Of a stretch of DNA of 64,000 nt, positions 1-64,000 are shown in pieces. Position numbers and translations under genes: made by a program. The notes beneath the pieces are model-generated. The model searched no databases. It saw only the letters and a list, made by a program, of their open reading frames with translations, and was not told where the DNA came from. The stretch is taken from NCBI GenBank assembly GCA_051362555.1, contig CM120647.1, positions 13,182,651-13,246,650 on the forward strand. The letters are read 5' to 3'. The stretch is from Lingula anatina. Lineage: Eukaryota > Animalia > Brachiopoda. Each line of letters starts with the position of its first letter. The first letter of the stretch is position 1.

Positions 1-1387
1 CGCTTCACGGTAACGTATATATCGGTAACGTATGTATCATTTTAACGTAACAAAGAAGAATGAGCGACGTATAAATATGCTGCGCACATATACAACGTCG
101 CACGCATCCACAGAGTCTCGACAAAATACAACAAACAATGAAATCAGAAAACAATATCTTCATGTTATTTGGCAACGTATGTATTGATAATGCATCTATC
201 ATATAAATAATTTCAACAAACAGTTTTAAGACAAGTAATCTTTACTTGCCCTGTTTTTCTTTTTATTGTAATGTAGTATACCGTAAGACGGCGTTGGCCT
301 ATAAAACGAATTTTAGGATCGTGTGTCCCCTGCGAATATTGCGTGCAGTAGAATCTATGGAAATCGTAAAGTTAGAGGAAAGTCTGCCTTGCGAGGCAAG
401 GGCCAAATGAGATGTCATTTCAAGCAGGGACGCTAATTGCAAGGTGCGATGGCCGTGGAAATTGTACCCATATCTCGAGTTTATCTTGCTATCTGCGTGC
501 GTAGCAGGCACACACCACTATATTGAAGAGAAAGCAATGCACGGCGAATGTAGTTCCCTTTTGCCTCACACTTGCCTCACACGCTTGTGAGAACGCACTA
601 ACCGCGTACAACAGTTTTACCTACTGTTCTTCTTTTTTTCTTCTTCTTTCTACCCTTTAAGGTTTTTTCTTGCATTTTGTTGGCATATTAGAAGCTGAAA
701 TAAGCAAAATTTGAAAATTTTGAAAACTGTTGTACAGGTTGCACAGTTGTCGTTAATTGTCGAGACACGAGTGTGCGGCGTGAGTACATCTTTTATAATC
801 CTGGCATATGGGTGACGTGAGACGCACTTCCGCCCTGCTTTCGACTTTGATCGTTAGTTGTGAGGGCGTGCCGTGCGCTGCAATCAACACGAAAATAGCG
901 CCTGCGACGTGCGTCTTGGACCACGCATGCCCTACTTGCGAACTCCTTGCGAGCGAAGCAAGTTACGTTTGCGGCCTCGCTGTTCACAGATTATTCGTAG
1001 AATCTTTTGGACATGTCCAACATCCTTCGTACGTGCAAATTTCGCAAGAGGTACTTGCGTTGCACGTGAGATTCTGCGCAAAATTTGGACGCAAACAGAC
1101 CGTAAGTGTCTGTACGGCTGGTTCTGACCGAGGCTCATCTTCATGTTATTTGATAGGTATATGGTAACGTACGTGTCGGTAATGTATCAATGTATCATAT
1201 GAACATTTTTCACAGATAGTTGAAGGCAAGAAATATTTTCTGTCTCGTTTTCTATTTTTTAATGTAATATTAAGACATAAGTGTTGGCCCACCCAATGCA
1301 AGACAGCCGGTGTAAATAGAATAAATAAATATTTACACGCTTCACGGTAACGTATTTATCGGTAACGTGCGTATCATTTTAACGTAA
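1..1387. repeat. CpG-rich interspersed repeat with internal direct repeats (probably a transposon fragment, truncated by window start)
   Basis: 1-50 (CGCTTCACGGTAACGTATATATCGGTAACG...) recurs almost identically at 1338-1387; 171-300 resembles 1163-1290; no credible protein. Confidence 0.45.
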
Positions 1388-1620
1388 AGCCACCCATTTT
1401 TATTTTTATGGATGACATCCTCTGGGGACCCCTAAATCGGTGCGAGAGGGCGAAACAAAAAAACAGTTAAAAAATACTGCTTAGGTACACAGCAGCACAC
1501 AGCTGGAAATACAAATTTACCACAGAATCACGTATTAAACTAATAATATGTCTTTATTCATGCTCTCAAAATATTAAAGCATTGTGAATAATTCGTAGAA
1601 AGGAAAGGAAATTAATGTCA

Positions 1621-1697
<77 letters not shown>

Positions 1698-2423
1698 CTA
1701 TGCTGCATATTGCTAAATCTATTTAAAGTTATTTCATGCATTTCGTAACCGTTGGTATAGCAATCAATAAGACAAATATCAACTAACAGTTTGTCTTTAT
1801 TTGTACTCTCAAAATATTTTAAACATAATGAACACTTCACAGAAATGTTAAAAAAAAAATGAAAAGATATGCTTAATAATAACAAATCTATTAATCATTT
1901 CAGTCGATGCCATTTTGTTTACTTCGACTCGCACGAAGCAGCCAAACTGGCCTGTCCAACCTTCAGCCAACCAAATACCTCAACGGCCTTGCCCACCCTT
2001 TTTTCACTAAAAAAAAAAAAAAAAAAAAAGCCTGGTATGTGCCGCTTTGGACAGAATGTCATTGAAATTTTCCGGGCGATAATCGCTGGCCGCCGCCAGC
2101 CTTTCGTATGATTGTAAAAAGGTGATATCTCCATGCCCAATATCAATGGCATACCAATCCAAAACGACGGCCCCCGTTCTCTTTATGACTTTAATTGTCG
2201 TGTAATTTGAAAGTAATCCTAGAGATGAATTTGACTGCAAAGCAGCCATATTTCCACGCGGCGATAATACGCATGCGGAAAAAGCTCTTCGTTGAGGGTG
2301 TTTTTCTTATTCATTTTTATTATTTTATTTATTTATTTATTTATTTTTTTATTTTTTGGAGAACGGACGAAAATCGGTGCTCGCGCAGGATGTCATCCAT
2401 AAAGATAAAAAAAAAGTGTGGCC
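1388..2423. mobile_element. Non-autonomous TIR element (GGCC termini, TAA TSD; Zator/Harbinger-like MITE) containing a (TA)n tract
   Basis: Left AGCCACCCA-T-rich-TTTATGGATGACATCCT is the inverse of right AGGATGTCATCCATAAAGAT-A-rich-GTGTGGCC; flanked by TAA (1385-1387, 2424-2426). Confidence 0.6.
1625..1695. repeat. (TA)n microsatellite
   Basis: Directly visible. Confidence 0.95.
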
Positions 2424-2503
2424 TAATCAAACTCTTCAATGTTTGAATATCGGAGCACATCTACTGCAATTTGCCTGGATTGTGCCCGAGAGCAAACAGC
2501 TCT

Positions 2504-2535
2504 TCTCGCGAGATTTTTCGATAGCTGACCTTTTC
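2504..2535 (+). promoter_or_regulatory. Ribosomal-protein-type promoter: TCTCGCGAGA palindrome and TCT/5'TOP pyrimidine initiator
   Basis: TCTCGCGAGA at 2504-2513; CCTTTTC at 2529-2535, about 20 nt upstream of the rpS8 ATG. Confidence 0.7.
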
Positions 2536-2550
2536 ACGTTAGCTGCCATA

Positions 2551-5500
2551 ATGGGTAAATCCTGTGTTACTTACTTCAAATAAATCGTGTAAAATCTGCA
2601 CTTCAGACCAACATCTGTTATTGAGGGATATGTCGAAAGTTCGTTGATATTCATATTGTTCTTTGGTAGTCTCTAATTTATTCAGAGATTTTTATAAGAT
2701 GGAAAAGAACACTTTAAATTCTAGTTGAACTCCAGGCCGGAGTGCATGATCTCTCCACACAACATGTTTTTTGCTCACACTACCCGTACCGCGTCTTTGG
2801 TTTAGTTTCACGAGTCACGAGATAATAGTACCCGCAACATTCATTTATTTGTTTCTATTGGTTTAGTATTAAAATGGCAACATGACGTTAACTTTAATCT
2901 TTGACATTGACCAAAAAGTAAGAAGGGGGCGACGATGTATATCTAGAGAACATTTAGGTCTGCAGTAAATCCATTCAGGCATTTTACGAGACCTTACTGT
3001 CATATTCCAGGTATTTCCCGAGACAAATGGCATAAGAGGAGGTCCACGGGTGGGCGTATGATCCCACTCCGTAAGAAGAGGAAGTTTGAGTTGGGAAGAC
3101 CCCCTGCACACACCAAGGTATGGTGGCAAAGCCAACGCAAACTTTTAAGAAAGCGGCTGCTGGAGTCGTATATTGGAGTTTTCTCGTTTTAGCTCGAATA
3201 TCCCTATGAGGTCACTGTTTCTGGGATAAGTCAGTACATCTAATAAAAGTTACATGAAAGCATCCTTGAAGTGGTATTTTTGCATATGTTGGGTTTTATA
3301 TATGTGTGTGTGTGTATGTATTGCATATGTATTTAGTCAGCATTGTAAACACTAATGGGGGGAGGGGCCAATTTAGATTCTTAGGTCCTGGCAGCTCAAA
3401 AAATCGGTTAGATTGAAACATTTAGCCTTCACACTGGATATTAATCCAGAGACATTTTCTTTTCCAGCTCGGAGGCAAGCGTATCCACACTGTGCGAACA
3501 CGTGGTGGTAACAAAAAGTTCAGAGCTCTAAGGCTGGACACTGGCAACTTCTCCTGGGGCTCTGAAGGTAAGACTGACCTCCTAGTGCAGGGTTTTAAAA
3601 AAAAACCTCTATTAATGTATGAACTATAAATAATATGACTGATTTATTTCCTGGGCCCGATGTTTTTATAGCGCAGGGTGGAAAAAAATCTAATTCTAGT
3701 ATTGCATTGATTTGAATGAAGGTGGCCGGTTTTAGTTAGAGTTCAATCTTTTCCTCCATTAAGTTTCAAATTTAAGAAAAATATTATTATTTTTATAGGA
3801 CTTTAACTTTGGAAAACAGTGGGGCTTGAATACTGGACATAATATATTACAGGATGAAGTGAAGACACTGATAATGTTGCTCTTGTCCAATTTGATGTCC
3901 AGTCATTTTGTGTTGAAATACCTGAATGAGATACTTTCATAAGAAGTATATTGCAGTTTTAGTCTGAGTTGGGGTTTGAAAACTTAGACATAAAAACATG
4001 GAAATTTTTCAAATGCATGTAGCATATTTTTAATGGCGTCCTTTTGGTTTTCAGCCATCACAAGGAAAACTAGGATAATTGATGTGCTCTACAATGCCTC
4101 CAACAATGAGTTGGTCCGTACCAAGACCCTCGTCAAGAGTGCCATCGTCCAGATAGATGCCACGCCCCTGAGACAGTGGTACGAGGCTCATTACTGTGCC
4201 CCTCTTGGTCGCAAGAAGGGAGTGAAACTGGTGAGTTTGAGCTTTCTTACTTCAGGGTAGAGCAAAACATTATTTCCCTGCTATTAATAAATTTAAAAAT
4301 GTTGAGAGAACAGTTTCATTGGCTCTGTATGTATAAATTTAAATTATTGTTTTTCTTTTTATCAAGAGCTTAAAAAAAACAATAATTTAAAATTAATAAA
4401 TAATGTATTTAGTTTTGACTTTAACTTTCTGTGAGCTAGCATTTTGAATTGCAAAAGTAAGATTGGCTCTGCTCCATATAATAGCATTATACTACGAGTA
4501 ATTTGGTTTGGGTGACCTATGTTGGACTATGTATTTACTTGCCCTCATCTTGTGGCTAGTGCTTCAAACACAAAAATGATTAAAATTTATACTAATTAGC
4601 ATTAATTACTAGTAGTCAAGTTGTTGTTGGTACTACTTAAGTACATATGTAAAGAAGGCTCTCGTCGTTTAAGGATTTTAGACAATAGTTATTTTGGATT
4701 TATTATTGGTATTTGAAATGTTTGTCCTGTGTACATATGCCTGATGCATTTCCCCCCCTCTGTCTTTCAGTCAGAGCAAGAAGAGGCAGCTTTGAACAAG
4801 AAACGCTCCAAGAAGACCCAGAAGAAGTACGATGAGAGGAAGAAAGTGGCCAAAGTAGAGCAGGCCTTGGAAGAACAGTTTATGACTGGGAGAGTCATGG
4901 GTGAGTAGAGACGATGAGAAATAGTTTTAAAATAATTTAAAATTATTGTTAATTAAAGAAATGGAAGACTTCTGATCAAGGTGTTGGATGATGAGCTTGG
5001 AGATTGTTTTTAAAAAAACTTGATTTTTTTTGTCAGCATTTGTTGCAAATTATGGTAGTATTGCCGTGTCTTAAAATTTCATTTAAAGTTCCATGTATCA
5101 TGGAAAAACATAACTACAAAACTTTAAATAGAATTTGCATACTTACCTTTAATTTGCTTTTAACTAAAATTTTTGCATAACTGACGAGAAAAGTTATAAA
5201 AATTTATAAATACCTAGAACTCGTGGTGAATTTTAGTGACAGTTACTTGTCTATTCCCTTGATTGAACACTGTCCAAGCCAACTAGTCCAACCAGATGAA
5301 TGAAACTGCAGGCTAGATGATGATAGTTATCAGGCAGATAGAGGTTGTTGCTGTTATAGCAATAAAAAAACCTCTGAAGTGATGCCTCCTTGTCATAGTT
5401 ACACTGATAGTCGCAGTAAAAATTAAACTGGTTCTTATTGGTTCTTATTTCCATATTAAACTCAGACAGAGCCTTTTCTGCGGAATCATGGAATTTTGCT

Positions 5501-6108
5501 TTTTTACAAGACCCCAGAGCAATTAAACCCCAAAAATTTACATTAGGTGTTTGGTTCCACAATAAATGTTCAGAGTTTATCTCTAAGACCTGGGCTTGTG
5601 TCTAAAACTTGATTTTCATTAATTATTAGATTACAGTCCTTGAGAAGGGAAAGTGATAGTTTGTGATAGATTACTGTACTTCAGCTGACAGGAACATTTA
5701 TAATATCACTTAAAATAGGATAGCATGACTGAAGATATGGAGGAATATTGTTGATATGGTATTTATTTAGTCCATGAATAAAGCTATTAATATAAAAGCA
5801 TCACAGTAAAAAAAAAAAAAGCATGCAATATTTCCTGATGCTAGGACAGTTTATGGAATTTAAAATCTATCCCTACAAATTAATAAATGGGTATTTCTTT
5901 ATAAGTCATCTCCAACAAGTCAGTCAGTACATATTTATTGAATAGTTTTTCTTTGCATTTGTTAGTTTGAACTTATGGTTCTTATTGTTTCGTTTCAGCT
6001 GCGATCTCTTCACGTCCTGGCCAATGTGGCAGATGTGATGGGTATGTTCTGGAAGGAAAAGAACTAGAATTCTATTTGAGAAAGATCAAGCAGAAGAAGG
6101 GCAAATAG
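2551..6108 (+). CDS. RPS8: 40S ribosomal protein S8 (eS8), 208 aa
   Basis: Exons 2551-2554, 3011-3117, 3468-3567, 4055-4230, 4771-4900, 5999-6108 (627 nt, all GT-AG). Translation [16 protein letters not shown]...[12 protein letters not shown]...[28 protein letters not shown]...[33 protein letters not shown]. Confidence 0.97.
5312..5411 (+). ncRNA. SNORD46: Box C/D snoRNA, SNORD46 (U46/snR63)-like, in rpS8 intron 5
   Basis: C box ATGATGA 5317-5323, D box CTGA 5404-5407, terminal stem CTGC.GGCTA/TAGTCGCAG. Guide GTCATAGTTAC is complementary to the conserved 28S GUAACUAUGAC; 3' end CTTGTCATAGTTACACTGA matches my recollection of human SNORD46, which is also RPS8-hosted. Confidence 0.85.
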
Positions 6109-6328
6109 ACTGAAAAATAATGACCAACCAATTTCATTCTGTAAAAACTTGAGAGAAAAAAGAAGAATATGTATTAAGAATAAAAAATGTGAACTGAGCC
6201 ATTTTGTTGCTTTTTTTTTCTTTGTGGAAAGATAATGAGCAATTCTTTGAAGGAACTTCAATTAGTTTTTACGTGTAGGACAATATTACGATAGTGGAAA
6301 ATACTTTCAATCCTTGGAATTATAATAA

Positions 6329-6598
6329 AGTAGAAAAGCACTCAGAGCGCAGACCTCTGCCAGGGCACCGACGTCTCCATCCAATGCCCTTTCACCCCAA
6401 AGTTTTCATTCTGTAATGGTTTTGTTTTTTTATTATTATTGATTATTGGTTGATTATTGATCACCACCAAAAACTAATCACTTCTAAGTAAATCTATTTC
6501 TGACCTACCCTGGAAGTTTCATCAAAATCGGTCGTAACTTTTTGAGTGATGTTGATGACAAACAAACGGGTGAAAACAACCTCCTTGGCGGAGGTAAT
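6329..6598 (-). mobile_element. Helentron/Helitron-associated non-autonomous element (HINE-like)
   Basis: Minus strand starts ATTACCTCCGCCAAGGAGG; other end has the inverted subterminal copy, palindrome GCGCTCTGAGTGC and a CTAC/CTAG-like end. Confidence 0.6.
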
Positions 6599-7505
6599 AA
6601 AAGATATTTCATGGTGGAAAATTTCTGTCATTGAAACCGCAATACCTACCCACTTCTGTGATATACGATCATCTCAGAAATAGACCCCTCCCTCCCCACC
6701 ACGTGCAGGAGACAAAAATTGGCCATGGACATATCTATTGAATATCTAGTGAAAATTGAATCTCTGGCCTTGGTAGAGGGACCCCCACCCCCCACCCCCT
6801 CTGCAATATGCTGGCTACAGACCCCCACCACCTTTGTCTAAATGAAGTTTTAAAAAACTTGTAAATAATGTGCCTGAAATTATTTAACTTATCACGGAAG
6901 GGGTGATAAATCGTTTCCTCAGAATAACCATGTCTTGTTTCAAGCACACACACACACACAACCCCAAAAAATCCCTGAAATTGATTTTCATTCCAGAGTT
7001 GTTAAATTTTCTTCAAGCTAAGGGCAAAGTCAACTATACTTATTCATGACATTAATCTAATAATTTCTTTTTTTTTTTCGAATCCATTACCACACATGTA
7101 GAATGTGCAATATGATTACTTGGCCTTTCTAAACTCAAAATGTATGATAGGCCTACACGTGTACCTTTATAAGGTCACTTTCATTTTACCTCTCTTTATA
7201 TTTTTTAACATTTGGCAGTTTGCAGAAAGAGCAGTCAGGTTCTAAGTTGGAATTATTAACTTCGAGTAAAACAGCATTTTTAGGCAGAATTTTTGTCTAC
7301 AAAAAGAACGTCTCACGTTTTTAACCACACAGTGACATAACAAAGAAAAATTAAACGTTTATAGAAATATTAAGAAATACTTTCACGTTTAAAGTCACAT
7401 CTACTGTCCCTTTAAATCTAAAAAATAAAACAAATTCTGCTGGGTTTAAAGGCAAACATTGAATAATTAATTTTGAATGAATTTTTTGGCTAGTGCGTGC
7501 ACAAT

Positions 7506-7624
7506 ATGACGTCATGCAACCTTTGTAAAGGGCATGTACTTCCCACAATGCATTTCACCTCAATATGTCGTTCGCCATGATTGGTAATTGAAAGGGAACC
7601 TTCCTAAAATCTGGAGTCATCGAG
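7506..7624 (+). promoter_or_regulatory. Putative pumilio promoter / first non-coding exon
   Basis: CRE palindrome ATGACGTCAT 7506-7515, inverted CCAAT ~7580, CpG enrichment. Donor GAG|GTTAGT at 7624/5 pairs with branch point CTAAC and acceptor TTGCAG| at 7873. Confidence 0.45.
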
Positions 7625-7911
7625 GTTAGTGCATACGATTCTTGTTAAAATTTCCATTGTTATTTGTTAAGCGAATCTCGCTGCAAAATTAAGATCAGTT
7701 TTAGCTTGCAATATAGCGTTAAGTTCGAGTAAATTCGTCCCAAATGTGAGCGATCCCAGGGGAAGTCGCCATGTTTTGATTCGACAAAGAAACACGAAGG
7801 GGGCCTTTACTAAGAGCTAAACGAAAGTAGCGAGAGCGTCTCAAACCTAACAAATCCCCGACGCTTGTTGCAGGTGTGGAAGCATGAACGGTAGGACACT
7901 CTAAACTCAAC

Positions 7912-8277
7912 ATGCACCAAGGAAGTTCCTGGGACGATAGCGTGATGTTGGCCAATGGGGGCCCGGACGTGCAGAGAGGGGGGCACCACCACCACCATCA
8001 CCCTGGCATGACCCGAAGCAAGGACGACGCGATGGTAGCATACTTCTTTCAGCGGCCACAGCCCGACACTGAGCTCATGGGGTCAACCAAACGCTGGGCG
8101 GGCGGGGACGACAGTGTGATTGAACAAGGAATCAAGGTGTGTATTTTACACCTGTGTTTATTTGGGTTCTCGTTATGTGGGCCCTTTTCACATTGGGGTC
8201 CCTTTCTGTTAATATTTTTGTGGACTTAGTTGGGTATACCCCCTCCCCCATATCAATAATAATATACATTGAAACAA

Positions 8278-8309
<32 letters not shown>

Positions 8310-11300
8310 TTCACATGCAGGCATGTGCACACACATGCACGCATTATTTAACAAGGTACCGTACAAAACATTCAGTTTGTTTTTAAATCCATTAGAGAAA
8401 GAAAAAGAGAACAGATGGGGAGAGCCTGTGCCATTCCCAAACCCTCACTGGTAGGAGTGTTAGCTCTATAATGAGTGACATATATTTACAGGTGCTTGCA
8501 CTTTGCCAACATTTCAGTTTCATTGTTGACATAACAAAATTGCAGCCACAAGTACTCCAGTGATTTCTCCATTGGAGCAGTAAATGGAGTAATTTAGCTT
8601 TTTTGCCTGGAAAGATAATTGACAATTCTTTGAATGAAATGTTTTTCACTTTCAAGATTAAAATGTGATATTCCCCTCGTGGTGCCAAAATTGTAAAGAA
8701 AGTTTTGAAGTGAAAAAAAGTTTTTTCTCATTGAATAATAGTTTAATTTTGAGCCACAGTTTAATAGGAAAAGAAAACGAAGATATAAGGAGGAAGGCAT
8801 GGTAGTTGTACATGACAAAAGAGTTTTACTTTTCATATTAGGTATGAAGATACACAAAATTGGTTTAAAGTTGAACAGAGACTGAACTGTTTTATTCATC
8901 TGAACATTCATTCTGTTTTATTTCATTGTCAGCATCCAAGAACAATTATTTTAATTTCTTGCAGCTCCGCACCGGAGCCATTGGCGTGGAAGAGCTAGAG
9001 AGAGATTTTCACCATCACATGTCGCTGGATAGGGATGTAAGTACTTCCGAAAATAAACAGGTCCTCATGTGACAGGAATATTGCAAGATCTCAATTCTTT
9101 TTCCCATTACTTTATGTTATGTTGATCTAGATGCTATGGGCTAACCCTAACCTGTTCTGTTATCACATGGGGACACAGGACACGCATTCCTATGACTACC
9201 ATTCGTGTCACACTGGTTAACCCTAACCCTTATTTATCACATAGGAGCCTGGGACACCACTTCCATTCCTGGGAGTACCAGGTTCCTGTCAAATTCCACC
9301 CCCCTCCCCCCCCCCCCCCCCCTTCTGCCAAATGCTGATGAGCAGTGTTGGATACAGACCATTTTCATTACTGTAGATAATATATGCTTTTCATTTTATT
9401 ATGTTTTCTTGATTTACAAATAGGCCTACTGAAAATTTTAGTTTAGACATGCGCTTCAAAAGAAAAGAGTTTGGATTTAGACAACAGACTAGTTGTTAAT
9501 TTAAACTAAATGTTCCATTGGGAATGCCGGGATATCTCAAGTATGTTTCTTCTCATTGATAAATGTGCTTGGTATTTATGAATATGAGAAAGGTACCATT
9601 TAGCAGTAAATGTTTAACATGTCCAAGGCATATAAACAATAGTATTTGTGATGTTAAATGAATTGAAATTAGATATTTGTATTGATCAAATTGAAGTTGA
9701 TCATCTGAAAAGGCAAGTGTGACAAAGTAGGCCAAATGTCTATAAGGAGATAACACATGGGTGGCAACCATGTTAATTTCTAAATCTGAACAGTGTCAAA
9801 AAACTGTATTTTATAAGTTTTTCTTTTTAGCCATAAGTTCTATAAATTACAACAGTTCTGCTGTGGGGTAAGTGTAAAAATAAAATGGAAAAGATGACTA
9901 ACTTACATATAGATCCATTTTATTCATCAAAAGAGCCACGCATGCTATAGTGAAGTATATTTTAGATGATTACAAAAATTATGGATCTCAAAAATTGTTA
10001 ATTTTCCCCATTGAAAAGATCCAGTCCATTTTTCTCCATTTGAAAAGATTGAGTCATTACTGTAGGTATTCTTTTCACTTCTTTCAGTTAAATGCATGTA
10101 AAGGTATGAGTCTTCAATGATATAGTCATTATATTGTTATATTTCCTCGCAGTTAAATTATTTGCCATTGGCTAAAAGGCTAAATCTTTTTTGAAGATGA
10201 TTGGCATCAAAGTCAGTTTGCCTCTAGACATATTGTATGATGGCAAATGCTAGTGGCATGTTTAGTATATGACTGAAAAAGCAAGTGTCCAATTCACTCA
10301 CAACTAAATAACTGAGACAGTTAGTGTACTCCAGCCTCACTTTATCATACTGAACATGTAGATAAAATTTTGGTCAGATAGCGAAGAAAATTAACTTAAC
10401 CCCATAGGATCCAGTTAATGCTGACCCATAAAGTTCTGCTGTGCCCAATTAATTCTGTGAGCTAGCCTTGAAAAGCCGGGTCACTTCAGTAAATTGGCCA
10501 TAATTTATTTGTTTGCCTTTATTACCCATGCAAAGTATACATTTTTAAAAAGCCAACATTTCAAGCTAAATAAAAATAGAATTACATTTAAATTCAACGC
10601 GCTGTACAAAGAATTATGGCCGGTTAAAAACTACAGTTTCATTTGATAATGGGTGAAATAAAACAAAGTTGATTTATCTTATGCACATCAATTTTTTATT
10701 TCTCCATAAATTTGCCTGAAAATTCACAGAGACGATGTCAATTATAGTAACTTTCAATCCAGGAAATTTCAGCAAGTTATCTTCATTAATTTCCAAGTTA
10801 TGCTCGTTTTGCTACCAGGTATACCTACTTGAGCCAGCTTTTCAGCTCACCTAAACATCGTGGCCAGAGCTGAATAGAAGTCAATTTTTAACACCATCTA
10901 TGGCAAAAACATCTTTAAAACTTTTATCATGAATAAAGGAATATATTCCCCTCTGTCTATATCATTGTCACTCGAAAACACCTGATCAGTGTCGTAGTTT
11001 TCAATCATTTCAATAACAGTATCCACTCGCAGGCCTCTTCCGTAGTGAGAAGTCGCCATTTTGATTTTACTTTCTTCAGTTAAGTCTAGGAAATAGCCGA
11101 TTTCTCGCTCATATATATTTCTATCGTCCTTTATATCATAAATAAATGAATATCATCGTCACTGTCCATGTCACTGTCACACGAAAACTTCTCATCAAAG
11201 TCCGAGTTTTCAATCATTTCAATAACAGTATCCCTTCGCAGGTCCCTACCGTAGTGAGGAGCGGCCATCTTGATTTTACTTTCTCCACCTAAGTCTTGAA

Positions 11301-14300
11301 AATCGCCGTTTTCTCGCTCATATATATTTCTATCGCCTTCAAAAATGGTGGCAATGAGAGACAAGAAACGAACCCGGATGTTAAACTATATATCATTTTA
11401 CGACTCACGATACAAAAGAGTACAGAAGACGATCTTTCCAAGATACGCACATATGCGGTTCTGGGCGTTTGGGGTAAGCGATAATTGAACCGCACATATG
11501 CGGTGACGGGCTCTATGGGGTTAAGCTTCAAAATCTTCTAGTTGTCAGTTTGTAATTGGATATAACCCAGATAAGAATTCTTCAATTTATTTGGCTTTAA
11601 CAAAAGTTCTCTCCAAGTACATCATTGGAATAATTGATAAGAACACGTGGCCTTATTGCGTTATAATAGGCTCAGTTGTACCTAAATGCATCTCAAGCAA
11701 CCTTGTCAATCTATTTTCAGTCCAGTTCATGGGTGTACATTAACAGTGTGCATGAAATTAGCTACTTATCACAGAAACCTGACCTTAAATCTCTATATTA
11801 TAAGATTAATGGGGTGTTTTTATCTGAAAAGTAATCTCAATACTTTTGAAGGAAAAAAGGAGATTAAATGAATCTAAAAAATGAACTGACATCATTGAAG
11901 GGGACACTGGTGATTATAATAGCAATAATAATGATAATAGGTTGAAAAAAAGTAAATGAAATGGGAGATTGTCCGTTAGTTGAAAAAGGAGATATTCTGC
12001 CCCATATGTAATTCCACTTTTTCTGAGCATGTCATAACAGAACTCTCAAGCTGCTAAGGATGATAAAAACCTTTCTTAGTGTAATTGGTGTTTATATATC
12101 TTAAAGGTGTGTTGAAATTAGTACCTGTTAATAAATATTAATTTTTACAAATCAAAAGATATAAAAACAGACGTTGCAGTTGGTTCATCGAAGGAGATGC
12201 CACTTTTATGTGACCTCGAACTGATAATTAGCAGAACATTACAAAGCTAGCAGCTGGCATATTAAAAATTGTTTTTCTCACTCTTTGCCCTTTGCGTGAA
12301 TGAGGTCACACTGATGACACAGATTTTTTTTCCACTGGCAGTCTGTTTGTTTATCACCGGGTTGAGGCATTTATTGGCATTTAAGCCTATTTTGTTTTAT
12401 AAAGTAATACGATTTTCCCAACAGTAGGGGTTTTCTGACTTTTTTGTTTCTGACAATTTTGAGATTGATGCAGAGGGTCCCCTGGACCCCACACCCCATG
12501 CCATAATTTCAGACTTTTTCCACTTAATGGCAGTCTCACCCCTGCATTTAGGCATGTTTTGTGTAATATAGGACAGACACCCTTTGTTTGCATGTGTTAT
12601 TCTAAATTTCTCAGAGGTTAGACAGTAGAACTACAGATTTTCGGTTCATTCATGATAATCATGCTGTAATATGACAAGAGTTTATGCTAATGAAAGAAAA
12701 AAGCCTTCCATATTTTCACTAGTGCTGTGAAAGATTAAAGTCTGATGAGATAATATAAACTACGTCATGTGTGTTGAGGTTCTGGCGTCAAATATTTATT
12801 ATGTTAACATACTGCAATATTTACATGATAAGATATGGCCTCACAGTTAACTCAGGCTGTGAAATCTTTGGTCCTCACAATGGCTAACATCTTTAACTAT
12901 ATTCTGTCATAATAAAAACGAGGAAACCTGTTGACAACCAGCTGAATTAAATTTTTTATTTGTAAATATAGATAACAACCAACACCAAAGAGCTCATTGT
13001 GCATTACACTCAGGAAATTCAAGAACAAAAGTGTTGTTGCTATGCAGACCCATTGTGATATTGGTACATTGAATTTTAAACCTACCACTCAAATCAGGAC
13101 ATCTTGAATAACATTGAGAAAAGCATGAGCTTCAACACATGATAACCATCATGTTTAATATACATATACTGGTGTTGATTACCTGCATACATATGTGTGA
13201 TGAATCTGAGGGATTATTGCCATTTGCTTATTACCAGCACAGAATTATTTTTCACTGAACACGGATAAGATTTTTTCGACTATTGGCAGATTTCTTTATT
13301 TTTGGGAGTCAAAGATCATATATTTGAGATCCTTGTAGATCTGTAGGAATGGGAGGGGGGAAGGGGGGTCGGACCTAAAGACACGTTTTCAGACTTTTTC
13401 ACTTAATGACAGTGTTATCCCAGACTGGGAGACTAGATGACGTAAGGCAAATATGGCAGTTGGTCTGTAAATAGAAAATAATTCTGTTTTACCAACCTGT
13501 TTACGAACCACAAATACCTAATTCATGGCAGTGAAAGTGTGTACTAGTACACAGTATATTGGCTCTGAATGAAAATGGGGAGTGATGATCTCACAATGTG
13601 TATCAGTGTTTCCCCTGCACTTAAATGAGCGAGGCGTCCGCCTCGCTGAAATTTGTCAAAAGCACCGCCTCGCTGGACTATATGGAACAACAAAGTACAT
13701 TTTCACTCACGCTAACTGAAAATTATATTTATTTCTATGCAAATATGGCATTTTCTGTTTACATACGTAATCCCATGCTTCTGAGCACTTGATTTAGTAG
13801 TAACGGAAAGACGCATGCGCGTATGCCTAAAAATAACCAGCAGTTACTATCTCCCTGTGAGTGCCTCGTTTTCGCAGTTCTGTGCCTTATTTGAAGTATA
13901 AGAAACAGAGCGAAACGAGGCAACTGTTCTTGACACCATTTAATCACATGTCAAGAATACACTTTTTCTATCACTTCATGTTCCGAAATTCAGACCGCCT
14001 GTTGTTTGTTTTTATAGTTTACGAATATTCACTGATAAAAAGGAGCAAATAAAGTGGACTTCGTTGATTTTATAAACTTGGAGAAGATTTTCTATTGATT
14101 TACGGGTGAGTTTTGTGAAAGCAGTAGCGTTGTAAAACTGGGTCACGTCAGTATTTCGCGTGGAAACCTATGCATTGAATATGAATTTCCATGACTGAAT
14201 AGAACCATATAAATGAATAAACGAAGAACTAAAATTGATGATAAGTGTGATTTTCATCTCTTTAATTCCGAAGAATTCATTTAACGGTGTTTGAAGTTGT

Positions 14301-17300
14301 TGATTATAAATTACATCTCAAACTACGTATAACTAGTAGCGGGAGTCGCTTTGCGCTGAACGACAGGAGAGAACTTTTGCGGCAGTTTTATATTAGGATG
14401 AAGCGCTCCCACACGCAAAGTCAATTGACTAGTTACTTTCACAAGAATGTGAAAACGGTAAAAACAACATATTTTATCAACTTTTTGGTCAATTTAAAAA
14501 ATAATTCAATGTAGTAAGCCCTTTTTCTCGTTTCTTGTAAGTATTAAAGTAGTTAACTTTTTTTTTTTTTTTGAAAGTATTAACTTTTTTTTTTTTTTGA
14601 AAGAGAATGTTCTATAAACTGAAAAGGACTAAACTGAGTGAATGCACAGACTGGAAAATAAATTTAGTCCAAACCTTTGTTATGTCATTACTGAATTTAC
14701 TCCTCAAAACATCTAAAACAAGACAATTCAGTGCCACATAAAATGTAAAAAAAATCAGTTCTAAATACCCTAAAATGCACCAAATTGCACCTCCATTTAA
14801 AAAATTTTTCGGGGGGGGCATGCCCTGGACCCCCCTGGTATTGCTGGGAAATTCGGACTGCCTACCACCTCGCAGAGCTTGAAAGCCAGGGGAAACACTG
14901 TGTATACTGTCCAGTCTTTTACATTCCTTTCTGCCTGTCTGGCCATGCTGAACCTTGTTAAAGAGACTAACAATTTTATACCTGCCCCCCCTGACAGGTG
15001 TTGAGTACAGATATATATATCTTGCTCAAATTATACTTGGTACTTCTTTATCCATGTGGGGGAGAGAACACATTCTATAGACAGGTGTGTTGGTGCAGTG
15101 TTGCATTAAAAAATAGACTGCCATTGAGGCATAGCCTTTCGACGTTGGTGTAACCATAAACTTCAACTTGGGTTCGACTTTAGACCAATTTGTTTTAGCT
15201 GAATTGCTAGCAAATTTAGAGGCTTAACTGAGACTGCTGAGTGCCTAAATGTGTTCTTATTTTTTAATTATCATATGTCACCCTTTATAAACACCATTTT
15301 TGATAGTGTAAAAATGAGTCAAAATAATCCAATTCTGCAGGTGTAATATTAAGACCCCCACCCCACCCCTTTGAGGTTAGCAGTCATAGGCAGTCAACCT
15401 GAATATAATACAGTAGAATGAGATTCACAGAAAGTAATTTTTGAATTAGATTGTTTTGATAAACAAGCCTTTTGAATAAATTAGGAGATAACTCAACCAG
15501 CTGTTGATTGAAATCTGTCCTCATTTTCAATCCATATTGAATTCTGTCTTCTTTTTCAATATTAATTACATGCTGTCTTGGTTTTCTATCCAAATTGTAA
15601 TCCATCCTCATTTTCTATCCAAAATGTAATATGTTTCCATTTTAGATCCAGATTGTAATCTGGTCCTGGTTTTCTATCCAAATTGTAATTTGTTCCCATT
15701 TTCTATCCAAATTGTAGTCTGTTCACATTTTCTATCCAGATTGTAATCTTCCCATTTTCTATCCAAGTTGTAATCTTCCCATTTTCTATCCAAGTTGTCA
15801 TCTGTCCTCATTTTCAATCCAGATCATAATCTGTTCTGTGTTTTTAATCCAGATCAACACTAACGCCAAGAAGCTATGGGAGCTGGACCATGATGACGGA
15901 AAGGGGCAGCAGAAGCTGTACAGTCCCTGGGCCTCCAGAGATGACACCTGGGGGGCACCCTCCGCAGGTACTGAGAGAGAGAGAGTTGTTGGATGCGTGT
16001 GTGTGTGTGAGAGAGAGAGAGAGAATTGTTGGGTGTGAGAGAGAGAGAGAGAAAAATGGGTGCGCGCGCGCGTGTGTGTGAGAGAATTGTTGGGTGAGAG
16101 AGAGAGAGAGAGAGAGTGTGTGTGTGAGAGAGAGAGAATTGTTGGGGGCCTGTGAAGATGAGAGAGAGAGAATGGGTAGGTGCATGCGAGAGAAAAAAAT
16201 GTGCTGTTAATGACAGGTAATAGCTTCCAACAGGTGAATTCTAGACCTAAAGAAAATATTAACCATGTTGAGCAGGAAGTACTACTGGAGTACAGTGAGA
16301 ACCAAAGCTTCTATGATTATATCTGAAAAGCCAGAGGGTTCTGATGATGGCTTTTAGGAAGAGTATGAGAAGTTTTGATATCTTTGTAGCTAAATAAATT
16401 TCATCTTTAGGTAATTAATGTATGTTAGAATGTGGCAAAAGTTGATTTGATGTTTACTACTTGCTGAAACATGGAACTAAACAATATCCAGAGTTCTGTC
16501 TGGAGAATTCGATTAATCTGGTTATCAAGCCTTTGTATTTTGTTGTTTCATCAAATCGCATACGGTTACTTCAGTTTTCTTTCTCAAATTTTCAACCAAC
16601 TTTGCCAGTCTTCAAGACATCTACTGATCAAAAAAAAAAAAAAAGGTAACTGTCTCTGATATGATGTAATCAGAGAAACTCTTGTCCTGTATTTCAGAAG
16701 CCAATGCCCTGGGTGTGAACATGGTGGAATATGTCTTGGGCGGATCCCCCACTGGGAAGGACATGGACTCCAGGCTGAGGCATCTCAAGGGATATGTATG
16801 TATACAGAGCACAGACCAGATTGTGTGTTTATTTTATGTTACACTGTGTCATATTGATGTGAATTCATGTGTTGAAATAAGCATTAGATAAAAAAATGGT
16901 AAAGAAATGAATAAGTTTAAGTTATGATCATTCCCCCCCCCCCCCCGATAAATAAATCGATTAAGAATAATAATGTAATAAAAAGAAAAAAAACATCAGA
17001 TGAATTGGTTCAGTTGCATAAATAATAAATGTTGAGACCTCTCAAAGAGCAATGGTATAGACTCTATTGACTGTATTGATCTTCCAGCCCCCGCACCAGC
17101 AGGACGTCCCCTCCCAGGTGAAGGAGAAGAAGAGTAAGACACCGTCCCCCTTTGAGGGCGAAAAACCCAACGAACTGAACTCCCAGGATGTCCAGGCTAA
17201 CGGCATTCTGCAGAATGGGTTGGAAGACAGGTAAGTACATAAAGTCTACAGGGCACCGCTCACCAAATTGGGGCCTTAGTAAACTGGGCAAATTTAAACC

Positions 17301-20300
17301 ATTTGGAGGAAAAAATGATGAAAAGCACCGATTTAGCTAAGCAAAAAATATTGGTGAGGCTACCACCTTAAATATTTAAAGAACTCAACACTTTGAGACA
17401 AAGAAAGTCGAGCCAAGTTTCAATGTACTTCTCCATTAAGTCTATTCTATGTAAAAGAGATTATATGCCAGAATTATCTGTCCACTCTACGTTAATATGG
17501 CTTGAGAATTCAACCCCCTTGGTGAAGTGATAAACCAACCCAACACTTGGTCATCCAGGTGAGCTGGACTTGTTCTGGCTTTACTTGGCTCTGTCTGTGT
17601 GGTGTATGGGAGCTGAATACCCCCACAAGGGGTTTGAGGCATATTCCCTTTCCACAGTGTTGGAGATCAACCAAGTCCCCGGTCCTCTGTGACTGGTGTG
17701 GACTGAACCTTGCATATTCCATCAACTTTCTGTAGTCACTAGTTGACCTTGACAGTGGAGAAAGACCATGCAAGGTACATTTCTTGAATAAATGATAAAA
17801 AAATATTGATAAGAAATTCTTTTGGGTTCAAGCATATTGTGCTGTTGAGGTGGACTGCAACCCGTGAATATTTACTGAATATCTGACAGGTCTGAATGCA
17901 TCAATAACATATTACTGTTTGACAGGTCACTAGGAATCTGTTAACTATGACTGAATATATGACAGGTCCCCAGGAAATGAATAGCTTACCAGATATATTT
18001 GACAGGACTTAATGCATCAATAATCAATTACTGTATACATAACAGGTCCCCAGGCAGCCGTCAAACGTCTCCCACAGAAGAAGCGGTCAAACAGAACCTC
18101 CAGCAGCAGCAGCAACAGATGCATCAGTTACAGCCAGTGGCACCAGGTGGTGCTGGGGACTTCATCCACCAGCCTGTCTTGGCCCAGAACTCCATGCTGC
18201 AGCTGGATGCGCCCCCTTTTGAGCCTGGCGGGATTGAGCCGCTGCAGTTTGACTACTCCAACCAACTTCTTCCCTCCATGGATAGCCCCAACTTTAACAT
18301 GGAGTATAATCAGCAGGTGGGTTGTTGAAAGATCAGTCAGTTTAAAGTTTACTTAACAGAAATAGAAAGATGGATGAACGAATGAACAAATAAATAATGA
18401 ATTCATAATATCAAAAGTTGTGGCATGCTTTTCAGAAGTTTCTGCTCCTTTTGATTAAAACTATAAATAATCAACTAATATATTAACAATAAACATATTT
18501 GAGGGCAATGATTTTTGCAGAAAAGATTCCATAAACATTAATAATTTCATTTTGTCTTTCACAAGTTTTTTTGTAAGCAGGGTGAAACAGTTCTTTATTA
18601 CCAGTCTGCAGAGAATGTGAAAAAAAGACTTGAAATTTTACCTGTTTAAAAAAAAAAAGTTTCACGTTTTCTTCCAACAGCAAATGATGCGAGAGCAACA
18701 GCAGCAACAACAACAGCAGCAGCAGCAGCCGATCCTGCTGGCTGGTGGACAGCAATACGCTCTGGTAGGCACGCAGCAGCAGTTAGGTAAGACTTTCATA
18801 CTCCTACAGACTCAATGACGTAACATGACTGCTACTGATTAATATACTTCTGATTACCCAAGTGGTTCTTGTTTTATGGCACAGAACCTTGCAGTCACCC
18901 CCATCCCAATCTGCTCAGTGCTTGACTTAAACACTGGGTTTAAGTCAAATAACGGTTAAGTTTTAAGAATCAGTTCTTTTATACACAGGAACTCAAAGTG
19001 CCATTATGATAAACTTTTGTCAAAGACTCCTTGGGAATTTTTGCAGAATGGAAATGATGAAAATAAGTCTTGAAAACGGTCCACACATTTCAGTTGGGGT
19101 CCCCTTCATGTAGTATCAATTGTCCCTGTTCTAAAGGACAAACTCGTTTCAACCAAGTACCTAACTCCTTGTGGGCTGTGATATTTGTTGATGCTGATGG
19201 GTTCTCAGTCCAAGGATGGAGAGAAGAAGAGAGCAGTGTGGGGTGTAGAATTCGTGCTTGACTCTGTACTGTTAAATGATCATATTGAAGACCTGTTTAA
19301 AAACACAGAGATGTCCCTTTAGTTTTGTGCTGTGTTGTAACATCTCAACCACCAGTGAGGGCACCAAATAAAATGGGGAAATGAGAGAAGAGCGACCCCC
19401 ACAGAGATATGAGGGAGGAGGGGGTTAGGATATGGTCATTTTTCTATACTTGCCCTGTATTGCATGAACTGATCAATATATATTAGTTTTATATTGCATG
19501 ATTTTTACTTTTTAGTGTATTGGAGTGGGAAATAAAAACAGATCTGTGAAGATTTGTGCTCAGTATTTATGATTCAGTGGATTTGGATTTTCAAAAGTGA
19601 AAAAAGGTTTACCTTTGGAAACTCAAATCACTTGAAAAGATGCATGGTAATTTTTGCAAAGATATTTTTACAATTTTTGGAACAATTTGTTGGAAGCTGC
19701 TGCGCATTTTGGGTCTTTGAATTGGTTGAATGTATCGTAATCGGAAATGGTTTTGGCTCGATCTGAGTGGGGGCGCGGGAAGGGGGAAGCTGCATTCACA
19801 CCAGAAGTAACTTAGACCAATTCAGCTAACATAAGTTCAACCATAGGACATTGGACGCCGATCACATGGCATCACTTGGCCACCATTTGATATCACCAAG
19901 CAACCATTTGACATCACTAGGCAACCATTTATCACCTGGCAACCACATGACATTATTACCTTGTAGACACCACCTGGAGACTTCAAAATAATACCAGTGT
20001 CATATGAATCAACCTTTTGATCTTGCAGTGTCATACATCCCGTGTCTTTAGTAAAAGGTCACATTCATAACCAAAGTTGATATGTGGACTAACAACTTTC
20101 AAATGGACCGGCCATAGTTGATTTGCAGATCTATTGGTGGATGTCAGGTGAAATTGTTGTGAATGTCCCAAAGTTGTGATGTCATACAGCCCATATCATG
20201 ATGTCTAAGTTAGTTCTGGTGTGACTGCAGCCTATCTAGGCCTGCATGGCTTTCTGTGGGCTGAGACTGGACTTGTGCATGCCTACCTGGGGGCCTCACC

Positions 20301-23300
20301 AGGCTGACAAGGATAACATGCAAACAGATCAGAACCCATATGATTTAAAGTATCTCAGGTGTCATAACCGGATAAGAGGATTTCATCACTTTTTTTTTTA
20401 CACCTTGAAACTTTTCAATACCAACACTGACTTGAGCTATACCTAAACAGGACTTTCGATCACTACTGTGACCATCCTCAGTCTGTGTTAGTTACTCTGA
20501 GACTGAGCAGTACTCACTATTTGTTAGGGTAAAGCTCAAGTAAGTGCAGCAGATATTGAAAAGTTTAAACATGTAAAATAATCAGAAGACTACACAGGTG
20601 AATTTCCTCAAAAGAATTTCATCCCATGTTCCTTGCCCAGAGTTTGCAGTGTCCTTGTTGGCCTGTTGTGTGGCCAGTGTGCAGTCGGCCAGAAGGCTCA
20701 CTCAGTGTTGTAAACCCACTATGACCACAGTCACAACAGCAGACTAACTAGTCCACGAATCAAATATGGCTACCCGCTTAAAATTTTGATGTCTAATCCC
20801 TTAATAGATACTGAATAGATTCCCTGCAGGGATTACGCAATAAGAATTCAAGTGGGTCGGCCATATTTGATCTGTGGACCAGTTAGTCTGGTGTGGTGAA
20901 TGCGGCCTGTCAGTGTTGCGTAAATGCAAATTGACCAAGCATCAACAGAAAAAGACTTGAAAATATGTGAAAAGGATCTCAGTAGCCTGAGTGTGTGATT
21001 TATACACGTGCAACAAGAAAATCAACCAGAATTCGTGACTTTAGATGAGCTTTTCATATTGGGAAAGACTTCTTAATACACTCAGTGAGCCTTCCAACAA
21101 AAAAAAAAAAATTGAAAAAAAAAAAAAAAGAAATACATGCCGTGCTGCAGCTTTCTCCGGGCTGTTGTTGTATGTTGTTATGTTGTCATTGTTACTGCTG
21201 CTACTGCTACTGTTGTTGATTTCTTCATCTTCAGGCTTACCCACTGCAGGCACTTTCACACCGACCCCCTATGTACTCAACGCCCAAGACCCCTACGCAG
21301 TTGGAATTCCCATTGCAACCGCAGGTCAGCAAAAAAATAAAAAAAATGAAAAAAAAAAACGTAGAGTAGTTTGGGACTCTGTAGTTTAGATATCTGTGGT
21401 TTGGGGGCTTTTCCAAAGGGGCACACCCAAATGCAAAATGTCTTAAGTTTTTGGTTTTGGTAACAGTGTGGTTTGTGTAGGTTATGAGGTGGGGTGCATC
21501 AAGATACTAAAAAAAGTTTGGGTTCTTATTTGGTTCTTGGGGGTGGGGTGGGAGGGGGGTTGTCACCCATAAGCAAAATTTAGGTGGAAGATTTAGGGCT
21601 TTTTTGGGGCAGGGGGGGGGGGGTGGAAGCACACCAATGTGAATCTTTTTTTTTTTTAAATATTCTCTTAAGTGTTGTCCCATGGACTTTTTGGAAGTGG
21701 GGGACAGGTACATGAACATCTGTAGGACTTTCGTGGGGCAGGGGTAGACACCAATGTGTAAAAAGTAGTGAAATTTAAGGCTTTTTTACTTTGGGGGTGG
21801 GGGGGGGGGGGGGGAGGCAGCTTGTCAAATGAAGGGTGTAGATATGGGGGTTCTTTAAAAGGGATCTTTCACTGAGGCAGTTTGATGAACTGGAAACGCG
21901 TGTATGTTTATTTGCAAGTAAACCAGGAAATGGAGGGACATTCATTCTTTTCCATGTAGTCCCCACAGACAAATTGGTGAAACCGAAAAAAAATTATTTA
22001 AAAAGATGGGCAACTATTATGCATGTCAATGTTGTCCTGAGCAACACATTCTTTGTGGTATGTGGGGCAACCTGTATGTTTCAGAGCAACTTTCTTTGCA
22101 CTTGATGGTTACGGGGTTGTGAAGCAATTACTATGAAGATACATACACGTGAAAGTTGTGAATATATTCCTTGAAGCTGAACAGCTGAAACTTGCATTTG
22201 GTGTGTTCCAGCAGTGGGTTCGAAACTTGATTTTAAAGTATTTTTTGGTCTAGATGTGAGCAGTGACATTTTTGTCTGATATTTAAAAATGCATGATGCT
22301 TTTTGGACTGTGTCGCTTTGGGAGGGTTTTCTTAAACTACTGCTTTGATTTGAGCTTAACATAGTTAAGGATTTGTCCTGAATTGGGAGAGAGAGAGCGT
22401 ATGAAAAATATTAATCAGTTTTAAAGGGTTTGGATATTTTTCAAAAAAGAAAAAAGGAAAAAAAAATTTTTTTTTTTTCAAATTTATTTTTGTCTTTGTT
22501 GTAGCCCTTTACAGATGTAAGATGCTCCATGAAACAGACTCAGGTCATAGCTAACATACATTTAACCCTTCATTCCAGTTGCCAGCTTCCGTTCTTTTCA
22601 TACAACATACTGAAATCTGTGTTCGAGATCCCTTTCTTCCTTAAAGTTTCTTTCTCCCTCTCACTATCTAAATTTCCCAGTTTTAATGGCAATTCTAATC
22701 ATGCATTTGAAAAAGGTGAATGCCCAATTTATGCTTGGGGTAAAGGTCTTCATAGCAAGCACTAAACACCAAGCTCCACAATTCGATAAAAATCTGTATT
22801 TCATGTGCTGGCTTTAACGCATATGCAGACATTTGCATACACACACCTAATAGAAAAAGATACATACATATATATGTGTATATATATATATATAAACAAA
22901 TACACACAATGAAATCAATGTCACCATGTGTTCTCTCTCATACCTATCAAAATTACCTTCCAGGTGGACCAACGGTGATCCCCCAGTATTACGGTGTCCA
23001 GACCCCCTGGGGGGTGTATCCTGCCAGTGTCATCCAGCAGGGACAGCAGCAGCAGCAACAGCCAGGAGTGCCCCCACAGCAACAGCAACAACAGCAGCTA
23101 CTGCAGGGTCAGGGTGACCGCCCAATGACCCCCCAACAGCAGCAGGCCCAGCAGGGGAGAGGGGAGGCCTTGGGGTCCCAGAACCCCACGGTGATACAGC
23201 CCCAGATTATACAGGCCCCAGGTAGGGAGATGGGTGTAATGGTCATATTGATAGTAATTGCAATGAAGGTAAAAGGTGATAATGATTATGATAATCTGCT

Positions 23301-26300
23301 TGCAGCTATGGGGTTTGATATAACAATTAAGATGATTGCATAAACAAGAATATTGGATATTTCAAATTTTATCATTAGAAAAATTAATATTTTTGCTTCA
23401 CATACTGCCAGAGTAATCATTCACTCTTCATGGCAACAAACATGACCCTCTAATCTCAGACCTTGTTGCAGGTGGTTACCAAATCCTGACTCCAGCCTAC
23501 TATGACCAGAATGGGCAGCTGGTGATGGGGAACCCACCCCGGGGTATGCCTGGTACCCCTGTGAGACTGATCTCCCCAGCTCCAGTAATACTGAACTCTG
23601 GACAGCAGCAGGGTGAGACAGAGAGAGAGAGAGAGAGAGGGGGGGGGGGGGAAGAGAAGGGTGGGGAGTGGGAGAAAGAGAGTTTTAACCTATGCTTGTG
23701 CTGATTGGGGGAGGGGAGAGGGGCACTCATAATTTAAATTTGAAAAAACACATTTTTCAAATTGGGTAAGTTTTAGAGATAGTCCATGGTATACCTTAAA
23801 TAGCCCAATATCTGAGAGAGAAAGAGAGAGAGATTTCTTAGTGTTGAAGATAAGGGTTGTAATTAATTTTGAATCCAAAAAAAAAAAGATTTTAATTTGA
23901 TAAGCTTTAGAGATAGAGCATGGCATAGCAGTGATACAGAAACTTCATGTGAAAAGAGAGACATGTGTCTCCCATTTCATAAAAATATGAGACACCAGGT
24001 TCAAAACAAGGGACACATCGTAAACACCATTTTTTATTTCCATAAAACAAGTTTTATTCTTAAAAAAAAAAAAAAAACATTTGCTCCTTGAAACACTCTT
24101 AGGCATGATTACCAGAAGTGCCATTATTCATGTCATGTCAATGTAGTAATGTCAGTAAAGTAATGTAAAATCATTACACCACAAATGACAAGTATGTTGA
24201 TGGCAATGTGGTCAAACAGGAATGCGTAATACTGAAGGAATTGGTCCTGGCAAACACTTACAGTTATGACAGTATGAAAGAACTCTGGGCAATTATCAAC
24301 ATATTTCATAAGAACAATTTCCCGAACTTGTGCAAATTGGCTGGCATAGCACTTGCCCTCCCAGTGCATACTGCAGACGTAGAACGTGGCTTTAGTGCTC
24401 AAAATATAATCAAATCTAGCCTTAGAAATAGACTGATCAGTGAAAATTTACAAATGTTGATCGCCATAAAACTAAATGGCCCCCTTTCTCAGGATTTTGA
24501 CTTTGGAAGTGCTCTTGGTGTGTTTAAAGCAAAACGACAAAGGCATTTCTCATGAACATTGCTAAAACAACATTGCCAAAGATTGCCAAGAGCAATACAA
24601 TGCATCTAGACTGTTAAAAAGCTAAATCAACGAACAGAATGTACTTTCTTTATCCTGATCTTGGGAGCATCTAATACATGATACATGAACTCCTGGTAGG
24701 TCTTCAAATATGGCACTCCACTGGCTGCTTGGCTAGACACCAGTGCAAGTTGGTGAGCAATGCAGTGCAGTTGAATGAGCTGTGGATTTATCTCTCTTTT
24801 TAGTGTTGTACCGACTCCATTGTGTTTTCCGGTTATAACCTGATGAGATAAAGATTGAAATTAATTTTTCCACATCAACATCTGATGAACTAACCAATAT
24901 TTAAAAAAATTTAAACTTTTAATTTATTTCATTATTAAAAAGTTTCCAAACTATTTTATATTTTGGAATTTTTCATATATATAACAGACTGACAGTAATA
25001 ATTATAATCATGACTAAATAAAATTCATGAATGAAATTTTAAATATTTATTCTATTTATTGTTTCCTTGTAATATATTACATATCCAGTACATTATTTAA
25101 TTTATTCTATTTATCAACTTCACACCAGTTGTTTTATATTTATTTTTTCTTGATAATATTATGCAATACTGACCGATGCACCGTCACTTCCTAGTCCTAC
25201 TACCTTATCAGGCGGCACTTCAAACTTTGTCAAGAGATTTTTGACAGATGTTGCAATGGTGTCTGCTTTCCCATCCAGTATTTCACAATTCTCTAAGAAA
25301 ATGGTCTCTGGTTTACAGCCTGATGATATCCTCGCACACACACTTAGTTTTTTTGTACTAGTAATGTCACATGATTCATCACAAAGCACAGAGATATAGT
25401 CGACATCTGTCAGCTTTTCTCTCATATCTCGTAGGATCACTTCGTATATACTCTCTTGAAAGTATTTGGCAATACTATAGGATTGGTAGCTTTTTGCAAT
25501 TGGCACAAGAGCACTGCAGCCTTGCTGTATCAAAAAATCAACAAAATCTGGGTACTTGGATGTTGCTATGTCCTGCTTTGCCAAGAAATATATTGTTCGT
25601 ATAGCATGGATTATGGCACTGTCGTTCTCACTAAACTGATTTTTTACCATTCTCGATAGAGTTGACCTTGAGATTTCATCTTGTACCGACTGGCGATGGT
25701 CAGCTGCTGAAGCATGCCGCTCCAAAGTCGTGGTTCTGAAGTTGCTACAGCCTTCGGTAAAAACGTTCTTTTTTGGCTTTTTACACATAGTGTGCAAAAC
25801 ATATGGTTGTCTTTGTGTTCTAGCCATGCCCATTTTGATTTCCAAGCTTCATTGAACACTCGTTTGACACGTTTCCGAGGCAAACAAGCAGCCGACTGGT
25901 CACGAGGTTCAGTTTCACTGTCACTTTGCTCCGCCATGTGCGAGGAGGAAAATTACGGTGAATGCAAGAAGAAGCATGATTCGCTGAATTCGCAAGCGTT
26001 GCTAAGCGCTATAACTGAAAGGTGCGATGTGATTGGCTGTTGAGCCCCACTCAGTTTCAGGTGATATTGCGCACTCACTGAACGATTTTTACTTTGTTAA
26101 ACTGTTTGGATCATTCCTGATTTTTATTTTTCTGATTTCCTGGTCGCAAAGGTGATGCTATTTTTGCGACAATGGCCGCATGTTTGGTCGCATTACGATC
26201 GTTTTTTATGAGACAATAATGAAATTTATGGGTCAAATGTCGCAAAGTCGCGCCGTTTCTGTATCGCTGGCATAGTATGAACAACTCGATATCATGCGGA

Positions 26301-29300
26301 GTTTCATAGTACCAATTTTGACACTTCACTCCACCGTTGAGTCACCCATGATCACCCAAAATGTTTTTAGGCGTCCATTTGTCTTTTCCAGGGAACACCC
26401 TACGTCTTTTGACCACACAGCAACAGCAACAGATGCAAACTCCCCCCATGAACAACTCCAACTCCCAGCAGCAGAACAACATGGGTAAGTTCACCCCCTC
26501 TCCTGGCTTAAGAGGTCAACATGTTGTATTTCTGAATTAACCATTTAATAACCATGTTCATCTCCGAGTGGGTTGTGTACACTTCCTAGTTATATTGCAT
26601 TAGATGTTCACTCTTCTAGGTTGGTGGGACACCTGACACAACTAACACACTCAACATGCTGATATTGTGTTCAGTAGACTCAAAATTGTAGTTTACAGCA
26701 CATTGGTATTTCATAATTATCTTTTTGAAGTGATGTATGGTATGCAGGTGAATGTGGAAAAGATTTCATTGGATTTCTTTATGGAAGTAGAACCGAGTTT
26801 AATTTAAAGGCCAAAAAAATAAGATAAGGGTCCTTTTGGACTATTTGTGAAACCTGAATGAAGTTTCTGAAGATTTTGTAGAGACTGAAGACTGGTAAAA
26901 AATACAAGGTGAGATTCTTTAGATTCTGTTTAGATTTTTAAGCAAATAAAATTCAAAGCATTGTGAATACATATTTTTGGTCTCTGGTCATTTGTGAAGC
27001 AGGTCTCCCAAGTGACAGGAACTGAATTAGGGGCACCTGTTTACTGAAGTCCAATCCACATCCACCCAGCATACCTTATTATCTCACTAATAACATCACT
27101 TTGTGGCATCATTGCACAATGTACTGGTGGGTTACTATGGGTGGGAGGGCCTAGAAGGATATTTGGACCCCAAAATGGCTTGCAGAATACCCCTCTCCCG
27201 CACTGGCTGCATTCTGTGGAAGTTTGTTCCATCTAAAAAGTTTATTTTCCCCATTCCACCCCCTTTTCCCCTCTGCACTAATCTCAGTTCATGGTTTAGT
27301 TCTCTTGTAGGTGGTTATACTATTCCAGTAAGCAGCAAAGTTCTGAGTAAACAAACTTCAGTAACCTCGGCCTTAACACCCAACCCCCTTTCCCCACCGC
27401 AGCTTACCTCCACCCCATCCCCGTGTATCAGTCACAGTTCACACTCTAGTTCTCTTGTAGGTGGTTACACCACTCCAGTCAGCAGCAGTTTGTTCACTCC
27501 TATCACAAGTAATCTGGGGCTAACACCACAGCAGCAACAACAGCAGCAGAGTGGGGCCAGCTATCAGAGCAATATGGGCTCTATGGGCAACCTCGGGACA
27601 ATGGGCAGTACAGCAGGTGTGATAGGGACTGGTAGGTTTAGTTGGCTGCATGTGGGGAGGGCGGGTCCCGCGTAGATTGGGGGAGATGTACGCTGGCTGG
27701 CTGCTCCGTGTTCTGCGTCACTGCTGCCTTGTCTGTTATATTGTGCTATTCTTGGGGGGTGATGACTTGGGTGTTACGGCATGTTTTTTTTTTTTTTTTT
27801 TTTGTTTTAAGGAAGGAAGAAAGAAATGAAAAGAAGAACTGAAGAAAAAGGGGAGGAAACTTGTAAAAAGTCTTTTTAATGGGGGGGGGGGTCTGAATTT
27901 TCAGGTTTGTGAAATGCTATTGGTTTATGAAGAAGAAAAGAAAAAATTGATTTGTTTTGTGGTTTCTATTAGCTTCTGCCAAACTCTTAGCTTATTTCAC
28001 GTCCTCGACCAATGCAGGTTGGGATGAAACTTGAATTAAGTAGATAGATAATTGCTGCCAATTTGTTTGCCACTGCCAAATGTGGTTGAATGTGGAAATG
28101 GCCCCATTTTTTCCCCACCCAAGACAAGACGGCAGCTGATCTAGGGGCAGTCCAGTACTAACCAGGCCTTCGCTGTACAACCCACAGACACTCACTAGAG
28201 CATGGAGGGGGAGGAGTATCTGTACTCTCTTACCACTGTGATGTACTGATACAGATTTAAGCTAATGATTTTATCATCCAACAGGAAAACAGTTGTCTCA
28301 TTCATGGGGTTGTCTTGCTACAGAAACGTCAACAAGAATCCAGAACAGTTTACAGCATGAAATTTTGTTAAACATTTTTTTGCTGAATCAGAAGTTTGAT
28401 TCATTCCTCAGCAGTGCTTTAGAAATAATTCAGGAAATTTAATGCTGTTTTAACATTTGGCAAATCTTTGATTTTTAATTCACTAGGAGGAAAATGCCCT
28501 TTTTTTACTCAGCTTACAATCAAATACCTTCTCACTTGTACTAAAAAAATTGATAAGATATACCACTTCTTATGTTACAAAGTATTTTCCCATAATGGTG
28601 GAGGGGGGTTACTGAAACTAGATTTTGGGGTAAAAAAAAGTACTGTCAACCGTTCTCTAGCTCAGTGTCTGTGGCTTCTACAGCATCATGTTTTCCCTAA
28701 CTCTCTTATTTATGAAGTTAGCGTAGATCATAAAACACAGATTGTCAATGCCTCACCTCTCTGTTCTGCAAGACTCACTGGGTTCCTGTGAAAGATTCTG
28801 ATGCTGAAAACAAAACACCTGCATGATATGGCCCATATATTGGAGAAAAAGTTTTTATATCGGAGAATGTATTGGATATTTGAAGGGAAAAAAAAGAATT
28901 ATAAGGGATCCAGGTGAAATTCTTGTTGCCAGAATTCATCAACAATTTACTTTTAATGACGGTATGCATTTCCCATGCTGTTGAAAGACAGCAAATACAT
29001 TGTTTGAAGTTCGATGTTTTCCCAATTGAGTGATGCAGATATAAAGAGGTTTCTAGGGCAGAGTTGCAGTAAACAACTTCCATACGGTAGCTGTATTTGT
29101 GGCCATTTCTTTGGTCCTTACTTAAGAAAGTAGAACCTTGATTGCAATCACCACAAATCACAGATGAAATTCGATGTTCCTCAATATGCCGAAGCTTGAT
29201 TGCAATATCTGTGTGTAATCCTATTGAATGGCGCTCAGCATCACTGCTCTGACCTAGAAAATTGCAATTGAGAGAATTTCACATGGTGCAAGTTTGCATC

Positions 29301-32300
29301 TAGCTTCAAACTTTCTAAAGACAGGACTAAAAATTATGATGTGAAAAATGGTTTTGAATGCAGCTGCTAAAACATTGGAGCATATTCTCTGAAGTTTGTG
29401 AATTACAAATCTCATTTGATTATGTTTCTCTTGCACAGGAACCTGTACTGTTCTGATGTATTGGAGATATTTACATGAGATGATTTGTAAATTTCAAATT
29501 TTCTTGAGAGTGGGCTCTGGATGGGATTTGCTTTTCAAATTTTATAAATAATGTGTCCTGTTTTTTATATCATTTAATAATTTGTTGGATTTTATTATTT
29601 AAAAGAATGGCACAAAATTTAAATGAATCACCTTGCAAGTATGCTTGATTCAACTTTCCAGAAGAAATACATAAATGAGGATGCAAAATGTTATAGCTTT
29701 GATATCTGCTTATAAGGATGAATATATTTAATGTTTATCTTTGCAGACCTTTATTGACTGGCTTTAATGAAAACAAACCTCATCCACGTTTTGAGTGTAT
29801 GTTTGTCTACTCTGTTGAAACTAACTACTAACTTGCCCAAATAACATGTAGAGTCATAGAGTATGACATATTGTACCCATGTTTAAAAGTTGGTACACTG
29901 TATGTATCCATTTGTTTACTGTATTCATGGGTACAGTATGTATTTATTGGTACACTGAATATCCATTACGTACAATATATCCACTACTGTATGTCCATTG
30001 GTACACTGTATATCCATGATATACAATATATCCACTGTTTATCCAGTGGTATATATTGGTACACTATATGTAAACACTGTATTTTTGGTATACAGAAAAT
30101 AATGGGTGGAGTCATCGATTGAAGAATTTTGATAAAGCTGATATGGACTTTCATAAAATAAGAATTAAAGATTAACTTTAAGATGTGAGAGCTAAAAGTG
30201 CTTTGTTATCCTGGGTTTCTATAAATGTTGCTTGCCTAAATGAATGATATGTGATTCATCTGGCTTCTGCTGTTAGAAAATAATATTTGCCTGGCTTGGA
30301 ATGCACAAGGGAATCAGAATCTGGGACAATTTATCTGTTGTATGTGTTTGTTAGCATGTATTAAAGACATCAACTGTTACAGGCTTGCCGAACTCTGGCC
30401 GTCGAGACTCGCTGACGGGATCTCTGGATTACAAGCGTCAGATCCCGTCAATGAGCCCCTTCTACAACACGGCTGGCCTGGGAGGGATCAATTCCCCCGC
30501 CGGCCCCATGGGACTGGTACAACCAGCGCAGTCGCTGACACCACCACCATCATTGTCTGGATCAAACTCCAGTTTAGGACTTGGTAAGGGTGTGGTCTGT
30601 ATGATTAAAAGTTGTGGATGTGGGCAGTTCTGGCAAAAAGATGGGCTGATTTTAATTTTGTGTATTTAATAAGACAGAAACCTAAAATAGTTCTATGAAG
30701 ACAGAGACAAATATGAAGTAAAAGAAATTCCTTAGCCAGAATAAGGAGAAAAACACATTGAGAGGGAGTGAGGATAAAACAAACAAATACACTAACCCAT
30801 TTCTACTGGAAAAAGAAAAAAATATTTTGCTAAAAAAGTGCCTTCAGGTCTCTCCATTCTTAACCCAGTTCTTCAATGTTTCAGGCCTAGGCAGCAGTGG
30901 CAGGCTGTATTCCCCAGCCCCAGGGGCGGAGGCCAAGCTGCGTAATGGCAGCCTCGGCTCTGGGGGTCTTTTTGGCAACACCCTGTTCCCCAGCAGCAAG
31001 TCTGGGCTGCGTACAGCTAGTCTCTCCAAAGAAGTCACGGGGCGTAGCAGGCTGCTGGAGGACTTCAGGAACAACCGTATCCCTAACCTCCAGCTGAAGG
31101 ATCTTCTGCACCATGTGGTGGAGTTCTCACAAGACCAGCATGGGTCAAGGTAGGTCAAGGTCAAGGTTGGTCAAGGTCACTGGGGCAGGTGGTTCATTCA
31201 CCTTTCCACAGATAATTACGCACATGTGCCATCTATGTTATTCATGCTACATTCTGGTCTAGATATGTACATTGCTATTTCCAGTCAAGCAGATGCAGCT
31301 CCATTGCTGCTGGAAGTAGGCATGATCACACAACCAGAACAAATGGGTTAACTGTGTATGTCCTTTTCTGTGGAAAGATGCATTGTTGGGGTCTTATTGT
31401 TTTTGAGCCTGGTGTTAATGCATGACAAAAGATTTACAAGTTGGATGATTTACTGTAAGCATATACTTTCTTCAAACATAGTAAATACTATTGCATGGTT
31501 GTACTTTATCCAACACTTTGTCATCCATGTGAGCTGGACTTGTTCTGGCTTTACTTGGCTCTGTCTTTGTGGCGTATGGGAGCTGAATACCCCCACAAGG
31601 GGTTTGAGGCATATTCCCTTTCCACAGTGTTGGAGAGTAACCAAGTCCCTGGTCCTCTGTGACTGGTGTGGACTGAACCTTGCATATTCCATCAACTTTC
31701 TGTAGTCACTAGTTGACCTTGACAGAGGAGAAAGACCATGCAAGGTACATTTCATGTCTAGGGAAACAGACATGCTGAAACTGTCAGTCCGATCGGTCAT
31801 GACCGACAAATGTTTTAAGAACCACAATTTTGAATTTACAGTCATCATTCGACATCCTTCACTAATATAATTATATAAAACCCAAAGCATTTTCCCCCTC
31901 CATTTCAAACCTTTCACATTCACAAACAAACTAAGCTACCTAATCGTACTGGTGGTATCTGTCTCAAACGAATAGGGCGATTTTCAGTCCAACAAAAATC
32001 CATTCGGTGCAACAAAATTTTTCATTACTGCCGGTCCAAATGTCTGGCCATTCTGAAAAGTTTTCAGCATGTCTGGGGAAATAAGATAAATTTGAGTAAG
32101 TCTACTCTCTACCCCTTTTGTTCAGATTGTAGTGAGCTTTAGGCTTATATAAACCAGAAAGGTGAGTAGTGACACCTCTGATTACATTGCCCAGTATCCT
32201 TAACCACCATCAGGTTATCTAGCTATAATGCCCTCTTTAAGTTTAAGCATTATAAATGTCCTTGTGAATGTGCATGTTTCTCATATTTTAATTATCTTCA

Positions 32301-35283
32301 TTAATTAATGTTTATGATTGTGTTCCGTCAGGTTTATCCAGCAGAAACTGGAGCGTGCCACGCCCGCAGAGAAAGCCATGGTGTTCAACGAGATTCTTAC
32401 CGCAGCCTATAGCCTGATGACGGACGTGTTTGGCAACTACGTGATACAGAAGTTCTTTGAGTTTGGAACCACGGAGCACAAGCAGACCCTTGCGCAACGT
32501 GTGCGCGGCCACGTGCTCCAGCTGGCCCTGCAGATGTATGGGTGTCGTGTGATCCAGAAGGCGCTGGAGTCTATACCCCCTGACATGCAGGTGAGGACAG
32601 ACACCTGTCTTACATTGAGGCCCTCTTCACATCCAAGTGGTGCAGTTCTCTGTATCACACCAGTTTGACTGGTACCAAGTTGCAGTTACGAGAGAGAGGG
32701 TTTTACTCCCTTTCCCAAGCCCCAGTGTACGGATCAGAATTAGGTGACTGTTGTACAAAACACTAGATGGGCTAAGTTGGCATTGTATCATTCAGCTTTT
32801 CACAGATAATGACCGTGGTTGTGGTATCATGCCTATTACTTTGATGGCTTGCATGATAAACCCATTTTGCGCATCACTGGAAACTGGCATGACACCTCAA
32901 CTAGCAGAAATGGGTTCATTGTGCGTGCAGATCTCTGTCTTAATCTGTGGAAAGCTGAATACTGGACTGATACAAAAATCTGTACTTCCTGATGTGAAGA
33001 GGGCCATACCTCTAGTCTCACTTTCAGTTGTTTATATATGGTAACTTTCCTGCAGGATCAACCACAACAGTTCTGTTAAGAGACTAAGCATATCTCTCCG
33101 TGTATTTCTTTTTATAGCCTTACCCAAACAGTGTAGCATATAATCTCATGTCCGCCTTGTGTTCAGTGAAAAAATACATAAATAATTTTTGTCATGCCTT
33201 CCCACAGTACACTGAAACCTCTAGACATCTCTGTGTATATATCTTGTCATGCCTTCGTGGTGTACAGTGAAAAATATCAATATCTAAATGTATTTCCGCC
33301 ATGCCCTGCCCAACAAGTAAACTGTAGCATATATCTCTTACTTATTTATCTTGCCCCATCAATGTGACCAGTAGCATATGTCTCTCTATATATTTCCTGT
33401 GGTACGCAGCCTCACCAGTGCGTTGACATTGTCGTGTCACAGGTGGAGATCGTGAAGGAGCTGGACGGCCATGTGCTGAAGTGCGTCAAGGATCAGAACG
33501 GCAACCATGTGGTGCAGAAGTGCATTGAATGCGTGGAGCCCAAGCACCTGCAATTCATCATTGATGCTTTCAAGGGCCAGGTAATTAGATGTAATAGCAT
33601 TGTGGTCATATTTGTTGGGAATGTTTTTGCACAGTTTTTTTATTACATTTAATTTCCGTCTTCATCCGTGAAGATACGTGGAAATTAGGGAAAAAATAAG
33701 TCTGGCAATGAAATTAATCATATATATATATATATGATGGGAATATTTAGTAATGGGTATATGAAGTAAGTAAATAGTACAAAAAATCACTCATTTTTGC
33801 ATGAACCACTGTCACTTTCTAAAGAATGTTAAATGATGTGCCATCATTAGAAAATAAGATTTATTTTGTTTGTGTGTGTGGGGGGGAGGTGAATTAAATT
33901 AAAATAAATAATATATTTTTGGAGGGAAAAATATTCTGATTTTATGTTGATATTTGAGCAGGTGTTTGCTCTGTCCACCCATCCTTACGGCTGCCGCGTG
34001 ATCCAACGCATTCTGGAGCACTGCGTCCCAGAACAGACGCACGGGATACTGGAGGAGCTGCACCAGCACACAGAGCGTCTGGTGCAGGACCAGTACGGTA
34101 ACTACGTGATACAGCACGTACTGGAGCATGGCAGCCCCGAGGACAAGAGTAAGATTGTGAATGAGCTGCGCGGGAAGGTTCTGGTCCTTAGCCAGCACAA
34201 GTTTGCCAGGTAAGAGCATATTCATAACAACGGACTAACAAGTCCCTGGATCAAATATGGCGACCCATTTAAAGCTTGTCACTTTAATACTTATTAGATG
34301 CTAAAAATTCCCAGCATGGATTGTGCAACAAATAATCAAGTGGGTCAGCCATATTTAATCTGCGGATCTGTTAGTTCGCTGTTCTGAAAGCACTTTCAGA
34401 GGTGATCTATCAGTTGGTGAAAATGGGTTTCAACTACCAAAATGTTGCATTGAAAACATAAAAAGCATTTGATGTTGAGGTGCAAGTACATGAATTATCA
34501 ATAGAGGAAAGGAATATTCTGCTGTTGAGTGCCTAAGGTATGTACAGGAATGTTCTTTCATTAACAGTAATGTGTATTGGATCTTAAACCAACCCAACAC
34601 TTGGTCATCCAGGTTAGCTGGACTTGTTCTGGCTTTACTTGGCTCTGTCTTTGTGGCGTGTGGGAGCTGAATACCCCCACAAGGGGTTTGAGGCATATTC
34701 CCTTTCCACAGTGTTGGAGATCAACCAAGTCCCCGGTCCTCTGTGACTGGTGTGGACTTAACCTTGCATATTCCATCAACTTTCTGTAGTCACTAGTTGA
34801 CCTTGACAGAGGAGAAAGACCATGCAAAGTACACTTATTTATTTTGTTGAAGAACAAATCAACTTAATTATGTCTATTGATATGATTTTTAAATCTGTTA
34901 GTATCGTGACCTTTTGTCCATCAATGCATCACTAGAGTGCTAGTCCAAGTTTTTGACTTTTGTCCATCTTTTGCAACTTGCATATATTCTCCTGAACATA
35001 AACGCTCACTTTGGTTCTTCCAATGAAATTGCCATTCCCTGTATATATGAGAGAGAACAGCTCAGGTAAAGTTATTCTTCATCCTATATTTCAGCAATGT
35101 GGTGGAGAAGTGTGTCTCCCACTGCTCCAGGTCAGAGAGGGCCATGATGATTGATGAAGTCTGCAGCATGCAGGATGGGTAAGCTCAGTTCTAAGATTGA
35201 CCAGTAAAAGAGGCAGAGGTGTCTTGGAATTATATGGATATTTGGGTGTCATATTTATGCCCTTTCCACCCCTTCCTTGCTGG

Positions 35284-35329
<46 letters not shown>

Positions 35330-35846
35330 GAAATCGCAATGACTGTTAATTGTTAAATGTTAGTTCCAGTATCACAGTCATTCATCTTTATCATTCTTAT
35401 CCTGCTGAACAGCTCAAACCATTCACTCGTTTAAAATTGAGTGAACAGACGAAACAGGTAAATCATATATCTGGATCTGTCATAAATGAACATTTTCTGT
35501 CCGTCATTCACATGTTTGTTTCACTATGTCCAATTCCTCATACAACACCATGATGAGGTATCCGTTACGTTCATTCACCTGTATGTATATATATATACAT
35601 TTCAGGGTGCACAGTGCCTTATACACCATGATGAAGGATCAGTTTGCCAACTACGTGGTTCAGAAGATGATCGACGTGGCGGAGCCGGCACAGCGCAAAA
35701 TTCTGATGCACAAGATCCGTCCTCATGTGTCCACGCTGCGGAAGTACACCTACGGCAAGCACATCTTGGCCAAACTGGAGAAGTATTACATGAAGAACAA
35801 CTCCGACCTGGGACCCATTGGATTGCCGCCAAATGGAGGGATGTAA
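7912..35846 (+). CDS. PUM: Pumilio homolog (PUF RNA-binding protein), ~1072 aa
   Basis: 19 GT-AG exons with continuous frame (3219 nt): 7912-8136, 8965-9036, 15853-15967, 16698-16795, 17088-17230, 18046-18316, 18681-18786, 21235-21324, 22964-23221, 23472-23612, 26392-26484, 27461-27631, 30383-30583, 30885-31149, 32332-32590, 33443-33580, 33962-34209, 35095-35178, 35606-35846. N-terminal motifs [24 protein letters not shown]; PUM-HD from [13 protein letters not shown] through [20 protein letters not shown] to [16 protein letters not shown]. Confidence 0.96.
10400..11520 (-). mobile_element. piggyBac-like non-autonomous element
   Basis: TTAA flanks (10396-99, 11521-24), CCCCATAG/CTATGGGG termini; two copies of an acidic N-terminal-like remnant (MAAPHYG...[20 protein letters not shown]) on the minus strand at ~10960-11340. 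Confidence 0.6.
13604..14900. mobile_element. hAT-type MITE with 5-bp TSD
   Basis: TIR CAGTGTTTCCCCTG / CAGGGGAAACACTG; TGTAT on both sides (13599-13603, 14901-14905). Confidence 0.8.
15510..15852 (+). repeat. ~29-bp minisatellite ending in the pumilio exon 3 splice acceptor
   Basis: About 11-12 units of TTTTCTATCCAAATTGTAATCTGTCCTCA; last unit TTTTTAATCCAG is the acceptor. Confidence 0.85.
15972..16192. repeat. Compound (GA)n/(GT)n repeat
   Basis: Directly visible, with GAATTGTTGGG spacers. Confidence 0.9.
17540..17782 (+). ncRNA. SNORA73: U17/snR30 (SNORA73)-like box H/ACA snoRNA, copy 1 (pumilio intron 5)
   Basis: 5' stem CCAACAC/GTGTTGG; U17-like GGCTCTGTC..GTGG.GTA.GGGAGC and CCCTTTCCACA; H box AGATCA 17664-69; m1 ATATTCC 17714-20; m2 AGACCAT 17763-69 closed by CCTTGCA/TGCAAGG; ACA 17777-79 +3 nt. 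Confidence 0.9.
19789..20232. mobile_element. PIF/Harbinger-like MITE with internal ~21-bp tandem repeat
   Basis: 29-bp TIR GCTGCATTCACACCAGAAGTAACTTAGAC vs GTCTAAGTTAGTTCTGGTGTGACTGCAGC (2 mismatches). Confidence 0.7.
20723..20907. mobile_element. Palindromic MITE (related copy at ~34225-34390)
   Basis: Long arms CAGACTAACTAGTCCACGAATCAAATATGGC / GCCATATTTGATCTGTGGACCAGTTAGTCTG. Confidence 0.7.
23929..26269 (-). mobile_element. Defective hAT (ZNF862-like transposase) element with 6-bp TSD, frameshift, intron and internal inversion
   Basis: TIR CAGTGATACAGAAAC / GTTTCTGTATCGCTG; GCATAG at 23923-28 and 26270-75. Minus strand: zinc-finger-like N-terminus (W..W..L...MFCTLC), DESCD, GSDGAS, then after an AT-rich intron [14 protein letters not shown]. 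hAT dimerization domain ([21 protein letters not shown]) on the plus strand 24208-24555. Confidence 0.88.
29890..30080. repeat. Degenerate minisatellite (TGGTACACTGTATATCCAT core)
   Basis: Core visible 4-5 times. Confidence 0.7.
31510..31752 (+). ncRNA. SNORA73: U17/snR30 (SNORA73)-like H/ACA snoRNA, copy 2 (pumilio intron 14)
   Basis: Near-identical to copy 1; H box AGAGTA 31634-39 (changes only at N positions); ACA 31747-49. Confidence 0.9.
31767..32075. mobile_element. hAT-type MITE with 6-bp TSD
   Basis: TIR CAGACATGCTGAAA / TTTCAGCATGTCTG; GGGAAA at 31761-66 and 32076-81. Confidence 0.8.
34225..34390. mobile_element. Degenerate copy of the 20723-20907 palindromic MITE
   Basis: GGACTAACAAGTCC..GATCAAATATGGC ... 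CAAGTGGGTCAGCCATATTTAATCTGCGGATCTGTTAGTTC. Confidence 0.6.
34594..34836 (+). ncRNA. SNORA73: U17/snR30 (SNORA73)-like H/ACA snoRNA, copy 3 (pumilio intron 17)
   Basis: Near-identical to copies 1 and 2; H box AGATCA, m1/m2 intact, ACA 34831-33. Confidence 0.9.
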
Positions 35847-38800
35847 AATGGAGAAACTAGTGTGAAGGTTTTGTTTCTTATATGAGGACAGCATTGCACT
35901 AGATGCGTGTGCCCCTTAAATAATTGAACTTGTGCAACCAGTGCTGTTATTTTTTTTCTTCAAATGTTTCTAAGTACGTGGCTAAATCTTTTCCTATAGA
36001 CATTTTGTTTTAACTTGGTATGTATACAAATATCTTGGTGTCGGCTTTTGTTTTGGTCAGGAGAAATGCAGTTGAAAGTGTGCAAATATCGCTGCAAACT
36101 GTGCATTTGTTTTTGCTCATTTTATTCAATGGGTGTTTTAATTAATATTTTTCTATTTGTAAATGAGAAAAGTTTTGTTTTATGAAATGACTGAGGTAAC
36201 CTTACAATATGTACATGAAGTGATAGATGTTGCAAAGGGCTTAGTATTTTGCACTTTTTGAAATGGAGCTTTTAATTTTGTGCAGGTCTGTGGATATTTA
36301 GAGTTCTTTTTTTTTTTCTTGGACGACTCTCTTTGTAAGCTTCTCTTGATATCTCATTCATAATGTACAATTACGAATCACACAGCAACACTGGATATGT
36401 ACTCCTTGTAAAGATGATGAAATCACTTGTAAAATATGTAAAATTTTGTATATTAGTTGTATAGTGTATAGTAAGGAATTTCAACAATTCCTTTTTGTAT
36501 TCCTCTTTGCTTGATCTTGTAATTAGGTCATGACCTTGACCTACAGTGACCTCTCTTGCACAAAAATTGTTTTTTTAGGAAAGCGCAGATCACTGACAGG
36601 GGAGCCAAACAATTGGTAAAAATTGTATAGGAGAAGCTTTTTTGTTCTTGTTTTAATTCATAACTTGTAATGTGCTTTCCCATGGACTACTCTTTTTCTC
36701 ACAGACAATCTTGAAAATTTGGGGTAACCAAAGCCCATTGGGACTCTGCTTGCTTTTGCCCATCACTTATGACAGCTAAGGCACCAGCTCCTATTGACCT
36801 TTTTTATATAGATCACAATATACCTATATTCTTACTACATGGTTTTGAAGATAACGTTGAGAGTAGGAGAAGGTAATTCATCTGTTTTCTTTTTAAATTG
36901 CTACGTAAGAATTTTTTTACTGATGGCTGTTTGAAGATAACAAAAGCTAGCTCAGAAACACTTAGTAGTATGGCTGTCAGCTTAAGTGGCAAAAACAGCA
37001 TACATCACTTCATTTATAGATGGTAAATTCTAGTTACCTAAATTGTGCCAGTCATTTTTGATAGTGAAAGCAAGTTTCTGTCACATGATCCCTCAGAGAA
37101 ATGTCTTGTTATGCCATGAGTTTGTACACAATTTCCATCTTGGGTCCTTTTATTGTGGGTGATTCACTTAATTCCCGTTTCCAAAGATCAAGAAAATCTT
37201 ACATTGTAAGGGAGCCTCAGTCATTTCTACTCATAACTCTTCGGCTTTTATTAATATTTTATTTATTTGTTTATATTTGTAATTAACCAAGCTGCATTGT
37301 AAATGGGTAAATAACTGGTATATAGCTGTATAAAGGGAGTTTTTGGAGATATTTTTCATACTATTTGGGGGTCTGTATAAAAAGAAGTATAAAACTAACT
37401 ACCATGAATAGGAATTTACCATGGCCACTGTGCATAATGTACAGGGCTTTGAAGGGTTCCTCTGTATAATCTGAATATAGTTACATTGTATCAAATTGTA
37501 TATGAGACTGTTACCTGCTCTAGGTTAGCAGCGTGGTTGATGTTCTTATTTGTATCATATTGTAGCAGTGTGTGATTTCTAGGCTTGTGGTTAATACTTT
37601 TATATACGAATATATGTTGGGGTGTTGAACAATGTGAAAAAAAAATGCTTCAGAAAAAGTGGTCAAGCTATATTTAGGCTGTCCGAATTATACTGAGTTG
37701 GTCACTTTTGGCAGCCAGTTTGGAAGTAGTAGGTAGAGAGATATTTTTCCCATTTGGTGAAATTGTAGGCTCACATTATATGATATTATATTGGTGTATT
37801 TATTAGTCCTATTTCAATAAAACATCTAACTGCTTTGCAAAGAGATGTGTTATAATGAATAGTTATAGGTATTAATTTTGGAAAGTTGAGTGATTTTTCA
37901 TTATTGTTCAGTGTGTGTAGCATTTATACATATAAAATATAAAACACTGGTGTGTGGTGTTTTTACCAGGGGAATGCTTTGTTTTCCATGAGTGAATTAA
38001 TTGAATATCACTGCCTTAGGCAGATCATTGTAATGTGAATGCTATTATATAAAATCTGTAAAGATGTAATAATATTAAAATAATGATAATTTCATAAATA
38101 CATAATGTATGTATGTATGAGGCATTGTAAAGAATTCACGTAGCTTGGCTAGTAAAATTGGTAGTCGGGCAAATTTGTATATATAGAGACATAAAGGGAG
38201 ATGCAATGTCGAACCTGTTTTCACCTTAAATTTTGGATTAAGGCGCATTGGACGTATTGCTTTTCTCTTTTGAAACTTTTTGCAAATTGCACTACAAATT
38301 GAGCTATATGTATATTAGATAAGATATGTTATTTTACCTTTGAAGAAAATGTCTGTAGAATTAATCATCATTACGTCCTGTTGCATGTGGTTTGGCAGAA
38401 TTTAACAATTTTTTTTTTCTCACATGTGGTCCTGTTTTTACTGGCCATACTGTTAGGTGCAGGTAAAGAGCTGTTATAGAGAAAGAAAGAATGGCTGGCA
38501 ACTTTTGTTTTGTGTATGATATGCTTAATATGTACTTCACCACAATTTGTACACTTCACTCTTGTATCCATTGAAGCTTCAATGTTGATTGTACTATATG
38601 TATTATGATGACGATTGTACTTGTATGTATATTATGTATAACCAGGTTACTGGCATCAACTCGCAGGGGGCCTGGCAACAGATGGCGCTGGTCACACTTC
38701 ACCCAATCAGCTCAGCTTTTCTTTCCGAATGATCTTAATATATAGTTCATGGAAACTTCGGTTCAGTAGTGGTAATAGAACCTTAGTTAATGCTCGGAGA

Positions 38801-39900
38801 TTTCAGTGGTTGAGTAAAATGACCACCAGATGGCATCTTTCCTCCAGTAGGTGTCGCCCTTTTCAAGAAAAGCCGAATCCAGTGTGCCACCCTGACCTCC
38901 CTGGCTCATCTCCTTCCACTTGTCTGTATAGAGAGGCCAGAGCTGTACAAATGTGTAGAAACCTTGTGTATAAAGGGGCAGCAGGTGCCCCCACCCTGGC
39001 TGCCTGCCGTCCATGTGAATGTGTGAATATCTTGTAAAGAACAAATAATTTGACTGTATAGTGTAAAGTTGCAACCTTGATCTCTGGTCATTTACAATAG
39101 GGGGAGCTCACGCAGGAAAGATGGGGTGGCACAGCCTCGGTGTAATGTTTTTTCTTTTTCATTGGGAGATATCATGGGAGCTTGTGTTATATTGGAAATG
39201 GATAGCTGGGGATGATTGGGGAGAGACCTTGTGAAAATGGAAAGGGAGAGATGGGATTGTGATTGGTGTGGAATGCTCTCAAAATCTTGATTTTGAGGAA
39301 ATATTTTTGAACGTAAACTTGGTCCGGGGAAATTATTCCAAGGGTTTCATGGCAATGCTGTACTATGATTGCCCATACTAAGGGCATGATGTTTGCATTT
39401 ACTTGGAGGAAAAAAGTCAAGATCTTGTGAAGTATGTCAGTCCCTCTCTTCCCCATTTCAGATGTTGAGAAACAAAGGACCCAATCATAATCTTGTTACA
39501 TGCAAATCAAGCATTATACAAGGTATACAATACACGAGTCTTCAGTGCTTAACATCACCATTGGCCAGCAAGGTACCTGTTACATAAACTTGCTAACCAG
39601 AGGTCTATCCCTAAGTTATCCCTAGGGGAGGCTACCCCTGTTTGTTGATACCAGTGACCACAAGCTGTATGTAAATGTAGCATGTTGTAGGAAAAAAGAT
39701 CCAAAGTACTGTAGATTTTTTGTTGAAGAACTCTGTATATGGTGTACAAAGCTCATCAGACCCTACCCTCTTACTGGATGAATAAAAATGGGAACGGGCA
39801 CTATTATAAACATTGAAGAATGGTCCATTGTATAATTATTGCATTCTGCCCTTTCAATGTTTTGCTAGTATAAAATAATCTTTCAAAGCATCAGATTGTG
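35847..39900 (+). other. Putative long (2-4 kb) pumilio 3'UTR
   Basis: Transposon-free, UGUA-rich region; AATAAA at 37816-21 and 39781-86; GT-rich element at ~39895. Confidence 0.5.
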
Positions 39901-40556
39901 TTGTTTTTGTTGCCTCTTCATTCTGTGGACTTGGTCCTTAAAACTTATCAACCCCACTACCTGTCTATCAGGGTCACAAAAGTATGTGCACTTTTCTCGG
40001 TGCAGACAAGTACCATCATGTGTCGGGAGATAATATATCAGTGAATATCTAGTGAACAACCGATCTGTGGTCCTGGTAGAGGGACATCAACCCACTGGCT
40101 TTTGGAGTAGGGACTGCTGATCCAATATACCAGTTTGTAAAACGCACTCAGCTGACAAAAGTTCGTCTTTACTAATTACAGTAATTCAAAAATACAGTTC
40201 AGCAGGTTTTATATATTTTAAACTAGAAAAGAGGAATGTAGGACTTGGCTTTTGGTGTAGTGCTGCTCCAGTCTGTCTGTACAGTTAACATTGATGATAA
40301 TCCAGGGGGGGAATGAGTATCAAGACACCATGGCCTTCTTTTGTTACAGCATTTCTCAATGACTTACATTTCTGTTTCTATTCTGTAACACAACACTACA
40401 CTGGATGATTAGGAGCATTTGCTCTTAAGGCCTATAAAGTTTAGTAGAGGTTAATTTTCTTGTACCTGAAAGGGGGGGGGGGGTATTGGGGAGTATCTAC
40501 TAGTATTTGTACATACAATCAATTTGAAAACAAGTAATTAGTGTATTGAACAAAAA

Positions 40557-40562
40557 TTTATT
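40557..40562 (-). terminator. Putative poly(A) signal of the ZNF704-like gene
   Basis: TTTATT on + (AATAAA on -), ~3.4 kb downstream of the stop codon. Confidence 0.4.
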
Positions 40563-41676
40563 GGAAAAAAAAAATACATCCCAATTACTGACGTTAAGCA
40601 CCCTAACACGCTAAAACGCTATAATATATTTATAACATGGAAAAGATGGTAGAAGTCTCTATAACATGCAGAATACTTGGCTTGACTGATGTATACTAAG
40701 GCACAAGTTTGAGGGAATCTCACTCCCTTTTTGAGAATCGTTTGTTGCAAAACAGCTTGTATGTCGCCATTGACATTTTTGATCAAATTGACTTTCATAA
40801 CATGCTTTGGCCAACTATAGCCAATAAAAAGAGGTGAGAAAGGTATTGTCCACTAAACCATCTGCATTGAATTATATGTGCAAAATAATGATTACTAGCC
40901 ATTCAAACGGCACAGAATTGAAGTCACGCAGGAGATGATGTCGTCAAACAATACAAATAAATAAATAAAATAATGTCCAGTATTTCACATATCTTAGAGC
41001 TACATTTTAAGTGATCCTACTAAATACCTGTATTACACACTGTGAATATACTTATATATCATATAAACTCTGTATAGATTGCGATTTGAAACTTGCTTAT
41101 TTTCACACAAAAACAACCTGTGCAAGTGATGAAAGCTTAAATAATATATGTGGTAGCAATAGACACTTCGAGCCAAGCACAATCATATATGATAATATCT
41201 CGACTGTTCATCTATATATATATATATTAATATATACATTTGTATGTGCATCGTGTATACTTCATTGACTTCATGATATAATGCTCATCAGAAGATTTGC
41301 AACACATGATTTACCCCTTTTGAAATATTTACAAGGATTATAACACAGATCTGAATTAACAGCTTTTGAAATATTTACACTGACAACAAGTTTGTAATTG
41401 TAATGTGCACCGATGAAACCCAAGCAAATTTGATCATTTTTAAAAAGTCTTCAAGCGAAAATATTTCTGAAAACTCCCTTTTTGCATAGTTGGCCAAAAA
41501 GAATGCACTAACTGTAACAACGATAAAACCTTGACATTAAATTATCATGATAACTTTGAGTTTCTAAATGCATATCGTGTAAGGTGAGAGAAATTGCAAT
41601 TCCAATTTCAACTGGTCTGATATATGGTACGGGAGACCTTTTCATGTGTAGATCTACCTTGGTCATAGACTTATCA

Positions 41677-41806
41677 TTGACCTTCATACAGGACCATCGA
41701 GGTCATGGTTCACACCAATGAACTACATACAGGACCATCAAGGTCATGGTTCACACAAGTGACCTTCATACAGAATTAAATAGGTCACAGATCACACCAA
41801 TGACCT
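41677..41806. repeat. ~41-bp tandem repeat (3 copies)
   Basis: TGACCTTCATACAGGACCATC(G/A)AGGTCATGGTTCACAC.. units. Confidence 0.75.
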
Positions 41807-44005
41807 AGACAAACTTCTAAATTAGATCATTATTGACATGAATCTCTACAATGTACACTGTACACACACCATATACCTCCACATAATTACTCTGATTTAT
41901 TCAAAGAGGCAGTTCATGCAATTTAATACAACATTATTTTCAAACCCGAAAATTCCATAGGCACAACAATTATAGCATGGAAACAGAAACATTTCAGGCA
42001 AGAAAAAAATCTCATGACTTGCCCCTTTTCTCCTTCACAATTATACATAGCACTCCAATTGACCCGTATTAAAAAGTGTGACTATTATTCACAAGATGCA
42101 GGTTCATCCCATTTTAAAGTTTTCTTTTGTATATCTTACCAACAGGGAATTTTTAATAATAGACATCTGGTAGTTTCTTTACACAGAAATAATTAAGTTT
42201 AAAGTTTGATGATCTTGATGTATAACTGTAGCAATTTTGGCAGCCTATGAGGAGCTAGTCCAGCTCTTATTTTAGCACAAACAAACAAACAAACAAACAA
42301 ATAAATTTAGAAAGAAACAGAATTGAGAAAGTGAAAAAAGTGCCCATCTAAAGCTTTAAGAGAAGAATTTTATGAAGAAACAATCTGTCAAAAATTTAGG
42401 AATACGCATTTTTTAAACTTATGGCAAATTGAAAAGTGCAAGATTAAAATTTGTGAAATTCCACCATATTTAGTTTTCCCTGAGGTGTATAACACTTGTT
42501 TATCATGAGCGGTGCATACATCAAAAGAGTGCAAAGCCAGAACACCCCCGACTCTACAACCTGGTGATCATCTGCAAACCATGCAAGAATCATCCAAAAA
42601 GTTTACCCCATGGATAAAAATAATAAATATTCCAGGGTTCTGTTACAGAAAAGAACTTGGGGGTCCCAAAATAGGCTGCAACTTTTTTCCCTAAAAACTC
42701 TGGTATACTTCAATTCAGTGCCAATCCAAGGCAGTCCACTAAAATAATGTAACTATTTGTTGAAAACAGCTATTTCTTAAACTTCATTAGACATACAATA
42801 ATTGATTTAACTTGGACCAAGACTGATAAATCTGGATTAGAAATACCCTTAATTTGAAATTTTTGGTCTAAGGTGAAGACTAACTAGGTTTTTGAAGTAC
42901 TTTCATGAAACTGCATGGCACCTCTAAATGTGTAAAATCACAGTTTGCTTTAATGCCTGTAAGAATGTGAGCAAGACCAATGACCTGCAAAAATGATATG
43001 GTTGTACAAATATACAACAGTGATTTTCTTTCACTCACTTTACTTTCCAATTATATAAGACACATATTGTACTGTTAACTTAATTTAAGTGTACTTCTCT
43101 AAACAAGTAGTTGCCCAAACTATGCCACACAATCATTTTCATTTTCTGTCCATTTTTTTTTCATAATTTAATTTAATTTTTTTTCCTTCCGTCAAATCTG
43201 TATAGCAGATTTTGAGCACCTGTATTTACTGTTGTCATGGGACTTATACACACACCTCAAAAGAATAACTCTTTTCCTCAGTCCTTTTGACAATTTGGCA
43301 TTTTTGGAGAAAATGTTGTATCTACATTCAAGATCCCAAAATGAAATCTAATGATCAAAACCTGTCTCTTTTAGTAGATGATCAGTGTCTGCAATAAAGT
43401 GCTGTATATCCAGATATTAGTTGGCTTAATTATCTGTTGAAACACGTCACACCACATTTTCATTCATAGGGGAAATCCAACAACATTTACACTGCTGACA
43501 GTGATCAACTGTTTATATATACATATCAGTTGCATAGATTACTTTATGTATATTATGTGATATTCATAAATACTGAAAAGATACTAATAAAGTAGATATG
43601 ATGTGTTGAATACAAGTGCCCTAGTACTTTTCTTCTACACAATTACTCCTCCTTCACAAAAGGAAAACAACCTTACACACCTATTCCTAATAGATTAAAA
43701 ACACAAAGGTACGTGTTCTCATATCATTCTGAGATATTTTCACTCACTGACAAGTTGAAGTGACCTTCACTCATGGAATTGACCTTCACCCATGGGAGTG
43801 ACCTTCACCCTTGACCTTGCTGACCCAGCAGCAAGAGTCCACATTATGAAATGACGAGGTGGTGGAAAGAGATCCAGGTTTTCTCCTCTGTAAATCATAT
43901 GCAGGTTTCTTTTCACTTACACTGTGTTAACTCCAAGTCTGTTCTTTCTATTCGTAGACTCTTTGAGATATTTCATCCAATGAGATGAAAGGAAACCCCT
44001 AACCT

Positions 44006-47000
44006 CTACTCTATAAATCGAGTGCAGGCTTTCTTCCATTTACACTGTGTGCACCACATATCTCTGTTTTCCATCCCGTACACTTTTCGACATTTTTTCA
44101 CCTCACTTCGAGATTTTTTGTGAGTTGGGGAGCACCTCGGAGGAGTCCCAAATACATGAGATTTTGGAGAAGCAGCCTGGTGGCTGTGGAAACGTTCCTG
44201 GGAGTTGGGTTTCACAATTTTTATGGCAGAGGTCATCTGTAACAATGAAAAAGATGGCTTTTTATTATAATGTACCCTGTTGAGAGATCTGGATCTTGAA
44301 ACACTTAACATTAGAAAGTTCCAATAATCTGACGTAAACATTCCACAGTATTTAACAATTTGAAATCTCTCTCTCACCTACACACACACACACACACACA
44401 GAAACACACACACTCTATCTTCATATGTATAATACATATGTTTTTCAATACGATGACTTTGACCATGAAGGATTTACATATATATATTCATGCATGTATT
44501 CATCAATTGGATGTCTGTTAGGCTTACTATCATCTCTACAAGTGCTGTCCCCTTTATACTCACATAGGAGCCAGCAGGTTCAGAGGCTGAGATCTGATGT
44601 GGGCGTGGGGAGTCACCACTTGTCCATGACAAAGTCTGCTGCAGGTTGCCAGGAATGTTGATTGGGCTTGTATTGGAATCTTCTGTGAAATGAGGTTTAA
44701 CTTCCTGTAATAAAAATAATCATAATGCACAGAGCACTTAATATTGTATTCAATAAAAGTCAAATATCTGAACACTGCTTTTTTTTTAAATCAGAACTTT
44801 GGCCAATTCATGGAATTCAGAATGTTGTGCATGTGTGTTTGTTTGTGCATGCACATACATATATGTTGATTAAAAAGGTCATAGCCTGAAAAGAGCTTAA
44901 TAAAGGCATAATATGCCATCTTAATTTCTTCTCATAGAAACTAACCCAATCCAAGGAAGACAGGACGAGGTACTGGGGAACAAAAACAACATGCTGAGTA
45001 AGTCTTCTCACCTTGACTTTTCTCAGATAATCGTGGTCCATATTCCACCTGTGAGCGGTTTCAAAATGGCTGACATCTGGCGGTGAAGATGTGTACATCT
45101 GAGCGAAGGAATCCACCATACTGTCAACCGTAACCTCTTCCTCTGTGTAATAGAACTCCTCTTCGTGGTCGGAGAGATCAGCGTCTGAACTTTGTGGTCT
45201 AAACAAGAAAGTTTTTCAAATTCGTCAAATTTCTCGAATTCACCTGCTATATAGCAAAGCTCAAACTAGGAGGTAAATTATGCTTAGAATAGAATGTTTT
45301 AACAAGCTTTTTTTTATTTGCCAAATAACAAGCAATTACAATATTTAGTCTCAAATATTTCATCCAAGAATTGGTCTTTAAATCAAATGCATATTTTTTC
45401 ATTTTTTCACTTGCATACATTCAAGTAAATAATGCCTAATAATTTTAACCGTAAAGATGGTAATTAAAATGGAATCTTTTTTTCTTCTTTTTTTTTTTAT
45501 TTGCATTCATACAAATATAGATACTTCAACTGCCTTAATTCTTACCCCAAATGTGCTTCCCTGACATGTTTCTCGATGGCTTCACATGTACTGTGGAATC
45601 TGCCGCAGCCCGGCCAAGTACACTTGAATATGGTTCTTGTTGATGGCTACAATGCATAATATTTTGATTGTTAAGCTGATTGTAAAATATTCTGTTAACA
45701 GATATAAATCTGAAGCAGACTGCACATTTGCTTTATAATGTCAAGATCATTAAAATAAAAATCAGTTTATTGTCACACCAACAACAATGTCACAATGACC
45801 CCCATTTCACTGTCATACCTAACACAATGTCACGATGACCCAGACTCCTTGTCACACCTAACACAATGTCACAATGACCCAGTCTCACTGTCACACCTAA
45901 CACAATGTCAAAATGACGCAGACTCCTTGTCACACCATACACAATGTCACAATGATCAAAACTCCTTGTCACACCTAACACAATGACACAATGACCCAGT
46001 CTCATTGTCATATCTAACACAATGTCACAATGATCCAGACTCTTGTCACACCTAAAACAAAGACCCACACTGCAACAAGACGCAATGAAAACACAATCCT
46101 CACCTTTCTCCTCTTACTGCTCCCTTCCTCGCTGAAGTAGGCAGAGTTAGAATCTTCCAAAACAATTCCTTCATCCAGAGAGGATCCAAACACAGTAAAT
46201 GAAGGGGCGCTTTCACTGACTTGCATGGGTGGCGAAGGAGACCCAGACTTAAAGCTCGAAGACAAGAAACTGTCATTGAAGGAGCGTGGACTCATTGCTG
46301 TTGGCTCTCCTGAAAAATTGTTATTATTTTATTTTTATTTATTAGGTAATAATTTTATTTTAAAGACACTGCACAGAGTATTCTGTCAGTATAGTAATTA
46401 TTTATGACTATATAAAGTTCTTGCACATAATACAAAAAGACGCCCCTTAAAGTTATCTGCTGGAAACTTTACCAGTAATTAATCATGTTGGCTACTTTTC
46501 TAGCTTTTGCACATAATGAATGCTAGACTTATTCATATATTCAATTAATATAAAATACATTAGCCTTGATCCTTCCTCTGCCAGATCTCCAATCATACAA
46601 TAATTCAAAATGTACAATGTCCATTACTGTGTCACATTGATAATAGACAGATGAACATACACTCATCCATTTTTTGGAGGACACAACTGAGGAAGAGTTC
46701 ACAATGTTTTGTTGTTACAGCAATGGCACACAGTGGTCATTTTTTAGTTGTTACAGTCGATTCTCAATTGTTAAAGATTATTTAAAAAGAAGTGCACCTT
46801 TTAACGTTGGTGACACGGGACTACAAGACAGAGCAGTGAGAACCAAGGCCGCAGACCTCTCGTCCATCATCTCAGCCTCATTCTGGTCTGTTTGCATCAA
46901 GTCATCGAGATCTGGTGAACCCTTTCTGCGACGTCTGAAGCAAAATAATAATAATAATAATACAATAAAATAAATAATGATGATGATGATAATAATAATG

Positions 47001-50000
47001 GACTTAAAGTGAATAATAACTATAATAGTTAATGACATTAATACACATAAATGACATAATTAAGGAAAAAATACTCTTTTCATTAAATGGCTTGCGCTTG
47101 TCCTCGACATGCTAATTACTAAGTAAAGCTTTGTGTTGGATCGTTATTAGATCTGTGGGATATCTGCAAAATTTTATTTTATAACTCTTTTGTGGGAGGA
47201 ACATAAAGATGACATGCCTTAAAGCTTAATTTATACACTAACAACTTATTAATTTGTTCATTAATTGAAAAATCAATACAAGACTCATACTGTGTTAAAA
47301 TGTCTTTTATTTACGCTGCTAGGTCAAACTTTAATAACATGGTATACTTTATCTAACATCAATCAGGAGAGTAATATTATGTTCTTTAGTCATTTACGTA
47401 AATTCTTTTTTCTCTGGACTGAAATAATAATATCTTTAACATCTGGCCAAAAAGGAAATAAGAAAGATAGAAAAGAAACCACTACACTTTTGAGTGTGGA
47501 TGTGAGCCTAGAAATGGAATCTGTGCCCTTATTCACGTAGCATTCCACACAAGTTCTATGTCCTCAGTATATTAACAACCTTGAGGTCATGTCCTTAAAG
47601 TGACAGAGTAACATGAACATTTAACGCTGAGGAACTTGACGTTTAACGCCCTAATTGAAAGCGATGGGGCAAAGGTTAAGAGAGGATGATGTTCTTAGGG
47701 ATGGAGATGATTGAGCAATGGGCTATAAGGCCAAGTTACACAAAATTATTTTTGTCTGAAATTGGTCTTGACTGAAAGACCAGAAACTTGGTCCCATTCA
47801 GCTCAAGATTAATCTATAATGACATACTCCAATACAGTCAAAAACATTGGTCAATGCCATGCTTTTATTAACAGTATTTTATTCAGTCAGGTTACCACTG
47901 ATTAACCTCAAGTTCAAAGACACTTAATGTAAGTCTAAAAGTTAACAGCAATTTCGGGGCTAAAGTCCTTCACTGAAATGGGGCCCAATTATCTACGCCT
48001 GTCATGATTTATGCCTGAGTCACTTTGTGAACCTAGGATTGCTATTGGAGTTCATTAGCACCCCCCCCCCCCCCAATGAGGAAGGGGGGGGGGCGGTGCA
48101 TTGCTTCACTTGTTATTCTAGCTAGAATGGAAAAATCACTTGGTTCTTTTTTTAAGTCCACATTGTCCCTAGACAGTGCTAATGGGTTGACTAGTCCAAT
48201 TAAAAAAAAAAACTACACTTCCTTGAGCAAAAATAAAACAACTTATGTTTTAAACCATAGATCATTAAATAGTTAATTAGTAAAGTGAGATCAGATTAAT
48301 CATAAATTGAAGGGGATCAAAGTTTTCTGGTCCAATGAATCATTTGCCCATATATATATATATATATCACATGATAATGCTGCACAGTGGCACTTGAAAA
48401 CCATTTGAGTACTATACGTCATAACATTTCAAAGAGTACCCCGTTTGAAAATGAACTTTGTTGGCCCTTATTGTTATCATGCATGTTTGATGGCAGAGAA
48501 AAAAGGGAATTTTTGTTATGCAAGAAACTTTTAACTTCTAAAAATCCATGATTTGATCCCTTATTCAGACAGGTTTAGAATATAATGTCTCAGGCAAAAT
48601 GTGGTATCTTAATTCATTAATTCTCTCTCACTATCCCCCCCTCCCAATTAATAAACCCCCCTTCCTTCTTGATTTCTTGCATTGACCTGCACCTCCCTAT
48701 TACTAGTATATAACAAAAGTACATTCAAAGCCTTGCGGCACAAGTATTGCGTAAGTTTTTCAGATGTCAACAACCTCTCGTCCCAGAAAGCCACCAACAA
48801 CAAAAATGTTCTTTTCTGACCTGGAGCCTTTCAGTGAAATAACCATCCCACATGTAACCCACGTCATTCCAGTGACTTTGTTATTGTTTACAACACTGCA
48901 CTAGATTTCAGCCACTTACTTAAAGTACACAAATATGATTTACACAGTTTGAGAGACCCAGCTATCTATAGAGCTCTTGTAACTGATCTTCCATGATTCA
49001 ACTGTTACAGGTGTCAAATAACAAGCATGTGATCATAATTGTAACAGGTAAAAAAATAAATGATAATAATAATTATATCAGTGATATAGTCATGAGACAT
49101 ATATATATCATAACTTGCTAGTCATAGCATAAATGAAGAACCCCACATGGACAGCTAGTAAATCTGGGTCACTGCACTGATTGCCATGTAAATAAAACCT
49201 CAAGGTCAGCTTAACCTTACAGCACCCTGAGTTTCACTGATTGCTGCTGGAGACTCACCTCTATGCTGACAATATATGTGAGATTCGGGGCCATGGCTAT
49301 AGTCCGAAGGTTCATTAGTCCGAAGGTCCACTGGTCTGAATTTTCACTATAGAACCTTTGGACCAATGAACCCTTGATTAAAAAACCAATGAAAAAGTTA
49401 CCATTTATCGGACCAATGAACCTTTAGACTATAGACCCCCCCCCCCCCCCAACCATGTGAGACTCTATCGTACCAGTAACCTCTGAAACTGAGGCCAAGA
49501 AAAATTCAATTCAAACTGGTAACCAGCCAAGGAATCTTCAAATCAAAATTTGTAGCCAAATATTTAATTAACTGTGTCAATGCTTATGCAGAAACATGAT
49601 TTTACTTGTAGATCTATGCAAGTCTTATTTAAAATCTTAATTTGTGTTATCTTATTTTATTATCTTATTTATTCTTATTATTATAATTTAATTCCTGAAA
49701 AAGAATGTTTAGTTTTACCGTCACTAGAGGTCACTACTGTCATTGTTTTGAAAAGGAGTGTGTACTGCGAGTCCAAAGGTCCATTGTCCAAAATAGGTAT
49801 CACTGGACCAACAAATATGACAGAACTGACAGAAAAAAACATATATGCAGAAAAACAAATTAACAGGTCAATAATCAAACTGGTCAAAATTGGACATGGG
49901 AAATCATCAAAATTTTGAAAAAATTGTATCGATTAATAAGTAATTAAGTAACAAAAAACAAAAGAAATTGGTCTTAATATTGGCCGATCCAGAATCAACT

Positions 50001-51687
50001 TGCAGAATTCTGTTAAAACAACACAGTCAATGAAAATCTATTTGGAAATCAGACCAATGAATGTCTAGTGATAAACACATCATTTCTCAACAATGAAATC
50101 CCCTGACAACAATTTATACCAATGAAGCACCCGCATACAACATCTAAGGTTACTAGCACTCTCTTTCTTTATTTAACTTGAGTTTCATTATCAAGTAATC
50201 AATATGCATATGTTCTGAGGGCAAAATGACATCCCAACCTGAGAAACAATAACCATATTGTTTTATTTTCAAAGTTGCCTTTCTCATGCTACCTGAAACC
50301 TAGGAATGTATTAATCACTCACGCATGACACACTGAAAAATGACAGGCACATAATCATCTTAACTTTTTATCTTTTTTAGGTTTGGTTTGCATTCTACAT
50401 TCTCATTATTATATAAATTATAAGTATCAAGACCAGTGAAGCATCAACATTTTTATTACTTAAGTAAAACATTCTTATTTCTACATTATTTCATTTATTT
50501 AGTTTTCATTCATTAGTTATTTATTTATTCATATAATATGTAAACCAATTATCCTGACCACTGACACATTTCTTATTTCCCAACTCACTCACAATAATCC
50601 CTAATCTAAAAGCTATATGATATATGCAGTATTTTACGGCATTGGTGGAATTTTTTGCATTGCCTTAGTGTGCTCAGAGTCCGAAACCACAACATCTGTG
50701 TTAAACTGTGCACCGCAATCCCCTGCCAAGGATCATCTATATACACGTATATTCAACCCTGTACGGTAATTACTCTGTAATTTCAAACAATTATACTAAT
50801 TAAAAGAGAAAGAAAAAAGTTAGTTAGTATGACTTTGAATTTTGGATTCTAATATTTTGGAAAGTTAGTGAGTTAGTTCTCTTTGAGTCAGAAAGTATAC
50901 CACAGTAAGCATATGAAAATGATAAATTTTGAAAAAGTGAAAAAAAAAGAAAGAAAAGTTAGGCCTTTCAATAGCAATTACCATACATATATGAACCAAA
51001 AGCCATGTACAAGTATGAGGATGCAAACCAACACATAGACCCCTCAGGGTAAATTATTTTAAGATAAGCCCTGGGCAACACCACCATACATGCACTGTAA
51101 ATGGGTTTTGAAGCCAGTTAATTCAAGCAGAACATGACCATAGGCATGTGACCTAGCCCAAACAGTGGAAAATAAACTGTGAAATGTATTCCACTTAGAT
51201 TCCAGAATTAAATAAACATCAAGTGCACGCAGAGAGCTCAGTTGTCCAAATCAATTCTGTTGTTTATTTTTCTTTTGTTGTGAACACAACACTGAGAAAA
51301 ATAGCAATAACTTCAACAAAATATTAACATGAGTTTGTACAATAACAATAATAATGACAAATGGGAATATTCAAAATAATGATAATAATTTGTATGCCCC
51401 CCCCCCCCACACCCCTCAAAAATCGATGAGGGGTCAATTAACTGAAGCCTCCATGCATGGTCTTGTTATAAATAAAAATTCCCCATTAAGATAAGTACAT
51501 ATCCCAGCAAGCACTTGTGGTCATACCTTATCAGTAGGCCTATCTTATACCTGAGAGTACACTTTCCCTGCTTGCTATATCAGGTCAGTAGATTTGTATG
51601 TGTCAAGTAAGCAATGAGATGCTATTTATATCTTCTGCTGCATGGGCCAATTTAGAAAGGATTTGATGTTGGCAATAATGCAGCTAT

Positions 51688-51731
<44 letters not shown>

Positions 51732-53708
51732 ATGTGTTGAGAGAGAGAGGGTTTGGAAGAACGCTACACAACGAAGCTTTTAAGTACAAGTTTCATGAAG
51801 GAACAGGTCTCTGGCCTTGCTTTATGTAATACTGTTGATCACAAGACCTCAGTTTTATGTCAACAAAGCTATGCTATTTTTAAAAACATTCCAAGGGCAA
51901 ATTCAGTTTCTTTATTTACTGACTGTATTTATTCATTGATAATTTTAAAGGGGGGGGGAGGTAAAACCACTCTGACTGAGCTCTCAATCAAATACATCCA
52001 AAACATTCCCTTTCAAGAAAAACTAATTCCTTCTAAAGTAATGAAATCCTTAATTGAATCAAGAATTAGTGTGACAATGCAAGTAGGCTTTTTATAAAAT
52101 TTAATGAATAGACGTTAAATCCTCCTCTCAAAAATTCTGTATTTGACTCTGCAAGTCACAAGATTGTGTAATTAATAATGGAGTGCTATTTATAACTCTC
52201 ACTCTGGGAAACCCCCTTCTAAAAATATAAATGACACAATATGAGTAATAAAAATTATCAGCATAAATATCATGCAACGGAGCAATACTCACTCGAATCA
52301 ATTCCATTGTATCACTCTATGGCAACATTTTTGATCATATACTAGTTAAAATGTTGCTTCGCTTAAATTTTCAAAAGAAACACATTGAAGAATATGCAAC
52401 AAATTTGCATATTATTATTTTATTTCAAATTGAAGGAATAGTGAGGGTGAAAAACACATCATTTTTTATTCTTCTTCGAAAAATATTCTAATACTACACT
52501 TCTAATCTCCAAACTCTTGTTTCCTGACTTTCCGCAAACGGCACAAGTACTAGTTACTGTCCACAACCCTTAATTAGAACTTCTCTGTACTGATTCAAAG
52601 AACCAATACAAAAAATATTACTTCAATTAAAAAAAAAAAAAACGCAACGCACTGAGGAATGCATGATGTAGGAAAAAAAAACGATCCACCCCCTACAACG
52701 CCAATAACGTTGCTCACAATATACGGTTACCATACAGCGTCAATATTGTTAACGTGAACCGCGATGCCGCAGCACGCGTGCCTGGACGCCGCGCAGTAAA
52801 CGATCACGTTCCGTGTCAAACAGCTGTTTAAGGGTGACCTAGTTTTGCCAACTTTAGCGGTGCGCGCATGGGCACGTTGATGTTACGCCACCGGTCACGA
52901 ACCCCCACGAATTCTCCTCAACAGCTGTTTTGTTCAGTAATTCTTGACATGTACGAAAATGCTTTGACCTGTATTTAATAGCCAATATTTCCGTGGCAGA
53001 GGGAATTTTTTGATGACGCGAAAATAAACCGTTGGGGAAAATCCCAATTTGCGTTTTTTGACGTTTAATCTAGAGCTCAAATCTTACACTGTTACATAGA
53101 ATAGTAATACGATCAATTTGATAATTTTTTTCTGTATTTTCTCTCCCTACAAAAACTTACCCTGTCCTCAACGGTACGTCGATCACTTGTGACACTGTCC
53201 TTTTCTTGTTTGTTTCTGAGGACAAAGTTATCGAAGGAGTCGGGTCGCTTTTTAAGTTCAAGTCCGCCATCTTTGAGTAATCCGTGTCCATGTCTTGCAA
53301 TCTGGCAGATTTTCGACTCTCTAACAGCCGAACCTCTTCCAGCGGTCTCATGAGCTCCGGAACACTGTCCTGGTCTTCCCCGGCGTCCGGTATAATGATC
53401 ACAATGTCCTCGGGTTTGTTGTGTTTTATCACCACCCCTGACAGTTCCCGGCCATGATGGGTGAGGAAAACTTTCTGGCCCCGCTTTAGTTTGGCGTCCG
53501 TGATACTCTGAAAACCCGGACCAATGATATCAGTGTCAAGGATCTCTTTTGTGTGACCATCGTCGAAGTTGACGGTGTAAAAAGTCCGACCGTTCGGTGT
53601 CGGATTTGACCCCTCCAGAACGCCCGAGTAATACCGTCCATCTTGCCACTGAGCAGCCACTCTCGTGCCTACAATAGAACGCTTCGCTAGGCGTCTTGTC
53701 CCAAACAT
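44006..53708 (-). CDS. ZNF704: ZNF704/ZNF395/SLC2A4RG (GLUT4EF/HDBP) family C2H2 + C-clamp transcription factor, ~516 aa
   Basis: Exons 53708-53161, 46934-46798, 46309-46104, 45646-45546, 45198-45012, 44704-44564, 44236-44006 (1551 nt, in frame). [13 protein letters not shown]-terminal domain, [32 protein letters not shown] finger, EEEFYYTE, C-clamp [28 protein letters not shown]. Confidence 0.92.
45772..46055. repeat. 39-bp minisatellite (~7 copies) in ZNF704 intron
   Basis: TGTCACACCTAACACAATGTCACAATGACCCAGTCTCAC units. Confidence 0.9.
49297..49435. mobile_element. Small palindromic MITE with 15-bp subterminal repeats
   Basis: CTATAGTCCGAAGGTTCATTAGTCCGA / TCGGACCAATGAACCTTTAGACTATAG. Confidence 0.65.
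51690..51749. repeat. (GT)n/(GA)n microsatellite
   Basis: Directly visible. Confidence 0.9.
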
Positions 53709-54507
53709 CGTCTCTCGAAACTCCCTCAACCGTTCCCCAAGGTATCGTTCCACTTTTCTAAGTTTTTTGGGGTAAGCAATACCAGGAGATTTATTAGATT
53801 TTTTGCCTTAAAGTTGATGTCGCAGTTTCACCGGTTGCTTACATCAGCGGTTTGTTTTGGTCTAGATGGGAGGCGTGGAAATACCGGCAAACTTGGTGTA
53901 CCACGTGACATTGTTTTGGTCCGCTGATTGGTTCATTGCAATAGTTTCTACCTTATGATTGGTTTAAAGTTCTAAATCTGTCAATCAATCAAAAGTGACA
54001 ACCAGCTGATTGTTAAGATTTTTTTCAATACAACTTTTATTTCACTGATTTAGTACTTAGATATGAGATCAATAAAGATATTCACTACCATTTTATCGTA
54101 CAGACAACATATATTCTTCTCATTTTGTGTCCTTGAGCGTCAATTTTGTTTCGATCTGCCAGGTTTTTTACCGCAACAAGCTCCGCCCTACATTCTGTTT
54201 ATATAGATTCTATGAAGTCAAATTTTACCCTCTGCAAAACATCTACCTAGTATTTCAGTAATGCCACAAAGATCACAAATATACTTTTTAAGCTGTGGAT
54301 TAAGCCGGAAACCACTGATTAATGCCTTTAATACATACTTACACATTTGTGACACTTTGAATACGTTTTACTAAAATGGGGCAATTTTCCAAAAGGGGAG
54401 GGAGGATGTTGGAACAGCGGCAACAAACGCGGTGCTCAGGTCACAGGTTGTTCATAACACATCCCGAAGATCCCACTAAAAATGTCAGCCCCCTTGTAAC
54501 AGCACAG

Positions 54508-57500
54508 ATGCCACCGTGGACATCTTGGAGTAGTTCGCTCATTCTTTTTGTGACTTTGGCATCGGCTTTAGGGCACCCAGAGCAGTTTGAAGGTATATGC
54601 GGCGCGTTTATTTGCTCACCTGAAACTTATATAGTATTCGAATATACAGTTTGCTAAGCCTAATCGTTTGTTCAAGTTATCTGAATGAAATAGACATATT
54701 GTACGTGTATCTTTGTAAATAACATGTGAATGCTGTATGTGTTCAGACCCATATATATTTGGTGCTTGAAACTCCAAAATTGTGCTATTTATTTGCATAC
54801 ATGTACCGGTATATCTGCATGGCTTTCTTATTATTCTACTTGGCCACCCCCCCCCCCCCCCCCCCGGCCCCCTCCTCCCCAAAAATAAATGAATAATAAT
54901 AGCAACAACAATAACAATAATAATAATAATGGTTAAAAATAAAACAAGTATAGCAAAGGGAACATGGGCAACTTGATTAGAACTTGGAAAAATGTTAATA
55001 ATTAATTTTAAATTAATAATAAATATTACGTACTGTTGTTCATCAGATGTACAAGTACACCTGTAGCGATTTGGGGTGAGTGCAGAAAAATCACCAGCCA
55101 GACCAGGAATCGAACCCGGGACCTCTCACTAACAGGGCGAGTGCTCTTACCTACCGAGCTATCCGACCGGTTCTACCTGCGTCTGGCACTACACTCCTCC
55201 CCCCCAAATGCCGAAAGGCGCGAGCCCTATCTCGCAACACCACTGCCACCATTGTAGCGATTTGGGGTGAGTGCAGAAAAATCACCGACCAGACCAGGAA
55301 TCGAACCCGGGACCTCTCGCTAACAGGGCGAGTGCTCTTACCTACTGAGCTATCCGACTGGTTCTACCTGCGTCTGGCACTACACACCAAACCATGCACA
55401 TACACATTATCTTTGTAACAAGGTTTCCCATCGGTGAAATAGATTTTTCTAGATCACTTGTGACATTAGCGATATTTAAATTACAAATCATGTCTAAGAT
55501 TAATTATATATACATCATTTCTGAGATTAAGTACGACATTTTTTTTTAACCAGCAATGATATCCTAACTTTTGGTCAACTCGCATCAATGAATCAGCAGT
55601 TCTGTAGCCAGGTCGATTGGTGGTATTCGAAAGAACCCATTTTTTTGCCAGAAAAAGGTCTCCTTTGGGCAAAATTATATCTAGGTACATGAAGGTTTCA
55701 TGGTAAAAGGTCCATTTTTTTCAGATAAAGAACCACCCATTTGAAATCAGCCATAAATGATAACAATTTTAAGAAAAGCGCTTATAGATGACAGGCCTTT
55801 CAAAATCATGTCTAATAGCTTAAATGATTTTTTGGTCCCTTTAGAAATGATTTACTTTCAGTTTTATTATACCTGATATGTTTTACTTGTAATTGCGTTA
55901 CAGATTATTTACTATGTCGTCACTGTGGCCATGAGGTTGCCAAGGCGTCACATTTGTTACACGTACCTAGTCCACTGGCCCTGAGACAGAGAAACGACAC
56001 AATACTGGGCGTGAAGGAAGTCCTCATACAACTCTTTCAAAATCCACAAGGTAATATATCCAAGTGTACTTGAAAGGGATGTGATGATGTACATGCATAA
56101 CAAGAATTCCCCGCGAATATTATAATCATTAATGTAATATATGATATCATAAACAGTATTGCAGGAAAAGAAGGCTACCACATGCAATTGTATAGATTGT
56201 GTATATTTAGTGGGAATGTAGGTTGTAATGAACTGTGTTAAGTCTGCAAAGTTGTACATATGAAAAATGAAATAAGAGTCCAGGGCTAGACACTAACTTT
56301 TATGAGCACCTGTCCTTCGGACAGGTGATCATAAATTTGACCTGTCCGATTTTCAATCCAACCTGTCCACAAAACCAATAATTTTTTTTTATTCATACCT
56401 TTGAACTTTGTCAATTAATATGTGTAGTCATACATTTAATGTATTTATTACCAACACATTCAATCATATGAGCCCCGAAAATGCACCTTAAAGTGAATTT
56501 ATGTTCAGATAAAAAGTTGTTTTTTCATACTTGTGAACTCCTGAAGATTTAATCTTGCATATAAGTCTAATATTTATTTAGTTCCAATCAGGGCTTCTCC
56601 TAGGATTTGAGGTACAGGGTTTACTAATTGTAAGTCTGCAATTTGATAACAGATTCACATGAAGTTTAACCAAAGCTAAAAAAAAAAAAAAAAAAAAAAA
56701 ATTATTCATAATTTGGCGGTAAGTTTGCTCAGAACACTTGCATAATTTGGCGGTAAGTTTGCTCAGACTTCGTTTTGCGACTGCATGTGTTTTGTGCCAA
56801 AAGTAGGTCACTCTTTTTAATGCCGTCTAGGAAGAGGCAAAAAGACATTAGTATGCAACAAAAATGATTTTTTAAAGATTTTTGCTCCACATTTATCATA
56901 AAACATGACCTGTCCGTCGGACCCAACCCTGCAACTTCACCTGTCCGAACTGAATTTTTACCTGTCCCGGACAGGCGGACAGGCGCTAATGTCGAGCCCT
57001 GGAGTCATAAACATATAACTCATTTAAAGCATATGCTATTGTACTAGTGTTATCAACTGAACTGTTTTTATTATTATAATTATTATTATTATTATTATTA
57101 TTAATTTCAGGAAGTCAGTTTCAAATAATAGCAGCTCAAAAGGCAGATGTTTATAAGTTAAATAAGGTAATGTGATTTGAAAATATTCAGTCTGTGCTAT
57201 GCAGTTGGTAAATTTTGTGAAATAAGAGCATCTGTAGTGTAGCCTGCTTTGAATTTCTGACTTTTACTGTCACTTCAATTATATTTACAAAAAAAAAAAA
57301 AAATAGAAGAAAGTGATCATGTTGAAAAGTTTGATTAGCTATAGAATTTAAATAAGATTTGAAAGTTTATTGTTTTTTTTTTTCTTCTTGCAATACCATG
57401 AGAAATAAACTGATACTTTACCAGCCAATATTTCACTTGCTTGCTGTCTATGTACAGAAACATTGGCTGGGGAAGTGTCAGCTCATTTCTCAAGCTGTCT

Positions 57501-59142
57501 ACAAAAAAAAAAATAAATAAATAAACAAATAGAAAAATGATCCATCTTTCATTTGGATTCTAGACACCATATTATGCATATTTTTGTTTACCTATTTTAA
57601 GACTTTTTTCCATAAATTGATTTTAGGCATTTATTGAACATTCCTGGTTCCCTGGGCTGACCTGGAGGGTCAGTGTCTGTCCTCGCTGTGGTCATCATTT
57701 AGGATGGTAAGGGGAACACACACCATATGTAAATATAACACACATTCGCACACACACAGTGTCTGTACTAGCTATGGAGAGCACATTTTATTCTCTGCTC
57801 TGTTTATGCTTAAAAGTATGTACCCATTGCTGGGCAGCTGAGTAAAAAGACAAGATTACCAATTTTAACAGCTTCCTCCAGTCTTTATTTCTGTTCTATG
57901 ATAATCACTACACACTCAGATATTTTATTGTTTTCTATAGTTGATATAATTGAGCAAAAGTTGCCATACATTTATGTGATATATTTTAGGTTCTTTGAGC
58001 CCCATACCCATGATTTACCAGAGACCTACCCTGAAGCCATCAAAGACGGGTTTGTTGGTCTTATCCTGGAGAATTTACTGCATCAGGACTGTAAGTGTGC
58101 AAGCACAAGCAGAACATAATCAGTTACTTTCAGTGTTTGCCTCTTAGGAAAATAAGTTGCTGGACCAAAAGTCCAGCCATCTTGAAAAGTAGCTGGACTG
58201 AATGTCTCTTGGGTGGGAAAACTTCTCAGCCCGTTCTAAAAGTTGTCAGCCACGGGCATACGGTCCAGCCTTAATTTCTAACACTGGTTACTTTGCATCC
58301 TTTAACACCACTGCCGTTTCGCCCCAGCATTGTTAAGCACTACTTCACTGTGGTGACCTTACTCCACTGGACCACTTCAGTATAGATTCACCCTAGAAAA
58401 ATCCAACATATTAAATATAATAACTTTTTATTAAATTTAAAAACTTTGTGTAATAACCAGTTTTTTTAAATCAAAATTACACCTTAATTCCTGGGACCCA
58501 GAAGTGAAAAATTTCTTGAATCTGTAATCAAAAACTGATAGAGGGAGTATAATGGCCCAGCAGGATTCAGTAACAGCGCAGTGAGTAATAAAGTGGAGAC
58601 AAGTTATAAGAGGAGATGCCATATAATTATTAAAATATAACCATACTTTTCACAAAACACAGATATATATGTAGCAGCCTCAAGTATGGCAGATTTAACA
58701 TCATCTCTACTAAGGTCCTTTTCACATCAAATATGCTGATGCACTTTCTGCAATTGACAGCAGAGCAGCTAGCCTGCATGGCAATACAATGAAAATGAAA
58801 AAGAGTCACCAAAACGGATTACCCTTAGTATTATATATTACTCTAATTGTAAGAAGAGACCATATTGCTTAAGTATACTGCCTGATGTGAAAAGTCAAAG
58901 AGTTACATCTAGCTCAATTTCTTTAATGCAATGGTACCATTTACTACATTTTCTCCTCAGCATATAACTACACTTGCCTAATACACACGTGACACATATT
59001 AGTTGTTGTGTAGTTACTGGTTAAAATGACATATTTAGGCAGTGTAGGGGTTTCGATAATTGAAATTGAAAAATAATTTATACTTTTTTTCTTTTCAGTT
59101 GCTGATTCACTTCTTATAACTCCGAAGTCTTATCTTAGCTGA
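54508..59142 (+). CDS. Secreted-type cereblon-like CULT (thalidomide-binding/Yippee fold) domain protein, 170 aa
   Basis: Exons 54508-54592, 55904-56050, 57111-57166, 57627-57706, 57990-58090, 59099-59142 (513 nt, GT-AG, in frame): MPPWTSWSSSLILFVTLASALGHPEQFEDYLLCRHCGHEV...RNDTILGVKEVLIQLFQNPQGSQFQII...EHSWFPGLTWRVSVCPRCGHHLGWFF...FVGLILENLLHQDFADSLLITPKSYLS*. Confidence 0.9.
55062..55384 (-). mobile_element. Miniature non-autonomous LTR retrotransposon (TRIM) with tRNA-derived LTRs
   Basis: Two 132-bp TGTAG..CTACA LTRs (55062-55193, 55253-55384; 5 differences). PBS TGGTGGCAGTGGTG (55251-55238), PPT GGGGGGGAGGAG (55205-55194), 4-bp TSD CACC; each LTR holds a tRNA cloverleaf with A and B boxes. 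Confidence 0.9.
55620..55740. repeat. Dispersed repeat fragment (second copy ~61795-61900)
   Basis: Shared TTTTTGCCA..AAAAGGTC..TGGG.AAAATT..ATCTAGGTAC..TTTCATGG.AAAGG.TCC..TTTTTCAGA. Confidence 0.55.
56281..57001. mobile_element. hAT-type MITE with 5-bp TSD
   Basis: TIR CAGGGCTAGACACTA / TAATGTCGAGCCCTG; CCTGTCC subterminal repeats; GAGTC at 56276-80 and 57002-06. Confidence 0.8.
58131..58286. mobile_element. hAT MITE with canonical 8-bp TSD
   Basis: CAGTGTT / AACACTG termini; GTTACTTT at 58123-30 and 58287-94. Confidence 0.8.
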
Positions 59143-60442
59143 CATCAGCTCATACAGTGACAAACTGAGATATGTGCAGATTGTGCTCTTCCTTTCTCAC
59201 CTAACACAATTTAATTTTATAACCAGATATAAAAATTAATTTGTTATTTACCACTGCTACATGTATGTGGAGAAAGACGTTAAGAACATTAAAAAAATGA
59301 AATTAAGTCATTGTTGCATGATTGCAGATGAAGGTGTAAAATGACTACATTCAATATAACATGTCTTGAGTAGTGGCATTACGTCAGGAGTCATTTTAAC
59401 TGAAAGTTCGTTTAATTAATGTTAGAATACCTTCATGTAACATTGCAGCACTTGCTCATTTTCAAGATTATATCTTAAAAAGTTTACAGAAATGCACGAA
59501 AAGAAGATTCAATTAATGTTTTTTTCTTGTGACAGTGCATTTATTTTATGCAATAAAACCTTCAGAATTCTACAGTAATTGTCTTAGTAATTATGAGAGT
59601 GTCTTAATCTGGGAATTGCATGTACAGCCTTTTGCAACTTTTAAATTTTTTCTAATTCTTAAAGAATAAATACATCCAGTTAGATATACAGATGTACAAT
59701 AAATAAAAATTAATCAAACCATAAGTAATGAAAGAAAGGAGAAAAGTCTTACTTTGCATAAACATTTTGAAGGTAATGGGATGGGTCCATTATTAGAAGT
59801 AGTGTTACAGTGTAATAAGCTAGGACCCTAGAAAGTTCATAAATTTTAATTTAATTTTAATCTAATTAATTAAAATTAATTAAAATAAAATAAAACGGAA
59901 AAGATCTGAAAACGAGTTTGGATCTTGCACGAATGAATGAGCTAGCGGATGAAAATAAAGACGCGTGAACAAAATCCGTGCCAAAATTCTCCAGCGTTAT
60001 AATTCGTGATACATCAAGAGAACTTTTACGACATACTTTATAAAGGGTATCGGTTTTTGGCAAATATTGATTAGTCCCCCAGTGACACCGTAATATTATT
60101 TGTTCAGCAAAATACCAAAATTTGTAGAATATATAAATAAAGCCTGGTATTGTTTGATGCCATGTAACAGAAGTTTTTTCTTGTAAACTAAAATACTTTT
60201 TCTTTTTAGTTCATGAATATTTTCTTTAACAATTTTAAAGTATTTTAAGGAACCAAGCGCAATTTGTAACTCGTCGAAACCCAGGTAAATGCTGATTTCA
60301 CCTAGTCAAATGACATAAAAAGTAATAGTGAAAGCAAAAACAGATTGAGAAAGACATCTCAAGGACCAAATGAATTCCACTGGACCGACAGTGCCTTACG
60401 AACAGTCAAACAATCGTTATATTCACTACACAAACCTTTGTT

Positions 60443-62300
60443 ATGGAAGAACTTTCTGATCCGTCCAAAAACATGGCTCGCACAGTCAGCGTTGTGTCTT
60501 CTCGACGGCTAATACAGATAGCCGGTCGTCTTATTCTGGAGTTCGGAGTTAAATTCTGGAAGGGTTGTTGTACCTGCGCCCTTGGGCTGATGCTCCTGTA
60601 CTGGATGTATGGGAGCCTGGTTGCCTTGCTGCTGTTGTTTTTCGCAATCATTGGTAGGTAGTTGCGGTCCTTGCATTGTTTTATTAAGCGGATGTGTTAA
60701 TTTCTTTCTTTTCTTTTTCTTTTTTTTTTTTTTTTAGATTTTTTTATTCACTTTATTATTTTTTTTTTTTGGGGGGGGGTCACTAGAATATCTCTGTATG
60801 AGAGCATCCATTTGTTGTAAAGATATATTCAGTATTTATAGTCAGACATGATTTTTGTCATTTAAAAGTGGATTTTTTTTTTTTTTTTTTTTTTTTGCCC
60901 CAGCATCTCCCAGATGCACACTGGGGTCATAATTACTTAGCACATAATTCATCATTAAGGCCGCAAAGCCATTGCTTGCAGACCTGGGCTCCATAACTCG
61001 AAAGCATCGCCAATTGCGAATAACAATATCACCTTTTATTTCAAGGTTATTGCATGGGGCGAGTAAATACAGAGTTACGGAAAATAGACGCTTGAGCTTG
61101 GTTGCAATTTTGTGATGCTTTTGAGTTACGGAGTTCAGGTCTGTATACAGTATTGCTGTTGTCTTCAGGGTATAAAATTAATGTACTACACCCTACTGCA
61201 GTATCCAGCTAAAATGCATTGGAAACAATCACAAATGTTATCCACATTGCAGGTGTACTGTACAACCTTCAGGACAAGTTACTCTACTATCCTGAAGAGC
61301 CGGCACACTCCAGGATCTATGTAGAACTTCCTCAGGGCCTCAGTTACGAGAACATCTTCACACACACCTCTGACAGGGTACACATCAACATGGTTCTTAT
61401 AAAACAGCCGCAGGGAAGGTTTGGAACGGCACCTACCATGGTTTTCTTTCATGGGAATGCTGGAAATATTGGGCATAGGTAAAGCAGTGTTGTGGTTACT
61501 TCTGGTATGATTTAGCTTTAAATGCTTTTAATGAATTACATGAAACATGACATCAATTATCAGCATGGAGAATAAATCTGATCAGAATGTTACTAGCAAT
61601 ATGGAATACTATACTTCACAGAAATACAAAAAGGATCCTGGTATACATATGATTTTTCCTGATGTCTGGATCAAATATTTTCTTTTGATCCAGAAAAAAA
61701 AGAAAAAAGTTTTTCTTCCTATTGTTCATCTGATTTTTTTTAAAATGATCAATTTCCACTGCAGATTCATAAAAAAGGTGACATCAGGGGTTTCAGACAA
61801 ACCAACCTTTTTGCCAAGAAAAGGTCAGATCTGGGTAAAAATTGATCTAGGTACTAGTACATGGATGTTTCATGGAAAAGGGTCCCCCTTTTTCAGAAAA
61901 AGCCCCCCCCCCCCTTTTTTTTTTTAAATCACTGACTTCAGGCCTGTGTCCGTAACTTATGTCTTCCCTCTTTCAGAATGATGAATGCTCACTGTTTGTA
62001 CCTCTACTCTGGCTTCAATATTCTGTTGGTGGAATACAGAGGCTATGGTAAAAGTCAAGGAAGCCCATCAGAGGAAGGTAAGCTCTCTCCAGGGTCATAA
62101 GACCTAGGGCCAAAACTTTTCCAAGCAAACCATCTAGACGTCATTTGTACATCCACCAGCTTCACCGAACAGCCTATATTTTCAAAGACTGCTGGATGGC
62201 TTATGAATTTTTTTGAAAAATGTTGGCCTGGACTTCCTGAAACTTTGTAGGAAATTACAGGTGGTCATTTTGGATGCCCTGTACCCCCAATCTCGGGGAT

Positions 62301-62333
<33 letters not shown>

Positions 62334-63620
62334 GTCCTGCCTAGGACCAATTTCATTCCAAAAAGGTAGAGTACTAGTAATTAATGAATGGGTGGATGAA
62401 AGGATGGATCAGTGGATGGACAGATTGGTAGATGGGTGGTTGGGTGATGGACCAATCAGTGGTTTATAGTAACACTGAAAATAATAATAATGCTCAGATA
62501 ATGATAACCAAATAAAAATAATAATTTTATAAATTGATAGATAAAAGTGAAAAAGAAATGAGTCTAAAAGTGCTACGTCAATTTTCTTTACAGGTCTGTA
62601 CCTGGACGCCCTAGCAGCAATGAAATATATTTTTCAAAGAGAGGACGTTGACCACTCTAAAATAGTTGTGTTTGGGAGGTCGCTAGGAGGGGCAGTAGCT
62701 ATATATGTATCTACCCATCCACACTATAGCAGGAAGATCTTTGCAGTGATTTTAGAGAATACATTTACCTCCTTGCCACAGGTGGCTAAGGCAATATTTC
62801 ACTTAGGTTTTCTACAAAGTTTACCAAACTGGAGTTTTAAAAACCAGGTGAGAAAATATATGTGTGATTTGTTTTGATTTTATTGATTTATTTAATATTA
62901 TTGTAATATTTTTTTGGAGGGGAAGGGGTGAAGAGATGTGTTAACATCATATTGTTAGAGTAGGTATCTCTATTATAAGTGCAGAACTTTGAAAGGAATA
63001 TTCGTCTCAGAGGCGGATCCAGCAATATTTTCTGACAGTCTTCCAAGTTATCTTTGCTGATCCAGCCTCCATTTTTTACCGTCTTCCAACAGAAAAAAAA
63101 GATACCCTTAAATAAAAACGTGAAAATCTGACAGTCTTCCAGAAGACCCAGAATAGGCCCAAATCTGCCCCTGTGTCTGATTGTTCAAGTTACATTTTAG
63201 AATAAGAAATCATGTTATTATCATAATTGTAATTTTAATAGAAGGCCTTGAATCAATGATTTCAGTATCCATCTGTGATCCGTATCAGACAACTGCAGCT
63301 TCCTACTCTGTTCCTGTCAGGACAGAGTGATAATCTCGTCCCGCCTGCCATGATGAACGAGTTATACGATGTAAGTATTAATCGATCTGTGTGATGATAA
63401 ACAGTTTGATGACCAACTTTTGGATCATTACTGTAAATAGGTAATAATATAAATAATATATAATTATTAAATTTGTGCATGTACATATAATTCATATGGA
63501 TGGATGTTTCAGAAATCTGGCAGTATACTAAAAAGACTGGTGAAGTTTCAAGGAGCCTCCCATAACGAAACATGGCAGAGCAACGGGTACTATGATGCTA
63601 TAAATAACTTTATGATGGAG
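60443..63620 (+). CDS. ABHD13: Alpha/beta hydrolase ABHD13 (3' end uncertain: either reads on to TAA at 63638 or splices to an exon beyond the window)
   Basis: Exons 60443-60653, 61253-61478, 61977-62077, 62594-62847, 63266-63370, 63513-63620. N-terminal TM, QDKLLYYP, FFHGNAGNIGHR, EYRGYGKS.GSPSEEGLY, GRSLGG nucleophile, ENTFTS, D..VP, HNETW. Confidence 0.93.
60979..61143. mobile_element. Palindromic MITE in ABHD13 intron 1
   Basis: CAGACCTGGGCTCCATAACTCGAAAGCATC / GATGCTTTTGAGTTACGGAGTTCAGGTCTG. Confidence 0.7.
63008..63173. mobile_element. hAT-type MITE, probable 5-bp TSD
   Basis: CAGAGGCGGAT / ATCTGCCCCTG termini; CGTCT vs TGTCT flanks (one CpG-type mismatch). Confidence 0.6.
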
Positions 63621-64000
63621 GTTAGTCAATTTGTGTAAACTTAAAGCCTCATTTTGAACTCAAGTGGATCTGTCAGACAATTTGTATTCTTAAAGATTGG
63701 GCAGATCATTGGACAAACTTACATCTCAGAATATTTCAAAGCCTTTCTTTGAAAAATCAATGAGTGAATTGAAAAAATCTTGGAAAGCTCTATGCCTCTT
63801 ACTAAGGAAATCTTATGCATGGTCTTTTTTCCTTATTATTCAAATTTCCTTTTTTTTTTTGACAAAATGATTAATATTTCCTTATTTAGTTAGAGTCATG
63901 TTGCAGTGGTTGCACACAGTTAAAATTTCATTGAATCTTTTAATTTTTCAAAGTTAAAAACACAAAACATAATGCTGCTCCCTCAAGTATGTAGATCTGT

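What the first reader, a model, noticed from the sequence alone, without database searches (positions are those of the whole stretch)
17540..34836. Pumilio hosts three near-identical U17/snR30 rRNA-processing snoRNAs
Seen: a 243-nt unit occurs in introns 5, 14 and 17, always sense and one per intron, and similarity stops abruptly just after the ACA box. H-box changes fall only at N positions (AGATCA vs AGAGTA). Knowledge: U17/snR30 is required for 18S processing; known vertebrate hosts are SNHG3/RCC1 and rpS7, while human PUM1 hosts C/D RNAs (SNORD85/103), not U17. Inference: a novel host arrangement that couples 40S biogenesis to transcription of a translational repressor gene, next door to rpS8. 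High identity suggests recent cis-duplication or gene conversion.
Basis: partly seen in the sequence, partly recalled or inferred. Interest (0 to 1): 0.75.

Follow-up and report, generated by a model that had tools for sequence, protein, structure and literature searches.

The report
U17 snoRNA copies in brachiopod pumilio
Three introns of the pumilio gene of what is likely the lamp shell Lingula each carry an intact copy of U17, a small RNA known to be needed for making 18S ribosomal RNA; I found no report of this host gene, but U17 sits in many different genes in other animals, so this is likely an ordinary passenger arrangement and not a regulatory link.

Summary
Three full-length U17/SNORA73 genes (Rfam 111-120 bits, cut-off 74) lie sense, one each, in coding introns 5, 14 and 17 of a 19-exon pumilio gene that matches Lingula anatina pumilio. 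H box, ACA box, m1 and the 7-nt m2-ACA spacing are intact; m2 has one change. One poly(A) run of three shows sense reads over U17 that continue into copy B's 3' intron, as expected of a maturation intermediate. The coupling idea is not supported. A metagenome scan found U17 beside rpL4, rpL19, rpL12, rpS7 and HSP60 exons and in tandem arrays; 0 of 126 (mostly short) loci held pumilio. Near-identical multiple copies are normal for U17 (six introns in Xenopus). Two DNA runs show an H-box variant absent from the three copies, and one has depth above what three loci allow, so a further U17 gene likely exists elsewhere. Flanks are unrelated, which argues against a recent block duplication and for homogenisation plus selection. 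Earlier scan notes report U17 in other hosts (RPLP0, RPN2), none in pumilio. New host, known kind; interest 0.25.

The parts
17540..17782 (+). U17/SNORA73 copy A, in pumilio coding intron 5 (17231-18045); H box 17664-17669, m1 17714-17722, m2 17763-17769, ACA 17777-17779
   Evidence: Rfam 119.9 bits; intron model; intron 5 spliced in reads; motifs
31510..31752 (+). U17/SNORA73 copy B, in coding intron 14 (31150-32331); H box 31634-31639, m1 31684-31692, m2 31733-31739, ACA 31747-31749; the copy with the clearest read support
   Evidence: Rfam 120.0 bits; 8 sense reads of run X12 run from U17 into B's 3' flank; depth about 14 over B against about 1 upstream
34594..34836 (+). U17/SNORA73 copy C, in coding intron 17 (34210-35094); H box 34718-34723, m1 34768-34776, m2 34817-34823, ACA 34831-34833; one change breaks a pair of the 3' basal stem
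   Evidence: Rfam 110.8 bits; differences; depth 1.6 in X12
7912..35846 (+). Pumilio coding region, 19 exons, 1072 aa, eight PUF repeats; host gene
   Evidence: exon 14 is 100% identical to Lingula anatina pumilio homolog 1; 8 PUF stretches in that protein
31753..32331 (+). 3' part of intron 14, covered by 3-8 sense poly(A)-library reads at single-copy positions; likely the tail of a 3'-extended U17-B precursor
   Evidence: places 32094-32206; bin 32156-32300 depth 2.98; introns 15 and 16 at 0-0.46
31767..32075 (.). High-copy inverted-repeat element (MITE-like) starting 15 nt after copy B
   Evidence: summed contig depth above 20,000 in X1 and X3; 14-nt terminal inverted repeat
34220..34388 (.). 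High-copy palindromic MITE-like element upstream of copy C; relative at 20720-20903
3026..6108 (+). rpS8 gene, upstream neighbour; hosts no U17
   Evidence: Pfam Ribosomal_S8e on one exon; Rfam scans of this region

Best explanation
The three repeats are intact U17/snR30 small nucleolar RNA genes sitting in pumilio introns; they are likely released by splicing and trimming of the pumilio pre-mRNA and are predicted to pair with 18S pre-rRNA during its processing, with pumilio likely serving only as a broadly expressed carrier that U17 moved into in this lineage. Steps: (1) pumilio is transcribed and spliced (shown for intron 5; exon-only depth for the others); (2) the excised intron is trimmed 5' up to the snoRNP and then 3', via an oligo(A)-tailed intermediate (inferred from known biogenesis; reads over copy B and its 3' intron fit); (3) m1 and m2 in the 3' hairpin pair with rm1/rm2 in 18S expansion segment 6 (established in yeast, inferred here; the changed second base of m2 would form a G-U pair if rm2 is the usual one); (4) the copies stay alike through purifying selection and occasional gene conversion (inferred); (5) at least one more U17 gene likely lies outside the window.
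For: Full-model Rfam hits. H, ACA, m1 and 7-nt m2-ACA spacing as required in PMC2664660. With 13 other animal U17s, 15 of 30 consensus pairs show two-sided changes, 0 of 500 shuffles as high. Sense reads in X12: depth 8-17 over U17 against 0-1 in intron 5 flanks. Other hosts: rpL4 (L030), rpL19 (L018), rpL12 (L027), rpS7 (L029) by Pfam, HSP60 (L007); no pumilio hit in 126 of 126 loci while the same search finds the window's exons. Copies on one contig elsewhere are 84-98% identical (16 pairs). Literature: several host switches for U17 within vertebrates (PMC2655684); a broad expression profile is the main need for a host (PMC3511168, abstract). Extra gene: the collapsed U17 contig has depth 262.8 in X1; three loci with the window's haplotype allow about 190-217; its H-box variant is in none of A-C and recurs in X3 and in 4-5 of 17 X12 reads.
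Against: No mature 243-nt RNA was seen: no small-RNA or total-RNA library was identified, X15 shows depth 0 and X18 0.5-2 over U17. The metagenome loci are short (68 of 126 match U17 by blastn; median 1046 nt; 12 reach 3 kb) and of unknown animals, so they cannot exclude a conserved pumilio-U17 link among brachiopods or other lophophorates. The depth 262.8 also equals exactly three loci if all six alleles matched the contig (262.5), which I discount only because X1 flank contigs match the window with 0 differences. m2 reads AGACCAU against AAACCAU in all 14 species of Table 1 of PMC7601244 and in the 13 other sequences of alignment A3; pairing with this animal's 18S was not tested. The consensus structure was predicted from the same alignment it was counted on, and the search pattern fixed the core of the 3' basal stem.
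Confidence: 0.8

Rival explanations
1. Functional coupling: pumilio pre-mRNA is the sole or main source of U17, and selection keeps the link so that 18S production follows pumilio transcription.
For: Three intact copies in one host; of the 17 X12 reads at the H box, about 13 carry the window's two variants; human PUM1 lies in one locus with SNORD85/103 (table in PMC9152224; host status recalled), so pumilio genes can carry snoRNAs.
Against: Hosts differ among other animals; signs of a further U17 gene; multi-copy hosting is ordinary (PMC7601244). No conservation shown: run X11 of another organism laid pieces on three pumilio exons but none on U17 at 80% likeness, which is inconclusive.
Confidence: 0.12
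2. The copies are recent retrocopies or repeat-borne pseudogenes that happened to land in pumilio, and the working gene lies elsewhere.
For: Similarity stops at the mature-RNA edges, as for RNA-derived inserts; a parent elsewhere is likely; copy C has a stem-breaking change and little read support; MITE-like elements lie next to B and C.
Against: Three of three copies are sense and in one gene; no poly(A) tail or clear target-site duplication (longest shared flank word 5-7 nt); all boxes intact; total depth indicates a few copies, not hundreds (about 263 against over 20,000 for the MITEs); reads run from U17 into B's own flank.
Confidence: 0.05
3. Recent DNA-level tandem or block duplication inside pumilio produced the three near-identical copies.
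For: 96-97% identity; cis-recombination is a recognised route to copies in different introns of one host (PMC8178906, passages); such a flank-sharing duplication is seen in L008, where 495 nt including spacer are 83% alike.
Against: 40-nt flanks on both sides are unrelated apart from 9 nt (A/C) and 4 nt (A/B), and no other intron sequence is shared among introns 5, 14 and 17. An old duplication with later homogenisation remains possible and is part of the best explanation.
Confidence: 0.03

Closest known systems
Xenopus U17 in six introns of one ribosomal protein gene (Cecconi 1994, as cited in PMC7601244; the gene's later name rpS7 is recalled)
   Same: Several near-identical U17 copies, one per intron, in a protein-coding host; release by exonucleolytic processing.
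   Different: Host here is pumilio, not a ribosomal protein gene; three copies in 18 introns; 243 nt against 222 nt.
Human U17a/U17b (SNORA73A/B, Rfam RF00045) in the non-coding U17HG/SNHG3 upstream of RCC1 (PMC7601244)
   Same: Same Rfam family, full model matched; H and ACA boxes, m1/m2 pocket and 7-nt spacing.
   Different: Coding host; longer 5' domain; m1 ends CCAU (the commonest form in the metagenome hits, 42 distinct sequences) and m2 has G at its second position.
Yeast snR30 (PMC2664660)
   Same: [quoted passage not shown]
   Different: snR30 is 606 nt and capped (PMC7601244); these copies are intronic.
Invertebrate-type U17 loci found here (L007, L018, L027, L030, L040, L008 group)
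   Same: Intronic or arrayed U17, often several copies; L040 and L030 are 75-77% identical to copy A.
   Different: Hosts are HSP60, rpL19, rpL12, rpL4 or spacers without a Pfam match; none is pumilio.

Membership tests
U17/snR30 (Rfam SNORA73, RF00045) | Covariance-model match above the gathering score over the whole model | tested here: met
   3 of 3 copies, 110.8-120.0 bits against 74, model 1-219
U17/snR30 (Rfam SNORA73, RF00045) | Box H (ANANNA) after the 5' domain and box ACA 3 nt from the 3' end | tested here: met
   AGATCA/AGAGTA/AGATCA at positions 125-130; ACA at 238-240 of 243
U17/snR30 (Rfam SNORA73, RF00045) | m1 motif on the 5' side of the 3'-hairpin pocket | tested here: met
   AUAUUCCAU: first 7 of 9 bases as in Table 1 of PMC7601244, where the last base varies; complementary to the yeast rm1 core GGAAU quoted in PMC2664660
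U17/snR30 (Rfam SNORA73, RF00045) | m2 motif AAACCAU | tested here: inconclusive
   AGACCAU in 3 of 3 copies: 6 of 7 match; the change would give a G-U pair with a standard rm2 (inferred); differs from all 14 tabulated species
U17/snR30 (Rfam SNORA73, RF00045) | 7 nt between m2 and the ACA box | tested here: met
   7 nt in 3 of 3; requirement from PMC2664660 section 9
U17/snR30 (Rfam SNORA73, RF00045) | Conserved secondary structure (closing stem of the 5' domain, internal hairpin, 3' hairpin) | tested here: met
   MFE fold of copy A shows it, though z is only -1.75; 15 of 30 pairs with two-sided changes over 16 sequences, with the bias noted there
U17/snR30 (Rfam SNORA73, RF00045) | Pairing of m1/m2 with rm1/rm2 of this animal's 18S rRNA | not tested
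U17/snR30 (Rfam SNORA73, RF00045) | Stable nucleolar RNA bound to H/ACA proteins and needed for 18S processing | not testable with these tools
   Only precursor-like reads in one of three RNA runs
Intron-encoded snoRNA | Sense orientation inside a spliced intron of a transcribed host, one per intron | tested here: met
   815-nt GT..AG joint in X15 (18 reads), X12 (33), X18 (5) for intron 5; for introns 14 and 17 only exon-level depth and the protein match, joints were not among the rows shown
snoRNA retrocopy / SINE-like repeat | Poly(A) tail, target-site duplication, many dispersed copies | tested here: not met
   No tail, no clear duplication; contig depth of a few copies only

The most novel reading that the evidence does not exclude
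In Lingula, and perhaps brachiopods generally, pumilio introns are the main source of U17, so 18S rRNA production depends on transcription and splicing of a translational repressor gene, and the changed m2 motif is matched by a change in the 18S docking site.
Probability: 0.12. Interest if true: 0.55.

Novelty: new member of a known kind. Interest (0 to 1): 0.25.

Why it matters
It adds pumilio, and from the side scan rpL4, rpL19, rpL12 and HSP60, to the list of U17 hosts: a clear case of one essential snoRNA moving among broadly expressed genes while its copies stay alike. It gives a usable annotation for a brachiopod and a natural m2 variant to test against 18S. If pumilio proved to be the only source of U17, it would tie ribosome production to a stem-cell and germline regulator, but the evidence here leans against that.

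Tried and rejected
No whole genome is held, so a genome-wide count of U17 loci was not possible. The look-up of sequencing runs listed no RNA holder; raw-read runs were laid instead. Run X11 of another organism: 7 contigs laid, three on pumilio exons, none on U17 at 80% likeness: no verdict on conservation. A second attempt to read out the unknown 5' flank cleanly failed because repeat rows crowded the table. All-against-all blastp of reading frames in 36 U17 loci showed no clear coding host for the tandem group; Pfam on 294 sense-strand fragments from 14 loci gave hits in 5 loci and none in L005, L007, L025, L034, L038, L040, L045, L055, L059 (L005, L025, L034 and L045 only in part), so 'non-coding host' for the arrays is not shown. 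The idea that a U17-capped read-through RNA acts as a Pumilio decoy was dropped: only one sense match to the recalled Pumilio element lies between the stop codon and 39,900. The paired elements in introns 14 and 15 (31194-31385, 32788-32975) looked like a second RNA family but have no Rfam match and have inverted ends and further copies in the DNA runs: more likely an old MITE. The bacterial promoter scan is irrelevant to this animal gene. Papers not held: Marz et al. 2011, Atzorn et al. 2004, Cecconi et al. 1996. Searches with no relevant hit: U17+snoRNA+pumilio, 3 unrelated papers; SNORA73+host gene+PUM1, 0; snoRNA+host gene+Lingula, 0; U17+snoRNA+HSP60+intron, 0. Earlier scan notes by sequence and by genome gave nothing.
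Full report
1. Observation. Rfam finds three full-model SNORA73 (U17) matches on the + strand at 17540-17782, 31510-31752 and 34594-34836, with 119.9, 120.0 and 110.8 bits against a cut-off of 74. They are ungapped 243-nt copies, 95.9-96.7% identical. A coordinate-based exon model gives 19 coding exons, 18 GT-AG introns and an open frame of 1072 codons, with the copies in introns 5, 14 and 17. Exon 14 translates to a sequence 100% identical to Lingula anatina pumilio homolog 1, with molluscs and annelids at up to 79%; that protein has eight PUF repeats and matches the model except that it lacks exons 10-12. The organism is therefore likely Lingula. rpS8 lies 1.8 kb upstream of the pumilio start codon on the same strand. 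Similarity stops at the RNA's edges; A and C share 9 extra bases upstream, A and B 4 downstream.

2. Anatomy. Box H is AGATCA, AGAGTA, AGATCA; box ACA lies 3 nt from the end; m1 is AUAUUCCAU, m2 AGACCAU, and 7 nt separate m2 from ACA in all three. Fayet-Lebaron 2009 (PMC2664660; passages and section 9 read) shows that m1/m2 pair with 18S rm1/rm2 and that the 7-nt spacing matters. Table 1 of PMC7601244 (section 7 and passages read) lists AAACCAU as m2 in 14 of 14 species and a variable end of m1. The CCAU end of m1 is the commonest form in my metagenome hits (42 distinct sequences); the m2 change is not seen in the 13 other sequences of alignment A3. It would give a G-U pair with a standard rm2 (inference; 18S not tested). 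In A3, 15 of 30 consensus pairs show two-sided changes and 0 of 500 shuffles reach that; the structure was predicted on the same alignment and the search pattern fixed part of one stem, so this is supportive, not independent. Copy C has the lowest score and one change that breaks a pair in the 3' basal stem.

3. Expression. On 17001-18400, intron 5 is spliced out in 3 of 3 RNA runs. In the stranded poly(A) run X12 (about 6% read), sense depth is 8-17 over U17, 0-1 in the flanks of copy A and 31-76 on exons; X15 has 0 and X18 0.5-2 over U17. Eight X12 reads continue into the 3' flank of copy B. On 30851-35200, X12 depth is about 1 just upstream of B, 14 over B, 3-8 reads at single-copy positions further down intron 14, 0-0.5 in introns 15 and 16, and 1.6 over C. 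This fits a 5'-trimmed, 3'-extended precursor with an oligo(A) tail; transient tails on H/ACA snoRNAs are mentioned in PMC8178906 (passages). Read-through into exon 15 or internal priming is not excluded. Mature ends were not observed.

4. Are these the only copies? Probably not. In DNA run X1 the U17 copies collapse into one 212-nt contig of depth 262.8, against 82-88 for single-copy sequence; X3 gives 242.7 against about 62-76. That contig carries an H-box variant found in none of A-C, also present in 4-5 of 17 X12 reads. Five X1 flank contigs in the B-C region match the window with no difference, so X1 likely carries the window's haplotype; three loci then allow about 190-217. X1 also shows two 5' flanks at the U17 start whose mixed consensus agrees with B's flank plus an unrelated one, and X12 has 3 and 8 reads with 3' flanks unlike A-C. 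Against this, three loci with six identical alleles would give 262.5, and contig depth is a rough measure. I put one or more further genes at about 70%.

5. Hosts in other animals. tblastn of pumilio hit 0 of 126, while finding the window's exons. The loci are short (median 1046 nt), so this is weak evidence per locus. Where an exon is present it is something else: rpL4 in L030, followed by SNORD18 in the next intron; rpL19 in L018; rpL12 in L027 and rpS7 in L029 (both short pieces under Pfam's curated cut-off); HSP60 in L007, with a U17 at each end, and L040 reads as the last HSP60 intron (recognised by eye). Several contigs hold two or three copies each; 16 within-contig pairs are 84-98% identical, against a mean of 88% between contigs of the tandem group. 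The animals behind these loci are not identified. Literature agrees: U17 lies in two introns of a non-coding host in human and six introns of a ribosomal protein gene in Xenopus (PMC7601244); several host switches are known within vertebrates (PMC2655684, passages); snoRNAs drift among broadly expressed hosts (PMC3511168, abstract). PMC13736004 (two passages) describes a range from passenger to coupled host relations and does not mention PUM1 or SNORA73. PMC9152224 (passages) lists PUM1 with SNORD85/103 at one locus; that they are intronic is recalled. PMC7073466, PMC3349704 and PMC7464842 (passages) added nothing on this host.

6. Origin of the copies. Flanks are unrelated, unlike L008 where spacer was duplicated with the snoRNA, so a recent block duplication is unlikely. 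There is no poly(A) tail or clear target-site duplication. Copies differ by 3.3-4.1%, about as much as single-copy sequence differs between individuals (23 differences in 685 nt for X3, 8 in 379 for X1), and some bases private to one copy in the window are not fixed in other individuals. Old insertion and spread among introns, followed by selection and gene conversion, is the likeliest history (inferred).

7. Verdict. Genuine U17 genes in a host that I did not find in print (Marz et al. 2011 and its supplement could not be seen and may list invertebrate hosts). The arrangement is of a known kind, the host is one of many, conservation in relatives is untested, and regulatory coupling has no support beyond co-location. 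Novelty: new member of a known kind. Interest 0.25.

Noticed in passing
window 5310-5413 (+): SNORD46/U40-like C/D snoRNA in the last rpS8 intron: C and D boxes, terminal stem and an intact antisense element, but 24.6 bits against a cut-off of 40. Human SNORD46 is also in RPS8 (PMC5025248, passage), so this host link may be very old, in contrast to U17.
   Followed up: partly
L007:1-2654, L040:400-1171: U17 copies in introns of a mitochondrial HSP60 gene in an unnamed animal; no paper found for this host.
   Followed up: partly
L030:705-1652: U17 in an rpL4 intron with SNORD18 in the next intron.
   Followed up: partly
L018:577-1180: Two U17 copies in tandem ahead of one rpL19 exon, with no exon recognised between them.
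   Followed up: partly
L008:93-2081 and L005, L009, L017, L022, L041: Arrays of three U17 copies 0.5-2.3 kb apart with duplicated spacers that hold short splice-site-bounded pieces; possibly a non-coding host gene like human SNHG3.
   Followed up: partly
window 31194-31385 and 32788-32975: Two diverged elements with inverted ends in introns 14 and 15; the second folds strongly (z -4.6); no Rfam match; a few further copies in DNA runs. Likely an old MITE.
   Followed up: partly
window 24130-25952: Broken DNA-transposon remnant in pumilio intron 10: transposase-like frames on the - strand and a C-terminal piece on the + strand (family recognised from memory as hAT-like, not tested).
   Followed up: no
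window 7550-7890: Candidate 5'-UTR exon and intron ahead of the pumilio start codon, with a six-codon upstream frame at 7884 (read).
   Followed up: no
window 27269-27487: A 69-nt diverged duplicate (78%) of the acceptor and start of exon 12 lies 150 nt upstream of it; possible alternative acceptor. The public protein model lacks exons 10-12, which may reflect an isoform or a model error.
   Followed up: no
window 55095-55168 and 55286-55359 (-): Two tRNA-like sequences (47-48 bits) in a 191-nt tandem duplication; probably tRNA-derived SINE heads.
   Followed up: no
window 41000-53710 (-): A further multi-exon gene on the - strand, converging on the pumilio 3' end (read); not identified.
   Followed up: no
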